Of a stretch of DNA of 64,000 nt, positions 1 through 64,000 are shown one piece after another. The translations under genes were made by a program, and so were the position numbers. The number at the start of each line of letters is the position of its first letter. Positions within the stretch are counted from its first letter, which is position 1. The DNA is from Cladosporium halotolerans (lineage: Eukaryota). The stretch spans positions 496,001 to 560,000 of the forward strand of contig NW_027191454.1 of assembly GCF_011745625.1 (NCBI RefSeq). The letters are read 5' to 3'. The notes beneath the pieces are model-generated. The model made no database searches. It was given only the letters and a program-made list of their open reading frames with translations, and was not told the DNA's origin.

Positions 1-2958
1 TTCAGCATCACCAAGGCCGCCACTGCAGCAGACGAACTGTTTGCCACAATCGATAAACAATCCTCAATAGATCCTATGTCAAGCGTAGGCCTGCAGCCCG
101 AACATTGCATTGGTGACATCGAACTGGAGGATGTTCGCTTTGCTTATCCCTCTCGGCCGGATAGCCAGGTTCTTGATTCTCTCACCCTTTCGATCCCTGC
201 TCGGAAAACTACCGCCCTGGTTGGAGCCAGTGGATCTGGCAAAAGTACTATTGTTGCTCTCTTGGAGCGCTGGTATGACCAAACAGCTGGTTCAATCACA
301 TTGGATGGAATCAACATTCGTGAATTGAACTTGCGCTACCTCCGCACCAAAATCCGTCTTGTACAGCAAGAGCCGGTCTTGTTCAGCGGCACCGTATTTG
401 ACAATGTCGTCTACGGACTCCTTGGGACTGAGAACGAGAATGCATCTGAAGAGAAGAAGCTGCAGCTTGTTAAAGATGCATGCAAAGATGCTTTTGCTCA
501 CGAGTTCATCGAACAACTCCCTGAGCAATACTACACTAAAATTGGAGAACGCGCCAGGATGCTTTCTGGTGGTGAGTACCCTCCTTTGAATGGTGAGAAT
601 GACTTCCTACAGTTGACACTGAACACGCAGGCCAAAAGCAAAGAATTGCTATCGCAAGAAGTATCATATCGAACCCTCCTATCTTGTTGCTGGATGAAGC
701 AACCAGTGCTCTTGATCCGAGAGCCGAGAAAATCGTCCAGCAAGCGCTCGACAATGTTAGTGCGAACAGGACGACCATTACAATTGCACACAAACTTTCA
801 ACTATTCAGAAAGCCGACAACATTGCTGTCATGTCGCAAGGCGCTGTGATCGAGCAAGGTACTCACAATGGCCTCTTGGCTCAAGGCGGTGCCTATGCCA
901 AGCTTGTCCACTCGCAGGACCTCGAGCGTGCTACGGACAAACGTGGGAGTGACGCTGAAGAGGTCTCGGACGAAGAAATGCTAGAAGACGAAGATTCGAA
1001 CCCACGAAAACTGGCTCTGAAGCGGACGGTAAGCTCAGCGGGAAGCGCCAACGTCCCCGGTGATAAGAAAGAGACAACCGAAACAATGGGCTATGGTCTC
1101 TTCAGATGCCTTTGCCTTCTCGTCAGGGAACAACCAGAGCTTTGGTATCTCTATGTCATCACTGCAATTGTGTCTATCCTTGGCGGAGGCACACTTGCCG
1201 CGCAAGCGATTCTGTTCTCGCGCACCTTCAACGTCTTCCAGATGACCGGTAGCGAAGCAACTTCCGAGGGCGATTTTTGGTCACTCATGTTCTTCGTCGT
1301 CGCGATCGCCAACTGGTTCCTCTACTTCAGTCTGGGCTGGACGTGCAACGTGATCTCGCAGAAAGTCACCCGCCGATACAGGCTCGAGCTGTTCAAGAAC
1401 ACCGTCAAGCAAGACATCGCCTTCTTCGACAAAGAAGAGAACGCCACCGGAGCGACTACAGCCCGGCTTTCTCGATGTGCTACGGACCTACAGGAGCTTC
1501 TCAGCGGCAACGCTGGCCTGGTAGTCACCAATGTCGTCACCACGATATCTTGCAGTATCCTGGGTATCGCGTATGGCTGGAAGCTGGGACTCGTGTGCAC
1601 ATTTGCTGCCATGCCACCGCTCATTCTGGGTGGATATTACGGTATTCGTCTTGCCTACAAGCTTGACGAGGATACTGAGACGCGCTTCGCTGGAAGCGCT
1701 GCCATCGCCGCTGAAGCCGTCTCCTCTATTAGGACAGTGGCTTCTCTTGTTTTAGAGAGCACTGTGCTACGGCACTATGAGGAATGCTTGACCATGGTTG
1801 CCAAGAAGTCTAAGAAGAAGCTCTCGTTGACCCTGATATTCTACTCTCTGACACAGAGTATCAACTTCTTGGCGATGGCACTCGGTTTCTGGTAAGATTC
1901 TCCCCTTTGTTGACAAAGCACTTCGAGCTGCAACCTTTCAGCCTTTTGACCATCCTCTGACAACGAATAGGTATGGCAGCAAGCTTGTCAGCACCGGGGA
2001 ATACAACACAACACAGTTTTATGTCGTGTTCATCGCCATCATCCTCGGCGGAGAATCTGTTGCATCCTTCTTTCAGTATTCGACAAGTATCTCCAAGGCG
2101 ACCCCTGCCGCCAACTACATCTTCTATCTCCGGACCCAAACGCCGGGTTTCAACGCCGACGACAATGAAGGAGGTGATTTTGATCAAACGCTGGAAAAGC
2201 CCGCGTCCGTTAGCATTGAATCGCTGGAGTTCGCTTACCCTTCACGGCCGCGAGCTCAAGTCATCAAGAGCATCGACGTCCGCGTCCCGGCTGGCAAGTT
2301 CGTCGCTTTTGTCGGCCCATCAGGTTGTGGCAAGTCTACAATGATCTCACTTCTCACACGCTTTTACGATCCCACCTCTGGCGATATTGTCGTCAACGGA
2401 CGATCAATCACCGATATCGACCCAAGACAACATCGCCGCCGCCTCGCTCTTGTCCAGCAAGAACCCGTCCTTTACTCAGGCAGCATCCGCGACAACGTCG
2501 CAATGGGCATCATCGAATCCGCCGAGCCCTCAGAAGCCCAGATCGAAGACGCGCTGAGGAGCGCAAACATATTCGACTTCGTCAAATCCCTACCAGAAGG
2601 CCTCAACACGCCTCTCGGCAACCGCGGCACGCAACTGTCAGGCGGTCAACGCCAGCGTGTCGCCATCGCCCGAGCACTCATCCGCAACCCGAGGATCCTC
2701 CTGCTCGACGAAGCAACTTCGGCCCTCGACACTGAGAGCGAGAAGATCGTGCAGTCGGCGCTTATGGAGGCTGCTAAAGAGGGCGGACGGACGACGATTG
2801 CGGTTGCGCATCGGCTGAGTACGATCAAGGATGCTGATACCATCTGCGTATTTCAGGCTGGGAGGATTATTGAGGTCGGCGACCATGCGAGTTTGATTGC
2901 GAAGCGGGGGACGTATTTTGAGATGTGTAAGGGGCAGGCGCTGGATAAGGCGGCCTAG
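1..2958 (+). CDS. ABCB/MDR-type full-length ABC transporter, 5'-partial (NBD1-TMD2-NBD2)
   Basis: Walker [10 protein letters not shown] and GPSGCGKST. Signature [13 protein letters not shown] (rebuilt across intron 572-630) and [13 protein letters not shown]. Walker [11 protein letters not shown] occurs twice, with TM helices between the NBDs. Second intron 1892-1970 joins LGFW|YGSKLV. Stop TAG at 2956-2958. Confidence 0.95.
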
Positions 2959-3717
2959 GGCGTTTGATTTGGTTGGTCGATCCAGCAAACATTTGGTCAG
3001 GAGTGATAGGAGAACGCTACTTCACTCCGCTTATATCACGTTTAGTACATGTTGATTCAATCATCATCCTCTGTAAGCATAGAGAGCAAAATTGCCATGG
3101 TTGGGATTTTTGAGACAAAGCCTCAGTGACTGCCTTTGTTACCTAGGTAGTCAACACGCTGCGGCATCGCAAACAAAACAGTGGCTTGCTTTGTATGATA
3201 CGACACTCGCGTGTCGGCAGATCACATCGTAAACATGAAGATGCTCTGAACTCTTTTGGCGTGCTTCCCAAGGAGCTGTCCCAGGAGTCCTGGGCATCGT
3301 GTACGACTTTTTGATACCTCCGCCAGGGCACCTGTATGCCGACCGCCTCTTTCGTTCTGCTGATCCTCTCGGACCCCCGATTGTATCGCAGAGCGCTGAA
3401 GCGGTGGCAATACGCGCGATGCGGTACTGGGAGACGTCACAATGTGACTGCAACATGCTGACAAAGTGACTGCTGGGCAGTGAATGCTCGAGGCCGTCTC
3501 ATTGAATGGCATTGAAGCTAACGAAACCACCTGCTTTGCGTTCACCATCTACTTCTTCACTATGTGCATTGAACGGCGCCTTTCCTCCATCGTATAGACA
3601 CCACCTCTTCGCACGCACCGAACTGTCAGAAGTTCAAACACCGAAAAACATCCAAGAAGACTCTCCGGCAGTTCAACCAACCTCCTAAACATTCTCCGAA
3701 GATCTTTGTTATCAATC

Positions 3718-4404
3718 ATGCCGGCAAACGAGTCGCGTCAGACAACACCGAAGGTCACCACTTCCGATGGCTTCCCACTCATGGAGCTTCCATACGATGT
3801 GAGGCATAACATCATCGAGCACATGATCGACGAGCAGACGATCCGACCATTCATGATACCTTACGCGACTCCCATCGGCCTCCCTAATGCAGCTCGTGCC
3901 GGCGACCGCCTCCTTAGGCGCGAATGCATTCTTATCACGTTGAAGCTAACGACACTGGAGGTGCAAACTGGAGCCAGAAATCTGATCCTTCAAAGGTGGC
4001 TAGCGAGCATCTCCTTCGAAGGTGTGGAGACCTCCTACAAGACCGCCTTCGATGCGATCCGCTCGTTGAAGTTCACGCGCTTCTCGCTCTTCCCAATCGC
4101 GCAGGTGACGTACGATGACATTGTGCTGTGCCAAAAGAGCAAGCACCTGCGCAAGTTAACGATCAACTTCCACCCCGACGCGCTGATCGTCTCTCACCTT
4201 GGTCCGGTCCTGAACTATGCCCCTGCATTCAGGCAGGATTCTCACCTGGCCGGGCTATTAGAGCTCTCGAATCTTGAAGAGCTGCGGATCGAGACGTCGG
4301 GTCCGGAGGCGCGGATGAGGGAGATCCGTGAACTGGCCGCATGGTTCGAAGAGGAGTTCGAAAAGCGGGCTCGGAAAGTGAGTGTGACCGTCCACAGGCC
4401 ATGA
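3718..4404 (+). CDS. Hypothetical protein with N-terminal F-box-like motif; paralog of the next gene
   Basis: 228-codon ORF from ATG 3718. Motif FPLMELPYDVRHNIIEH; extensive colinear similarity to 4962-5885. Confidence 0.75.
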   Translation: MPANESRQTTPKVTTSDGFPLMELPYDVRHNIIEHMIDEQTIRPFMIPYATPIGLPNAARAGDRLLRRECILITLKLTTLEVQTGARNLILQRWLASISFEGVETSYKTAFDAIRSLKFTRFSLFPIAQVTYDDIVLCQKSKHLRKLTINFHPDALIVSHLGPVLNYAPAFRQDSHLAGLLELSNLEELRIETSGPEARMREIRELAAWFEEEFEKRARKVSVTVHRP

Positions 4405-4961
4405 GTTGCTTCTCTAGGCGGTGGCAGAAAGGTTCTCTGGGAAATGTGGCGGGGATATCGCGCCTATGATCATAGGCCAGACTCCTTTCCGAGCAGTATT
4501 GTTCTGAGTTGAAGAGGCATACTAGGTAGCAAACTGCGCACCATTGTCGATACCTCAGTATTACATGCATTGGCATTCTCCAAAGCGTGAGATATGTGCG
4601 CAGATTGCCGCGAACGATCGCTGATGGCATTTGTCAGGCAAGGCACTCAGGTGTAGTACTCGAAGGGATACACCAGCAGGATGTCTGACTTACATATCAA
4701 CAGTGAATATATCCTAGTGACTGCGCGGAGCGATCGACCAGTACGGCAGTCACTGGCCCCAAATTTACGTGCACAATTCACCTTGCCGCGCGCGCCAGGT
4801 GCAGGGCCTTTCCACCATCTCCGTCACCCATATATACACCAACAACTTTATGCGCTTGTCAGGACAAAAGTTCAAAAGCATTTCTCTAGTCGAGCCAAAC
4901 ACGCTTCCGAGCATCCGTGAATCCATTTCAAGCACCTTCAACTTCGGCAAAACCAACCACG

Positions 4962-5885
4962 ATGCCGCTGTCCTTCGCACAGATCTGTGCAAGAGCCAAT
5001 GGCGCAGAGGTGAGTATTGAATATCGAGGATGTCAAGACCGATGCTAACTTCTCAAATCCTAGATCGTCGAGTTCGATGGCCTCACAATGACCAAGGAAC
5101 TGGCCCTTGTCGTGAGATCAGCATCCGGAACCTACGCGGTGCACCACCAACAACTGCAGGCGACCGAACTCTTTCTTTCCGACATGCCAAATAAGGACTC
5201 TTTGCATAGAACCTCCGAGGGCCTCCGCCGCATTTCGCAATCTGGTCTGCCGCTGATGGAGTTGCCCTACGACGTGAGGCACACAATCCTCGAGCACTTG
5301 GTGGACAGCCAGACGATCCGGGCCTTCCTTAAGTGGTCCGAAATTGCTCTTCGTCTTCCAGTACTGGCTCGCGCAGGCAACCGTCTCCTGAGGCGCGAGT
5401 GCATCCTCGTTGCCCTGAAATCTTCAACCATCGAGATTCACAGCGGTCCAGGGAATGACGCCCTACAGTCGTGGCTGAAAAAGATTTCCTTCGAGGGAGT
5501 GGAAACTTTCTGCAAGAATGGGTACGACGCGGTCTGCTCGCTGAAGTTTCCATACTTTTCCCGCTTCCCCCATGACCGGCCAGGGATCACCATCAACCAC
5601 GACGTCTTGCTGAGCCAGGAATGCAAGCATGTGCGGAAGATTTCAATTGACTTCCACTACAATGAGTTGGGCGGTTACGGATGCCGTGATCCATTTATCA
5701 AGGATGCAGCCACCTTGCGCACGAACTACCAGCTGGATGGCTTGTTGGAATGCTCGCATCTCGAAAAGCTGGAGATTCAGACGTCCGTTGAGGGCGCGAA
5801 GAGGAGCGGCATAGATGAGCTGATTGTCTGGTTCACCGATGAGTTCCAGAAGCGTGGCCAGAAGACCGTTGTTAGCCTTGCTTGA
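4962..5885 (+). CDS. Hypothetical protein with F-box-like motif; paralog of the previous gene
   Basis: ATG 4962 (MPLSFAQICARANGAE). Intron 5010-5063 (GTGAGT...GCTAAC...TAG) joins in frame to the 5088-5885 ORF. Motif LPLMELPYDVRHTILEH. Confidence 0.78.
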
Positions 5886-6243
5886 GACGGCTTTTGTCAC
5901 CAAATCCAAGTATTAGGGGAGGATGCGTGGCAAAGAACTCGCACGCGCATGCGGAGGTGTCGATTTCAAACGTAGATAGTCCTTAGGGCTACTCAGTGTG
6001 AGAGTGAAGGCCGATGCGGGGCACGGATGTCGATAACTTCTCTACTCGTGGATGACAACGTCTGATAGAAGTCCGTGTCTGTTGCTTTGCCACGAAAGGG
6101 TGAGACCCCTCAGGCTTTGGGAAGCAGGATCCGGTGTATAGCTTCAGTCCTCAAGTAAATTCAGACCATCAGTATCCAGTTTCGTTCAGTAAAATTTTGA
6201 CACTGCCTCGACTTGCGATTGTCCTCGAGACATCGTGTATTCA

Positions 6244-6471
6244 TCATCTCGAGCTGATGCCCATCCTCTGCTCCCTCGCCTTCTTAGCTCTCGCTGCATG
6301 AGCCCGAGCACTAGCCGCGGGAGAGTCATCATTTTCGATCAAGCTCTCTGTTGTATCTTGTGAGCTATCCATTTGATGCTGCTTCATTGCCTCGTTCGCC
6401 GCCTGGCGCTGCTCGAAAGCAGCAATGTCGGCTTGAGTGAGTGTAATTTTGGTAGGAGAGCGAGAAAGCAT
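6244..6471 (-). CDS. CDC26: Anaphase-promoting complex subunit CDC26/Hcn1-like
   Basis: 75-aa ORF starting MLSRSPTKITLTQADIAAFE, which matches the CDC26 N-terminal pattern MLRRxPTxIxLxxxDIxxYE, followed by a low-complexity tail. Confidence 0.8.
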   Translation of the reverse strand: MLSRSPTKITLTQADIAAFEQRQAANEAMKQHQMDSSQDTTESLIENDDSPAASARAHAARAKKAREQRMGISSR

Positions 6472-6718
6472 GATGCTTAGAATTCCAGGTTATAAATAGT
6501 GCTTTGATACGTTTTTGTATTCGTTATTGTATCCTCGTAGGAATGTTGGTAACAGGTCTCACGCCATGTTGTCGAGACGCGATGTTGTCGCGATTGCCGC
6601 AAGGGGAAGGAAGCCCGAGGCGAGCGGGAGACGGCGATCTCTTGGCCATGAACTTCCGCTTGATGAGCACGCTTCGAGAGGAGTGCCGGGCGAAAGATTA
6701 GCTGCGTCCACAGCCAAA

Positions 6719-8080
6719 ATGATACAACAACGCAGCCTCGCCCTCCTGGGTGCTGCTGAGCGACAGATTGTCCGTCAGAAATGGCGACAGAACGGACAGT
6801 GCCTGCGCTGCTTCCACGCCTCGAGGCAGCAAATGGCCGAGGAGGGCAATGGAAAGCCGGCCAACGACAACGGAACTCCTTACAACGCACCGAAGCGTGG
6901 ACCCAATCGACAGGAGCGCGCCGCGAAGGTGTCTTCTGAGGTCTCTGCCATTGCGGCCGACCTGCCTAAGGCCAACCTCAAGGGACGCAATGCCGAGGTG
7001 GAAGGAGCTCAATCGAGAGGCACTGGCGTCACCCCTCAAGCGAAGGGCAAATATGTTGGACCTGGACGGATGGGAGAGAATGACAGCGTGCGCAAGGAGG
7101 GTCCTTTCGCGCAGCCCGTCGGCAGGGTGACCAGGGAGTCTGATGAAGACCCCACCACATCGAAAGAGGCGCGCGGCGTGAGGACGCCAGACAGCAAGCT
7201 GGAGGACCCAGAGCAGGGCGGCGCAAGTGTCATGGAGCCTCTTGGAGCGGTTCCTGAAGCCGCGAGTGCCAGCAAGCCTACTGCCGGCACAGAAGAAGCA
7301 GTGGCTACAAACGCCTCTCCTGTCGAAAACGCAAAGCCAGTGGCCCCAGCGGAGAACGTTGCCCCCTCGAAAGGGTCCCCAACCGCTGAGGAGTACCTAA
7401 ACTCCGGCCTGGGTAGCTCCACGCTCCTGGCCTCCAACTTCGCCGGGATGGTAGCAGACCGCGCCAGCCTTGTCGCCCCAAGAAGCTCTCCATCGGCCCC
7501 TGCCCCGGCCGAGGTCGTGCGCCGCCTCAGACACCAAGGCGGCCATCTTCTCGCCTTCCATTCCCATGCAGAAGAAAAAGCATATCGGAGCCCTCGTGAA
7601 AAGCTGATCGCGGAAAGAGACGCGCTGCAACAGGAGATCGAGAGGACGAAAAGGGAACGAGGCTTAGGCTGGAAGAGCCTACCAACGGAGCTGAGGTCAA
7701 AGTACCACGGCGTCAGAGAGCAAATCCAAGCAATGCCCAAATTCACCCCTATGCCGATAAGGTCTCGAAAAGCGATCGTCAACCGTATGGTGTCTGGTCA
7801 GTACGACGAGCAAATCTTGTTCAAGCCTGGCACGCCCGCGCACGAGCAGCCGGTGGCCAAGACTGTTACCAAGGAATTGCTGAAGAATCCCACCTATCTC
7901 AACAAAGACATGGAGAAGCTGCGGACGAAGCTCAGGAGTCTGCTCCCAGCTCCTGTCGCTAAGCCTGCGGCTAAGAAGCCTGCAGTCAAGAAGCCTGAGG
8001 CCAAGAAACCCGAGGTCAAGAAGTCTGAGGCCAAGAAACCTGCGGCCAAGAGGCCGGCTAAGGAAGCAAAGGCAAACTGA
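6719..8080 (+). CDS. Uncharacterised, probably mitochondrial protein with Lys/Pro/Ala-rich repeat tail
   Basis: Long intronless ORF with first good-context ATG at 6719 (CAAAATG). Arg-rich, acid-poor N-terminus ending CLRCFHASR (presequence-like). C-terminal KKPxxK repeats. Confidence 0.7.
   Translation: MIQQRSLALLGAAERQIVRQKWRQNGQCLRCFHASRQQMAEEGNGKPANDNGTPYNAPKRGPNRQERAAKVSSEVSAIAADLPKANLKGRNAEVEGAQSRGTGVTPQAKGKYVGPGRMGENDSVRKEGPFAQPVGRVTRESDEDPTTSKEARGVRTPDSKLEDPEQGGASVMEPLGAVPEAASASKPTAGTEEAVATNASPVENAKPVAPAENVAPSKGSPTAEEYLNSGLGSSTLLASNFAGMVADRASLVAPRSSPSAPAPAEVVRRLRHQGGHLLAFHSHAEEKAYRSPREKLIAERDALQQEIERTKRERGLGWKSLPTELRSKYHGVREQIQAMPKFTPMPIRSRKAIVNRMVSGQYDEQILFKPGTPAHEQPVAKTVTKELLKNPTYLNKDMEKLRTKLRSLLPAPVAKPAAKKPAVKKPEAKKPEVKKSEAKKPAAKRPAKEAKAN
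7961..8060 (+). repeat. Coding 15-bp minisatellite (about 6-7 units) encoding KKP(A/E)(A/V) repeats
   Basis: aagaagcctgcagtc / aagaagcctgaggcc / aagaaacccgaggtc / aagaagtctgaggcc / aagaaacctgcggcc. Confidence 0.85.
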
Positions 8081-8468
8081 TCAGCAGCAATGTATCTAAA
8101 TGTACCAAAGAAGTGTATAACAATATGTCAAAGCAAGACAGAGAAAAAGTCGAAATTCATCATACGTTGCTGTACTATTCCCACGCACAGCCATCAGGAG
8201 CGGCCTTGCCAGATGCAGCCTGTCTTGCTCTCGCTTCTCAGCCAAGCTATGACAATCAGCTTCTGCAAATAGTGCTGGACACGCCCGTCCGCGAGGCCAA
8301 ATAAACCCCCTGCGCAGCGCCTTGCCGGGGATGCTAGACCGAGTAATGCTAACTCACATCCCAACTCCTCTTTCCAACCGAGCAAGAAATCTGACTCAAA
8401 TCGCGTATGACGAGTCGGCGTACATATCGCGAAGGCATGGTGTGCTTCCGGTTCTGCAATCGAGACAC

Positions 8469-9599
8469 TTATGCGTGTGCGTTCGTGGAGTTTTGAAGCT
8501 CACCGGTGAGTTCGGCTTGCCTGACAGGGGCGAAGTATGGGTGTGCCATCGCCTCCTTCGCTGTGAGACGCTCCTGGAGTTTCTGTCAGTATTTCTTCAC
8601 GTTGGGAATGTAATCCAGATGTTGACATACCTGGTGGTCGTAGCGTAATAATTTGTCAAGGAAATCGATCGCGTCATTGCTAACAAAGCGCTGGTTTTCC
8701 GAGTTGACGAAAGCGTGCCAGCTCTTCTTCGGGAACCTTCCCAGGATGTCGTCGTACTGCGCGTCGAGCTCTATGTCGTACTTGTCGAGGTAGTCGAAGA
8801 GATCCTCCGTTCCCAACACCTTCGCGATCTTAACCAGCTGGTCGGAGTTGGAGTTTCCGTGGAAGAATGGCTCTTTCCTGAAGATCATGCTCGCGAACAT
8901 AGCTCCCAAACTCCACATGTCTAAGCTGTAGTCGTATTCTTGGAAATCCACCAAAAGCTCAGGTCCCTTGAAATAGCGCGAGGCCACGCGCACGTTGTAT
9001 TCGGTTCCGGCGTGGTAGAACTCAGCAAGACCCCAGTCAATCAGCCGCAGCTTTCGAGCCTCGTGGTCAATCATGACGTTGTGCGGTTTGACATCTCTGT
9101 GCATGATGCCTTTCGAGTGGCAGAAGTCCAGCGCTTTCAGAAGCTCGTTGATATAATACCGGACATCGATATCCTGGAACTTGGGGTATAGTGTGCGGAA
9201 GTCGGTGTTATTGACATGCTCGAATATCAGGGACGGCGTCTTCGATTGCGAGTCGCGTACCACGTCCAGTAATGCGACGATGTTGGGCCCGCCAGACAGG
9301 TTTTGCAGGATTTTGATCTCGCGCTTGATCTTCTTCTTCTTAACGGGCTTGAGGACCTTGATGACGCACTTCTGGTAGTTAACCACGTTGATGCCCTCAA
9401 AGACTTCACTGTATTTTCCGCGGCCTGGCGAACTGCGTGTCAGCATTCAATTCCAAGAGCAGCACGCGATCCGGGACGTCGTACCTATTTTGCGCACGAC
9501 CTCGTAGTTCTCCAGTACGCCCCAGCTGATGTTCACACTGTCATAATCCCAGTATGCCCGCGGCATCTGCTGGTTGACATCGGCGTAGACGCGCGCCAT
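8469..9599 (-). CDS. CKA1: Casein kinase II catalytic alpha subunit
   Basis: Begins [20 protein letters not shown]; contains [28 protein letters not shown] and DWGLAEF. Introns 9425-9484 and 8574-8630. Last exon [14 protein letters not shown]...HA*, with TAA at 8471-8469. Confidence 0.97.
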
Positions 9600-10122
9600 G
9601 GTGACAGATCGAGCGCGCTCGCTCAGTGCGCGCTATGAGTGATATACAGCGGGGATGGAGGGGTTGGAAGAAATGAGCTTCGAGCGGTCAGGCTGGGGTG
9701 AGGCCTGCCGGGGCGGCGCGGTGGTCGAGGGCAGGCGGTGAGGGCGGCGACGCAGGACAGCGTGTTCGACGTGGTGCAGTCGTAGACCGAGCTGGCCAGG
9801 CTCTGCTGGTTGGAGGTCGGGGTTGGTCGTGTGGTGGGGCTGTTTTGGGCTGGAGAGCAGAGTCGCACTTGGACGTCGGCTGGGCTGGCTGGCCCGAAGC
9901 TGCCGGCGGCGGACCTTGCCGTCCTGCAGCCGCTGCAAGATCGGCGTCACTTTCACTTGCAATTTAGCTTCGCGGCATGTGATCGATCCTACACTCTCAT
10001 TGCACTTTGCGACTTCCTCTTCGGACGCGTCGCAAACCATGGACATGGTACCATGAAACGATCTGGCACTCTACGACACTTGAAGCACGGAGGAATGCGG
10101 AGACGGCTCAAGGCCCACAGCA

Positions 10123-11143
10123 ATGTTCTACGACCTTAACGTGCCTTGGACGGCCAACGATACCGGTCTTCCCAGGACCCTGAACTTCCTATACGAGCTT
10201 GGATACAGTGTTGTCGCTCTCAACTACATCCTGATTGGAAAGCTCCCAAATGAGCTTGTACGTGATCCTCTTGCCATACTAAAGGCCTCTGACTGACAAC
10301 ACCGACCAGTCCTGCGCAATCCCGAATCCCTTGCCGTACAAAGACCTACCCTCGAAACTCGAAATCCGGCGTCGCATAACCGTCACGCTCACAGACTCGC
10401 TGCAAAATGCGCGTCTCAATGCACTGGCAGCCCAGTACGACATCCTCGCCCTGAGGCCCACGGACGAGAAGACGCTACAGCTTGCCTGCGGCAGCCTCGA
10501 CTGCGACATCATTTCCCTCGACCTATCGCAGCGATTCCCTTTCCACTTCAAAATCAAAACTCTCACAGAAGCGATCAAGCTGGGGAAGAAAATCGAGATA
10601 TGCTACGGCCATGGGTTGCTCGGAGACAGCCAGGGAAGGAGGAACTTGATCAGCAATGTGACGCAGATCATCCGCGCCACTAGAAGCCGAGGGCTTATTA
10701 TCAGCTCTGAGGCTAAGGGTGCTGTGGCGTGCAGAGGACCATGGGACGCTATAAACCTGTCTGCGGTTTGGGGACTGGGGCAGGAGAGAGGGTATGAGGC
10801 AATGACGAAAGAGGCGAGGAATGCTCTGGTTGGCGCACAATTGAAGCGTTCAAGCTTTAGAGGAGTGATCAATGTCGTCCATGGAGGCGAGAAGCCCGCG
10901 CCGGAGGTGAAAGCCGGTGCAACCGAGAAGAAGGGCGAAGCGCAGAAGCAGAAAGGGCAGATGACAAACGGGCAGGGCGCGAACGGTCAAAAGAGGAAGT
11001 CCGATGCTCTAGGAAGTGAGACAAATGACAGTGGCTCTGGGATTCCCATGAGCAAGACACAGATGAAAAAGCGCGCGAAGAAAGAGAAGATGGAGGCGGA
11101 AAGCAAAGCCGCAAAGTCTACAGGTGACGCGAAATCGAATTAA
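10123..11143 (+). CDS. RPP1: RNase P/MRP subunit p30
   Basis: Exon 1 MFYDLNVPW...ELGYSVVALN; intron 10258-10309. Motifs YDILALRPTDEK, DIISLDLS, GLIISSEA and RGPWDAINL. Lys-rich NLS-like tail. Confidence 0.92.
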
Positions 11144-11628
11144 ATGACAACTATCTGAAGACCTACTGGTATCTCATCGGCTGCATTGAATCAGGTCCCC
11201 TTCTCCTCCAGAGTATTCGGACAGACGTTGACTCCGTCATGACACATTGCTGGGGAATCAGCCCCGCCCTCGCAGATGCTGGGCGAAATACACTTGAGCT
11301 TTGCCACACCAGACTTTGAGTTGAATAATGAGGACCACGCGTAAAACTGTGGTGTGGTTTAACTGAGGTAGGTCAACGAAAGAAGCTCCCTTGCTTTCTT
11401 TCTATTGTTGATTGGGCCTCAAGGAAAATTCGGGGCTGTCCTACATTCCAAACGCGGTGTAGGAATCAACATGGCTGGTAGACGCGTCGAACCCATTTCT
11501 CGCAATGCCAACGGACATGGACGTGTCGCTTTGGATGCCGTGAGACTCCGCCCTCTAGCCTTATGAAACTAACCTGTGTACATCTTGGATTAGTTGTCGC
11601 TCGTTCGACAAGAGGCCGCCAATCCGTC

Positions 11629-14231
11629 ATGGCTAGATCAGCGATCTGCCTTCGCATCATTGCGATTGCTGTACTACTTTCCACGTTCCTTACACACGTC
11701 GCCACCTTTGAAGAGATCAACTTTGGCTCCGTCGCAGACCATGGATTATCCGAGCGGGATCTATTGCAAGTCGGAGAGGCAAACTACCTTCTGGGCCCTC
11801 AGCCGGAGACCATTGCTGAGCTTGGTCCTGATGAAGCTCCTCCTGAGACACATCAGCACCAGAAGCGCGTCGGTTCTGGAGCACCCTACTGGGTATCCCA
11901 GATCAAGCGACAGGGCAAAAGTCCTTACGCTGCCAACACGTCGTTCGTCATTTGGAGAAACGTCAAGGAATATGGAGCGAAGGGGGATGGCATCACCGAC
12001 GACACCGACGCGATCAATCTTGCTGGCTCTATCGGCGACCGGTGCGGTCTGGGCTGCGACAGTCGACTCTCCGAGGCTGCTATCGTCTACTTTCCTGCTG
12101 GTGTCTACAGGTTGTCCACGCCAGCTATCATGTACTACCACACTTCGTACGTCGGTGATGCCAACAATTTGCCAACTTTGAAAGCACTTCCGTCTTTCGA
12201 TGCCATCGGCGTGATCGATGCCAATGTGTATCTGCCCTATGGATTCAATTGGTATCAGAATCAGAACAACATGTGGAGACAAGTGCGTAACTTCATCATC
12301 GATATCACGGAAGTCCCGACAAACAGAGAAGTCCACGGCATCCATTGGCAAGTCGCACAAGCCACCAGCCTGCAGAACATTGTCTTCAACATGGCGCCTG
12401 CACGGCCAGGCGACGGTAGCCGACAACACGGCATCTTCATGGACAATGGATCTGGTGGCTGGCTGGAGGACCTGATCTTCAATGACGGCGACACCGGCCT
12501 CTTCGCAGGCAACCAGCAGTTCACGATCGTCAACGCCACTTTCAACCGCTGCAACACGGCCATTTTCCAGAATTGGAACTGGGTATTCCTCTACAAGGAC
12601 ATCGAGATCAACAACTGCGGCGTAGGCCTCGACATGAGCCAAGGCGGTGACGTCCCAGCCATGGGCTCGGTCATCCTGCTCGACTCTGTGATCAGGGACA
12701 CCCAATTCGGCGTCCTGACATCTTTCAGTCAAAAGAGCACCCCTTCGGCTGCCGGGACTTTGGTCCTGGATAACGTCGACTTCATCAACACCGACCCTGC
12801 CGTAGCTTACCGGAACGGCACAGTCCTCGTCGAAGGCAACCGCAAAATCGAAAGTTACCTGCAAGGCAGAGTCTACTCCGCCTACGAAGGCTCCTACGAG
12901 GAGAACAACTTCACCTGCTACGGCCCCGCCGCAAGATCAGCCAGGATCCAACAGCTCGTCGGCGGACCCCCAAAAAGCCCCAACCTCCTAGACGCCCGCG
13001 GCCGCTTCTACCTCCGCAGCAAACCCCAATACGAAGGCGTGCCCGTCGAGCAGTTCAAGTCGGCCATGGACTTCGGCTGCTCGGGCGACGGCTTCACGGA
13101 CCAGACGCAGTGCGTGCAGGATTTCCTCAACAGCATCCAGCCCGACGAAATCGCCTACTTCGACCACGGCTCCTACATCATCCGCGACACGATCGAGTGC
13201 CCGACGAACATCAAGATCGTCGGCGAGATGTGGGCGATCATCATGGTCGAGGCCTCGCCCGTCTTCAGCGACATCAACAACCCGCGCGTCGCCTTCCGCG
13301 TCGGCCAGCCGGGCGACAAGGGCGCCGTCGAGATCACGGACATGCTGTTCGAGACGCGCGGGCCGACGCCCGGCGCCATCGTCATGGAGTGGAATCTGGC
13401 GGGCACGACGCCCATGGCGGCGGGCATGTGGGACACGCACTTCCGCATCGGCGGGACGAACGGCACGCTGCTGCAGTCGAACAACTGCCGCAAGACGCCC
13501 GGCAGGGCGCACGGCGCCGCGGAGCAGTGCTACTGCGCGTTTCTGATCTTGCACCTGACGCCGTCGTCGTCGCTGATCATGTCGAACAACTGGGGCTGGG
13601 TGGCGGACCACGAGATGGACTTGGACGACCACTTCCAGATCGACATCTACAACGGCAGGGGCCTGCTGGTGGAGTCGCAGGGCCCGACGTGGATCTGGGG
13701 CAGCTCGTTCGAGCACTCCATGCTGTACAACTACAATTTCGCCAACTCGAGGGACGTCGTGATCGGGGTGATCCAGAGCGAGACCGCGTAAGTCGAGCGT
13801 CCACCAGACAAAAGAAAGACAGACCAAGTCTTGCAACTAACCTCGAAAAAAATCCCAGCTACATGCAAAACAACCCCAACGCCCTCTCCTCCTTCCAGCC
13901 CGAGGAGCGCTACTACGACCCGACGTTCGAGAACTGCTTCCTCCCCACGTGCCCCAAGACCTACGGCCTCGTGGTCAAGAACTCCACCAGCCTGTTCAAC
14001 TACGGCGCGGGGCTGTACAGCTTCTTCAACAACTACGACAGCGGCTGCCTGATCACGGAGAACTGCCAGCAGTTCATGGTGCTGGTGGAGAAGAGCGAGG
14101 GGGTTTATCTCTACGGGCTGAGCACGAAGGCCGCCGCGATCATGGTCGAGGTCGACGGGGTGGCGCTGGTGCCGGAGGGCGCGAATGTGAATACTTTCTG
14201 CAGGACGGTGGCGGTGTTTGAGTATCCTTAG
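11629..14231 (+). CDS. Secreted GH55 exo-beta-1,3-glucanase (two beta-helix domains)
   Basis: Signal peptide MARSAICLRIIAIAVLLSTFLTHVA and pro-region ending KR. Motifs RNVKEYGAKGDGITDDTDAIN, HWQVAQATSLQN, WGWVADH and IQSETAY (across intron 13788-13858). Stop TAG 14229-14231. Confidence 0.93.
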
Positions 14232-16105
14232 TCCCTGGAGGGATGCGTGCGTTGGGCTGTTTCCCAAATCATTACCTAAATGAGGCAGCGGGGGAGGTAG
14301 TGTGCGCGGTTTTCGATGTCACTCGCTAGCTGCAGTCGATCAATAACATGAGCTTTTTACTCGAACAACGTTGTGCAGCGATCAACAGCGCTGTTTTTGG
14401 TAGGCATGCCCCGCGAGTCAGGAAAGTCGATCCTGTGACATAGGCCTGTGCCAGCTGTGACGTTTTCGGCACCAACGGCTCTTCACATGTTCTCAGAAAT
14501 GCAGGCAGGCGCGAATCCATCGGCGAAACGGCACGGCGCCAAAGCGCGTCAATGGACAAAAAAGCAAACACGCTGAATCGGCCAGTTAAACCTTCGCGAG
14601 GTGCAGTCCGTGAATTCGGAGGGGTCGGTTGGACGGTAGTCTTCATACGGGGCTGGCTCGCAATGGCGTGATTGGCTTGACTAATGCGATGGGGGAAAGT
14701 CTGTGGTTTGGGACTTTGGTGGAATTACGGCATGCGGGCTTGCTTGGTGAGGCGAGGGAGCCCTAGAATTTCCATGGGAGATCCCTCGAAATTCTGGAAG
14801 CGGGAGGACTTTTTGCGTTTATCGGGGCGGGATTTGATGGGGCTTTTGCGCATGTCCGAGAGAAGGCGTCTCGGTTGGTGAATGGGAACGAGCAGATAAT
14901 AATACACGATTTACTAATGCGTCCATGGATGTTGGCTGAAGATCTGCTACAACATTATTCGCTTGCTTTATTGACGTCAGGCAAGGATCGAGTTTCATCA
15001 GAGGCTGTGCGTGAAAAAGGCGATCAGGCGATACTGCTGCTGGAGCCAGTCTGGCGCTGGGAGTGACACACCGCAATGCTGGATGTTCGATGGTTGAGGC
15101 CTTAGGACGCCGTAGCACAGCGGACAGCTACCACTGCCGCAACTTCCGCATCCATGGATGATGGAGCAGAGGACAGCCGCTTTGTTTGGGTTGAGCCTCG
15201 GCAGCGCAGGCCTCAGGCGCTTTGAAGGCAGCGTCGCCCGTCGCCTGTCCGCGCAGCCGGGAATACTAGGTAAGGCACCGTACTGGCGCCTGGCAGTGAA
15301 GTCATGCGTGCACACGTGACTGTGGGGAGACAGGATTGCGCCTGCAGCCTCTCCGCGAGATCTGCCACCGCGGCAGCTGCGATCCAGGGAGCAACACCAA
15401 TGCGGCCTAGCTCCGTTGACCTCTCGCGCGCGGTGATTGGGCGGGTGTCGTCCTTATCTCTCAGGCAAAGGCTGTGTCGCGGCTTCACCTAAACCCTCTG
15501 TTTCTCTCACGTACTGCTTTGCCCTTCTTACGTACAGATGCGACTGTCCAGCCTGCGCTTCCTGCTCGCGAGACCCTTGGCTGATGAGCCAGCCGCGTGA
15601 GGCAGACCGTACATAATCACCAACACATGTTCTTATCGCGCGTCCTTCCCACCCCGTGAATGATCCGCACGCCGTCCGTCCCTGCCCTCGCTGCTGCCGC
15701 TGCTGCTGCTGCTCGCGTGAGAGCGCCTTCCTCCAGTCGCCCGTCGGCCCAATGACACCCAGCGCCCTCGACCATCTCATCCTCATTGCCGCCCTCTGCG
15801 ACCCGGCAGACCGCGTGTGAAGCCTGTCTGACGCCTGCCCGCAGCGCTGCCAGCGCGCATCCGATAACGCCTCCCTGATTATTACCCATTAAATCCACAC
15901 TCCCAAATCCTACCCCAGCCCTATCACCTATCTGCACGCCTACTCCTCCCGCGTCTGGCTCCAGCACCGCCTGCCTCCTCGGGATTCCCAGCCAGTCCCC
16001 TTGCGTGAGGCGTCCGGAGTAGGCGGGTCTTGGGACGTGCTATCCTCCTGATATCAACCCTCCACGTCACCGCCCGACGCCTTATACACGCCGCATACCG
16101 CAGCC

Positions 16106-18133
16106 ATGGCGACTGCGATGGCCGTCCAACCGCTGGCTCCCAGACCCTGCTCGCGCGACATCGCCGCCTGGTCGCCACCCAAGCAGCGCTTGATGGACAA
16201 CAACGAGTCCCGCCCCGCCCTCAAGCAGCTGCAACAGAGTGCGCCCCAGCGTCCGCGCCGAGAACGCCCCTGTGACGGCTGTCGACGCCGCAAAAGCAAG
16301 TGCGTGTTGCAGGAAGGTCGGCGTTGCGTCTTGTGTGAGTTCCACAAGCAGGACTGCACCTTCGTCGAGAACGCCCAGCCCCGAAAGCGCAAGGTCGACG
16401 ACACCAACAAATCCGACACCTCGCCGAACAAGAGGTCGGCTGCATCCTCCGTCAAGGCCTCGACGCCGCCAGCAACGAAACCCCAACAGCCCATCTTCGA
16501 TCTATCCAACATTCCCGCCCCTGCGCCTCCGGTCCAGCCTGCTGGCACCAAAGTGCTGTCTGTCGTCGATGAATCGTTGAGCTTGCAACGGCATCGACAC
16601 TGCAGGTATGTCGGCCAAACTACTGCATTGGACGCTCGTTTGATCGGCTTGGGCGATTTCAACGAAACCAATGAAACGGAATCTCAAGTTGGCCTTCTCC
16701 GTCAAGTAACCGGCACCGAGTACTTCAGCACACACGACGACGCCGACGTTCCCATGCCTGACGACGAGGCGAGGGCACTGGCCGATATCGAACGCATAGT
16801 CGGTCCTCACGGCAACAAATTGATCGAGATCTATTTCCGCAACGTCCATCCCAGCTTTCCTATCATTCAGAAGCAGGCCTTTCTTGATAGGCATCGTCAT
16901 GGCGATCGACAATTCAACCCGCCTTTGCTTGCTGCAATGTATCTTTTGGCTCTTGGATGGTGGCAGCAAGAACCCACCCTTGCCTCGCAACCTAGACCGG
17001 ACATTGCCCGACTGGAGTATATTGCCATCACCAGCCTGACAATGGCCATGCAACGACCCAAAATTTCCGCTGTGCAGGCTGGTCTACTGCTTTTGCAACG
17101 ACCAAAGTCAAGCACCTGGACACTTACCGTACAACTCGTCGCCCTCGGTCAAGACATCGGTCTGCATCTGGATTGCTCAAACTGGTCCATCCCTCTGTGG
17201 GAACGTCGTTTGCGCAAGCGACTAGCATGGGCACTCTATATGCAGGACAAGTGGAGTGCTGTTGGGCATGGTCGCCCTTCCCACATCTCTGCGGCTGACT
17301 GGAACGTTCCGACTCCTGTGCCGGACGACTTTGACGAATCTGTTCCTCCCATTGACTCCACCACCGACGAAGAGGACGAGGAAACCCTTCGTGGCCGCTC
17401 CCTTTTCAACCAGATGATCACCCTCACATCCATCATGGCTGAAGTGTGCGACACCTTCTACTCGCAGACTGCCAAAGCCGACATCGATCGTGCCGGCAAG
17501 TACGCCACACAGCTTGTTCTTAACCGTGCCAAACCCGTCCAAATCCGTCTCAAGGAGTGGTTTGCCAAGCTGCCTGCTGAGTGCAAGATGGACTCTTACA
17601 ACACAAACCAGCTTAGCGCGACGGGTTACCTGCACCTGGCTTACTTTGCCACCGAGATTAGCATCCACCGCCGCATTGTCCAGTCGCTCCGCCCTCCCAC
17701 CACGCCCTCAGAGTCTTACATGATGTACATATGCCGCTCTGCTGCGAAGACCCGCCTCATCAGCGCCATGGACTTTGTCAATCGGCTGCGTCCGGAACAC
17801 CTCAGTGCATTTTGGTACTTTGCTTCAGCGTCTAACTTTGCCCTTATCGGGACTTTCGGTGCGCTGCTGCAAGCTACCAGTCCTGGGAGTGAGGAAGCGG
17901 CCTTCTACGCCGCACGTCTGAACGAGTTCAAGTGGACACTTAGCGTCAGTGCCGGAAAGGCGCCTTGGATCCAGGGAGCTCTGGAACTCTTGGACGCGAC
18001 TGCCACCATGCTGACACGATTACCGAGCAAACCGGCGAGCGTGGCAGATGAGGAAGGAATGGACGAGGAGCTCATGATGACAGGATTCGGAGTCGGAGCT
18101 GTTCGACAAGAGATGGAGGTTGACAGATGGTGA
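16106..18133 (+). CDS. Zn(II)2Cys6 transcription factor, DAL81/UGA35/TamA-like nitrogen co-activator
   Basis: RPCDGCRRRKSKC...CVLCEFHKQDC zinc cluster; fungal TF middle-homology region (YFRNVHPSFPII, RKRLAWALYMQDKW); SATGYLHLAYF and HLSAFWYFAS blocks typical of the DAL81/TamA family. Confidence 0.85.
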   Translation: MATAMAVQPLAPRPCSRDIAAWSPPKQRLMDNNESRPALKQLQQSAPQRPRRERPCDGCRRRKSKCVLQEGRRCVLCEFHKQDCTFVENAQPRKRKVDDTNKSDTSPNKRSAASSVKASTPPATKPQQPIFDLSNIPAPAPPVQPAGTKVLSVVDESLSLQRHRHCRYVGQTTALDARLIGLGDFNETNETESQVGLLRQVTGTEYFSTHDDADVPMPDDEARALADIERIVGPHGNKLIEIYFRNVHPSFPIIQKQAFLDRHRHGDRQFNPPLLAAMYLLALGWWQQEPTLASQPRPDIARLEYIAITSLTMAMQRPKISAVQAGLLLLQRPKSSTWTLTVQLVALGQDIGLHLDCSNWSIPLWERRLRKRLAWALYMQDKWSAVGHGRPSHISAADWNVPTPVPDDFDESVPPIDSTTDEEDEETLRGRSLFNQMITLTSIMAEVCDTFYSQTAKADIDRAGKYATQLVLNRAKPVQIRLKEWFAKLPAECKMDSYNTNQLSATGYLHLAYFATEISIHRRIVQSLRPPTTPSESYMMYICRSAAKTRLISAMDFVNRLRPEHLSAFWYFASASNFALIGTFGALLQATSPGSEEAAFYAARLNEFKWTLSVSAGKAPWIQGALELLDATATMLTRLPSKPASVADEEGMDEELMMTGFGVGAVRQEMEVDRW

Positions 18134-18497
18134 TGGGCTTTTCATTTTCCCTGTTTTGCATTGTCGATTAATGTGCTGCCACGAATTGGATTGGGATATC
18201 ATGACGAGCGACACAGGATACCAGAACCACAGGCGTTTCACTAAATTAGGGGGGAATATCCACGGCTTTTTTTTTAGAAGAAAGAATCAAGATCTTACAT
18301 ATGCATCTAAATGCTACGGACCGCTGCAACGCTGGCCATCGCAATCCTGCCTCTTCCAATGCACCTGAAAGAGAATACGAGAGTCCTCGCTAGCCAACTC
18401 GGAAGCCTCGAGTTAAGGAAATCAGAAAAAAAGGAAAAGAAACCCATCCCAGAAAACGCCGTCCGTGTCGTCGTCAAGAGAAGCGCACAACTCATCA

Positions 18498-21461
18498 TCA
18501 CCGAGCCGGCGCCTTCTCCGTCTCCCTCACATCACCCCCAAACCTCCCAACCGTCACCCTCTCCACCTTCCTCGCCTGATCTTTCACCATCATCCCCTCC
18601 CAGCACAGCTTCTCCCCAGTCCCCACATCCTCGTCCGCATCCAACCTCCCCAACCCCCCGTTCGCAATCCACTGCCCAACAACCTCCACCACAAACCCCA
18701 GCTTCCTCTCCACCTCGTTCGCCCTCACCACCCGCGCCCTCGCCCGCCCACTCTCATGCAACAGCCCCCGCACCGTGTCGCCCAACACCTCCCGCCCCGC
18801 AATATGCGCCGGCAGCAACTCCCCCTCCGCGCGCAAGTGCGCCGCCGCCTCGGCCGAAATCACCGTCGCGCTCACCAGCGTCCCGTCCGCGCTCAGGACC
18901 AATTTCGTGTGGTCCGGGAAGTGCACCTGCATCGCCCCGTCCGCGAACACCCACATCCCCACGTTGCCTATGCGCTGGTAGAAGCGCACAAACACCTCCC
19001 CGCGCCCCGCTCCCGCCTCTCCACCGGGCACGACAACATCCCCCTCCAGGCTCTGGCACATGTACCGCCCGAACTTCGCCCACAGCACGCCGAGCACCTT
19101 CCGCCGCGCCTCCTCCGCCTCCACGCTGCCGAGCCCCTTGAACACCTTCCGCCTGATGCCCTCCTGCCCGGCGTCCTCGAGGATCTCGAGCGGCACGCTG
19201 TCCGCGTTGCCCAGGTCGCGGCGCAGCTTCGCGAGCCAGCGCCGGCCGCACGCGTTGTAGACGTGCGTGACGGGCGTGCCAGGGGCGCGCGCGGAGGCGT
19301 TGAAGACGCAGCCGACGGTGCCGTCGCGCAGCACGTAGCCGACGCCGTGCTTGATGCTGTAGTCGACCCATTTGCAGACGAAGGGGAGGTGGGCGGCGGC
19401 GCTTGCGGGGGGGAGGGGCGCGTTGGTTGGTGGGGGCGCGTTGGAGAGGGAGGCGAGGAGGTTGGAGCGGAGGGTTGTGAGGCGGGTGAGGACGGAGGAG
19501 GGGTCGCTGGAGGGGTGCGTGGTGGTGGTGTCGTCTGGGAGGGTGGGGAGGGGTTTGCGCGGGCGAGGGAGGGTTCTGGACATGCGGGGTGGGGGCGGGA
19601 GGGAGAGGGTTGGGGGGCAGGGTTGGTCTTCGGGGTCGGAGTGGATTTCGACGACGGCCTCGGCTTTGCGGCGCGGTTTGCGCAGGGGGGAGACTTGTTT
19701 CAGTTCGTCGAGGGTGGCGAAGGCGCCGGCGCTGGCGGGTGGGGAGACGGGGCGGTCTGCTTTTTTGACGGTTGCCCGGGGCCGTCTGGCGAGGCTGGCG
19801 TCGGCGCTGCGTTTGATGGAGGTGGTTCGCTGTGGTTTTGTGGGAGCCGCGTCGGAGCTTTGCTGGGACTGCGACGCTTGGTAGCCGGCACTGGAGACTG
19901 TGTTTGATTCCCGAAGGGTGCCGGTTGTCGAGCTGGTGGCGAGGCGACTCCGGACTGTGCGGTAGGCGGGCACCGAATCGTTGTCCGATGCTATCTTCAC
20001 TGATTCGGCGGCCTTTGCCGTCTCCTCGCTAAGGGTTCTGGCTGCGCGGCGGACAGATCCTGTGCGTGCTGCTACTCTCGACGCTGGCCTAGTAGGAGGG
20101 GGCATCATTTCGGTGTCGCGTGCGATTCTTCGCTCGGAGGTGAGGGTTGATCTGGGTTTGACCACCTCGTTGTGTGAGATCTCCCGCATTCCTCTCATGG
20201 TCGAAGTTCTCGAAGAATCGGATTCTTGGGGTTCGGGGCTTCCAGCAGATTCCCAATCGCTGACTGTAGAGACGTAGACAGTATCTTGCGGAATGGGCAT
20301 CACGGGTGCCGTTCCTAATTGCGCCTCCTTGTGGAAATCATGGACGATACTCTTAATCTTCCTTCCACGGTTGAGCTTGAAGCAAGAGCCGTCGGGAGTC
20401 CTGCCAACACCAGCTTCCTTGCAAAGATCGAACCAAGAGTCCGTGTAGCCTTGGTCGCGGGCAGCTTTGCTGGGGAGGGCAACTTCGGACCATTGAGGGA
20501 TCTTCTCGCGAGATGCGACTGGGATGTGGTGAGGGACGTATCCCATTCGGAAGAAGGGCTGGCCAATAATGTCGTCGGGCTCAGGGCGATCCTCTTCCGG
20601 AACCAGCAGTGAGGCGACCGTGTTCCTGAGGTCGGCAGAGATGTCGTTGTGGGTGGCGCTAAGCTCCGGCCATTTATATTCACCCTGCTTGAGCTTCTTG
20701 TAGATCTCCTCCTTGCTGCTGGCGTGGAAGGGAGCTCTGCCGACAGCTAGAGTGTATGTGATGACGCCGATAGACCACAGGTCTACCTTTTCGTTGTGTC
20801 CCTTGCCTTTCTCCAAAATCTCCGGCGCAAGGTAGTTGGGTGTGCCGCACATCGTGGTTCGTCGCTTGACTTCCATTTCCTTCTCGGTGACAAGCAGAGC
20901 TGCGAGACCGAAGTCGCCGACCTGGACATTCATGTTCGCGTCGAGGAAAAGGTTGCCAGTCTTCAAGTCGCGGTGCACGACATGTCGCGTGTGCAGGTAT
21001 TTGACTGCGCCGCAAATCTGAATCACAAATCGTCGGATTTCCGGGAGCGTCAAGCATTTTCGCTTTTTCAGCATGTCCGCTAGCGAACCGTTCGGACACA
21101 TGTCCAGGACCACATATGTGCTCGTTTGGAAAGAGAAGGCGCGGTAAAATGTCACAATGTTTGGGTGCGAGAGCTTCGAGTGGATCTGCAGCTCAGAGAC
21201 GAACTGTTTACCGCGTTAGCACACCTCTTTTCCGGTAGAATGCCTCCATTGTCGCACCTTTTGCGCCAGCTTCGCAGGTTCCATCTTCGTCTTGACGATT
21301 TTGAGGGCAACAATGTGTCCGGTCGGTTTGCTGCCATCGTAGCGCTCTGCGCGGTGGCAGATGGCGAAACCGCCTTTTCCGAGCGACGGGCCTGTCGCAT
21401 AGTTGACACCAGTGGGTTCGGTCACGATGGGTGGAGGAGGCTCAGCATGGATGGAAGACAT
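18498..21461 (-). CDS. CDC5: Polo-like kinase (Cdc5/Plo1/PlkA)
   Basis: LGKGGFAICH glycine loop, HRDLKTGN, DFGLA and TMCGTPNYLAPE. C-terminal polo boxes (FVCKWVDYSIKHGVGYVL; QVHFPDHTKLVL). Intron 21204-21257. Start ATG 21461 is the best guess. Confidence 0.93.
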
Positions 21462-21781
21462 TTTTCGTTGTCGCTGGCCGGATGTGCACAAGAGCCGTCC
21501 TTGTCTGCGCTGACCATTCTCGAAGACATCGGATGGAGGCTTGAGGTTGGTGTTGAGTTTACGGATGCGTTGCTAGGCAACGTCGGGCTGTGCGCAAAGC
21601 TCGGTTCGCGTTCGCAGAGCTCGAGCCGCGGATCGGAGCTGAAAGCGCGGATGAGAAGGCAAGAGATGACATATCCTCTCGCTCACGGGTCACGACGGGA
21701 ATATTGCAACTTGCTGTCGACCATGTTCTGAACAGCTCTTGTCGGATCGTTGCATCCGTGTGGTTCCTTGCTGCGCGCATC

Positions 21782-22689
21782 ATGTCACTCACTTTCAAGA
21801 TTGCCTCGCTTGCAATCCGTACTCTCGCAAAACCGATTGGCGTACGTACGCCAAGCCATCACTTCAATGTTTCACACCTCATTGACACGTCTTGATGTAG
21901 AATTATATCAAGAGGCAGGCCAAAGAGCATGAAGGGTTCAGGCGCTTTGCTGTTGCTCAGGCGCAGCGTGTTCACAGGATAGACATGCGCATGCGCCTGG
22001 GCATGCTGCACGACAGCGCTGCTCAGGAGCGCATGGCCGAGCGTGAACGTAAAATGGCGGAAGAGAAGAAACGACAAGCGGAAACTCCAACGGTGATGAC
22101 GGAGCTACAGCAGAAGAAGCATGATGAGGAGCAAGCACGCAAGAAGACCGAGGGCGGGGCAAAGAAAGAAGAGAAGCAACATGTACCAAGAATCCGACCG
22201 CTCAGCGAGGCGAAAGCTATAGAGCTCGGTGCCAACTTCTTTTCGGAGTCATTCATATTCGCGGTCGCTGTAGGCTTGCTTGTCTGGGACAGCTGGCGCA
22301 GCAGGAGCAAGGCGAAAGACCAAAGAGAAGTGTTGGAAGATCGGTTGGACATCGTAGAGGCGGAAGTTGAAAGACTACGGAACAAGTATGAGCCAGGCTG
22401 GGATCCGCTGTCGGAGAAAGATGAAGAGCCTGCGAAATTTGCATGGTATAATCCGGCGGGATGGTGGATGCGAACAGAACCCAACCAGGACTCAGCGATC
22501 GACGTGGTTAAGGCGAGCCAGTCGGCGCAGGGCACTACAGCGCCGCTCAGCGGTGCGAAGGCTGCTGACGATGCGAAAGCTGTTGTGGGAGAGAAAGCAG
22601 CGCCAAAAGACGAGAAAGCCACTAAGCAGGCATCCGGCGTGCCTCCAGTCCGGATAGATACGGTGTCGGCGGCGAACAAATCGCGGTAA
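21782..22689 (+). CDS. OPA3-like mitochondrial protein
   Basis: Exon 1 MSLTFKIASLAIRTLAKPIG; intron 21842-21900; then NYIKRQAKEH...; OPA3 motif IRPLSEAKAIELGANFFSESFIFAV. Confidence 0.9.
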
Positions 22690-22891
22690 AGCGGGTGAGA
22701 TTTCCACCGCAATGTGTGTATGTACATATGAGATACCCCCCACTTCTGTATTAAGAAAGGCTCTTCAGCCAGATTTCTGTAACTCGCGCGCGCAGCCTTA
22801 CTGAATCTCTAACTCGACCTCACTTCTTGGCGAAAGCAACATAACAAGCGTCAAGTGGGAAATTGCAGCGACATCCAAAGGTATCGTCATT

Positions 22892-23801
22892 ATGTTTTGC
22901 ACGGCTCTCAGAAGACGCCGATCTTATGCTTCGGTGCTGCCATCCTTGATCTCGACTGATGGCTTGAAGCTACGAGGTATGCACGTTCATCTAGAAATGG
23001 GAAAAGCATTGCTCAAGCTCGCACATAGAAAGCAACTTGGGGACCCGTGACCTCGCCATCCCTCCTCCAACTCCTCCGGGCTCTATCAACGGCGCGGACA
23101 GCAAAACCGAACTTCGACTGCTCCTGCTCGCACCCAGCTCAGTGTCCGATGCCAACCTGTCGTGCACCTTAGAACGAATCCACCATTTTGCCGCTTTGAC
23201 AGGTGGGCAAGACCTCGCGATTGTCTTTCTACTCAACCCTCCAATAGCCTCAACCTTCGTGACAGTCAAGGATCTTACTGCCAATGATAGCAATCGGGCT
23301 ACCGATACAAATGGCGTGATCGCATACGCCAGACTACAGGCTGCTCTGCTTCCACGTCAAGATATCCCACCTGTTCCAATCCTGCCGCTCGCCGCATTGG
23401 AAGGCCTGCCACAGCTCCTCAAAAAGCACGTGAACACGATTTCGAGAAAGGTACAGCCTCTGGCTCCTGCCACAGCGCCATTCGAGTTGCTGCAGCTTTG
23501 CACTACCGAGCCGCCAATGGATAGGCAGACAGCTTATTTCGTGACAGACTTCAAAAGTAGTCTGCGCGAGCTTGCCACGGCATGCGCATCATCTTTGGAC
23601 TTGGATGGATCTCGCTCGGATCATTCTTTGCTTGAAACATCGCAGAAGAGTGACCTCAACCGGGACGGTCACGAAAAACTCCAGGGAATCGGCTACGACG
23701 CTTCCGCAATGAATGATCTCAGAGATCTGCTTGATCTTGTTGGCGATGACAGATGCAGGGAGATCGTGGATTTCTGGAGTACGGAATGGGTCGCGGAATG
23801 A
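22892..23801 (+). CDS. Hypothetical protein; predicted inactive ERCC4-like domain plus (HhH)2-like C-terminus (ERCC1/FAAP24/Spo16-like)
   Basis: Intron 22977-23028 (GTATGC...TAG) joins the ATG 22892 exon in frame to the 23037-23801 ORF. Family assignment is by eye (see findings). Confidence 0.6.
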
Positions 23802-23878
23802 GAGGGAACAACTACTTTCGCTGGCACCAATGAACATCTCCCAAACGTGGTTGTTCCGGAGTAATTAGCTCGTCTCTA

Positions 23879-23920
23879 TACTTAGTGTACACGCATGGCT
23901 ACTTAGTGTACACGCATGGC
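23879..23920. repeat. Perfect 2 x 21-bp tandem duplication
   Basis: tacttagtgtacacgcatggc twice, between two convergent stop codons. Confidence 0.95.
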
Positions 23921-23973
23921 CATGCTGCCTCCTTGGGATGGTGCCTTGTTCACTTCCAACGTACAGTACAATC

Positions 23974-26943
23974 TCAAGCGTGTTCCCTTCCTCTTTCCAT
24001 ATCACGCAGAACCTGCCCTGCAATCTCAATCGCTCCCTCAGGCAATCCAGCCATGCGTGCGACTTTGAGTGCATGACTCTTCTTATTCACACCCTTCCGA
24101 AGCTTATGCACATATGCCCAGCTTCCATCGTCATCTTCAGAGACATCGGTATGATAGCACCCCAAACCCTCAAACTCTTCAGTCATGCCTGCCAACGCGT
24201 GGAAGTGTGTCGCGAATAGCGAACGGCATTTGTTGACATGCTGGAGATGATGTAGGCAAGCATAGCCGACCGCCACGCCGTCTTCAGGGGTAGTGCCGCG
24301 GCCAACCTCGTCCATGATAACAAAAGAACGCGGGGTGGCTTGCTTGAGAATTTCCGCCGTCTCGAGCATCTCAACCATGAATGTCGACTGGTCTTGGTAC
24401 AGGTTGTCCGCCGAGCCGACGCGAGAGAAAATCTTGTCGACCAAGCCAAGCTCAGCATACTCCGCGGGAACGAAACAGCCTGTTTGCGCTAAGATGGTGA
24501 TTAAAGCATTCTGTCGCAGATAGGTGCTTTTTCCCGCCATATTTGGACCAGTGATGAGATATATCATCTCGTTGCTGTCGCCGACTAAGCAATCATTGGG
24601 CGTAAAATGGCGGCCTTGGTCCATGAGACCTACATCGACCGTTGGATGGCGACCGCCGACAATTTTATGCGAGGTGCTTGAGTTGAGAACCGGACGTGTC
24701 AGACTGCGTTCCTTTGCCACTATAGCACTGGAGCAGGCAACGTCAAGCTCGTCAAGGACTGCAGCGTTTCTCCTCAATTTCATGAGGTTCTCAAGGACTT
24801 GACCGCGCAATTTGTTGAATACACGTTCTTCCTCAGAGCGGATTCTCAATTTAGCATCGTCGATGCTGACGCCAAGGTGTGTCCATTCAGTGATGTGAAA
24901 CGTGCGGGTCGACTTCGTCGAGCCTATACTGCGTGCTCCTGGAAGGGCAGCAATCTTGCCATTCGTGTCTTTGCCTTTGACGTGGCAGAAGTGGCCCAAC
25001 TGTGCGCTCCATTTGAGTGTAAGGCTCTCCAGCCCAGTCTCTTGGCGAAGCTTTTGAGCCAGCTCGTGTTTCTCTAGGAGCAGACCTTGTAGGTCCCTGT
25101 GCGCTTTTGAGAGCGTTTGGGACGCATTGCTTCGCATGATCCAGATATCTTGTTCGCCATTACTTATGGCAGTATCAGCTCCGCCATTGGCCTTTTTTGA
25201 CGCTCTACGAGCCAGCTTCGGTGGCGCTTCGCCGGCCGCATCAGCGTTCATGACTTCTTCCGCCATTGCCTCTGCTTCGGTCGCTTGGTCGACTTCGGCT
25301 TGATGCTTGCGCGAGAGTCCCTCTTCATCGATGGTAGATTGTATGCTGTTCGCAACTTTGACCGGATCTTTCAGCTCAAACCTCCCAAGTAGATTCTCAA
25401 AGCATTGCAAGTCGGTGAGAGGATCAAAATCGGGGCTTGAATCTTGATCGGACGTCAGCTTGCTCGCTTGCACGTGTTCTTGCAAGGCTTCGAAAGTCTG
25501 CTGCATCACTTCAATTGTTTTGGCGAGCCCAAGCATGTCGTCTGCGTCACCTCTGCCGATCGAAAAACGCTGCAGCAATCGAAATGTGTCGAAAGTCTTG
25601 CGAAGTAATCCCTGGACAAGATCTCGAAGAGAATCCTTACAGCGCAGTTCCTGGACTAAGTCAAGTCGATCGTTGATGGTTGCCAGCGATAGCGATGGTG
25701 ATACTAATCGCTGGCTCAGCAACCTCGCGCCGCTTTTGGTGACTGTCTTCCGGATGGTTTGAAGGAGACTGCCCTGTGTCAATCCATCCTTGAGGGTCTG
25801 GCGGATCTCGAGCCCACGCAAGCTTTGTTTATCAATGACCATGTATTCGTCCGGCGATCGCCTGACGGGGGACTGTAACTTGATACTACTCTCGAACAAT
25901 CGACTGCGAACATATTCAAGGATCAAGCTGCCTGCTGCTTTTTCGTACTCGGTGAACGCAGACTGTTCCTCCGTTGACAGCGGCGATTCGAGCAAGTCCG
26001 ACCAGTCAGCTATGGAGACATTGGGAGAGGTGTCCTGAAAGTGTAGCGGCGTCCCCGTGTTCCCGAATAAATTTTTCACCAGCGACGAGGACGCGTCTTG
26101 AAGCGTTACATCCAACACGATCTCTCTAGGGCCAATGCGCGCAATCATAGATGCTAGCGAAGCCACGTCGCTGCTTTGAACGAAGAAATCTCCGCTGGAA
26201 AGGTCGACCCAGCTCAAACCAACCTTGATGTTCCTGGTGTTGTGTTCCAGCGACTGACTTTGTTCAAGCTGACTGGCGATTACTCCTTTGACATGGACGC
26301 TGAGCAAATAATTGTTCTCGAAAGGGTCCACGAAGTTTTCGTCGATCAAGGTGCCAGCTGTGATGACTCTTGTCACTTTTCGATCGTACATCGGGGCACC
26401 TGGCTTCAAAAGGCGTTGACTGTCTGGCAGGCGTATCTGTTCGCTTATGGCAACTTGCTTTCCGAGGTCCTGAACGAACATCTTCAAGTATCTGTCCAGT
26501 TGAGTGTGCTGGAATCCGGCCATGGCGACATCTCCAAGAGCCGTAGCACGCTTGGCCCTTTTGAGATTGACAAGTGGCGCGTATTGCTCGACTTGATCGA
26601 AATACATCTCGTAGAAGTCGCCAACGCGGGTGAGCACGACGCAGTCGCTGAACTTGCGGACATTGTTGAGGTGCTGTTGGAGTACAGGTGGATACTTTTT
26701 CTCCGGTGGCTTGTCTGTCTCGTCCTTCGGTAGAGGTGGTAGTACGCCCTGGGGAAGACTGTCGACTGCGATGGTCGTTTTCCGTTTGGCGCCACGCGTC
26801 AATTTCAAGGAGACATGGGAGTGTAACCCGACATCGTTGTGCACGAACGATGCATTTGCATTACCAGCAATTATTGCTATCCGCGTTTCAATCGATGTTG
26901 GCATGCGACATTTCGCCGGCCGGAGGATTCTATTGGCGATCAT
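23974..26943 (-). CDS. MSH1: Mitochondrial MutS homologue
   Basis: RVGDFYEMYF mismatch-binding motif, AGFQ, ITAGTLIDE, Walker A ITGPNMAGKST, STFMVEM, DEVGRGT and FATHFH. Basic N-terminus. Confidence 0.93.
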   Translation of the reverse strand: MIANRILRPAKCRMPTSIETRIAIIAGNANASFVHNDVGLHSHVSLKLTRGAKRKTTIAVDSLPQGVLPPLPKDETDKPPEKKYPPVLQQHLNNVRKFSDCVVLTRVGDFYEMYFDQVEQYAPLVNLKRAKRATALGDVAMAGFQHTQLDRYLKMFVQDLGKQVAISEQIRLPDSQRLLKPGAPMYDRKVTRVITAGTLIDENFVDPFENNYLLSVHVKGVIASQLEQSQSLEHNTRNIKVGLSWVDLSSGDFFVQSSDVASLASMIARIGPREIVLDVTLQDASSSLVKNLFGNTGTPLHFQDTSPNVSIADWSDLLESPLSTEEQSAFTEYEKAAGSLILEYVRSRLFESSIKLQSPVRRSPDEYMVIDKQSLRGLEIRQTLKDGLTQGSLLQTIRKTVTKSGARLLSQRLVSPSLSLATINDRLDLVQELRCKDSLRDLVQGLLRKTFDTFRLLQRFSIGRGDADDMLGLAKTIEVMQQTFEALQEHVQASKLTSDQDSSPDFDPLTDLQCFENLLGRFELKDPVKVANSIQSTIDEEGLSRKHQAEVDQATEAEAMAEEVMNADAAGEAPPKLARRASKKANGGADTAISNGEQDIWIMRSNASQTLSKAHRDLQGLLLEKHELAQKLRQETGLESLTLKWSAQLGHFCHVKGKDTNGKIAALPGARSIGSTKSTRTFHITEWTHLGVSIDDAKLRIRSEEERVFNKLRGQVLENLMKLRRNAAVLDELDVACSSAIVAKERSLTRPVLNSSTSHKIVGGRHPTVDVGLMDQGRHFTPNDCLVGDSNEMIYLITGPNMAGKSTYLRQNALITILAQTGCFVPAEYAELGLVDKIFSRVGSADNLYQDQSTFMVEMLETAEILKQATPRSFVIMDEVGRGTTPEDGVAVGYACLHHLQHVNKCRSLFATHFHALAGMTEEFEGLGCYHTDVSEDDDGSWAYVHKLRKGVNKKSHALKVARMAGLPEGAIEIAGQVLRDMERGREHA

Positions 26944-27313
26944 GAGGGAGTGGATGTCGCCAATTTGAACGAAAAATTAGGAAATGCAGGAGCTGTCACA
27001 TCGCGTTCTTGAAAAGCCATCCAGAGACTCGAATGCGTACTGAATCAAGCCCCGAAACGCCAGATGAAAAGAATACGATGTTCATGTTCTGGTTGCTATC
27101 AGGAGTCAATCGTTCCAAGCCCAGAGTTCGTTTGATGAGCTGATCAGCCAGACCCTTGCTGCTCGATCGATGGAAACTCTAAATTTCACGCCGCGGCCTC
27201 CACCGCGCTCGTAGGATGCGGGACACTGATGGCTTCTGGTCCCGCATCTGCGCCTTCGTCATTAGCCTCTCTTTTTCATGACCCTCGCCTACAACATCCG
27301 CATCCCTACCGCC

Positions 27314-28481
27314 ATGGCCTCAGAACAACAACGCGCGGCCTTTCCGCCGCTCAAAAATGACCTCCTCCTCCGCACCGCCCGTGGCGAGACCGTCGAACGC
27401 CCGCCATGCTGGGTAATGCGTCAAGCTGGCCGTTACCTACCCGAATATCACGAGGCCAAGGGCAAGCGCGACTTTTTCGAATGCTGCCGTGATCCTGAGG
27501 TCGCTTCTACTTTGACATTGCAACCAATTGAAAGATACGAGGGTTTGATCGATGCCGCCATCATCTTTTCCGACATCCTCGTCATCCCTCAGGCAATGGG
27601 AATGGAGGTTGTCATGCTCGACGGCAAAGGCCCTCACTTCCCTAACCCCCTCGAGGGACCGGAGGATCCGCAATACAAGGAGGTCATGGAGAGGAGCGTG
27701 GATGTGAAGGAGAGCTTGGACTACGTGTACAAAGCTATTACCCTCACAAGGCAGAAGCTTGACGGAAGGGTGCCTCTGTATGGCTTCTGCGGCGCTCCCT
27801 TCACGCTGCTATGCTACATGGTGGAAGGCGGTGGCAGCAAGATCTTCAAGCAGATGAAGGCGTGGATCTTCAAACACCCGGCCGAGAGCAAGAAGCTCTT
27901 GCAGAAGATCGCAGAACTCTGCGTCGAATACCTCGCCCTCCAGGTCGTTGCTGGTGCGCAGATCGTCCAGGTTTTCGACTCATGGGCAGGAGAACTGAGC
28001 CCTGCTTCTTTCAAGGAGTTCTCACTTCCTTACCTGACGCACATCTGCGACCACCTGCCGGCGAAGTTGCGCGAGCTTGGTCAAGAGCCTGTTCCTATGG
28101 TGGTCTTTGCAAAGGGAGCGTGGTATGCTTTGGAGGATCTTTGCAAGACAAATTACAACATCATTGGCCTGGACTGGCTGCACGAGCCTTCCGAGGCATA
28201 CGCTGTTGCTCAGAAGTACGGAAAGGTCTTGCAGGGAAATGCCGATCCTGGCGTGCTGTACGGCGGACACGAGGCCATGACCAAGGTCGTGGAGAACATG
28301 GTCAATGGGTTCGGTGGTGGAAAGCAAGGCTGGATCGCGAACCTTGGACATGGTATGCTTCAACTCATTATTTTCGTTCATTTGCCATGAATGCTAACAT
28401 AACTTAGGCATCACACCCTTCGTGAAACCCGATGAACTCAAATTCTACTTCCAGGAGATTCACAGGCTAGCAGGTAGATGA
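27314..28481 (+). CDS. HEM12: Uroporphyrinogen decarboxylase
   Basis: [25 protein letters not shown] and LQGNADP; IANLGH|GITP across intron 28353-28407. Stop TGA 28479-28481. An in-frame upstream ATG lies at 27278. Confidence 0.96.
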
Positions 28482-28663
28482 CTCCGCCTGAACAAGCCAA
28501 AAAGGACAAACTTGCCAACCATGCTCTAGCTCAATCAACCAAATCCGCCCCAGCCTCTTCCGCTCCCAGTGTCTCAACATTCGAGCAGAAGATGCACGAG
28601 CGCAACATCAACCACGGTGACTGGTGAGACTCGTAGCCCGCCACATCACGCGTGATCATCGCC

Positions 28664-29268
28664 TCATTTGGGCGTGCCCTCACCAATGTCCTCGTACCTG
28701 CATCGATCAGTCAGGCGGCGAAAATTCAATACATCAAAGATACACGTATCACCTACCAGTCTTCGGGGTGCTTGCGAATAAACTCGTTCATGAGATCCTC
28801 GCACTCTTGATTTTCAACGTTGACAACCTCGATGCCGCGCTGCTTGAGGTACGATTCGCCACCGACAAAGGTCTTGTTCTCGCCTAAGACGACACGCTTG
28901 ACCTTGTAGAGGATACACGCGCCCGTGCACATGTCACAAGGTGAAAGGGTGGTGTACATGGTGGCACCCTTGTAGGCTGAGGCCGGCAGGCGGCCAGCGT
29001 TCTCTAGAGCTGAGATCTCTGCCTGGTGGAAATGTCAGAAATTCCGCGATAGAAAGGTAGGCGACCGTGCCATATCGAAGGAAAATGAGCACAGGGGAGA
29101 AAATACATGGATGGTCGGGCTATCCTTCTGCATGCGCATGTTGTGGCCCTTTCCCAAGATCTTGCCATCTGCAGACACCAAGCATGCTCCGATGGGCACG
29201 CCACCCTCACTAGCACCCTTCTTGGCCTCCTCGAGAGCGGCTTTGAAACCTTCGTCTGCGGTGGACAT
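28664..29268 (-). CDS. FCY1: Cytosine deaminase
   Basis: EGGVPIGACL...GHN; H|AE motif across intron 29023-29106; LSPCDMC zinc motif; W|YEDIGE across intron 28698-28756. Confidence 0.95.
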
Positions 29269-29994
29269 CTTGTGAACCTGTCTTGTTGGTTGAAGTTTAG
29301 CGAATATATCTTCAGAGGCGAATCTGTGACGCTTTGCCGCAAACTGATAATGGGTTATGATAGGTGACCGACGAGAAAGTTTGTCGGCATGTGGAGTCCG
29401 ACCGACCGAGCATCGGCCCAGGTACAACTCGAACTTGACTCGTCGCGCATTTCACGAGACGGGAGAGCTCAAATCTTGCTGTGAAGCACTCTTTGCTCAG
29501 ATCTAGTAGTTGCCATCTACCACAGATAAGCCTCACTCCATTGATAATATGCATTCACGTGAAACAGCGCCGATTCAATTCTGATATCCATCGTCGCTCG
29601 CCATTCTCGCGCGTCTGTACCTTTCCCGGCCATGACGTTGGTCCCTGGTACTCGGGTAACCTGTCTCATCTGGCCCCTGCCGGTTATTGAGCAGCTCTTG
29701 CTCGGTCTCTACACACCTCTATGCTGCCATTCGCATCGTGCACCCCTCGCATGATCACCACCATCTTTCTCTCATCCCATCTTTACATCGTGTCAACATC
29801 CGCGAGTGAAATGTCGGCTTAGCCACGCGTCGAACGCGAACCTTTGTCGTCAGGAAAAGTCGCATTCTTGCACGCGCGAACCGTGGGGCTGGACGAGATC
29901 TGATCGCATACCGAGATCAGACGGCGATACCGATTTGCACCGCGCCTGATCCCTAGCGTTTGTTGGAGTGCGGACTTGTGCACGATTTGCGGTT

Positions 29995-32900
29995 ATGGAT
30001 CCAGGACACCGCGGGTGGGCACAGCCCGGGAACGCACATGGGCCCGGTGCTGAGCAGGGCCAGTCGCAAAGGCCAGGAGCATCGTTTGGGTATGTCCCTT
30101 TTTCCACAACCAGCCTCTCAAATGTCTTTGGAAGATATCGCATCCAACGGACCGCGTTCGCGCAACGGTCATGCGGATTGAAGATGCTGCTCTCCAGACT
30201 CAACATTCCCCACCACCACTCTGAGATGACCATGTCTCCCACGCTTCTATCTCCGGCTAACAGCAGCTTCCATAGTCCCCAACATCCAACACAGCAATCT
30301 CCGCCTGCTGGACATGCAGGCCTGCCCCCGCCCAGTGGTCATTTTGCTTACCAGCAGCCCTCACACGGTCTCGGGGGCATGAACCAGTCTTCTCCCAGAC
30401 AGCCCCCACCCTCTGCCCACCGACCTGAAGGCCCGCAAGGTCCGAATTTCCCGCTGCCCACCCTCAGTCAAGCCACTGGCCAGGCATCGGCTGCGGACCG
30501 TGAGAGAGCCCGCGAGGTTGAGCAAATTCACATCAAAGAAGAGCAAGATAGGCAGCACAGGGAGCAAGAGCGTCAGAGACTGGAACAAGCGCCCCAGCAT
30601 CAAGCCCAAGGTCAGCCCATGCACCTGCACCAACCCGTCGCTGTAGGGCCGCGCACTATCCATGGGCCAAATGGTTTGCTTGGAAATCCGGGCCTCACAG
30701 GGCCACAATCGCAGTCGCAATTTCCACTTGGCGGTCCAGGAGGGCCAGGCAGTATGTTTGGCGGAGCTCCTGTTCAATCCGCTCAGGCTCAAAGTCAGCA
30801 AAACCCTTCAGCTCTGCTCATGCCGTTCGCTCCAGCTCAGGCGCAGGCGGCGCAACAGCAACAGATGGCTCAAGGTCAAGGTCAAGGGCAGGGCCAAGGC
30901 CAAGGCCAAGGACAGCAGCCTATCCTCAATGACGCTCTCAGCTACCTCGATCAGGTGAAGGTCCAGTTCGCTGATCATCCGGACGTGTACAACCGCTTCC
31001 TTGATATCATGAAGGACTTTAAGAGTGGCGCTATTGATACTCCCGGAGTAATTGGCAGGGTTAGCCAACTTTTTGCCGGCAATCCAGAGCTGATCCAGGG
31101 ATTTAACACTTTCTTGCCACCAGGATATCGGATCGAGTGCGGCGCCGGTGACGACCCGAACGCTATCAGAGTCACGACTCCCATGGGCACGACCGTGCAA
31201 TCAATGCCTCAACCACGACCTCTCAGCCGACAGGAAGGTGGTGAAAGCATGAGGCGGGCCAATGGCACATATACCCCTCAGCCAAATCAAGGCGCTCAGA
31301 TCATGATGAGTCCCAGTGGGCGTGCCGTTGGCCCAGCTATGCCTGGTTCTCACATCTCCCCCATGGAGGCTGCCCGGCAGCAAGAGCAGCAGGCTATGCA
31401 CCAACAGCAGGAGCGCGGCGTGAACCAGCTCCAAAACGCAGTGTCTGCGGCGACTGGTGGTGCCAACATGCGTGCTGCAATGTCTCCAGCTCCGGGCCGC
31501 GGAACCCCTGGTCAAGACGGCATGGCAGACGGCCACGGCATGGAGAAGCGAGGTCCTGTCGAGTTCAACCATGCGATCAGTTACGTTAACAAAATTAAGG
31601 TAAGCGTTCTGCGTCGCGAGGGTCCAGCTCCAGAAGTACTAATGGATACAATCAGAACCGCTTTGCGACGCAACCCGACATTTACAAGCAGTTCCTCGAG
31701 ATCCTGCAGACGTACCAGCGCGAGTCAAAGCCCATTCAGGACGTTTACGGCCAGGTCACCCACCTCTTCAAGACCGCGCCCGACCTTCTCGGAGACTTCA
31801 AGCAGTTCCTGCCAGAATCTGCTGCAGCTGCAAAGGCGCAGGCGCAAGCCAGGCAGCAGGCGGAGGAGCAGGCGATGATGTCCAATGTCCGTGGTGAGCC
31901 GATGTACGCAAGTCCTGTGATGTCGAAGGAGGTGGGCATGGGCACGCCCAGCCATAGGACGGGTCTGCCTCCCGTTGGCAATTTTGCGCCGACGCCGGTT
32001 GTCAAGGATAACAAGCGAAAGAGGGGCGAGAGACAAGGGACTGCCGGCAGTGCTGCTGACGGTGCCCCTGCGCCAGCAAACGGTAAAGGCCAGTATCCTG
32101 GACCTGGTGGAAAGGTAAGTCAAAAGCAATTCGATGTCTTTCTGAGGTTGAAGGCAGTAGCGACCGAAGGCAGTAGCGACCATGTGACTTCACGGCATGA
32201 GCTCACGGCACTAGCCGTGTCGCGCTTGCCCATCCAAAATGTTGCTTGCATTTGAACAATGAACACAAACACTGACTCTTTGATCAGCGCATGAAACAGG
32301 CACACACCATGGCTCAAAAGAACGACCAACCACCGGCCTCGCCGACACTTATTCCGGCCCTACCAGCTCCTATTCCTCCCACGACATCATCCGCGGCATC
32401 GAGTGAAGAGCTGAGTTTCTTTGACCGCGCGAAGAAAGCCATCAGCAACAAGAATACCTTCAATGAGTTCCTGAAGCTCTGCAATCTCTTCAGCCAAGAC
32501 CTTGTCGACCGCACCGTCCTCGTTCACCGCGCGCGCTCCTTCATCGGCTCCAACCCGGAGCTCATGAAGTGGTTTCAAGATTTTGTCGGCTACGATGAGA
32601 AGGACGTGATTGTGGAGAACAAGGCTCGCATTCCTGGCGGGCGCGTGAGTCTGAGCAATTGCCGCGGTCTTGGTCCCAGCTACCGGCTGCTTCCTAAACG
32701 GGTACGTCAAGTTTTCTCTTTACTTTTGCTTGTTAACGCGCGATTTTTCCTCCCATCGGTTTCGTGAAGTGAGGTTAGCCGGCTGGAGTCGCCAGCCACC
32801 AACTTTTTGGCTTGGCGTCGTCCAATCGCACGCCAGCTTAACCTCACCTCACGGCCCACTTTTGCTTGTTCTCCTCTTCCCTTCTGCCTCTACACATTGC

Positions 32901-35746
32901 GATCTTTCTTCTGGAGCAGCCAGTATTTGCGCAACATTCTCTTTTCAACTTTCGATATCGATGCACATCTGGATATGGCGTCAACGATGAAAGCAAAGTC
33001 GGTGCCGGCACCGATTAGCCTTCCCCAGGCTGGTCCTGGGAACAAGAGTGCCATCATCTCCCCAGGGCGACCTTCTCCGCCTCGCTCTGGACGCGACTAC
33101 CCTTCGTCGCGTTTCTTCGACTGGAGCGCCGAGCGTGGGGGAGTCTCGCCTGGGCCGCCAACGAGATCGCTGGACGATCTCCTATCGCAGCCCAAGGCGA
33201 CGACTCCCCCATTGAGGCGCAGTCGACGAGGACGAGATGGTCTTACGGACTCGGCCGTTTCGACGCTGCTGGCACCTGGACACGCGAGGCTTTCAGGACA
33301 TCGCTATTTCAACATTTCAAACGCAATCTCTTTTCTTCGCGCTGTACCTGCAGAACACCAGGATATTTCGGTCATCAATGGGGAAGTGAGGGCTAACGAT
33401 AGATTTTTTGTTGCGTTACAGGAACGACAGAAGACTTGCAGCGGCCGCGACGAGCTCTGCAACTCTGTTCTGAACGATGAATGGGCGTCCCACCCGACTT
33501 GGGCTAGCGAAGACTCCGGCTTTATCGCTCATAAGAAGAACCTCCATGAGGAAGGCCTCCACCGCATTGAAGAAGAGCGCCACGATTATGACTACAACAT
33601 CGAGGCGTGCAGCCGCACTATCCAACTCCTTGAGCCTCTCGCCCAGCAGCTTCGCCGCTTATCCGAGCAGGAGCAACTGGCCTACAAGCTGCCGCCGGGT
33701 CTCGGTGGGCAGAGCGAAACCATCTACAAGCGCGTGATCATGAAGGTATACAGCCGCGACAAGGGTCAAGAAGTTATCCAGCAACTTCATCTCCGCCCGT
33801 ACCAGGTTATCCCGGTCTTGCTCAACCGCCTGAAGGAGCGCCTTGAGACCTGGAAGCTGGCGCAGCGTGAGTGGGAGAAGGTGTGGCGCGAGCAGACTCA
33901 GAGGATGTTCTGGAAGTCGCTCGACCATCAATTCGTCAACACCAGACAAGTCGATAAGCGAGCCGTTCAAATGAAGGTGCTTCAAGCCGAGATTCAGATG
34001 AAGCACGAGGAAATGAAGAGAGAGGACAAGTCAATCCCTGGCACCATGCACCGACCGCAGCTTGAGTACACACTTGAGGACACCGACGTGATTCTGGATC
34101 TGTCGCACCTCTTCCTCGTGTACATTGATCAGACAATGTCGACGGATACGCCTCGCCTTTTCCCTTTCGTCAAGGAGTTCATCCCTCTCTTTTTCGGCCT
34201 GGACATCGACTGGTTCAATAATCAAATGAACGCAAGACTCAGCGCCACCGAGACTTCGGCCAACGAGGTCGGAGACGACTACCCTTCCGGTGCAGAAGAT
34301 TCGACTCCTTCTCGAGGCCGCAAGCCGAAAAGCAACAATTTGCTTCGCAGCGCTCTGGACCGCGGCCGTGGCAGGCCCGGCCGCAAGGATCGTGAAGACA
34401 GCAACGCTTCAAACAGCCGCGCATCCACTCCTGACGTGGCATCTAATGCCGACGACGAGATGGCAGTTGATACTGCTGAAGAGAGCGACGTTAAGCAAGA
34501 GAACGCCACCACTCGCTGGCTCGACCATCCCGCTGCGGGTAATATCCTTGGCGATAAATCGGTCGACCCAGGAGAGCAGTACGTACGCCAAACGTTCCGC
34601 ATGTGGTCTAACACTCCAATGTACGGCTTCATGAGGATGTTCATCATGCTCTACGAGCGTTTGCTCAAGCTCAAGCTTGGCGAGAACGAGTGCCGTGAGA
34701 CGGTCAAGAAGGCCAAGACGCAGAAGCCAGCCGTCGAGTTGGGCATCGTGGATAAGCAACCGCATGAGTTCTTCGACGACATCTCGCCGAACGCCAACTA
34801 CTACCGCCAGATGCTTGACAAGTTCGTCAGGTGCTTCACTGGCGAGATCGATTTCGCTGATGTCGAGGACACTCTGCGTCGTTTCTACCTACAGTCTGGG
34901 TACCAGCTCTACTCGCTCGACAAGATCGTCCAGCAGCTTTCGCGCTTCGCCTCCAACGTGCTCAATAGTGAGGGCAAGGACAAGAGTTTCGACATCTACC
35001 AACTGTTCAAGCGCGACCGTTCCAAGGAGACTACGACGGCGCAGCAACAGACCGATTACAGAAAATCGGTCGAAAAGATGCTCAAGGACGGAGAGCTGTA
35101 CCGGATTGACTACGTATGTGTCTATTTTCCATGTTCGGATCTCTTAACAGTCAAACTAACAAGTGCATAGGATCAGGATCAGCATCAAGTCAGATTTTAC
35201 CTGACCAAGAAAGACGACCCGACCTTTGACGACTCCCTTTCCTCAGCGGACAAGGAACACCTCTGGCGCTACTACCTTGCGTCGTTCACTGGCATGACGC
35301 AAACTGAGGGCGTCACGTCCGGTGCCCTTACCCGACCCATGCTCGCCCGTAGTGTTCGCGCTACCGGCGTGAATCCAAACTCGGTGTCCTACCCACCCTC
35401 TCCAGCCGACGGCGATGAGTCCACGAACGAGCGCCTACAGCGCCGCTTTGACAACATCCGTGGCAAGGAGAATCTGGTCATGCGCATCGCTGTCAACAAC
35501 TACCAGCGCATCTTCCAGCCCGGCACTGAGGAGGGTTGGATTGAGATTACCAACGAACGCGAGGGCAACAAAGAAGATGTTTCTGAGGTCGCTGAAGCCT
35601 TTGAGCGCAGGAACGATGACGCCAAGGACAAGTGGGAGAGGAACCACCCTAGTATGAGGAATGTCTCTGCCGACGACGTCGAAAAGGCGAAAGAGGGCTT
35701 CCAAAAGGTGGTCAGCGGCGATGCAGACGATATGGATATCGAGTGA
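29995..35746 (+). CDS. SIN3: Sin3 transcriptional co-repressor (PAH1-3, HDAC-interaction domain, Sin3a_C)
   Basis: PAH1 [16 protein letters not shown]2 [16 protein letters not shown]3 [36 protein letters not shown]...[11 protein letters not shown]. Introns 30090-30266, 31600-31655, 32115-32287, 32702-33421 and 35114-35170. Confidence 0.95.
30871..30915 (+). repeat. Coding (CARGGN)n repeat encoding (QG)7 just before PAH1 of Sin3
   Basis: caaggtcaaggtcaagggcagggccaaggccaaggccaaggacag. Confidence 0.9.
32150..32181. repeat. Perfect 2 x 16-bp tandem duplication inside SIN3 intron 3
   Basis: gaaggcagtagcgacc twice. Confidence 0.95.
32975..33421 (+). other. Putative alternative first (or cassette) coding exon inside SIN3 intron 4
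   Basis: ATG-led 149 codons ([17 protein letters not shown]...[29 protein letters not shown]...) in frame with the downstream HID exon. Confidence 0.6.
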
Positions 35747-36698
35747 TGACCTTACACGGTTTTGGGGTGACGAGAATGGACACATGATGGGTTTTATGCG
35801 TTGCGGCTTTTGGGAGTTCTTGCTTTCACTGACATGGCTCTGGACCGGACCGAAAGGGTAATGGCGTTTGCGGTGATCGGGTGATACCACTCTAGGCTTG
35901 CTCTGGTCGCTCACTTTGTGGGCCTCGACCGAGTTATTTGCTTACCGCTGTCTGTCTCTGTACCTATAGCTAGCTGTTTGTTTGGAATTGAATGCTTCCT
36001 TCACTGCCTCAAATTGAAATAGCTCCATGGGATTTCCATCCGACGACCGCGTGGCAGCGTCTGCTAGGCTGTCTGGTTGTTCTAGACTCAACGGACAGTC
36101 TCTCTAACCGCGGATCTTCAGCCGGGGATGTTGAAACAAGCCTCCGCGATCGAGGCTTGCCAGCATCCGGTCCAAGTTTCAAATCTGCACCGACCGGGCT
36201 GGATGCAGGGGTGCATCTGGCGAGATTTCGTTCGCTCCCGCGCTACATCCAACAACCCGACTTCACGACTTTATTACACCCACATGTTTGCAGCCATCAC
36301 GGTGGCTTTTCCTGAATCTTCTGCATAACCTGCAGACACGTGCGTTGATGGCGGATGATGACGAGAAAAAGTGTCGTCGTCACTATTGGCATTTGGCCGC
36401 AAGGATTTTCTACCTGAAACACGATGTGCCGCCATGTGGGACGGAGAACTGGAGAGCCTTGCGCCTTTCATTTCCTTCCGACCTGTTCATGCCGTTGAAT
36501 CCGGATCTGACGTAGACCACCGTCTTGACCATAGGTATAAAACTCATGGTCAGTCGTGACCAAAACGGGGCAAGCTACACCATCTTTTCCGTTCGTACTC
36601 TCCCTCTCTTGCCCATCTTTCCAGGACGCAGAGCCAGTCTCTATCCGTTCCACTCATTCGAAGACATTGAAAGCAGGCCTGTCAAATCGAAAATCACG

Positions 36699-37397
36699 AT
36701 GTTTCTCCAAAGCGCTCTCCCTATCCTAGCCGCAGTCGGCACAGCTTTCGCCGCCGCGATCCCCACTCAGACTCCGAACGAGAACCACCTAGCTCGTCGC
36801 GCCGTCTCTGGTCACTCCACGTTCTACGGTGGCAATGTTCAAGGAGGCACTTGTTCCTTCTCAACCTACAAGATCCCATCGGGTCTCTACGGCACCGCTT
36901 TCAGCGGCCAGGCTTGGGACAACGCCGCCAACTGTGGTGGTTGCGTCAAGGTCACGCACGGAGGCAAGAGCATCACCGCAATGATCGTCGACAAGTGCCC
37001 AGAGTGCGACGAAGGTCACCCCGACCTCTTCTCCGACGCCTTTGCTGCCCTCGCCAACCCTTCGGACGGAATCATCGACACCAGCTACGAGTTCATGTCC
37101 TGCCCCAAGGTCTCCGGCCCGCTCACCATCCACACCAAGTCCGGCGTGTCGCCCTACTGGTTTTCTGCCCAGGTGGTCAATGCCAACCGCCGCACTTCGA
37201 AGCTGGAGGTCTCTACCGATGGCAACTCGTGGACCGAAGCGAAGCGAACCGAGTACAACTTCTTCGAAATCTCTAGCGGAGTCGGTGCTGATTCGGCTTC
37301 GATTCGCGTCACGAGTGAAGACGGCGCATCGGTGGTTGTCAAGGATGTTTTGATGAAGGCTGACGTTAGCACTGACGCCTCTGGCAACTACAAGTAA
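36699..37397 (+). CDS. Secreted expansin-like protein (DPBB + CBM63; EXLX1/EglD-like)
   Basis: Signal MFLQSALPILAAVGTAFA. Motifs STFYGG...GGTCSF, ANCGGC, MIVDKCPEC, HPDLF, SPYWFSAQV and RTEYNFF. Confidence 0.9.
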   Translation: MFLQSALPILAAVGTAFAAAIPTQTPNENHLARRAVSGHSTFYGGNVQGGTCSFSTYKIPSGLYGTAFSGQAWDNAANCGGCVKVTHGGKSITAMIVDKCPECDEGHPDLFSDAFAALANPSDGIIDTSYEFMSCPKVSGPLTIHTKSGVSPYWFSAQVVNANRRTSKLEVSTDGNSWTEAKRTEYNFFEISSGVGADSASIRVTSEDGASVVVKDVLMKADVSTDASGNYK

Positions 37398-37540
37398 AGG
37401 GTAACTCGATCCTCGACGGATTGCCGTGGTGAATACCCCGTGGCAACTAAGCTTCTTGAATGATAGACGGCTCTCGTATTTCTCACATCTCTCTACGAAC
37501 AGCTTCACCTCCATAAGTCCAATTTCCCGAGACAAACTCA

Positions 37541-38101
37541 TCACTCTGCCATCGCTTTCTTCTCGGGCCCCGCCCACTTTACCTCGTACACTGGGATGCC
37601 TTCATGCTTGCCTTCCCAACTTTGCCTGTGCAAGCCGAAACCCTGCGCTTCCGGCTTAGGGATGCGAGGGAACATTCCCATTTTCAAGACAATTTTTCCT
37701 GGGTACGCTGCTGTCTCTGACTTGACCGGGCTGTTCGATTGTCAGTCACGCCTTGATGAGAAATTCTTATCGTCGACGCTGAACACATACTTTCCATCCT
37801 TCGAACAAAAGTAACGAAAGACACTGTTTCCACTACCCGTAGCTTTGTCGTCGTAGTACTTCAGCGTTCCGTCGCGGTCATCAATCTTGACGTCTTCGGC
37901 AGGGAGGAGCATGTTCGAAGCAATGTAGCTGCCCGCCACTTTGCGGCAGTTGGCGCAAGAGCAAAGATGACCCTTCGGGTTGGCGAAGATGTCCTTCGCG
38001 AGAATCGTCACTTGGATGCTGCCGCAGAGACAGCTGCCAGTCATGCCATTGGCAAACATGGCAGGATCGTGTTGTTTGGGGTCTCCTGTGAGTTCAGGCA
38101 T
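37541..38101 (-). CDS. GFA/CENP-V (Mss4-like) zinc-binding protein
   Basis: GSCLCG, HLCSCANCRK and RYFC. Intron 37731-37790; exon 2 PVKSET...HRQSWE...AE*. Confidence 0.88.
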
Positions 38102-38598
38102 GTTGTTGAATTCGTGACGATGATGAATTTCTGAGGAAGTTATTGACCTAACGTTCGCGCCTGGCCCACATGTAGATCAAGTGAATCGCGTTAAGTAGCA
38201 CAGGCCAGAGGTAGTTATTATCGTCGGTGAACGTGACAGAAACGAAAGAAAGGCAATACAATGCGCATTGCGTAAGTGGATCTAGATCGTCCATCATCTC
38301 CGCACTCTTCCCTTTGAGCGATAGCCGACGGCTGTTCAATTTATGTCACAAGAGCTCGTGCTGTAAGTTTTGCTGATATCGATTTTTTGGAGCATGCTAT
38401 CAACTGACCAGGCGACGAATAAACCAAATGATCACCCTGAATCACTCTATTAGATCTGACCTCCATCCATTTTGTATTGCTGTGCTGTCGCAGCAAGTGA
38501 CTGACGACACTTACCCCAACCCTAACCCTATCTACCTTACGAAGCTTCATGCAAGCTCCAGATCGCCTTCGCCAAATTGCGGGGAAGGCTTTAGGCGA

Positions 38599-38614
38599 TC
38601 GCGTCACGTCGCGT
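38599..38614. promoter_or_regulatory. Two MCB-like TCGCGT (ACGCGA) cores 10 bp apart, about 65 bp upstream of the MPH1 ATG
   Basis: tcgcgtcacgtcgcgt. Such elements precede G1/S and DNA-repair genes in ascomycetes, but hexamers also occur by chance. Confidence 0.35.
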
Positions 38615-38677
38615 CCTCCCATTCGGAATATTTGGAGGTAGCTGCGGCTGCTTGCCACAACCCACCACAAGGATGTC

Positions 38678-41600
38678 ATGTCTCTCAGCGACGATTTTGG
38701 CGTCGAGGACGACGATACTGAGTTCCTAGCTGCTGCTACCCAAGTTGAAGCATCACAAAATGTTGAATTTGCAGCGTCACCGCGACCAACGAAGCGTCGG
38801 AGAACTGGCGGAGACCAACAGCTGGATGGAGCAAGCTCGGATGCGCCTGATGGTGTGGAAAGCGATGAAGATGACTCTCCTCCTGGAGCGAGATCAGGAC
38901 ATAAGGCTTTTCTAGCAGCGCCATCGAAGATGAACGACAGTGAACAAGAGGAGGATGGAGAGCCGGAGGAGGACCCGAGCTATTACTTTCCAGAAGAGTT
39001 GCGAGAGAACGAAGAACAGGCAGCAAAGCAGTCGAAATACAAGATACACATTCCAAAGAATGGGGGGTTACTACCGGACATGGTCTTGACACAAACACAA
39101 GCAGATCTGGACGAGAACCCTGCTGCAATCCGGGGCGCAGTGTGGAAGAAACCAAAACCACCTCCACCACCGCTGTTCAATGCCACCAGTACTCGAGTTT
39201 CTGCAGCCGGTAACCAAGCTTTATCCTCAGTTGCTCAGCGGCCGCGATTGGGCGGTGGTCTCGATGCATTCGTACAACGCTCTGCGGCCAGCCGGCCCAG
39301 ACCGATAGAAAGTGACGAAGCAATGGCAAAGCGACTGCAGGCCGAAGAGAATACTCGTATCCGCCAATCTTCAGAAGCCCGCCCACGTGTAGGCGATGAT
39401 AATGCGAAGAAAGCTATGGACTTTACACAAGATCTCGAAGACCTGCCATCTGATGCCTTCTCGTCCTCATCCCCCGAAAAGTCGCCGGCTAAAGAGACCA
39501 TTGCACTATCATCCCAACTAGGCAATTCACAAAGAGTAGTCAATGGATTGAGAGGACCGCAAGCAGGACTGAAACAGATGACGATATTTGGACAACCTGC
39601 CACCCAGTCAATGTCAGCCTCTCAAGCCGCCGCAAAGAAGCACGCTTGGCCGTTGAAGGCTCGGGAAGAGGCTGCAACACACCACAAGCTCGACGAGGAG
39701 GCAATGAAAACTTGGGTATACCCAACCAACCTCGGTACAGTCCGTGACTATCAATTCAATATCGTGAGCCGCAGCCTTTTCCATAATACCCTTGTCGCTC
39801 TTCCTACTGGTCTCGGCAAGACTTTCATCGCAGCAACCGTCATGCTGAACTACTACCGCTGGACTACCGACGCGCAGATCATTTTCATGGCCCCGACCAA
39901 ACCTCTTATTGCCCAACAAATGGAGGCATGCTATGGCATTGCAGGTATCCGCAGACAAGACACAGTCCTAATGACGGGCGAGACGACACCAGGAATCCGT
40001 GCGGAAGAGTGGCAAGAAAAACGTGCTTTCTTCATGACACCACAGACTGTCATAAACGATCTGAAAACCGGTATCTGCGACCCGAAAAGGATTGTTTTGG
40101 TGGTGGTTGACGAAGCGCACAAGGCGACAGGCGGATACGCCTACACAGAGGTTGTATCATTTTTGCATCGCTTCAATCCAAGCTTCCGAGTTCTGGCTTT
40201 GACAGCTACACCGGGCTCAAGTGTTGAGGCTGTACAGTCCGTCATTGACCATCTTGGGATAGCTCGCGTTGAAGTTCGCACGGAGCAATCCTTGGACATT
40301 CGTCCGTATACGCATGAGAAGCTCACTGAGACCGAGGTGTTCGACTGGAGCGATGAACAGAATCTCATCATGGACCACGTGTCGAAGGCAATCAAACCCG
40401 TGCTCGATAAGCTCAACTCTCAGAACGCGTACTGGTCCAAGGACCCTATGCTCCTCACAGCCTTTGGGCTCACTCAAGCTCGGAAGAAATGGATGATGTC
40501 CGAGGCTGGGCGCAAGGCGCCTCAGGGTCTGAAGGGCATGGTCAATACGATCTTTACTGTTTTGTCTCAGATTGCACACAGTATCTCTCTGCTCAAGTTT
40601 CACGGAATCAACCCGTTCTACTCGAGCGCTCTTGAGTTTCAGAAGAATGTCGAAAATGGACAAACGAAATCAAAGTATGCTAAGCAGATCACGGAACACG
40701 AAGATTGGGTCAAAGCCATGGGATACATGCGTCGATGGTCCAACAGTCCGGACTTCATTGGCCATCCTAAGCTCGAATATCTGCGCGAGGTGGTTCTCAA
40801 TCACTTCTTGGATGCTGGAGAAGGTCAAGAGGGCCCTGGCGCGCCACCTAGACCAACGCGAATCATGGTGTTCGCCGGATATCGCGACAGTACGCAGGAC
40901 ATCTGCAGAGTCCTTAAGCGCAACGAGCCAATGATCCGGCCGCATGAGTTTGTCGGGCAAGCAAGCTCGAAATCATCTGAGGGCATGAATCAGAAGAGAC
41001 AGAATGCCGTTATCCAAGATTTCAAAGCCGGCAAGTTCAACACCCTTGTTGCCACATCAATTGGCGAGGAAGGTCTGGATATTGGCGATGTCGACCTCAT
41101 CATTTGCTACGATGCCTCGGCATCGCCGGTGCGAATGCTGCAGCGGATTGGTCGCACAGGACGCAAGCGTATCGGCAGGGTCGTGCTTCTCTTGATGCGT
41201 GGCAAAGAGGATAACGACTATGCCAAGGCGCAAGATAACTATGCGTACATTCAGAAAAGTATCGCGGACGACAGCAAATACAGCTATCGCGATGATCAGA
41301 GCCCGCGCATTTTGCCGAAAGAGGTCAAGTCTGTGGTCGACAAACGAATTATCGACATTCCGACCGAGAACACGCAGCCAGTCGATCTAAACGAAAAGAA
41401 TCGTAAGCGAAAAGGCAAGGGTAAGGTCAAGAAGCCCCCCAAGAAGTTTCACATGCCCGACAATGTGCGCACCGGATTTGTCAGCGCACGTCGCATGGAT
41501 TCCGACCAGGAAGAGAGCGAAGGCGAGCCGGCACCGAAGAAGGCATCTGCGGTCAAAAAGAAGCCAGCAGGTAAAACCAAACCGAGGCCTGTCTCGCCGC

Positions 41601-42529
41601 CCCCAGAGCCTGCACAGATTCCATTCATCGACGATGTTCTCCTCACTGATGCTCAAGAGCGCGAACTCGAGCGGAAGTATGCATCTACTAGTGATAGTGC
41701 ACAGAACACCGTTGTTCAGGCTCCCGACCCTTCCAAATTCCCAGGCTCTCTGCGGGAACTCGGCACATACAAGTACGTCCGTCACGGACGGGCAGCCACA
41801 GCTGTCTCTGAAGCCATGCAGATTGTTCGAGGCATTGACGAGGAGCGTGTCAATAGAATGAGGGACCTCTTCAGCGAGAAAGATCTTAGTGACTTGATGG
41901 GAGCCAGAGCAAGACTCGTCAGTCCTGAACCAACGGCAGAGAACCCTGGAATCGAGCGTCCTGAACCTCCCACTACCCGACCAGTGCCAAAAGCAAAGAA
42001 ACCTCGTGGTCGCCCGCCAAAGAAGCAACAAGCATCTAATAGTGCAAACGCCTATGGCTCGGACGCCGTGGAAGGAGACGAATCCAGTCCTGAACCAACA
42101 CCAGCCGAAATGCGACTTCCCACTCAAGGCATCGATCTTGGATCGCACGACACGAGCGGGGAAGAAGAGGAGGAAGAGATGGACAGCGAGCTTGACGCTT
42201 TCGTTGCGAAGAGCGACGACCCAATCGAGACGTTCTCGAGCTCCCTGCCAGATACCCAGAATTGGGGTCTGCCGGCAAAGAAAGCTGGCCGCCTCAAGCC
42301 TCGTGCGAAGCAAGCTCCCATCCAGATGGAGTCAGATGACATAGTTGAAGATGCCTTCAGTGGTGAAGAAGATGACGATGCCACCCCCAAAGGCGGACGA
42401 ATATTCGTTGATCTCGATGAGAAGGTTTCAGAGGAGGATGTTCCACTATTTGAGGTGGAGGATACCGGTGCTGCAGCAGGACGGGCGAAGAAGCGTCGTG
42501 TCGTTCAAGATAGCGACAGCGACGAGTAG
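38678..42529 (+). CDS. MPH1: FANCM/Mph1/Fml1 DEAH helicase
   Basis: TWVYPTN...VRDYQF, LPTGLGKT, DEAH, LTATPG, TSIGEEGLDI and QRIGRTGR. Intronless, 1283 aa. Confidence 0.96.
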   Translation: MSLSDDFGVEDDDTEFLAAATQVEASQNVEFAASPRPTKRRRTGGDQQLDGASSDAPDGVESDEDDSPPGARSGHKAFLAAPSKMNDSEQEEDGEPEEDPSYYFPEELRENEEQAAKQSKYKIHIPKNGGLLPDMVLTQTQADLDENPAAIRGAVWKKPKPPPPPLFNATSTRVSAAGNQALSSVAQRPRLGGGLDAFVQRSAASRPRPIESDEAMAKRLQAEENTRIRQSSEARPRVGDDNAKKAMDFTQDLEDLPSDAFSSSSPEKSPAKETIALSSQLGNSQRVVNGLRGPQAGLKQMTIFGQPATQSMSASQAAAKKHAWPLKAREEAATHHKLDEEAMKTWVYPTNLGTVRDYQFNIVSRSLFHNTLVALPTGLGKTFIAATVMLNYYRWTTDAQIIFMAPTKPLIAQQMEACYGIAGIRRQDTVLMTGETTPGIRAEEWQEKRAFFMTPQTVINDLKTGICDPKRIVLVVVDEAHKATGGYAYTEVVSFLHRFNPSFRVLALTATPGSSVEAVQSVIDHLGIARVEVRTEQSLDIRPYTHEKLTETEVFDWSDEQNLIMDHVSKAIKPVLDKLNSQNAYWSKDPMLLTAFGLTQARKKWMMSEAGRKAPQGLKGMVNTIFTVLSQIAHSISLLKFHGINPFYSSALEFQKNVENGQTKSKYAKQITEHEDWVKAMGYMRRWSNSPDFIGHPKLEYLREVVLNHFLDAGEGQEGPGAPPRPTRIMVFAGYRDSTQDICRVLKRNEPMIRPHEFVGQASSKSSEGMNQKRQNAVIQDFKAGKFNTLVATSIGEEGLDIGDVDLIICYDASASPVRMLQRIGRTGRKRIGRVVLLLMRGKEDNDYAKAQDNYAYIQKSIADDSKYSYRDDQSPRILPKEVKSVVDKRIIDIPTENTQPVDLNEKNRKRKGKGKVKKPPKKFHMPDNVRTGFVSARRMDSDQEESEGEPAPKKASAVKKKPAGKTKPRPVSPPPEPAQIPFIDDVLLTDAQERELERKYASTSDSAQNTVVQAPDPSKFPGSLRELGTYKYVRHGRAATAVSEAMQIVRGIDEERVNRMRDLFSEKDLSDLMGARARLVSPEPTAENPGIERPEPPTTRPVPKAKKPRGRPPKKQQASNSANAYGSDAVEGDESSPEPTPAEMRLPTQGIDLGSHDTSGEEEEEEMDSELDAFVAKSDDPIETFSSSLPDTQNWGLPAKKAGRLKPRAKQAPIQMESDDIVEDAFSGEEDDDATPKGGRIFVDLDEKVSEEDVPLFEVEDTGAAAGRAKKRRVVQDSDSDE

Positions 42530-42917
42530 GTAGCTTATGGAATGAACGCCGGGCCTCTCGCGCAACCAGCATCCAATCATCCAAAATCTGTTGCACATTA
42601 AACCTCACGTGGGGCCGGGTGATATTTAATCACTCGCATTGACAGCTTGTGGTAGATGCTCACATGAATCAACAAGTATCTCAAGGCTGGTGAGGTCGAA
42701 TGACATGCTACCCCCGCATTTACACCACTCAGAAATGATTAATCCTTTGAACGGCTCGCAGGCGGCTTGCGACGAGGTTTTCGAGGAGGAATGGGGAATA
42801 CTTGCAAGCCACACTTGAATCACTACTGGACGCTACGGACAATCTACATGACTGGCAAATCCAAGCAAGGATCGGATGGTGTCAAAAAACTATTTCTCAG
42901 GAACACGAACAACCACA

Positions 42918-45900
42918 TTACTCCAGATAATCTGGAACAGAACCCCCAATAGCATCGTCTATGCCGTTGAACCAAAGTTCAGGCATGCCCTCAGACCGTT
43001 GCAGGATATCGTTCTCCCCGAGCACCACATCTGCGTCGAAAATACTCTTCCTGGTATCTCTCTTTATGACGCCCGTGGGCTGCGTACCCGGCGGACCGTT
43101 GAAGTAGTTGGTCACGTATGTACGGCAAGTGCTAGTGGAGCTGGGTCTGGCAGACGGTGCCACCGTGCGTGTAATGTAAACGGTCGTAGTCGTTGTCCCA
43201 CCTCCTGAGCCTCCCCCCACCGTCACCGTCACGGGATTTGTTGCGGCGACAGTGACGGTGACAACGTTACCGCCCGGCCCAAAAGTGCCGTTGGGGCCAT
43301 AAGTATTCACGTTTGTCGGGGTCGACGTCACGGTCAGCTCGTCCACGCTGACAGAGATGAGGGTGGTCGTCACCGTCTCGGTGGAAGCGGTTTGAGGAAC
43401 CAACGAAACGCTGACCGCGGTTGTAACGCCGTAAGATGTCACGTAAGAAATACCATTGGACACGTAAGTGCTGACCACGGTCCGAGTCTCGTAGATTGTC
43501 GATGGGACGTACGAAATCGTTGTGGTCGTCGTCGTGACTGTTTGCGTTGGGGCAGGAACGTAGCTGATACTGACGGCGGTGCTCACGCCGTAAGAAGTCA
43601 CAATCGAGACGCCGTTCGAAACGTAAGTGCTGACAACGGTACTGACGCTGTATATTGTTGATGGAACAAGCGTTGTTGTTGTAGTGGTCACGGTCTGGGT
43701 TGGCGCAGGTCCAGTTCCGGGTCCAGTTCCCGGGCCTGTCCCAGGTCCTGTACCTGGAGACGGATTCATGCTACCGACGATGGTAGAGCCGTAGTCGCCT
43801 GGTCCGGTCCCATTGCCGCCGCCACCACCACCTCCTCCGCGTGGACTTAGAAGTCGACAAGCGATCGCCCCAGCTTGCCTCATCAGAGTCAATTCAGCCT
43901 TGAGCAAGCAGTTGTTCTCGGCCATATCGTAGAAGAAATTGACGCCCTGACACTGGGTCCCCAGATAGAAAGTCAAAACATTATACATATCACATGCCGC
44001 GAGACAACTGGTGAGCTGGTCTTGTGTCTGGGTCTGGAGCGTGGGGCCGCCAAAACCCTCGTCGCAGAGTACTTCGTATAACATTCCCTGGGAGGTCATA
44101 TAAATTGCGCCGTTGTTCTCTGGACATTTGGGAGGGGTGGTCAAAATGGGGCCTGGTGCAGTTGTTGTAGTGGTTGTCGTAGCGGTCGTCGTTGCAGTGG
44201 TAACGCCAGTGCCTGGCCCTGTGCCCGGCCCTGTACCCGGTCCGGTACCTGGTCCAGTGCCCGGCCCTGTGCCTGGTCCAGTACCCGGTCCAGTGCCCGG
44301 TCCGGTGCCTGGTCCCGTTCCTGGTCCCGTTCCTGGGCCCGTTCCTGGGCCCGTTCCTGGGCCCGTTCCTGGGCCAGTGCCGGGCCCAGTGCCGGGCCCA
44401 GTGCCAGGTCCAGTTCCGGGGCCGGTTCCAGGGCCATTGCCAGGACCAGTGCCGGGTCCGCTCCCAGGGCCATTACCGGGGCCGTTTCCGGGGCCATTAC
44501 CTCCACCTCCGCCTGGCGTAGTCGCAGCTGGAGTTATGCTCGCTGGAATTTGAGTGAAAACATAAGAGCTCCCATCTTTGCCAGTAGTAGTGACCACAAT
44601 TTGGCCAGGGCGTGAAGTGCCAGAGTACACGAAGAATCCGGAGTTCGGGCATTTCGGCTGCGGATCGCAGCTTGTCAAAGTGTGGGTAGTGAAAACCGTG
44701 GTAGTTCCTGTGCGAGGTGGGCGGGCTGCGCATGTTGGATTGTAGCTGGCTGGAGTCGATGGAAGCAGAGAGGTAGGCGGTCTCGTGGTAATCTCGCATG
44801 GGTTTGTGACAATCACGGGCGTGATGTCGCAGTCAAAGCATAGCGATACGCCTTCGCAGCTTGGTATCGGCGTCACACCCCCAGATGGTGTTGGATAGAC
44901 GTAGGAGGGACCATTGGGGCCGCTGGTGAGGTATCCGCCACTTGTTGGTAGTGTGGTTTCCACTGTACTTGTCACTACCGCGCCTGAATTCGACGAGAAA
45001 ACTGTGATAGTCGATGTAGCAGATAAAGCTTGTGTTGTTAGCATGTGAGATTCTGTGGAATCCTGAAGGTTGTTGGGGCTTACAAATTGTAGTGGTAGGA
45101 GTTATCGTAGTCGTGACAGTCATCGGAGGCGCCGAGGTGCTGTCTGAGTAGCCAGGTGGCGAAACCGCCCCCACAGCAGCTATGATGTTATTGTCGACCG
45201 TCTGAGTGCCGTTATTAGCAGATTTGAATCTGCACACGCTCTGTAAGGTGTCGTATTCGACGCCAACACATAAGTCGTTCATATCGCAAGTAGGTAGGCA
45301 GTTGGCGATATTGTCAGCGCTCAGAGGAGCTATTGGGATGTAGCCGCCTGAATACTGCGTGTAGCAGACAATCTCGTACTGGATCCCCATGCTATCGGTG
45401 AAAGACTTTCCTGCGCTGTCGGGACACGAAGGCAATGTGTCAATCGGAGTCGGGGGAGCCTCGTTCTGCCCGTAAACCACACCGCCCACAACACCGGGTG
45501 CGTAAGAATAGCCAGAGACAGAGCTGAATAGCGTGCAGTCATTTCCGACAAAGTTGAATGCTTTGCAACCTGACGTTATGCTGCAAAGATTCTGGCAAGA
45601 TGCGAAGTCCGGAACGGTGGCTCTGTCAACTAGCATCGAGATCTCTTCCCCATGTTCAGTCTCCACCAAGTCACTTCTACCAAATGCGATATTGATGTCA
45701 GAGGTGTCAATCTCTGTGCCCTCGTACAAGATACCGCATTGCACTGCATAGTTCGTCCCACCAGTGGAACATGTAGTCTGCGGTGGATTGTCTCCCATGC
45801 AGTAATATGATGTACTCGTCGGACAGGGAGGAGCTGGTCCGTACGATATAGTTGAGGAAGGGCCACTGCTGGTACCGCTTGTTTGACTAGAGCTTGACCC

Positions 45901-48900
45901 AGGGCGCGATATTGTACTCATCGTCGAAGAAAGAGCACTGCTTGCGCCACCAGAGGATGTCCCAGAGCGCACCGTCGTACTCATCGTCGAAGCATTGATG
46001 CTGCTTAGTGATCCAGAAGAGCCACTTGTGCCTATCGATGATTGACTGCGAGATGTCTTTATCGGTATCGGTTCGCGAGACGTGACGGAATACCCCAGTG
46101 CTGCGATTTTGAAGCAAGTGGTGATCGTATTGCCCGCTGGATAGAGCGTACCTGGAGATGACTTCAGATAGCAGTCGCCCTCGTTTCCCCCAACGAATGT
46201 GAACCCTTGACACCCTATAGTGGTGTCGCACACGCCGAAACAATAACTTAAACCACCGCGTGGGACTGGCACTGTGAGAAATGAAGCTGTCGAGGAGTCG
46301 GTTGCGCAGTTGATGATGTAGACCTCTCCCAAGGGATCCGTAAACCTCGAGTTGCACGCTGGCTGGCCTTCGTTGGTAGGCGAAGCATTTGCTGATACTG
46401 TCGAAGTCGTGCTGGAGAGTGATAAAGAAGAGCTCGAAGAATGGGTGCTTGGAGAGCTCGGCGAGGACGCAGATGGAGAGGTGCCCGTAGAAGAACCTGC
46501 AGATTGTGCCGAAGACGTTGTTGAAGACTGTGATATGCTGGTGCTGGTAGAGGAGGTGTCTTCGGTAGAACCCGCAGACTGCATTGACTCTGTCGACGAC
46601 ATGCTTGACATGGAGGCTGAAATGGTGGACGACTCGTCGTCAATTTCCATCGTGGTAGTACGAGAATGAGATGCAGCAAAGCTCACTGAGCTTGATGTAG
46701 GTATTTCCGCTGTTGATGTGTCATCATTGGACATGGAAGGCGTCACATATGCAAATGTCTGCGTTTCGCCTTGAGAAGCTGAACTGATGCCACTGCGGCT
46801 TGACGAACTCGACGAACTAGCACCAGAAACGACGAGACTCGACGTGGATCCTTCGTCGGGTAGTAGGATTGCCGTGATCAGATCTTCGCTGCCGGAGATT
46901 GCATTGTGTTGTTCTTTCCTCAAGTAGCATGTTCCTCCTGTGATTGTACCTTGTACCCACGTGATTGTGGTGCACTCGGACTCGGCAGTGCAGAGATCTA
47001 AACATTGCGTGAAGTCGCCTTCTGCGAAATAGGCCACATCAAAAGCGCTAGACCCGTCTGCATCTGAGGAGCAATAAATGCGAAATCTGCGATCATCACG
47101 TGCAGTTAGCACCTGGTTGTTAATGCCAGGGCAAGCCAAAGTTGAGCTTGGTGTCGGAGATTCAAGGACGCTCGTCATCGTCGTCGATTCATCAATACTA
47201 GTGCTGCTCTCGTTTGCGATAGTGGTTGATGGCACATCAGAAGAGGTGGAGCTTGTCGTAGACGACTCCGCTTCCTCATCAGCACTCGAAGTACTAGCAA
47301 TGTCGGTTGGCACAGAGCTCGAGATCGAAGGGGATGCCCCCTTTCTAGCACCGTTTGTTGTGCCGTCATAGACGAACTTTCCATCTTCGTCAGATTTGAT
47401 GTAGCATGTGCCGGCGCCATTGCCGCCAACGAAAGCAACGCCTACGCAGGCACTGTACTGATCGCAAATCTCCAGGCAGTTGGCAAAGCTTCTCGCGCCC
47501 ACTACGCCGTTATTTGGCAGACCAGCAAACCCGCCAGTGAAGTCGGAACCGCAAGCAATCGCGTAACCCTGACCGTTGGAGTCTGTCCAAATCGTATTAT
47601 TTGACGAAGGGCAGATCAGAGGGGTGGGTACCGCAGTGTAGGCTGAAGTTTCGGTAGCTGTAAGCGACGACAAGGGGCCGGTGTACGGAAGGGACGATGC
47701 GCTGTTGGTGGACCGACCCATACCACCGTTGATAGTATTGGTACTGGGCTGGGGCTGGGTTGGTGACAGACTGGTGCTGTACGAGGCGCTCGGTTGCGCA
47801 TTGATGGGCTGCTGGTAGACTCTGATTGAGTTGATCGACCAGTATGCATCCACGAAATCTTGAGGATTGTTTCCAACATAATCGACGCAGGCGGGCCAGC
47901 TTTGGCGGTTAGGCTGTTGAGGACATTCAGGGTATAGGAAGTACACATTGCCAGCCCAGTCACCGCAAAAGTCGGTGTTGATGATGATGCTCATGTTGGT
48001 GAAGAAGTTGTCAATCACACATCCCGGCCCTTGCTGATTGACGGTAGGTTTGCCAAATTGTGATACGTCCGGCGCACCGTTCGTAATGCTCGATGGGATG
48101 GAGTCACGAGGAAAAAACCAGTGCTTCACAAACTCGGACGTCCATTCTGTCGCATACACACCGCCACCGTTCTCATTGAAGTCCGCGCCAAAATTGTTGG
48201 GTATCGTGGACTCTACTAGTTTGGAGCCGCAACCGGAATTCTGATTTACACGAACGTCACAGTTCGTTGTTTGGAGTGTTGCAGTTTGGTCACTTCCAGA
48301 GATATCGCATCCAGGCGCGGTGTGCATCGAAATTCCGTTCTCATTACTGGTGTGAACCCCTTCCATGATATCTAGGGATCCTCAGTTCATTGAAAGGCTT
48401 TACAAAATAGTAGAGAAGAACTCACCGATTTCTCCGTACTTTGGCCATGGCTCCGGTCCATTTCCAAGAAGCCAATATGCAGGCCAGGTACCGCATCCAG
48501 TTGGCATGTGTGAGGCATCAAAGATGAAAAGGCCATGTGTGTACGCATTGTTACTGACCAAACGCACACTTGGGCGACCAGGTCCACCATTGGGCCACCG
48601 ATTGGTGGTGTCTACACTCAATCGGGCAGTACCATTTGGCGTTGTAGCGAAGCCATTGCGCTCGGCGGTGCCTCTGTCCACGTATTTGACGTGTCCGTTG
48701 GTTGGGTCAGGGCCGGTGTAGAATGTGAACTTGTCGAAGAAGATCGAAGCTTGGTAGTCGTCGATCAGGCCGTACGCTCCAGCTCCAGGAGCTCCATTAC
48801 CGCCGTAATAAGTTCCACCGGGATATGCTTGTCCAGAAACACCGGAAAAGAGGGAAATGAAGGTCAGGATACTCGTCCTCGAAACGATTGGCAAGGACCG

Positions 48901-48903
48901 CAT
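42918..48903 (-). CDS. Giant secreted modular protein (~1958 aa): GH16 glucanase + six PAN/Apple-like Cys modules + Ser/Thr linkers + (GPGT)n repeat
   Basis: Signal MRSLPIVSRTSILTFISLFSGVSG. GH16 motifs DPTNGHVKY, GRPSVRL and CGTWPAYW; EI|DIME across intron 48372-48425. Intron 45029-45083 (GTAAGC...GCTAAC...AAG) joins the last exon in frame. Exon lengths sum to 5877 nt. Confidence 0.85.
43398..43709 (-). repeat. Two diverged ~52-aa Thr/Val/Ser/Tyr-rich coding repeats
   Basis: PAPTQTVTTTTTT..PSTIY...TVVSTYVSNG.S.VTSYGV.TAVS.S.V twice. Confidence 0.9.
44208..44495 (-). repeat. Coding 12-bp minisatellite, 24 units, encoding (GPG[T/N/S])24
   Basis: 288 nt of GGN-CCN-GGN-ACN units; a shorter copy lies at about 43710-43757. 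Confidence 0.95.
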
Positions 48904-49768
48904 CGTGATGCAAGACGATGGCTGGATGCCTCTCGTCTTGATTTTGGCGAGCGTGTTGGAGCTAAGATCTCGGAAGTATCGACATGGGATAGCCAACGCG
49001 TACTCGCGTTGTTGTCGGTGGCCTATCATCAGCATTCCTGAGATTGTGGGCCGCGAAGACACTCATCTCGCCACTGGCATTCCAACCCCTGCCAACAACA
49101 TGCAAGGACCACGAACAGAGCTGGAGCCGAGAAGGATATTGAGTGATATGATCCAAATGGAGTAGCTAGAGTTTGAACGCTGTGATCAAGCCTTAAAAAC
49201 GTACAGGGATGAAGCAGATCAAGGGGAGTAAGCAAGATAGTGAGAGGGTAGGATGCCATGGCTATGAAATGTTACAGCCAACCTTGGTGAAGAGGAAGAG
49301 GCCCGTCTCGTATCGTGTAAGGTACTTGCCGAACGAGCTCTTGAACTATGCCAATGAAATTGATGCTTTCCGCAAAATACGCATGTATCAGAACACCTGT
49401 AGAGCAAGATCATGGTCAATCTAATCATGCAGAAAAACTTATCCGGAACATAACCCGAAGATGACGAAATGGAGTTGCAGATGTTGCTGAACTTGAAGGA
49501 GTGGGATTCTCATCGAAGATCAAGGGATAGGAGGATCCCTGGATAAGGTAGGGTGGAGGACACGCTTTCTCGCTTCAGAACCCCTCCACCGGGCACTCGG
49601 CTCACGGCGTCACGCTCAACGCTGCCGGCGCGATGGCGCCAACCTCGCTCCTCGTCAACCGTGAACGTATAGCGTCCACAACGTACTTCATACTATTACG
49701 GGCATGCAGCCGCACAGCGCCGATATAGCTGCAGAGCTCTCACAGCTCGCAGCCGGCACGCAGCCAGC

Positions 49769-51040
49769 ATGCTGCTACAACCTCATCCTCGGCGGCTGAC
49801 CCTGCTATACCGCCAACCCGCACGACAAGGACAGATATGCTTGAGCAGAGCAATCCAGCGCGACTTTCATGCTTCTATCATCCTATCCGAGCAGAAACGC
49901 TCGCGGAGTAGGTCTCCTCAAGTCGGCACCACGACGCCCGTCCCGGACGAAGACCACAAGCCAATCAGCAAATCACCCTTCTACTTCCAAACCGGCTACG
50001 CAGGCTGGGCCAAACGACCTTCACGCCCCTTCCCGCCGCCGTTCTTTTCGCCGCCTTCTGGCTCCTTCTCTGACCCGCTCTCAACCCACAACCGCAGCCG
50101 TGATCGCCGCCCGCAAGTGAACGGCGAAATGATTCTGGGCGTCACGAACGGCGACGATGCTATGCTCGTTACCGAGAACTTGCTCGCAGCGAACGACGGT
50201 GTCGGTGCGTGGGCACAGAAAGAGAAAGGACATGCGCCGCTGTGGAGCCGGTTGATCATTCATTTCTGGGCTTCAGCTGCAGAGAAGGATGGCTACGGCG
50301 CGGCAAGTACAGGCGTAGCGATGGATGGGTCAGACGTAGAAGGGCGTGGAAAACCAGACCCGGTCCGATATCTGAGCGAAGCATACGCCGCTACGAAGGA
50401 GGCACTCAGCGGGCCTACGGAGTGGTTGGGCACCACGACAGCCTCCTCAGCACTGCTGCACTGGGAAGGAAATGAGCCGGTCTTGTACGCGACTCAACTC
50501 GGTGACTGCAAAGTGTTGGTCTTACGACCCGACGAGAGTGCTGGTGCCGTCAAAGGCGACAGGCAAGGCTCTATAGACGAGCAGGAGGAAGCCGGCGGGA
50601 AGATCGTCTTTGCCTCAAAAGAACAGTGGCATTACTTCGACTGCCCGCGCCAGCTTGGCACAAACTCGCCTGATACGCCAGAGGAGAACGCGGTACTCGA
50701 TGTGGTTGCTTTGCAAGAAGGGGATGTTGTTCTCGCGATGTCTGACGGCGTCACCGACAATTTGTGGGAGCATGAGATATCTGCCAACGTTTTGCATTCA
50801 CTTCGCAAATGGATGCAAGACCACGCCGCAGGAGCTACCACAATTCAAGGTGTTTCTGACGAGGCCACGAAATATGTGGCGCAGGAGTTAGTGCTCGCGG
50901 CTAGACAGATCGCCGAAGATCCATTCGCCGAGAGCCCTTTCATGGAGAAAGCAGTCGACGAAGGGTTGGCGATCGAAGGCGGAAAGCTGGACGACATTAG
51001 TGTTGTTGTTGGCTTTGTTAGTAAGCGCGACATGACATGA
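49769..51040 (+). CDS. PTC7: PP2C-family phosphatase, PTC7-like, probably mitochondrial
   Basis: NGDDA, ANDGVGAW, GTTTA, QLGDC, EQWHYFDCPRQLGT, SDGVTDNL and GGKLDDISVV. Arg-rich presequence ending FHAS. Confidence 0.9.
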   Translation: MLLQPHPRRLTLLYRQPARQGQICLSRAIQRDFHASIILSEQKRSRSRSPQVGTTTPVPDEDHKPISKSPFYFQTGYAGWAKRPSRPFPPPFFSPPSGSFSDPLSTHNRSRDRRPQVNGEMILGVTNGDDAMLVTENLLAANDGVGAWAQKEKGHAPLWSRLIIHFWASAAEKDGYGAASTGVAMDGSDVEGRGKPDPVRYLSEAYAATKEALSGPTEWLGTTTASSALLHWEGNEPVLYATQLGDCKVLVLRPDESAGAVKGDRQGSIDEQEEAGGKIVFASKEQWHYFDCPRQLGTNSPDTPEENAVLDVVALQEGDVVLAMSDGVTDNLWEHEISANVLHSLRKWMQDHAAGATTIQGVSDEATKYVAQELVLAARQIAEDPFAESPFMEKAVDEGLAIEGGKLDDISVVVGFVSKRDMT

Positions 51041-51623
51041 TGCGAGCGTGCCATACAGGAACGGGTCGAAAGACCTAGCTGAGGATTTGACCGCGCCTTA
51101 CGGCTCGCTGAGATACCAACGTCTAGTCAATTTCTCGGAAGTAGACCGCCCTCGACATTAAAGACGGCGCAGGCGGACTATATATGCCGGCATGTCAAAA
51201 GATAAGCGGAATCATAGCGGATGATGGCAACGGTCACGACAATTTCTGCCAGAGCATACCTTGTAGATGACGGAAGAAACTACGATCAACATTGAAGGTG
51301 GCATTACACAGGTATATGGCTCCAAAGTACCACGCAATTGGATACGAGATGAAGAGGTGATGAAGCTGCGGCCATGGGGCGGAGGAGATGGCGCACGAGA
51401 CCGTACAGTTGGGTCGCACCTCCAAATAGAAACTAGACTTATAATCCACAAATGAATGTATCGCGATTTCTATCTTATTGGGCCATTCTTTGTCCGGCAC
51501 AGGCCAGCTTTCACTTCACTATTCGTAGCTTTTGCCGTTTCCGCTAACGTAGACCCTCTACGGTATGACATCGTGGCTTCCAACCCCAACTTTCCCTCCG
51601 ACCACACGCAAACAAAGAATGCC

Positions 51624-52946
51624 ATGACTTCCACGACACACCTTGCCGCCTCGCTGGCAAGCGTAACAGACTCATTGAAGCAGACAAATTCCCTCATAAC
51701 CCGCCTCGCCAGACTCACATTCCCTCCTGGCGCCGAACCGCTCGACGACGAAGGCAACAGTGTACGTGTAGAGCTAGCGCAGGACATCCACGAAGGCCTC
51801 AAACAGCTCGAAGAAGACCTCGAGATCTTGCGCGGCGATATCGAAGACTCCGCGCCCTCTGCCAAAGCCCCGCCTACCGGCCGCCTACGCAGCAGTAGTG
51901 TACGGCAGAATAGCACCAAAGGCCAAGAACGCGAACGCCTGGCTGCCCAGGTTGTACGCTTAGGAGAAGACCTCAACAGCGCACGAAGCGCTTTCCGCCG
52001 CGCACAATTGTCTGCCAAACGCGCCGCCGACCATTCGAAGATAAAAGAGCGCGAACTGGTATTTGCCAGCCTACAACAAGCCTCCGACCCCTCCACCCCG
52101 ACCACCACATCCCTCAACGGCAGCACAGCCGACCTCTTCGCCGGACGCTCGTCACTACAAAAGCGCCAGCAGCAGAAACACCTAACCAAAGACGAGCTCC
52201 TCGTCGCGCAGTCATCAGACGTCACATCCGCTCTCCGCCGCACCACCGACCTCCTCTCAACCGAGCTCTCCCGCTCGCGCTTCGCCCAAGAAACCTTCGA
52301 CGAGAGCACCGCCGCGCTGAAAGAGCTTGGAGACAAATACTCAGACCTCGACACCGTCCTCAGCAAGAGCAGGGAACTACTGGGGACGCTGCTGCGCAGC
52401 CAGAAGAGCGACACGTGGTACTTGGAGACCGCGTTTTACATCCTGGTCGCGACGCTCGCGTGGCTGATCTTCCGCCGGATCCTCTTCGGGCCGTTCTTCA
52501 AGCTGCCCATTTTCCTGTACAACGTTTTCGCCTTTGTGGTGAACTGGACGGTCCCTAGACCCCTCTTTTTCTTCCTCAGCCTCATTGGCGTCATCACGAC
52601 TGAGCCTTACACGCCCGCCAATCTCCAAGCTACGACAACCTCTCGCCCTCCCCTCATCGTCCAGCCGAGCGCAGCCGGCAAAGCTCAGACTATAGAAGGC
52701 ATGGGCGACGAGATCTCGCGTTTGGGAGGGGTGCGTTCCGGCGCCGGCGGCGCAGGAGCGAAAGTTGGCAAGAACGGCGAGCTGAGGGGTGAAATGAGCG
52801 AAGAGATCGGCAAGATGGCTGAGAGAAGAGGTGACGGCACGATATTGCAGGAACGCGGCGATGAGCCTCCGAATCCGAAGAAGAAGCAGTTCGAGGCGGA
52901 TGTGGAGGATGCGAAGGGGGGGAGGAGGAAGAGGGACGAGCTGTAG
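51624..52946 (+). CDS. SEC20: ER SNARE Sec20
   Basis: SSDVTSALRRT...ELSRSRFA...SRELLGTLLRSQKSDTWYL SNARE region, then a TM segment and a C-terminal RDEL ER-retrieval signal. Confidence 0.9.
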   Translation: MTSTTHLAASLASVTDSLKQTNSLITRLARLTFPPGAEPLDDEGNSVRVELAQDIHEGLKQLEEDLEILRGDIEDSAPSAKAPPTGRLRSSSVRQNSTKGQERERLAAQVVRLGEDLNSARSAFRRAQLSAKRAADHSKIKERELVFASLQQASDPSTPTTTSLNGSTADLFAGRSSLQKRQQQKHLTKDELLVAQSSDVTSALRRTTDLLSTELSRSRFAQETFDESTAALKELGDKYSDLDTVLSKSRELLGTLLRSQKSDTWYLETAFYILVATLAWLIFRRILFGPFFKLPIFLYNVFAFVVNWTVPRPLFFFLSLIGVITTEPYTPANLQATTTSRPPLIVQPSAAGKAQTIEGMGDEISRLGGVRSGAGGAGAKVGKNGELRGEMSEEIGKMAERRGDGTILQERGDEPPNPKKKQFEADVEDAKGGRRKRDEL

Positions 52947-53210
52947 ATGACATCTTGTGGTATTATGATGCTACGTTTATACGAAAATGAAAGGCGACGT
53001 TGCGTGCATCTTGACTGTCCCTCCCTATCCACTTTGCCTCATCAATCTGTCCTTCTTGAGCGTACCTTGAGATGAGGGCGGGGATAGCCAAATACAGTAT
53101 TCGTGGTCAATTAACATTCACAGGCTATACATAACCAAGTAACACCGCTAAAACCCAGCCCTTCCCTTAATACCCAATCTTAACATTCATCAAATCATCA
53201 AACCAACCCT

Positions 53211-56200
53211 TCACCCCCTCGCCAAAATCCCCTTCCACCCCTTCCTCCTCGGCACATTATCATCATACATGTAATCCGCCTCATCGTACCCGGGCCCCTC
53301 CCACTTGCCCTCGAACTCCGTGCTCCTCCCTCCCTGCAAACTCAACCTCCGCCTCTGCTCCTCGCCCGGCTCCAAACCCAGCGTCCTCTCCGCCTTGCTC
53401 GGCCTGCGCGCCGGAATCGCAGCCGCGTCCTGCCCATTGACGACGATCCGCGGCTGCGGCTGCGGCAGCGGCAGGGGACGCTCATCGTACCCCTCCTCGT
53501 CCGAGAACGGCACGGACTCGTCGTCGTAGTAGTCCGTGGACGTGCGGTCCGTCTTCGCCCCCGCCGCGGGCGGCGGCGTGTTGTGGTTGAAGTACTCGTC
53601 GCGGTAGTTTTCGTTCTCCTTCTCCTTGCGCTTGCCCCGCCCGAACAAGCTGCCCAGGCGGCCGCCGCTGAAGCTCGGGCGGCGATAGCCGGAGGCGGGC
53701 ATGGAGTTGTTGCGCTGGAGCTTTCTGGGGCCGGGCGGCGCGGAGGCGTCGTTGCCGATGGGAGGGGGGCCGCCGTCGAGGGCTTGCTTGTAGAGGTCGG
53801 TGGGTTGGACGCGGGGGTCGCGGAGGTTGTCTGAGCGGGCTTGGGGTTGCGAGGCACGTCTGTCTGTGCCCATGCCGGTGGCGGTGGTTTGGAGGTCGGC
53901 GAGTTCGCCGGTTTGGGCATGAGGCGGCGCGGCGTCCATGGAGGTTACGCGGCGGCCGGGCGAGAAGCTGTCGCGTTCTGGCGAGCGAGACCAGGAGCGG
54001 TCGCGGTCGTTGGGCTGCTGCATGCCGCCCTGCTCTTGGCTTACGGAGGGTCGGCCACGGAGACGGTCCATGATGGTCGGTTTGCGGAAAGGAGCGGTGT
54101 TCGGATCACCGGGGCCTTGGTACCAGAGGGCGGGGACGAGCAGGCGATATGGCTCTGTCTTGCCCGCTGGGTCGTTCTGGTCAATTTCCATGCACAGCGT
54201 AACGTCGAGGCCGCCTTCGAGGTCGATGGCAGACGGATCCATGCCTTCCGTACTACCTTCTAGACCGCCCTTGGCAGCAGCCAATCTGGCCTCCTTGACG
54301 CTGAGGTTGGTCGGTCGACGTTTGAACTGGCTGCGAGGGTCGAAGGTAGGGTCGTTGGGATCAATAGTGGCGCCCATACTGCTGCTTCTTTGCAGGAAGT
54401 CAGGACCGTTCAAAGAACCCTCTTGAGAGCTTGCGCGGCGCATGTTGCCCGTGCTTTGACCGAGGGACAACGGCGGATTCTTATTCCGCGATGAACCGGA
54501 AAGACGGCGGACAAGTCTACCCGGCGCACCGCTGAGAGACATGGTGCGCTTCATGCTGCTGGGAGGGTACTGAGCGCTTCTTCCTCGGCCCTCTTCGAAC
54601 CGTTCGCCAAAGTCTTGAGAGGGCTTGGGCGTGGGGTTCGGAGTGTGGCCAGGCTGATATTCCCGGATGACACAGAAGTTGCGGCGCGGCAGAAGGTGCG
54701 TGTTGTTCCTCTTGCTACCATCCACATCGCGCTCGAACATGGGGATCATATCCTCGTCGGTGTCCGGATCCAGGTGGTGGATCTTGTTGCGCTTGTTAAG
54801 GACATCTGCCATCATGACCGGAGGCGGCGTGTTTACGATGGCCGAGCTCACCACGTTGGGCATGTAACGATGGTCCTGATCCTTCGGGATACCAAGGTTC
54901 TTGTTGCTGTAGAACTGCCCGACAGCGCCCAAGTGCACATCGCCACCCAGAATGGTGACACGGACGCTCTTCTCAGCAGCAAGTTCTTGAAGCTCTTGGA
55001 TGAACCAGTTGCGCTCGGCCTTGTGATGCTTCGCGGTCCAGTGATCATCAAGGTCATCCAAGATCTCAACGCCACCGTCAAACTTGTTAATGAAGCCGCC
55101 GAGAGCACCAGTGCGTCCAATCGCCTTGACCGGGTCCATGACTCTGCTTGTGAGAAGGTTTTCCAGGAAGTTCAAACGAGGATAAGCGATGGGCACACCC
55201 AGCATGACGACCAGATGCTTCGTTTCGCCCTGCTTAATCTCATCTCGGCACCGGTCAAAGATGACATCGTAGCTTTCCTGGCTCAGAATTTCGTCACGCA
55301 TCCTCTCGGTTCTGCAATCCAGGCCCAAGAAGGCGACCTTGCGGCCAAGGCGCATGAACACGCTCCTGCTCCGTTCGTTGATGTAGGGGCCAGGCCCAGC
55401 ACCAAGCAGCCAGCTAGGCTCTTCCTTCGTGGTTTCTTCCACCAGAGATTGATGCTGGAACAGCATGTAGTACTTGAAGGCGACTGCGCCCAAGCCAGTG
55501 AAAACACGGTTACTCATGAAGTGATGGGGATACGAGCCGAAGCCATCAATGATATCGTGGTCATCCCAGATGTTCACCATGGGAATCTGGCTGTTCGCCA
55601 TGCCGAACAAGCCCTGGGAGAACCACATCGCATAGCGCTCGAGATAGAACGCTTCGAGCTCCTCCTGCATCTCCTCGCTGAAATCGACGCTGTACTTGCG
55701 CTCTGGGTTCTTGATCTGCAGCCACTCTTTGAACAGGACTGTGTCGCGCATGGCGGCGTCGTTGTAGATCTGGTCGCCTCCTCCAAGCATGACATGGAAC
55801 GGCCGGCGTTGGTGGCGATTCAGCACGTCGCGCCACAATGGATCGGGGCCGGAGAAGTTGTCGGGCTCCACGGAGAGGGAGAAGCCGTTGCAAGAGTGGA
55901 ACATGATGTTCATCGTCTCGCCGCTGGCAGGGACCCAGAAGCCAGTGGCAGGGCCTCTGTTGATACGGTAGGCAATGCGTGTCTGTCGAGGTCCCAATTC
56001 AACCTCGATGTTGAAACGCCAGAATGTGAGGCCACGCTCAGCGTGCAGACGGTGGGCTATGACCTCGCGGAACTTGTTCAACTTCTCGCCGTCACGGCGC
56101 TTGATGCGGGATTTGTCCTCGAAGGCAACCCGCTGGTTGGTGCTAGGGCGGTCTTCGGAGCCGGAGATAGACTGAGGGCCAAGCAAAGGCGTGCGAGTGG

Positions 56201-58319
56201 CAGAGAATAGACCATAGTTGTTCTCCTCTCGGCTGAGGTCGGCGTTGGGCTCAATGTCATGTGCCGGACGGACGTATAGCGGGCGTCCAGTACGCGATAC
56301 CTTGACCTGGCCAGCCAAGGGATCTTCATCTTCCGGGGGGATCTCTTGGCCAAGTGATTGAGTTGGCTGATGAAGGTCCATGGGCTGTGCGAACATGCGC
56401 AGGGTTGGAGGAATCGGATACTCTGAAGCAGCATCTTCAGTCACAATCATGACGCTTCCACGCCAAATCTCCTTCGATCCCAAAGTGCCATTGTTCCTCT
56501 CCTGACGAAGGCCGGTATATCTCAGCAGAGGGCCGCACTTAAGGAAGAGAGCAGGGCGGAAGCTCTGCGCCTCCTCCTCGTACGGGCCTTCGTATTGCAT
56601 CGAGGGCGGTCTGGTGGCGGTAGCACTGGCCCTCCGATTGCTCTTCTCCCACCAGGTGGCGTCCTTGTCTTCACTTTGAGCTTGGGGTTGAGGCGAAGGT
56701 TGCACATCATCAAGGTCAAGATCAGTAAGGCTAAGCCTCCCAATTTTCGCGGCGCGCCAGTCTTCGAGCGGCTTTCCTTTCGGTGTGTAGGCACGTAAAT
56801 CTTCGTGATTACGGTGGAACATATCCTTGAAGTGGTGCTGCTTGTCGTCAACCGGTTTGCTGAACCCGACCTGCTCTCTCGCTTGTTGTCCCGCGGCGGT
56901 CTGAGGTGGGACGCTGTATGGGACTGGATTGTTTGGACCCGTTCTGACGCTATTGCGAGGGACCGGATCCGCTCCGAGATGCCTTTCTGCAGCTTCTCTG
57001 TCTTGTCGCGCGCCGCCGCCTACACGCGCATCCTGCAAGACTGGCTTCCCGCCATGTTGGATGGCGGCGCCGTGGGGTTGGTCTTGAGGCCCATTGAAGT
57101 AGTTCTCGCCCTTTCCTCGCCATTCGGTTGGTTGTTGCGTTTGGCGCTTTTGCAATTTATTGCTGTTGCTTCTACCGATGTTGCCGCTGTAGTCCTGTGA
57201 AGTTCCTCTACTCGGTGCCGCTGAATCTACTGGAGGGTTATTCTTCCGTCGGTCATGAGCTGCTTTGCCTCGTTCCGCTGCGGTGATTGCAGCTGTCGCG
57301 CCAGCGCCTGTAATAGCAGCGTCGCGGGTGTAGCTGTAGTTATCGCTTCGCGAGCGCTCCGGCTTCGACTTTGGTTCGTTTGGAATGAAGCTAGAATCGT
57401 TCCGTTGCCGAGCAGCCCTTCGCTGCTCGCCGCCGTAAGCGCGCGTATCCGGGACCCGGCCATGTTGATCGTAGTCGTCGACAGATTGATCCTCCTGGTC
57501 TGGTGAACCACTCCGGAGCGCGGTCTGGGCTTGCCTCATCTTGGCTGCGCCGTTCTGTGCTCCAGGGTTCGGGGCACCACCAGCGGATGCATGTCTGGCC
57601 ATGACCTCTCGTGCATCCTTCTGACTTGGCCTTCGCGACCCATCAGACACGACTCGGCCCTTTTCGCCCCTCATGGTACCTGACCGCAAGAGGTCTCCCT
57701 CTCCAGGTAGCCCAGACCTCCTCTGGTCCCTTCGTCGCGCTTTGTCTTCGGCCTCTTTCATCCGCGCTCGCTTCTCCTCCTTGCTGATGTCGTCTAGCTG
57801 ATACTCTAGCTTTTGCAGAGGGCTCTTCTCTGGCACGGATCCTCGGCGCACTGGCTTGGAAGCATTGCTCGTATGTCGCGCGGGTTTCTGCCGTGGTTCG
57901 TCAGAGGCAGGCTCCGGCGACCAAGGCTTCGATCGCATGTTGTCAGGAACATCGTCGTCCGGGATTTCAACGCGGACAGGCCGCTGCTTGACGGGACGGG
58001 GAAGAGGCATGCTGTTCGCGTCGTCGTAGCTCGGGCGACTCGAGTATCCAGAGTTCAGGTCGGGATGGCGCTCCGCGCCTCGATGTAGGGTCTCGTATTT
58101 CAACGGCGGTGAGACCCAGGGCTGGGATGTGAGACCTGATCCATGGTTTTGCGCGGGCGCATGGCGCGAGCCGCCGGTGCGCTCGGAGAACGAGCGTCGA
58201 TTACCAGATGCTTGCGCCGGTGGTGGTTGGTAGTATTGGAACGGACCGGAGGCTTGTCGCTCATAGAGCCCGTCGTTATTGGCTTCCCAGAGCCCGGATT
58301 TGCGGCGGTCAGCCTCCAT
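53211..58319 (-). CDS. PhoD-like metallophosphatase domain protein with long disordered N- and C-termini (1702 aa)
   Basis: FHSCNGFS, GGGDQIYND, IWDDHDIIDGFGSY, LDCRTER and GGDVH. No signal peptide. Confidence 0.88.
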   Translation of the reverse strand: MEADRRKSGLWEANNDGLYERQASGPFQYYQPPPAQASGNRRSFSERTGGSRHAPAQNHGSGLTSQPWVSPPLKYETLHRGAERHPDLNSGYSSRPSYDDANSMPLPRPVKQRPVRVEIPDDDVPDNMRSKPWSPEPASDEPRQKPARHTSNASKPVRRGSVPEKSPLQKLEYQLDDISKEEKRARMKEAEDKARRRDQRRSGLPGEGDLLRSGTMRGEKGRVVSDGSRRPSQKDAREVMARHASAGGAPNPGAQNGAAKMRQAQTALRSGSPDQEDQSVDDYDQHGRVPDTRAYGGEQRRAARQRNDSSFIPNEPKSKPERSRSDNYSYTRDAAITGAGATAAITAAERGKAAHDRRKNNPPVDSAAPSRGTSQDYSGNIGRSNSNKLQKRQTQQPTEWRGKGENYFNGPQDQPHGAAIQHGGKPVLQDARVGGGARQDREAAERHLGADPVPRNSVRTGPNNPVPYSVPPQTAAGQQAREQVGFSKPVDDKQHHFKDMFHRNHEDLRAYTPKGKPLEDWRAAKIGRLSLTDLDLDDVQPSPQPQAQSEDKDATWWEKSNRRASATATRPPSMQYEGPYEEEAQSFRPALFLKCGPLLRYTGLRQERNNGTLGSKEIWRGSVMIVTEDAASEYPIPPTLRMFAQPMDLHQPTQSLGQEIPPEDEDPLAGQVKVSRTGRPLYVRPAHDIEPNADLSREENNYGLFSATRTPLLGPQSISGSEDRPSTNQRVAFEDKSRIKRRDGEKLNKFREVIAHRLHAERGLTFWRFNIEVELGPRQTRIAYRINRGPATGFWVPASGETMNIMFHSCNGFSLSVEPDNFSGPDPLWRDVLNRHQRRPFHVMLGGGDQIYNDAAMRDTVLFKEWLQIKNPERKYSVDFSEEMQEELEAFYLERYAMWFSQGLFGMANSQIPMVNIWDDHDIIDGFGSYPHHFMSNRVFTGLGAVAFKYYMLFQHQSLVEETTKEEPSWLLGAGPGPYINERSRSVFMRLGRKVAFLGLDCRTERMRDEILSQESYDVIFDRCRDEIKQGETKHLVVMLGVPIAYPRLNFLENLLTSRVMDPVKAIGRTGALGGFINKFDGGVEILDDLDDHWTAKHHKAERNWFIQELQELAAEKSVRVTILGGDVHLGAVGQFYSNKNLGIPKDQDHRYMPNVVSSAIVNTPPPVMMADVLNKRNKIHHLDPDTDEDMIPMFERDVDGSKRNNTHLLPRRNFCVIREYQPGHTPNPTPKPSQDFGERFEEGRGRSAQYPPSSMKRTMSLSGAPGRLVRRLSGSSRNKNPPLSLGQSTGNMRRASSQEGSLNGPDFLQRSSSMGATIDPNDPTFDPRSQFKRRPTNLSVKEARLAAAKGGLEGSTEGMDPSAIDLEGGLDVTLCMEIDQNDPAGKTEPYRLLVPALWYQGPGDPNTAPFRKPTIMDRLRGRPSVSQEQGGMQQPNDRDRSWSRSPERDSFSPGRRVTSMDAAPPHAQTGELADLQTTATGMGTDRRASQPQARSDNLRDPRVQPTDLYKQALDGGPPPIGNDASAPPGPRKLQRNNSMPASGYRRPSFSGGRLGSLFGRGKRKEKENENYRDEYFNHNTPPPAAGAKTDRTSTDYYDDESVPFSDEEGYDERPLPLPQPQPRIVVNGQDAAAIPARRPSKAERTLGLEPGEEQRRRLSLQGGRSTEFEGKWEGPGYDEADYMYDDNVPRRKGWKGILARG

Positions 58320-58922
58320 ATCGAGCTTGCGTGTGCGATCGGCGCAGCGATACAGGGCCGAAAGCTCGAACGAGAGGTGTTGCTTATGCGCAGAAAGAAC
58401 TTATACCGAAGTTCGTTTCGTGGTATAGCAGCAGTAGCAATATGCAGGAATAAAGCTATCACATCCAAGAAGCTTTCGGCATGATCAGCTCCAACGAAAT
58501 GCGCGCAACGCTTTGAGGTGAGCGGCAAAACGGGAGAGACAAATGTCTCGTATGATGCTTCAGAGAGCAAGGAAACCAGAAGGGGACATCGCGGTGCAGG
58601 GTTGGAGGTGGAAAAGCTGCTGGCCCAGCCACCGCCTGGACTCGTCGACGTAGGCCGACGCAGCTAGCCTGGGATGCCGAAGGCTGCGCCGGGAAGTGGT
58701 GGAGGCAGCACGTCGCGCGACACGTGCGCTATACAGAAGACAAGCGAGAGCGACTATAGCTGACGCCCTCCGTCCGCCATGCACATGTAGCTTGGTAGCT
58801 CTCGAGGGACCGCAGGGCTTACATACATCGCTACCTGCTTGGGCGGGCGGTGCCGTGGAGCTGGTCTGAAGAAGCACCAGCGGCCTGGACGGGCGGGACA
58901 GCAGCCGAGCAGCGTCACATGC

Positions 58923-58958
58923 TTGCTGCCTTGCTGCCTTGCTGCCTTGCTGCCTTGC
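58923..58958. repeat. 8-bp microsatellite (TTGCTGCC)4 in the PhoD-like/KEX2 divergent intergenic region
   Basis: ttgctgcc x4 followed by ttgc. Confidence 0.9.
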
Positions 58959-59335
58959 CTCCGCGCCTGGCGCGCCTGATCTTCCGCGCCTTGTTTCGGC
59001 CAAGTGCTTCTGCCCCAGCGGATCTTACCGTCCGTCCCGTCCCGTGCCGCCGGAAGCCAAGTCAGGTTGCCCTCCGCTTGCGGGCGTCGGCAAGCGTGTC
59101 CAGGGTTCCATTGATTGGAACCGATGTGTTCTACCTAGTACAACACTGATTCGCCGCAGTTGCGACATTCCCACATCCTTGACGCCAATCTGACCTCGCT
59201 TGGTCCGAATCGACTTCGCTTGCGACGAGTGTTACTCATTGAATACTAATATGCCTGGCGCATACTGAACGAACCCCCCCTTTCGAGTTCTAAGCACCGA
59301 GGCCGTTTCTCAGGAGCGGCCAGCACATCACGGTC

Positions 59336-61846
59336 ATGAAGTGGGCAAACGCCCTATGGCTTCTGCCTGCAGTCTTGCGCTCGGCATACGCAGCGCGCGA
59401 CTACGATGCACACGACTACTACGCGGTTCATTTGTCGCCAGACATTCTCCCTGAGAACCTCGCCTCACACCTGGGTCTGGATTACGACGGGCCTCTAGGC
59501 AACCTCGCAGACCACCATGTCTTTCGCACGAGCCGCTCGCACGGTCACGACCACATACAAACAGCGCTGAAAGATCTCAAGAGGCGCCGGCGAAAACGAG
59601 ACGTAGGCTGGGACGAGCCGCACGTGCTGGACAACGTGCTACTGTCGCAAAAGCAGGAGCTTCACAAGCGCTTTCCCCTGGTTAAGCGCAGCGCTTTGCC
59701 GCCTTTAGAACGAGAGGAATATCACTGGCGACGACAGAACGACCGGCCCAAGGTCATCGACTCGAGCGTCCAAAAGGGGCTCGACATGGCCGCCGAGCTG
59801 GAGATCAACGACCCAATTTTTCAGGAGCAGTGGCATCTGTACAACCACGTCCAGACTGGGCACGACATCAACGTGACCGGAGTGTGGTCACAGGGAATCA
59901 CAGGAAAGAACGCGACGATCAGCATTGTCGACGATGGACTGGACATGGATAGCGACGATCTAAAGGAGAACTATTTTGCAAAGGGCAGTTACGATTTTAA
60001 TGACGCTGTGGAGGACCCCAAGCCAAGACTTAGCGACGACAAGCACGGCACGAGATGCGCTGGAGAAGTGTCTGCTGTGCGAAATGGAGTCTGCGGCGTT
60101 GGCGTGGCATACGATTCTAAAGTCGCCGGAGAGCGCATCCTCTCCAAGGTCATTAGCGATGCGGACGAAGCTGTGGCTATGAACTACGCTTTCCAGGACA
60201 ACCACATTTATTCATGTTCCTGGGGACCTTCGGACAACGGAGAGGCGATGGAGAGGCCGGGTATCCTCATTCGCCGTGCTATGGTCAACGGCGTACAAAA
60301 GGGCCGCGATGGGCTGGGCTCCATTTACGTGTTTGCCATCGGAAACGGTGCTGCAAATGACGATGATTGCAATTTCGACGGCTACACCAACAGCATTTAT
60401 TCAGTCAGTGTTGGCGGAATCGACCGGAAGGGTCTGCACCCTTACTACTCTGAGAAGTGCAGCGCCCAGCTCGTCGTTACCTACTCTTCTGGTTCAGGCG
60501 ACGCTATCCACACGACTGATGTCGGCAAGGACGCGTGCTACACTAACCACGGTGGTACTTCCGCAGCCGGACCCCTGGTCGCTGGCATCTACGCCCTCAT
60601 GCTCGAGGCCAACCCGAAATTGAACTGGCGTGACTTCCAATACATCACCGCCCTGACCGCAGTCAAGGTAGACCAGCCGAGCGATTGGGAGTTGAACAAG
60701 GCACTTGGCAAGGAGTTCTCTCACCAGTACGGTTACGGCAAGGCAGACGCTTACGCCATGGTCGAGATGGCGAAGACCTGGAAGAACGTCAAACCGCAAG
60801 CCTGGTTGTGGTCCCCGTGGCAACACGTCAGGCACGAAATCCCGCAGGGTGACAAGGGACTTGCCAGCAAGTTCACCGTTACGAAGGAAATGCTGAAGAA
60901 GGCCAACTTCGAGCGCGTCGAGCATGTCACAGTCATCATGAATGTGGAGCACATGCGCCGTGGCGATCTTAGTGTCGAGCTTCGCAGCCCTAGCGGCATG
61001 GTCTCGCACATTGCTACTCATCGTAGAAAAGACAACGCGCACAGCGGTTACGTTGACTGGGAGTTCATGAGCGTGGCCCACTGGGGCGAGGACGGCGTTG
61101 GTGACTGGACGGTCGTTGTCAAGGACACCAAAGTCGACTCCAATTCTGGAACGTTCACAGACTGGAGACTCAAGCTTTGGGGCGAATCGATCGATGGCGA
61201 CAAGCAGGAGCTGCTCCCTCTTCCAAACGAGTACGACGACGACGACCACGATCGGGAAGACGCGAACGTCGGCACAACGTCTGTCGCCGTGCCCACCGTC
61301 ACTGGCCAGCCAGAAGGCAATCCCACCGACCATATCGACCGACCCGTGAACATCAAAACGTCAACCACTGCCACCCCCGAGCCCTCCCCGACAGACGTCC
61401 CATCTGAAGAGGACTCCGCCGCCAGTCCGTCTCCCAGCGCTTCCTCGGGCCCCAACTTCCTCCCGCACCCATTCCCCACCTTCGGCGCAAGCAAGCACAC
61501 TCAAATCTGGATCTACGGCTCCGCCGTCCTCATCGTCGCCTTCCTCGCCGGCATCGGCGGCTGGTGGTACTACATGCGGCGCAAGCGGCAGCGCTGGATG
61601 AGCCGCGACGAGTACGGCTTCGAGATGGTCGAGCACGACGACATCGAGGACGAGGACGGCAAAGTCGGAGGCAGCAGGAGGAACAAGAGGGCCGGAGAGC
61701 TGTATGATGCTTTTGCGGAGGGCAGCGACGAGGAGACGCCGTTTGACTTGGGCAGTGAGAGCGAGAGAGATAGTGATGATGAAGATGCTGGAGGGCATAG
61801 GAAGGAGGCGTATAGGGATGTGGATCAGGGCGGGGAGTCGCGGTAG
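59336..61846 (+). CDS. KEX2: Kexin pro-protein convertase
   Basis: Signal peptide and pro-domain ending LVKR. Catalytic IVDDG, HGTRCAGE, GNG and GGTSAA; P-domain RRGDL; Ser/Thr stalk; TM segment; cytosolic YGFEM/acidic tail. Confidence 0.96.
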   Translation: MKWANALWLLPAVLRSAYAARDYDAHDYYAVHLSPDILPENLASHLGLDYDGPLGNLADHHVFRTSRSHGHDHIQTALKDLKRRRRKRDVGWDEPHVLDNVLLSQKQELHKRFPLVKRSALPPLEREEYHWRRQNDRPKVIDSSVQKGLDMAAELEINDPIFQEQWHLYNHVQTGHDINVTGVWSQGITGKNATISIVDDGLDMDSDDLKENYFAKGSYDFNDAVEDPKPRLSDDKHGTRCAGEVSAVRNGVCGVGVAYDSKVAGERILSKVISDADEAVAMNYAFQDNHIYSCSWGPSDNGEAMERPGILIRRAMVNGVQKGRDGLGSIYVFAIGNGAANDDDCNFDGYTNSIYSVSVGGIDRKGLHPYYSEKCSAQLVVTYSSGSGDAIHTTDVGKDACYTNHGGTSAAGPLVAGIYALMLEANPKLNWRDFQYITALTAVKVDQPSDWELNKALGKEFSHQYGYGKADAYAMVEMAKTWKNVKPQAWLWSPWQHVRHEIPQGDKGLASKFTVTKEMLKKANFERVEHVTVIMNVEHMRRGDLSVELRSPSGMVSHIATHRRKDNAHSGYVDWEFMSVAHWGEDGVGDWTVVVKDTKVDSNSGTFTDWRLKLWGESIDGDKQELLPLPNEYDDDDHDREDANVGTTSVAVPTVTGQPEGNPTDHIDRPVNIKTSTTATPEPSPTDVPSEEDSAASPSPSASSGPNFLPHPFPTFGASKHTQIWIYGSAVLIVAFLAGIGGWWYYMRRKRQRWMSRDEYGFEMVEHDDIEDEDGKVGGSRRNKRAGELYDAFAEGSDEETPFDLGSESERDSDDEDAGGHRKEAYRDVDQGGESR

Positions 61847-62545
61847 GGAATGCCGGTGTAGTATTATTAAGAGGGATCTTGGGTTGCATCGTCTGGCGTA
61901 TTTTTGATCATTGGGAGATTGGTGCATTTGCATATCGATAATAGACAATGTGGACGAGGCATTGCCCCTGCTCGCGCATGCGCGTGTGGTGTGCCATGGA
62001 ATATCATTATCACACACTAGCTTTTGACAATGCACTCGATAGTCTGTGTCCACGCATGTCTGCGTACGTACTGCATTGTTAGGTGAATGCCAACGCCAAG
62101 CCTGGCGACTCGCTGCGCGAATGTACTATTGTAAGATATATTGTGAAGTCCGCGGATTGCTCCGCCTCCCTCGTATTCGGGCCAGTAGGGAAGCGCACGT
62201 CCAAAGACTTCTGCCTCACCGATATACAAAACCCATGCAACGGTACTCTTCGCAGTGAATATGCACGCTTCGACGTCCACTGGGGCGGACGTTCTAAGCC
62301 CGCGCAGGAGACGCGTCGTCGTCGCCGCCACATGAGGGCACGCGATCTAACCTCACCTCACAACGGCCGCTTTGAGACACTGCTGCGTCACCCTGCTTGA
62401 GGGCGGAAGTTCCAAGCCACACCTTCCGAAATACCTACTGCTCGATCACGGAAGACTGCTCCTGAGATCATATTTAACTAAGTCTGTGGGATAGTCTCGT
62501 TCTCGCCACAGAACAGCGGCTCGCCATAACCAGACAGGGCTCAAC

Positions 62546-64000
62546 ATGGCGCCGTACGGCGGAACCCCATTATTCTCAGAACGCAACCGGTCCGCCAAAG
62601 ACGGCGGGCCCAGCGGCGTGCAACGCAACTATGCCACACAGTTGAAAGAACACGAACCGCTCTTCAACACCTACGAGCACCTGCAAGGCCTGCCGCGCGG
62701 CGACGCCGCCCTCACGCTGCTGCGCAAGGTCGCCTCGGCGGTGAAACCCATCATGCGCAAACGCGGCTGGCGCGTCCAGATCCTAGCAGAGTTCCTGCCG
62801 CCCGAGGGCAACCTTTTGGGCCTGAACATCAACCGCGGCTACAAGATCTGCATCCGCCTGCGCTACCACAACAACCCGGACCTCTTCTTGCCGCTCGAGC
62901 AGGTCGTCGACACGATGCTGCACGAGCTCTCGCACAATCGCTGGGGCGACCACGACGCCCGGTTCCACGCGCTGTGGGACGAGCTCAGGGACGAGCACGA
63001 GACGCTCGTCCGCAAGGGCTACACGGGCGAGGGCTTCATGGGCGAGGGCCAGCGCCTGGGTGGCGGGCGGCCGCCGACGGAGCGGGATTTGAGGAAGCTT
63101 GCGCGCGCGGGTGCCGAGAAGCGCAGGGCGACGAGTACGCTCAGTTCGGGATCGGGGCGCCGTTTGGGCGGCTCTGATATCATGCTGGGTCAGGATGCGC
63201 GCGAGGTGATTGCGGGCCAGGCGCTGCTGCGCAATACGATCAACAGGGGCTGTGCTTCGACTAGGAGCGATGCTGAGTCTCTGGCGAAGTCGAGTGCAGC
63301 GACGACGTTTAAGACGAAGGCGGAGGAGGACGATGCAAACGACAGGGCCATCACGCAGGCGCTTTATGAGCTCATGGAGGAAGAGGAGGCAGCTAAGCTG
63401 AACGGCACGTTCACGAGTGCACCATCGGGTGGCGGCCTTGCTTGGAGCAGAGAGCATGGATTGTACGACCCTGCGACTGAGCACCCTCGCGTACCAACCG
63501 AAGAGGAGCAGATGAAATGGGCTATGGAGGAAAGCGTCCGCGCTGACAGAGAAGCCCGAGTCCCCATGGCATCTGGCGCCTTGCCTCCGGAATCCCTGAT
63601 CTCACCCGTCAACCCATCCTACACGTCCTCGCGGTCAGCACGCTCCGCCACCGGCACCTCTCGCGCCTCAACCGTCTCTTCCGCCCCACCACCGAGCCTC
63701 GTTTCCCCCATCAGCCCGAGGCATAAATCCTCCCGCTCTACTGCCAGCAGCTCGCGTACGCACTCCCTCGCAGACGCCAGTCCCGTCTCGCCCCTCTACC
63801 AAGAATCAACACACTCCTCCAACTCGCACTCCCACAAACGCAAAGCGTCCTCCGTCGCGCCCCCTCCCTCGCGCTCCTCCGCCCGCTCGGAAGCAACAAC
63901 TCTCAGCTCCCCCATCACTGCCATCGACCTCTCGGAGCCCTTCAACCCAGACCAGTGGATCTGCGAAATCTGCACCTGCATCAACCCGACGCGCTACCTG
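62546..64000 (+). CDS. WSS1: Wss1/WLM DNA-protein crosslink metalloprotease, 3'-partial
   Basis: Not in the ORF track because it runs off the window. ATG 62546 (CAACATGG). Motifs VKPIMRKRGW, LLGLNIN, KICIRLR and HELSH...HD; SHP-like FMGEGQRLGG; start of a RanBP2 zinc finger WICEICTCINP at the window end. Confidence 0.93.
   Translation, partial: MAPYGGTPLFSERNRSAKDGGPSGVQRNYATQLKEHEPLFNTYEHLQGLPRGDAALTLLRKVASAVKPIMRKRGWRVQILAEFLPPEGNLLGLNINRGYKICIRLRYHNNPDLFLPLEQVVDTMLHELSHNRWGDHDARFHALWDELRDEHETLVRKGYTGEGFMGEGQRLGGGRPPTERDLRKLARAGAEKRRATSTLSSGSGRRLGGSDIMLGQDAREVIAGQALLRNTINRGCASTRSDAESLAKSSAATTFKTKAEEDDANDRAITQALYELMEEEEAAKLNGTFTSAPSGGGLAWSREHGLYDPATEHPRVPTEEEQMKWAMEESVRADREARVPMASGALPPESLISPVNPSYTSSRSARSATGTSRASTVSSAPPPSLVSPISPRHKSSRSTASSSRTHSLADASPVSPLYQESTHSSNSHSHKRKASSVAPPPSRSSARSEATTLSSPITAIDLSEPFNPDQWICEICTCINPTRYL

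Follow-up and report, generated by a model that had tools for sequence, protein, structure and literature searches.

The meiotic ZZS complex has been conserved between yeast, plants and mammals. Among the classic systems for the study of meiotic crossover and synapsis are Sordaria, Neurospora and related fungi. According to the accessible text of the primary reports, the yeast complex binds branched recombination intermediates and acts in class I crossovers (PMC5859969; PMC6411835), and the same role is described for mouse (PMC6357729) and, as cited there, for Arabidopsis. The Spo16 subunit of Saccharomyces cerevisiae (PDB 6BZF/6BZG), the partner of Zip2, is a small, catalytically dead ERCC1-like protein that evolves quickly and is invisible to profiles. 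Its counterparts are PARTING DANCERS (PTD) in plants and SPO16/C1orf146/SCRE in animals, which partner SHOC1. Several non-catalytic subunits belong to the same fold class: ERCC1/Rad10, EME1/Mms4 and FAAP24, the partner of FANCM, which at about 215 aa also combines an inactive ERCC4 domain with a tandem helix (HhH)2 region.

For fungi, the accessible part of a 2018 study records Zip2 as present but Spo16 as 'Not found' in A. oryzae, N. crassa and C. neoformans (PMC5859969, Table S3); the top ten matches of its Spo16 search were homologues of Mus81, Rad10 and Eme1. The accessible text of work on Sordaria refers to a 'Zip2-Zip4' complex with no mention of Spo16 (PMC11244814), and that of a T. reesei study names sme4, msh5, zip4 and mer3 (PMC11381340). 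In the literature searched, which included the accessible parts of PMC6155065, PMC5962103, PMC12706140 and PMC8763056, no filamentous-fungal Spo16 was found, and subscription papers or supplements may name the gene. Here, we describe a gene of Cladosporium halotolerans that probably encodes the Pezizomycotina Spo16, the inactive ERCC1-like subunit of the ZZS complex.

The gene lies on the forward strand of the window, the 64,000-nucleotide stretch of DNA that was analysed, and encodes 285 aa in two exons. Exon 1 (22892..22976; residues 1-29) begins with an ATG and holds the first strand and helix of the ERCC4 domain, while exon 2 (23029..23801), defined by the gene model and by homologues, encodes residues 29-285 and the stop codon. 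They are separated by a phase 1 GT..AG intron of 52 nt (22977..23028). In two of the four runs, X1 from study P1 and X20 from study P12, RNA contigs show this intron spliced out, and an intron of the same type occupies the same position in 9/9 related loci compared. Because introns of neighbouring genes are also spliced in the X1 and X20 contigs, these represent RNA. Of the remaining runs, X21 covers part of the gene and the coverage of X8 lies outside it. Thus, a spliced transcript exists, in RNA whose conditions are undefined and in contigs that carry no levels. One X1 contig spans three genes and so does not define a single transcript, and read-through from the upstream OPA3 gene is possible.

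The initial annotation began the coding sequence at 22841. Nine coding fragments that it quoted from the spliced frame were checked and all found, in the order given; its start has to be moved to the ATG at 22892. Upstream of this codon the frame runs back to a stop at 22802 and contains no ATG, and annotated homologues begin MFCTxLRRR, matching the M-F-C read from 22892 onwards. The segment KGIVI is therefore 5′ untranslated sequence, and the 'IV' that had been taken as the first ERCC4 strand is not protein; in the model of a full-length ortholog the first strand falls at residues 2-3.

Comparison of the X1 contig with the window gave 12 listed coding differences in the gene (22918-23258), 8 of which change a residue, against 4/9 in OPA3 and 0/6 in the polo kinase gene; the counts rest on 40 of 241 difference rows and hint at fast evolution of the gene. 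X1 also carries an 8-base duplication at the gene's stop codon that leaves the protein unaltered. Single-base deletions were seen at 23186, within a T run and in the X20 contig only, and at 20943 in the polo kinase open reading frame, in both X20 and X21. At both positions X1 has the window's sequence, and the two deletions are probably artefacts of the X20 and X21 runs.

With exon 2 as query, 99 homologues were retrieved at E<=1e-3, the nearest named ones from Cladosporium at about 50% identity, and a profile search expanded the family to 409 representatives at 50% identity; the best 150 were inspected. The open frame is thus more than a chance occurrence and, together with the spliced RNA, this confirms that the gene is real. 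Thirty members were looked up; 19 carried a species name, and 19/19 of these are Pezizomycotina. We take the named members to fall in Dothideomycetes, Lecanoromycetes, Leotiomycetes, Sordariomycetes, Xylonomycetes and others, with Daldinia, Hypoxylon, Thozetella and Colletotrichum presumably representing the Sordariomycetes. Neurospora, Sordaria and Eurotiomycetes do not appear among the members named from the best 150 of 409, an absence that may be due to this cut-off. Since the family is widespread in Pezizomycotina, the gene says little about sex in this organism, and the earlier suggestion that it hints at a retained sexual cycle carries little information.

Apart from fused models labelled OPA3-like, family members are annotated as 'hypothetical' throughout. 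The upstream neighbour in the window is OPA3 (PF07047; exon 2 at 21901..22689, forward strand), and this synteny is long conserved, being found in three classes. OPA3 adjoins the gene in 12/19 metagenome loci, 11 times upstream in tandem and once downstream, and the remaining 7/19 loci include less than 500 bases upstream of the gene. Three long family matches, the NCBI/UniRef models P0122, P0237 and P0251 (Lecanosticta, Colletotrichum and Erysiphe), join OPA3 and the gene under an OPA3-like label. They probably represent merged neighbours in which the gene is masked, and we did not retain them as a sign of a functional link with OPA3. In loci with 45-52% identity for the family protein, the values are 55-76% for OPA3, 70% for the downstream MutS-family gene and at least 78% for the polo kinase. 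By this comparison the family protein evolves faster than its neighbours.

The downstream convergent neighbour (23974..26976, reverse strand) encodes MutS domains I, II, III and V, which we read as an MSH1-like protein. A 21-base tandem duplication lies at 23879-23920, between the convergent 3′ ends, and one copy is missing in X1. Elsewhere in the window, Pfam matches identified an expansin-like protein (36516-37397, forward), a PAN-domain protein of 1182 aa (44833-48381, reverse) and a 1729-aa open frame with long flanks around a mid-frame PhoD-like phosphatase domain (53211-58400, reverse). Four open frames gave no Pfam match: 3598-4404 (268 aa), 5064-5885 (273 aa) and 6500-8080 (526 aa) on the forward strand, and 42918-45101 (727 aa) on the reverse strand.

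The fold of the protein was examined by structure prediction. An AlphaFold model of exon 2, from which the first 29 residues are missing, reached a pLDDT of 82.7. To make up for this gap, the compact ortholog P0187 (Hypocenomyce, 39% identical) was folded over its full length (pLDDT 91.9). Structure comparison of the exon-2 model by VIA returned FAAP24, ERCC1, FANCM and Zip2 in the top six rows (Z 8.1-6.8; best FAAP24, Z 8.1, rmsd 8.3, 159 aligned), with ERCC4 matches over residues 1-140 and HhH domains over 146-256; Foldseek with this model alone found nothing at E<=1e-3. The P0187 model gave 9 Foldseek matches at E<=1e-3, 9/9 of them XPF-family and led by FAAP24 (4m6w_B, E 3.8e-5). In VIA, the top 14 rows for P0187 were all XPF/MUS81-family (Z 12.7 to 7.7). 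Its ERCC4 part (residues 1-147) matched FANCM (Z 12.7, rmsd 3.0, 126 aligned), ERCC1 (12.0) and FAAP24 (11.2), and its HhH part (residues 148-223) matched the HhH2 domains of XPF and Hef at Z 7.9 and 7.7, the best unrelated row reaching 7.3. In a further structure search the XPF family filled the first 34 rows.

Structure prediction and the three structure searches agree on the fold, and they confirm, at the level of models, the architecture first proposed from the letters: an ERCC4 domain that has lost its catalytic residues, followed by a C-terminal (HhH)2. The dead ERCC4/XPF-like domain (22892..23450; about residues 1-169) is placed by the VIA matches. The accessible text of PMC6411835 defines the catalytic motif of active XPF/Mus81 nucleases as GDxnERKx3D. 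The lack of an ERKxxxD motif noted earlier holds for the whole sample (0/258 family proteins), and the remnant of the longer motif is its first Asp, kept in 82/87 aligned rows with a residue there. The predicted five-helix (HhH)2-like dimerization domain (23466..23786) is delimited by the models and by HhH matches to XPF, Hef, UvrC and DisA, and five C-terminal helices appear in both models. Its hairpins are degenerate, the first without Gly and the second with Gly in 90/126, and it ends in a conserved FWxxEW motif whose F, W and E are nearly invariant in the family. Between helices 3 and 4 lies an insertion (23607..23693) that is modelled with low confidence (pLDDT about 50 over exon-2 residues 191-220), is poorly conserved, forms a gap in the alignment and is absent from the compact orthologues of 220-230 aa.

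Sequence and profile methods returned far less. Pfam ERCC4, HhH, SCRE, PND and Rad10 were matched by 0/118 members at E<=0.1, and neither exon 2 nor four compact members (E<=10) matched a relevant Pfam family. PDB profile searches with family profiles A1 and A5 returned 0 XPF-family entries. Among the 118 members there was likewise no sequence or profile link to Spo16, PTD or SCRE. In the ESM Atlas, where all scores were below 0.9 and serve as leads only, the nearest named clusters were one bearing SCRE in 14% of its members (0.86) and two of PARTING DANCERS (0.84 and 0.83), with FAAP24 (0.82) and EME1 (0.79) lower.

Compared with the described Spo16 proteins, the family is similar in its small size, dead ERCC1-like fold, fast evolution and invisibility to profiles, and the partner and role proposed below are those of S. 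cerevisiae Spo16, to which no sequence similarity was detected. The HhH region differs. According to the accessible text, the yeast protein has a single HhH (PMC6411835) and mouse SPO16 is a protein of 186 aa with a three-helix HhH (PMC6357729), whereas the protein here has 285 aa and five helices. In this respect the family resembles FAAP24, ERCC1 and the PTD clusters (scores of 0.83-0.86 including the animal cluster), whose proteins are of similar length (243-250 aa) and carry an HhH_5 domain in 28-89% of members. A reduced HhH is therefore not universal in the Spo16/PTD/SPO16 group. The animal SPO16/SCRE profile, PF15162, was matched by 0/118 family members.

The models do not tell which XPF-family subunit this is, as FANCM, FAAP24, ERCC1 and MUS81 score within about 1 Z of one another. 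The Zip2:Spo16 entries reach Z 9.5-9.7, their best chain being Zip2, in a table that gives one row per entry. Elsewhere in the genome, Rad1, with an intact catalytic motif, and Rad10 (G000:C24; PF03834, E 2.6e-49) are present as separate genes. Spo22/Zip4 was found. The genome also holds six MutS paralogues, and by comparison with the PDB two of them are not close to MSH2/3/6; by elimination these two are probably Msh4 and Msh5. Spo22/Zip4 and the two MutS paralogues occupy L004/L005 (G000:C132), L014 (C580) and L015 (C24). With a candidate Zip2 described below, these genes co-occur with the new gene in one genome, which appears to have kept the ZMM toolkit.

PF23394 (DUF7102) was followed as what we took to be a lead to Zip2. 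The genome contains a two-exon gene (L007:2207-5390, equivalent to G000:C671:548706-551889, reverse strand) encoding a large protein with DUF7102 and SAM_6 (PF23395) domains at its C-terminus, the only orphan XPF-like protein that was found. It has 187 relatives, all unnamed among the 120 listed, and ERKxxxD occurs in 0/121 of the family. The N-terminus is long and weakly conserved; the first Asp of the motif is kept in 65/67 and a near-terminal Trp in 64/67. These two residues may correspond to D538 and W704 of yeast Zip2, as described in the accessible text of PMC6411835. The nearest Atlas clusters are EME1-type (0.87-0.89), no Zip2 structure came up when the DUF7102 alignment was used as a profile against the PDB, and hhalign of the new family against the DUF7102 family gave a probability of 9.7%. 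The DUF7102 domain is 51-57% identical to its Cladosporium relatives, a pace of change about that of the new family. On these sequence features the DUF7102+SAM_6 protein is the probable Zip2/SHOC1 of filamentous ascomycetes.

This protein was the sole XPF-type partner put through complex prediction, in which its residues 462-730 were folded with exon 2 without alignments. The complex scored 0.78, 0.79 and 0.78 in three runs (best of three controls, 0.29), with contacts agreeing to at least 78% and a partner pLDDT of at least 69. The mark applied is reached by 51/78 solved and 2/108 mismatched pairs in a microbial benchmark, and by 71/105 solved and 2/126 unrelated pairs in a eukaryotic one. 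The predicted interface has the XPF-ERCC1 layout, in that both domains touch, and it includes the conserved C-terminal residues F, W and E. Nine of the 15 most conserved positions fall inside it, and the conservation of interface residues relative to the rest was not significant (p=0.19 and 0.16). The accessible text of PMC11377751 reports that AlphaFold pairs human C1ORF146 with XPF, MUS81 and FAAP24 besides SHOC1. XPF-type pairs pass by their likeness to solved complexes, and therefore a score of 0.78 does not pick the partner. The two proteins are thus predicted to pair, in a complex whose pass may be memory of solved structures.

Several other readings of the gene have to be weighed. The most novel of them, which we consider unlikely, is that its action is not restricted to meiosis: the protein would be an ancestral-type ERCC1-like subunit with a full (HhH)2 that senses branched DNA in vegetative cells of filamentous fungi, in the manner of FAAP24. 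If so, it would act together with the DUF7102 protein or move onto Rad1 or Mus81 instead, and moulds would have a non-cutting repair module of the XPF type that is missing from yeasts.

A reading that we consider improbable accepts the DUF7102 partner and makes the pair, instead of the ZZS module, an inactive XPF-like dimer peculiar to Pezizomycotina, whose role would be non-meiotic or additionally mitotic. The complex passes at 0.78 under this reading as well, the transcript comes from RNA of undefined condition, the identification of DUF7102 as Zip2 is a probable one, and DUF7102 is mentioned in none of the papers in the literature searched. Against it, Zip2 is reported in Aspergillus, Neurospora and Sordaria, Zip4 is present in this genome, and the DUF7102 protein, as its only orphan XPF-like protein found, fits the described features of Zip2.

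We give equally little credence to a fungal FAAP24-like factor, a vegetative sensor of DNA structure acting in crosslink or fork repair with a partner other than Mph1. FAAP24 was the top Foldseek match of the P0187 model and the top VIA match of the window protein, it is of the same size with a tandem HhH, and spliced RNA of the gene occurs in two studies. However, the ranking could not have favoured human SPO16 or PTD, which did not appear among the solved structures, and the accessible text on mouse SPO16 gives FAAP24 and archaeal XPF as its top HHpred matches (PMC6357729), so that structure matches led by FAAP24 are also expected of a Spo16. FAAP24 further has a PND domain and docks on the ERCC4-(HhH)2 of FANCM; PND (PF17949) was matched by 0/118 members, and the Mph1/FANCM-type helicase of the window (38642..42529, forward strand) consists of helicase domains only. 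On its 3′ side only 389 bases separate it from the next open reading frame, which is on the opposite strand. Since Mph1 lacks the C-terminal ERCC4 domain, as had been noted at the outset, the known docking site for FAAP24 is gone. It is this absence that counts; the distance of 15 kb between the two genes, offered earlier as evidence, carries no weight.

It is just as doubtful that the protein is a second non-catalytic subunit of an active nuclease, either Eme1/Mms4-like with Mus81 or ERCC1-like with Rad1. Structures of ERCC1 and MUS81-EME score on a par with the others, and XPF-family subunits can intermix in prediction, according to the accessible text of PMC11377751. Five insensitive genome searches did not find Mus81 or Eme1, neither of which was located by PF21292, PF21136 or two motif patterns; the elimination is to that extent incomplete. 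The insensitivity is evident from the ERCC4 profile search, which returned Rad1 alone, and it applies equally to searches with SCRE and PND, which gave no candidates and do not prove absence. One weak PF21292 match, L009, was rejected as a Mus81/Eme1-type gene. Against this reading stand the true Rad10 elsewhere in the genome and the ascomycete EME1-type proteins, which form a separate Atlas cluster (score 0.79) with PF21292/PF02732, profiles matched by no family member (0/118). That the gene is itself the genome's Rad10 is refuted by the separate gene at G000:C24 and by an hhalign probability of 0.1% between the family and that Rad10.

Spo16 is thus the likeliest identity, the same best reading as in the initial annotation, and its basis is elimination together with a complex prediction that does not discriminate. 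It is preferred because Rad1 and Rad10 are separate genes, Mph1 lacks ERCC4, and Zip4 and a candidate Zip2 are present; the partner, the orthology and the meiotic role are what we infer from this. According to the proposed model, the gene product would serve filamentous ascomycetes as the Spo16/PTD/SPO16-type subunit of their meiotic ZZS complex. Through ERCC4-ERCC4 and HhH-HhH packing it would pair 1:1 with the C-terminal DUF7102+SAM_6 domain in the G000:C671 protein, giving a heterodimer like XPF-ERCC1 in which the conserved FWxxEW motif at its end docks against the partner. The dimer would bind branched recombination intermediates without cutting them, Zip2 would recruit Zip4, and the complex would direct intermediates towards class I crossovers and the initiation of synapsis.

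Because the ZZS complex is conserved in the lineages named at the outset, such a result would be expected in kind, and the candidate Spo16 fills a gap rather than overturning a view. If the identification is correct, two unannotated families would gain an annotation, and the PF23394+PF23395 pair may become annotatable as Zip2. With a candidate Spo16 family, OPA3 as its locator and a DUF7102+SAM_6 partner family, the full ZZS module becomes testable in filamentous ascomycetes.

Follow-up and report, generated by a model that had tools for sequence, protein, structure and literature searches.

A conserved open reading frame in a long SIN3 intron of Cladosporium halotolerans suggests an internally initiated Sin3 isoform without PAH domains

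At the SIN3 locus of Cladosporium halotolerans, the last 450 bases of a 720-nt intron carry a start codon and a reading frame that are kept as coding in related fungi, and therefore a short Sin3 is probably made in addition to the full-length protein. The explanation we consider likely, based on comparison of related sequences, is that an unannotated alternative first exon, transcribed from a promoter within the intron, would yield a short Sin3 without the PAH domains. Canonical splicing, coding-type conservation and RNA spanning the intron were observed directly, whereas the start site, the translation and the function of the short form are inferred. The window, i.e. the whole stretch of DNA analysed, is 64,000 nt long, and all features below are given in its coordinates, on the + strand.

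Rpd3/HDAC1-type deacetylase complexes are built around Sin3 as their central scaffold. The host gene is a Sin3 co-repressor scaffold with PAH repeats, the HDAC-interaction domain (HID) and Sin3a_C, as its product has three Pfam matches to PF02671 (PAH; E 6e-19, 1e-15 and 6e-14), one to PF08295 (Sin3_corepress, the HID; E 2e-34) and two to PF16879 (Sin3a_C; E 4e-53 and 3e-14). Exon 4 (32286..32701), delimited by joints in the RNA contigs (32112>32286 and 32701>33422), encodes PAH3, as matched by Pfam, and the first HID residues, ending in ...LLPKR. It is followed by a canonical spliceosomal intron of 720 nt in phase 0 (32702..33421; GTACGT...CTAAC...TTACAG), which is removed whole in the main mRNA; two further RNA-confirmed SIN3 introns measure 56 and 173 nt. 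Exon 5 (33422..35110, 3′ limit approximate), common to both proposed isoforms, encodes the rest of the HID and most of Sin3a_C according to Pfam. The HID is thus split by the intron (...LLPKR / ERQKTC...), as an earlier reading of the sequence alone had claimed, and the Sin3_corepress match starts where exon 5 does, its first residue aligning to profile position 13.

When read in the Sin3 frame, the intron consists of 240 codons with one stop, TGA 32765..32767 at codon 22, which would end a retained-intron product 21 codons past exon 4; from 32768 the frame is open to 35170. The 5′ part of the intron (32702..32974) is non-coding and partly conserved, with blocks common to the related loci L002-L006 and L012, and is the putative promoter and 5′ leader of the internal transcript. 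It contains a CT-rich tract (32855..32952), recognized from the sequence, which may mark the start site. The proposed alternative coding first exon (32975..33421) begins with an ATG and runs for 149 codons without a stop into exon 5, so that the canonical branch site CTAAC (33393-33397) and the canonical acceptor both fall inside the ORF. There is also an in-frame CAG at 32921-32923 and a GTGAGG at 33386. The features that the sequence-only reading had listed (720 nt, phase 0, the single TGA, ATG 32975, the CT tract, CAG and GTGAGG) were all found in place.

The RNA data are assembled contigs from four runs (X5, X15, X16 and X17), in which RNA ends are not visible and rare forms may drop out. 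Position 32701 is joined to 33422 in contigs from X15 (a contig of 5043 nt), X16 and X5, i.e. the whole 720-nt intron is removed and canonical splicing gives the full-length Sin3 mRNA, the first of the three products that had been suggested for this locus. In X5, a 778-nt contig (32673-33450) spans the entire intron at a depth of 11.4 vs. 264.6 at the spliced joint (about 4%), while no contig of this kind was found for the 56- and 173-nt introns. In X17, an oligo-dT library, a contig (33361-33733) passes the acceptor unspliced. Intron-containing RNA was not among the contigs of X15 and X16. The intron-containing RNA in X5 could be pre-mRNA, as a precursor would look identical.

Taken alone, the open frame in the window is only moderately unusual: when the intron was simulated 5000 times with a first-order Markov model, 0.6% of the copies had the Sin3 frame open for at least 218 codons, and 2% had such an opening in one or another of the six frames. 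No coding signal was found in the codon usage or GC3 of the window ORF, where GC at codon positions 1/2/3 is.56/.56/.55 vs..63/.42/.66 in exons, and the codon log-likelihood is -0.13 per codon vs. +0.40 in exons. Five strain variants lie inside the ORF, three of which are synonymous, the others being I>V and H>D; in addition, an out-of-frame ATG 14 nt 5′ of the start codon in the window is missing from the X5 strain. Pfam gave no match for the 149-aa intron-encoded segment, and no protein resembling it was found in the predicted-protein collections searched or in the ESM Atlas. In an AlphaFold model, the N-terminal extension is predicted with low confidence, residues 1-100 having a pLDDT of 39-51 and residues 101-150 one of 51-68. 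It is the relatives, and not the window by itself, that carry the case for coding.

Of the 80 metagenomic Sin3 loci compared, exon 4 could be matched in 76. At exactly the same site, 7 of these 76 loci (L002-L006, L012 and L023) have a long intron (630-899 nt), and in two others, L001 and L016, the contig ends inside such an intron. L003 and L005 are near-identical; we count eight distinct relatives with the long intron, hence nine lineages with the window, and refer to the window, L001-L004 and L006 as group A. The site has no intron in 67 loci (66 with an exon-4 match, and L043), including close relatives by genome such as L008-L011. On a tree, the long intron is patchy within a single clade. 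As most relatives are without it, the isoform would be dispensable in many lineages.

In all nine lineages, the frame of exon 5 is open for 105-248 codons back from the acceptor, while the two remaining frames stay open for only 2-15 codons, apart from two cases of 43 and 155. The Markov probability of such an open frame is 0.0003-0.034 per lineage, and 2e-5 by Fisher's test over three groups whose sequences cannot be aligned with each other. An ATG-started ORF of 98-222 aa is contiguous with exon 5 in 9/9 lineages; its ATG has a purine at -3 in every one of them (A in 8/9) and G at +4 in 7/9. Group A shares the motif SPPRSG-D-P-S...ERGG, in which, by eye, one aligned position is occupied by the Arg codons CGC, CGG and AGA. 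The peptides of L016 and L023 are 54% identical and end in LLPQFFPFPN...KLQ. Between the three groups the peptides do not align significantly (hhalign E 0.48 and 0.088).

In a frame-agnostic nucleotide alignment, codon positions 1/2/3 show differences of.46/.41/.59 within the ORF and.26/.33/.59 within the motif, as opposed to.43/.42/.42 upstream of the ATG, where there is no codon periodicity; the third-position excess of the ORF is reached in 0 of 5000 permutations, against P 0.55 for the upstream part. The dN/dS ratio (NG86) is 0.17 for L016-L023 and 0.25-0.70 within group A, figures to be read with dS saturated and with a peptide-guided alignment that biases them downwards. Gap lengths are multiples of 3 in 3/3 cases in each of the two best-aligned pairs and in 1/7 in the 5′ part of L002-L006, and show no enrichment for multiples of 3 in more diverged pairs. 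Over the nine lineages, the 5′ intron parts are depleted of ATGs (13 seen vs. 30.2 expected; Poisson P 0.0004), whereas the ORFs have 52 vs. 52.7 expected. These comparisons argue that the intronic ORF is under protein-coding constraint, its frame kept despite indels.

An ordinary long intron, with a frame that arose by chance or as a by-product of conserved non-coding elements and with intron RNA that is unspliced precursor, would account for the absence of a codon-usage signal and of protein relatives, for the low share of intron RNA, for the conservation without coding of the 5′ part and for the lack of the intron in most relatives. We nevertheless regard it as improbable, since nine of nine lineages are open, always in the frame of exon 5, and since neither the third-position excess confined to the ORF, nor the different Arg codons at one motif position, nor the conserved ATG context is expected from it.

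Regulated retention of the intron, with a stop at TGA 32765, would produce a Sin3 with PAH1-3 only that binds transcription factors and not the deacetylase, like mouse SIN3B(293). Such a PAH-only SIN3B form is described for mammals in a review (PMC5902990), the X5 contig covers both intron borders, and early stops interrupt the exon-4 frame in all relatives. The position of that stop and the tail peptide are, however, not conserved (the first stop falls anywhere from codon 10 to 116), the conserved ORF in the other frame is left unexplained, and a premature stop far 5′ of later introns would likely lead to degradation of the mRNA. As the explanation of the locus, retention thus appears very unlikely, more so than an ordinary intron, though a retained form could coexist with the isoform from an internal promoter. 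The second of the suggested products, the PAH1-3-only form, is accordingly possible given the whole-intron contig at about 4% depth, and the relatives give no sign of selection for it.

The sequence-only reading had also raised readthrough or editing of the single TGA, which would give full-length Sin3 with a 240-aa insert. A length that is a multiple of 3 together with a single stop speaks for it, and is found in the window only: in the relatives, intron length modulo 3 is 1, 1, 0, 2, 2 and 0, the exon-4 frame has 1-9 stops, and codon periodicity is lacking between the TGA and the ATG. As a conserved mechanism it is ruled out by the varying length and the stops, the exon-4 frame not being kept, and we give it next to no credence. 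Around the TGA lies a stable hairpin (32763..32856), formed by an inverted repeat with 15-nt arms (32763-32777 / 32839-32853), with an RNA MFE of -49.6 kcal/mol (z -5.87); its arms are not clearly kept in L002-L006, and a similar sequence in L012 folds as well.

The coding constraint on the ORF would be accounted for equally by an alternative 3′ splice site or cassette joined to exon 4, e.g. at CAG 32921-32923, giving full Sin3 with some 166 aa inserted where the HID begins. In the window, a pyrimidine-rich tract is followed by this in-frame CAG, and the frame extends well beyond the ATG on its 5′ side in the window, L003 and L006. Against this, none of the four runs has a contig joining exon 4 to a site inside the intron, though contigs can drop rare forms; in L002, L004 and L012 the stretch from the upstream stop to the ATG (22, 7 and 10 codons) lacks an in-frame AG; and it would go unexplained why the first Met never varies, why A stands at -3 and why upstream ATGs are scarce. 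A donor at GTGAGG 33386 would define an intron of 36 nt, in which the CTAAC branch site starts 7 nt from the donor; we consider 36 nt too short for an intron. The cassette insertion, which had been offered as an option, is therefore disfavoured by the missing junction and the missing AGs, and we judge it unlikely.

The preferred reading, an alternative first exon, envisages two nested transcription units at the SIN3 locus. From the main mRNA the 720-nt intron is removed, giving full-length Sin3 (PAH1-3, HID and Sin3a_C). Transcription of a minor or condition-specific mRNA would set in within the intron itself, probably 3′ of the conserved blocks around 32740-32830. Lacking an upstream 5′ splice site, this mRNA would leave the canonical acceptor unused. 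Translation from ATG 32975 would run through 149 intron-encoded codons directly into exon 5, for a predicted product of about 900 aa. Its new N-terminus, mostly disordered, S/P-rich and basic, would be joined to a HID that lacks the first 12 Pfam positions, followed by the C-terminal conserved region. This corresponds to the third of the suggested products, an internally initiated form with a new N-terminus and no PAH domains; the open frame, the ATG context, the third-position pattern and the ATG-poor leader favour it as a predicted product.

What such a form might do can be gauged from S. pombe, where (PMC10115800) the HID binds the deacetylase and the HCR binds Prw1, the two forming a lobe with both partners, while PAH1-3 bind Rxt2 or Cph1/Cph2. 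By analogy with these structures, the short Sin3 should keep the deacetylase and the WD40 subunit and should be without the PAH surfaces that contact scaffold subunits and transcription factors, so that it might act as a differently targeted HDAC module or as a competitor. Distinct Sin3 scaffolds giving distinct deacetylase complexes are also seen in S. pombe with Pst1, Pst2 and Pst3 (SIN3L, SIN3S), but these are separate genes that all have PAH domains (PMC10115800), whereas here a single gene would be used and the PAH domains would be missing.

Isoforms that lose an N-terminal targeting domain through an intronic promoter exist elsewhere, as in delta-133 p53. The short TET1 isoform is likewise described as arising from an intronic promoter with loss of its N-terminal targeting domain (bioRxiv 10.1101/2020.07.27.223685). 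Both would resemble the proposed Sin3 form in gaining a short unique start, and differ from it in being other proteins from another kingdom, the start site here being putative. Among SIN3 proteins, mouse SIN3B(293)/SIN3B-SF keeps PAH1-2 and lacks the HID as a result of alternative splicing, and the Drosophila isoforms SIN3 187/190/220, which also arise by splicing, vary in their C-termini while retaining PAH1-3 and the HID; in the isoforms that the review describes, either the C-terminus is altered or the deacetylase-binding half is lost (PMC5902990). As in the mouse, one SIN3 gene would make, besides the full scaffold, a truncated form in which the targeting half is separated from the deacetylase-binding half, but as a mirror image, with the HID and C-terminal region kept, no PAH and an internal promoter. 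As in Drosophila, a single gene would carry isoform-specific terminal peptides, but at the N-terminus and without PAH. If true, a conserved PAH-less Sin3 would be a new single-gene way to re-partition deacetylase activity, in which the enzyme-holding lobe is kept and the PAH platform is discarded. The locus would also be an example of a conserved coding first exon that goes unnoticed by fungal gene models because it lies in a long intron; the segment is absent from the predicted-protein collections searched.

A bolder proposal, to our minds plausible if somewhat short of probable, is that a clade of filamentous ascomycetes has kept this fast-evolving alternative first exon through long divergence. 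The resulting 'lobe-only' Sin3 (HID and C-terminal region, a basic nuclear-targeting stretch, short conserved motifs and no PAH) may then form a third class of Rpd3-type deacetylase module, or else act as a regulated decoy, and repeated intron loss would have erased it in sister lineages. If true, the decoy would titrate deacetylase away from the complexes recruited by transcription factors.

Curated intron-hosted small RNAs (snoRNA and similar) were not found by an Rfam search of 32500-33600 (0 matches at E up to 1), and no second copy of the intron, as would be expected of a mobile introner-like element, is present within the 64-kb window or the 80 Sin3 loci. A second very stable hairpin, specific to the window, lies inside the ORF (33122..33231; MFE -65.7 kcal/mol over 110 nt, z -5.6) and, like the out-of-frame ATG in the leader, counts against the preferred reading; in the group A relatives the most stable 110-nt intron segment reaches a z of only -1.1 to -2.7.

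The host gene is a Sin3 orthologue with three PAH repeats, Sin3_corepress (the HDAC-interaction domain, HID) and Sin3a_C in Pfam. Its long intron, 32702-33421 on the forward strand (720 nt, phase 0), begins with GTACGT, ends with TTACAG and has CTAAC at 33393-33397. It lies between ...LLPKR of exon 4 and ERQKTC... of exon 5, whose first residue is where the HID profile picks up, at position 13. In the Sin3 frame the intron contains one stop, TGA 32765-32767, after which the frame is open over 32768-35170, and the ATG at 32975 opens 149 codons that are continuous with exon 5. A CT-rich tract, an in-frame CAG at 32921-32923 and GTGAGG at 33386 are also present. The features claimed in the sequence-only reading are all confirmed.

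Evidence restricted to the window makes this ORF a weak finding. This frame is open for at least 218 codons in 0.6% of first-order Markov copies of the long intron, and any of the six frames in 2%. GC content at codon positions 1/2/3 is.56/.56/.55 in the ORF vs..63/.42/.66 in the Sin3 exons, and codon log-likelihood is -0.13 per codon vs. +0.40 in exon 5, i.e. neither measure reveals coding composition or codon bias in the window ORF. The 149-aa segment has no match in Pfam, no usable match in the ESM Atlas and none at E 0.001 or better among the longer and near-length candidates of a word-indexed collection of 5.8 billion clusters. The 218-aa open frame gives 0 matches among 1.84 billion representatives (phmmer), and 32500-33600 has no match in Rfam.

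RNA was analyzed as assembled contigs from four runs, namely X5, X15, X16 and X17, over 31400-34000; such contigs carry no information on where an RNA starts. A 5043-nt contig of X15 has joints 31597>31654 (56 nt), 32112>32286 (173 nt) and 32700>33421 (720 nt, GT..AG). The 720-nt joint is also found in a 180-nt contig of X16 and has a word depth of 264.6 in X5. Thus, the main fate of the long intron is complete removal, and the joint shows the mRNA for full-length Sin3, the first of the products proposed earlier. In addition, a 778-nt contig of X5 (32673-33450) spans the entire long intron and ~29 nt of both flanking exons at a depth of 11.4 (~4%), while no through-contig for the 56-nt or 173-nt intron is found in this run. 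X17, an oligo-dT library, has a single contig (33361-33733, depth 2.3) that is unspliced across the acceptor. Minor intron-containing RNA therefore exists in these contigs, and precursor RNA would give the same picture. No contig of X15 or X16 covers the inside of the long intron, which is not proof of absence because contigs drop rare forms. It should be noted that depth arithmetic in X5 (upstream contig 290 vs. downstream contig 377) was discarded as evidence since each contig has one mean depth. The X5 strain differs from the window ORF at five sites: three synonymous changes, I>V and H>D. A product with PAH1-3 only, made by intron retention as had also been proposed, is possible but unsupported.

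For comparison, the N-terminal 173 residues encoded by exon 5 were searched against metagenome contigs, which yielded 80 Sin3 loci (L001-L080) at 59-96% identity, and the end of exon 4 was located in each by tblastn, with a match in 76 of the 80. The LLPKR/ERQ site has no intron in 66 of these 76 loci, or 67 with L043, which is without an exon-4 match yet has the exon-4 peptide directly upstream. Short introns occupy the site in L027 and L029 (89 nt) and L074 (55 nt), and upstream sequence is absent from L039. Nine loci (L001-L006, L012, L016 and L023) carry the long intron. It has GT..AG ends in L002 (715 nt), the near-identical L003 and L005 (799 nt), L004 (630 nt), L006 (818 nt), L012 (899 nt) and L023 (888 nt); in L001 and L016 the contig ends 722 or 822 nt 5′ of exon 5, before exon 4 is reached.

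The majority of the intron-less loci are genomic, as shown by a retained PAH2 intron, and L001 is likewise genomic because its downstream intron is retained. Thirteen loci are also without the PAH2 intron (L007, L013, L019-L021, L028, L032, L037, L044, L055, L057, L061 and L075) and could represent cDNA or lineages poor in introns; among these, L061 is genomic because its contig is 666 kb, and L007, at 94-96% identity to the window, has the appearance of spliced mRNA from a close relative. In a maximum-likelihood tree of 48 distinct rows (eight rows were left out whose extracted sequence is interrupted by an in-frame stop), the long-intron rows all fall within a single well-supported 20-row clade. 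The window, L002-L006 and L012 are grouped, and L023 stands apart among intron-less lineages. This patchy distribution within one clade suggests repeated loss, and the simplest reading would be an ancestral long intron with several later losses.

The exon-5 frame was followed back from the acceptor in nine distinct lineages. It is open for 218 codons in the window, 240 in L001 (to the contig end), 169 in L002, 233 in L003, 105 in L004, 248 in L006, 189 in L012, 226 in L016 and 180 in L023. Each of the remaining frames reaches 2-15 codons before a stop, except for 43 in L012 and, within 575-1204 of L004, 155 in a second frame read back from close to the acceptor. The Markov P of the open exon-5 frame is 0.0003-0.034 per lineage, and Fisher's combination over three mutually unalignable peptide groups gives 2e-5. 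Among lineages with a complete intron, window included, intron length modulo 3 is 0, 1, 1, 0, 2, 2 and 0, and the exon-4 frame meets 1-9 stops within the intron. As judged from this comparison, the frame is conserved with exon 5 only and is not continuous with exon 4. The varying length and the exon-4-frame stops refute readthrough of the single TGA as a conserved mechanism.

All nine open frames have an ATG, from which 98-222 residues are encoded within the intron; position -3 is a purine in every lineage (A in 8), and position +4 is G in 7 of the 9. Within group A (the window, L001-L004 and L006) the first Met is invariant and is accompanied by a motif of approximately SPPRSG-D-P-S, a few residues and ERGG-SP, as well as a second conserved block near the C-terminus. 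The L004 ORF is without the SPPRSG motif region and retains a basic stretch common to L001; as L001 has both the motif and this stretch, it ties L004 to group A. The L016 and L023 peptides are 54% identical, with the final 50 residues strongly conserved. Compared as profiles, the three peptide groups show no significant match.

Pairwise differences were counted on a nucleotide alignment that was built blind to frame. At codon positions 1/2/3 they are.46/.41/.59 in the ORF,.26/.33/.59 in the conserved motif and.43/.42/.42 in the 273 nt 5′ of the ATG. With column shuffling, 0 of 5000 trials reach the third-position excess observed for the ORF, and P is 0.55 for the upstream part. Nei-Gojobori dN/dS in the orthologous SIN3 introns is 0.17 for L016-L023 and 0.25-0.70 in group A, below the value of 1 named as a check in the sequence-only reading; dS is saturated, however, and aligning by peptide tends to lower dN. 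In each of the two best-aligned pairs, all internal gaps have lengths divisible by three (3 of 3), compared with 1 of 7 for the 5′ non-coding region of L002-L006; for more diverged pairs (~50% nucleotide identity) this test says nothing. The last ORF residues (A-N-D/E ... L-Q) coincide with the branch site and acceptor, and the conservation of these residues is therefore partly due to splicing. Splicing signals are no explanation for conservation of the mid-ORF motif.

Upstream of the start, ATGs in any frame number 13 across the nine lineages, where composition predicts 30.2 (Poisson P 0.0004), while the ORF parts have 52 vs. 52.7 expected. Such a shortage would suit a 5′ leader better than an acceptor. 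The nearest upstream ATG is 186-498 nt away in six lineages. The window has a single one (32961-32963, at -14, out of frame) that would open a 9-codon overlapping uORF and that is abolished in the X5 strain by T>C at 32962. A cassette or alternative acceptor could also bring the ORF into mRNA. It is disfavoured, as no joint from exon 4 to inside the intron and none from 33385 to 33422 is present among the contigs of the four runs. Moreover, L002, L004 and L012 have no in-frame AG from the upstream stop to the ATG and thus no acceptor there that joins exon 4 to the conserved Met region.

In the window clade and L012, conserved nucleotide blocks are found in the 5′ part of the intron. At 32735-32830 (the first ~150 nt in L002-L006 and L012) these are TATTGTCGCG, CTATTGT, GTGA-GTGAGGTT and TTGGCTTGGCGCCG, without codon periodicity. 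They are candidate promoter or regulatory elements and may resemble HMG-box sites.

In the proposed transcript, transcription would start within the long intron, leaving no donor upstream of the acceptor. The branch site and acceptor would then be translated as A-N-D ... L-Q, and the frame would run into exon 5. The product would lack PAH1-3 as well as Pfam positions 1-12 of the HID, and would keep the remaining HID and Sin3a_C. Frame, ATG context and third positions in the relatives lend support to the internal start and PAH-less Sin3 proposed previously. Translation of the ORF in some mRNA appears highly probable, and the complete model, with a promoter inside the intron, appears fairly likely. 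The model's main weaknesses include the low level of intron-containing RNA, the lack of codon bias in the window and the loss of the long intron in most sampled relatives. Removal of an N-terminal targeting region by an intronic promoter is a familiar mechanism from other genes. A full-text literature search gave no paper on a PAH-less Sin3 isoform in fungi, as judged from titles and the starts of abstracts. The isoform section of a SIN3 review describes a single protein for budding yeast, three paralogues for fission yeast, splice variants differing at the C-terminus for Drosophila and, for mouse, SIN3B(293) with PAH1-2 only, and a PAH-less form is missing from the isoforms covered there (PMC5902990).

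In structures of S. pombe SIN3L and SIN3S, the HID has a stabilising role for the deacetylase, and Prw1 attaches to the C-terminal conserved region, Rxt2 to PAH3 and Cph1/Cph2 to PAH1-3 (PMC10115800); PAH1/2 are described as transcription-factor docking sites in the isoform review (PMC5902990). By analogy with these HID and C-terminal roles, a PAH-less form should still build the enzyme lobe and should lose the Rxt2, Cph1/Cph2 and transcription-factor attachments. Canonical exon 3 has a basic KRKRGE stretch; most extensions also contain basic runs, and these may re-establish import into the nucleus. An AlphaFold2 run on a 27-row alignment (mean pLDDT 64) gives almost no secondary structure for residues 1-100 (pLDDT 39-51, one 4-residue helix), a short helix and hairpin adjoining the HID for residues 101-150 (pLDDT 51-68), and HID helices from ~residue 200 (pLDDT 80-96). 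The extension is thus modelled as probably mostly disordered, with short motifs.

Two hairpins were also observed. The first (32763-32856) has 15-nt arms around the single TGA (MFE -49.6, z -5.87); a similar sequence in L012 also folds (z -2.9), and in L002-L006 the 5′ arm sequence is kept and the 3′ arm is not clear. The second (33122-33231) lies inside the ORF just past the conserved motif (MFE -65.7 kcal/mol over 110 nt, z -5.6) and has no counterpart in the group A relatives, whose stablest 110-nt intron window has z -1.1 to -2.7; a recent inverted duplication may have created it and rewritten this part of the peptide. Neither enters the explanation, given the lack of clear conservation of the first in L002-L006 and of any group A counterpart of the second. 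As to an introner-like or repeat origin, there is no second copy within the 64-kb window or the 80 loci. Neighbours of SIN3 in the window are an intron-split cytidine/deoxycytidylate deaminase-fold gene (28753-29451, reverse strand), an expansin-like protein with DPBB plus Expansin_C (36516-37397, forward strand) and a GFA-family protein (37742-38176, reverse strand).
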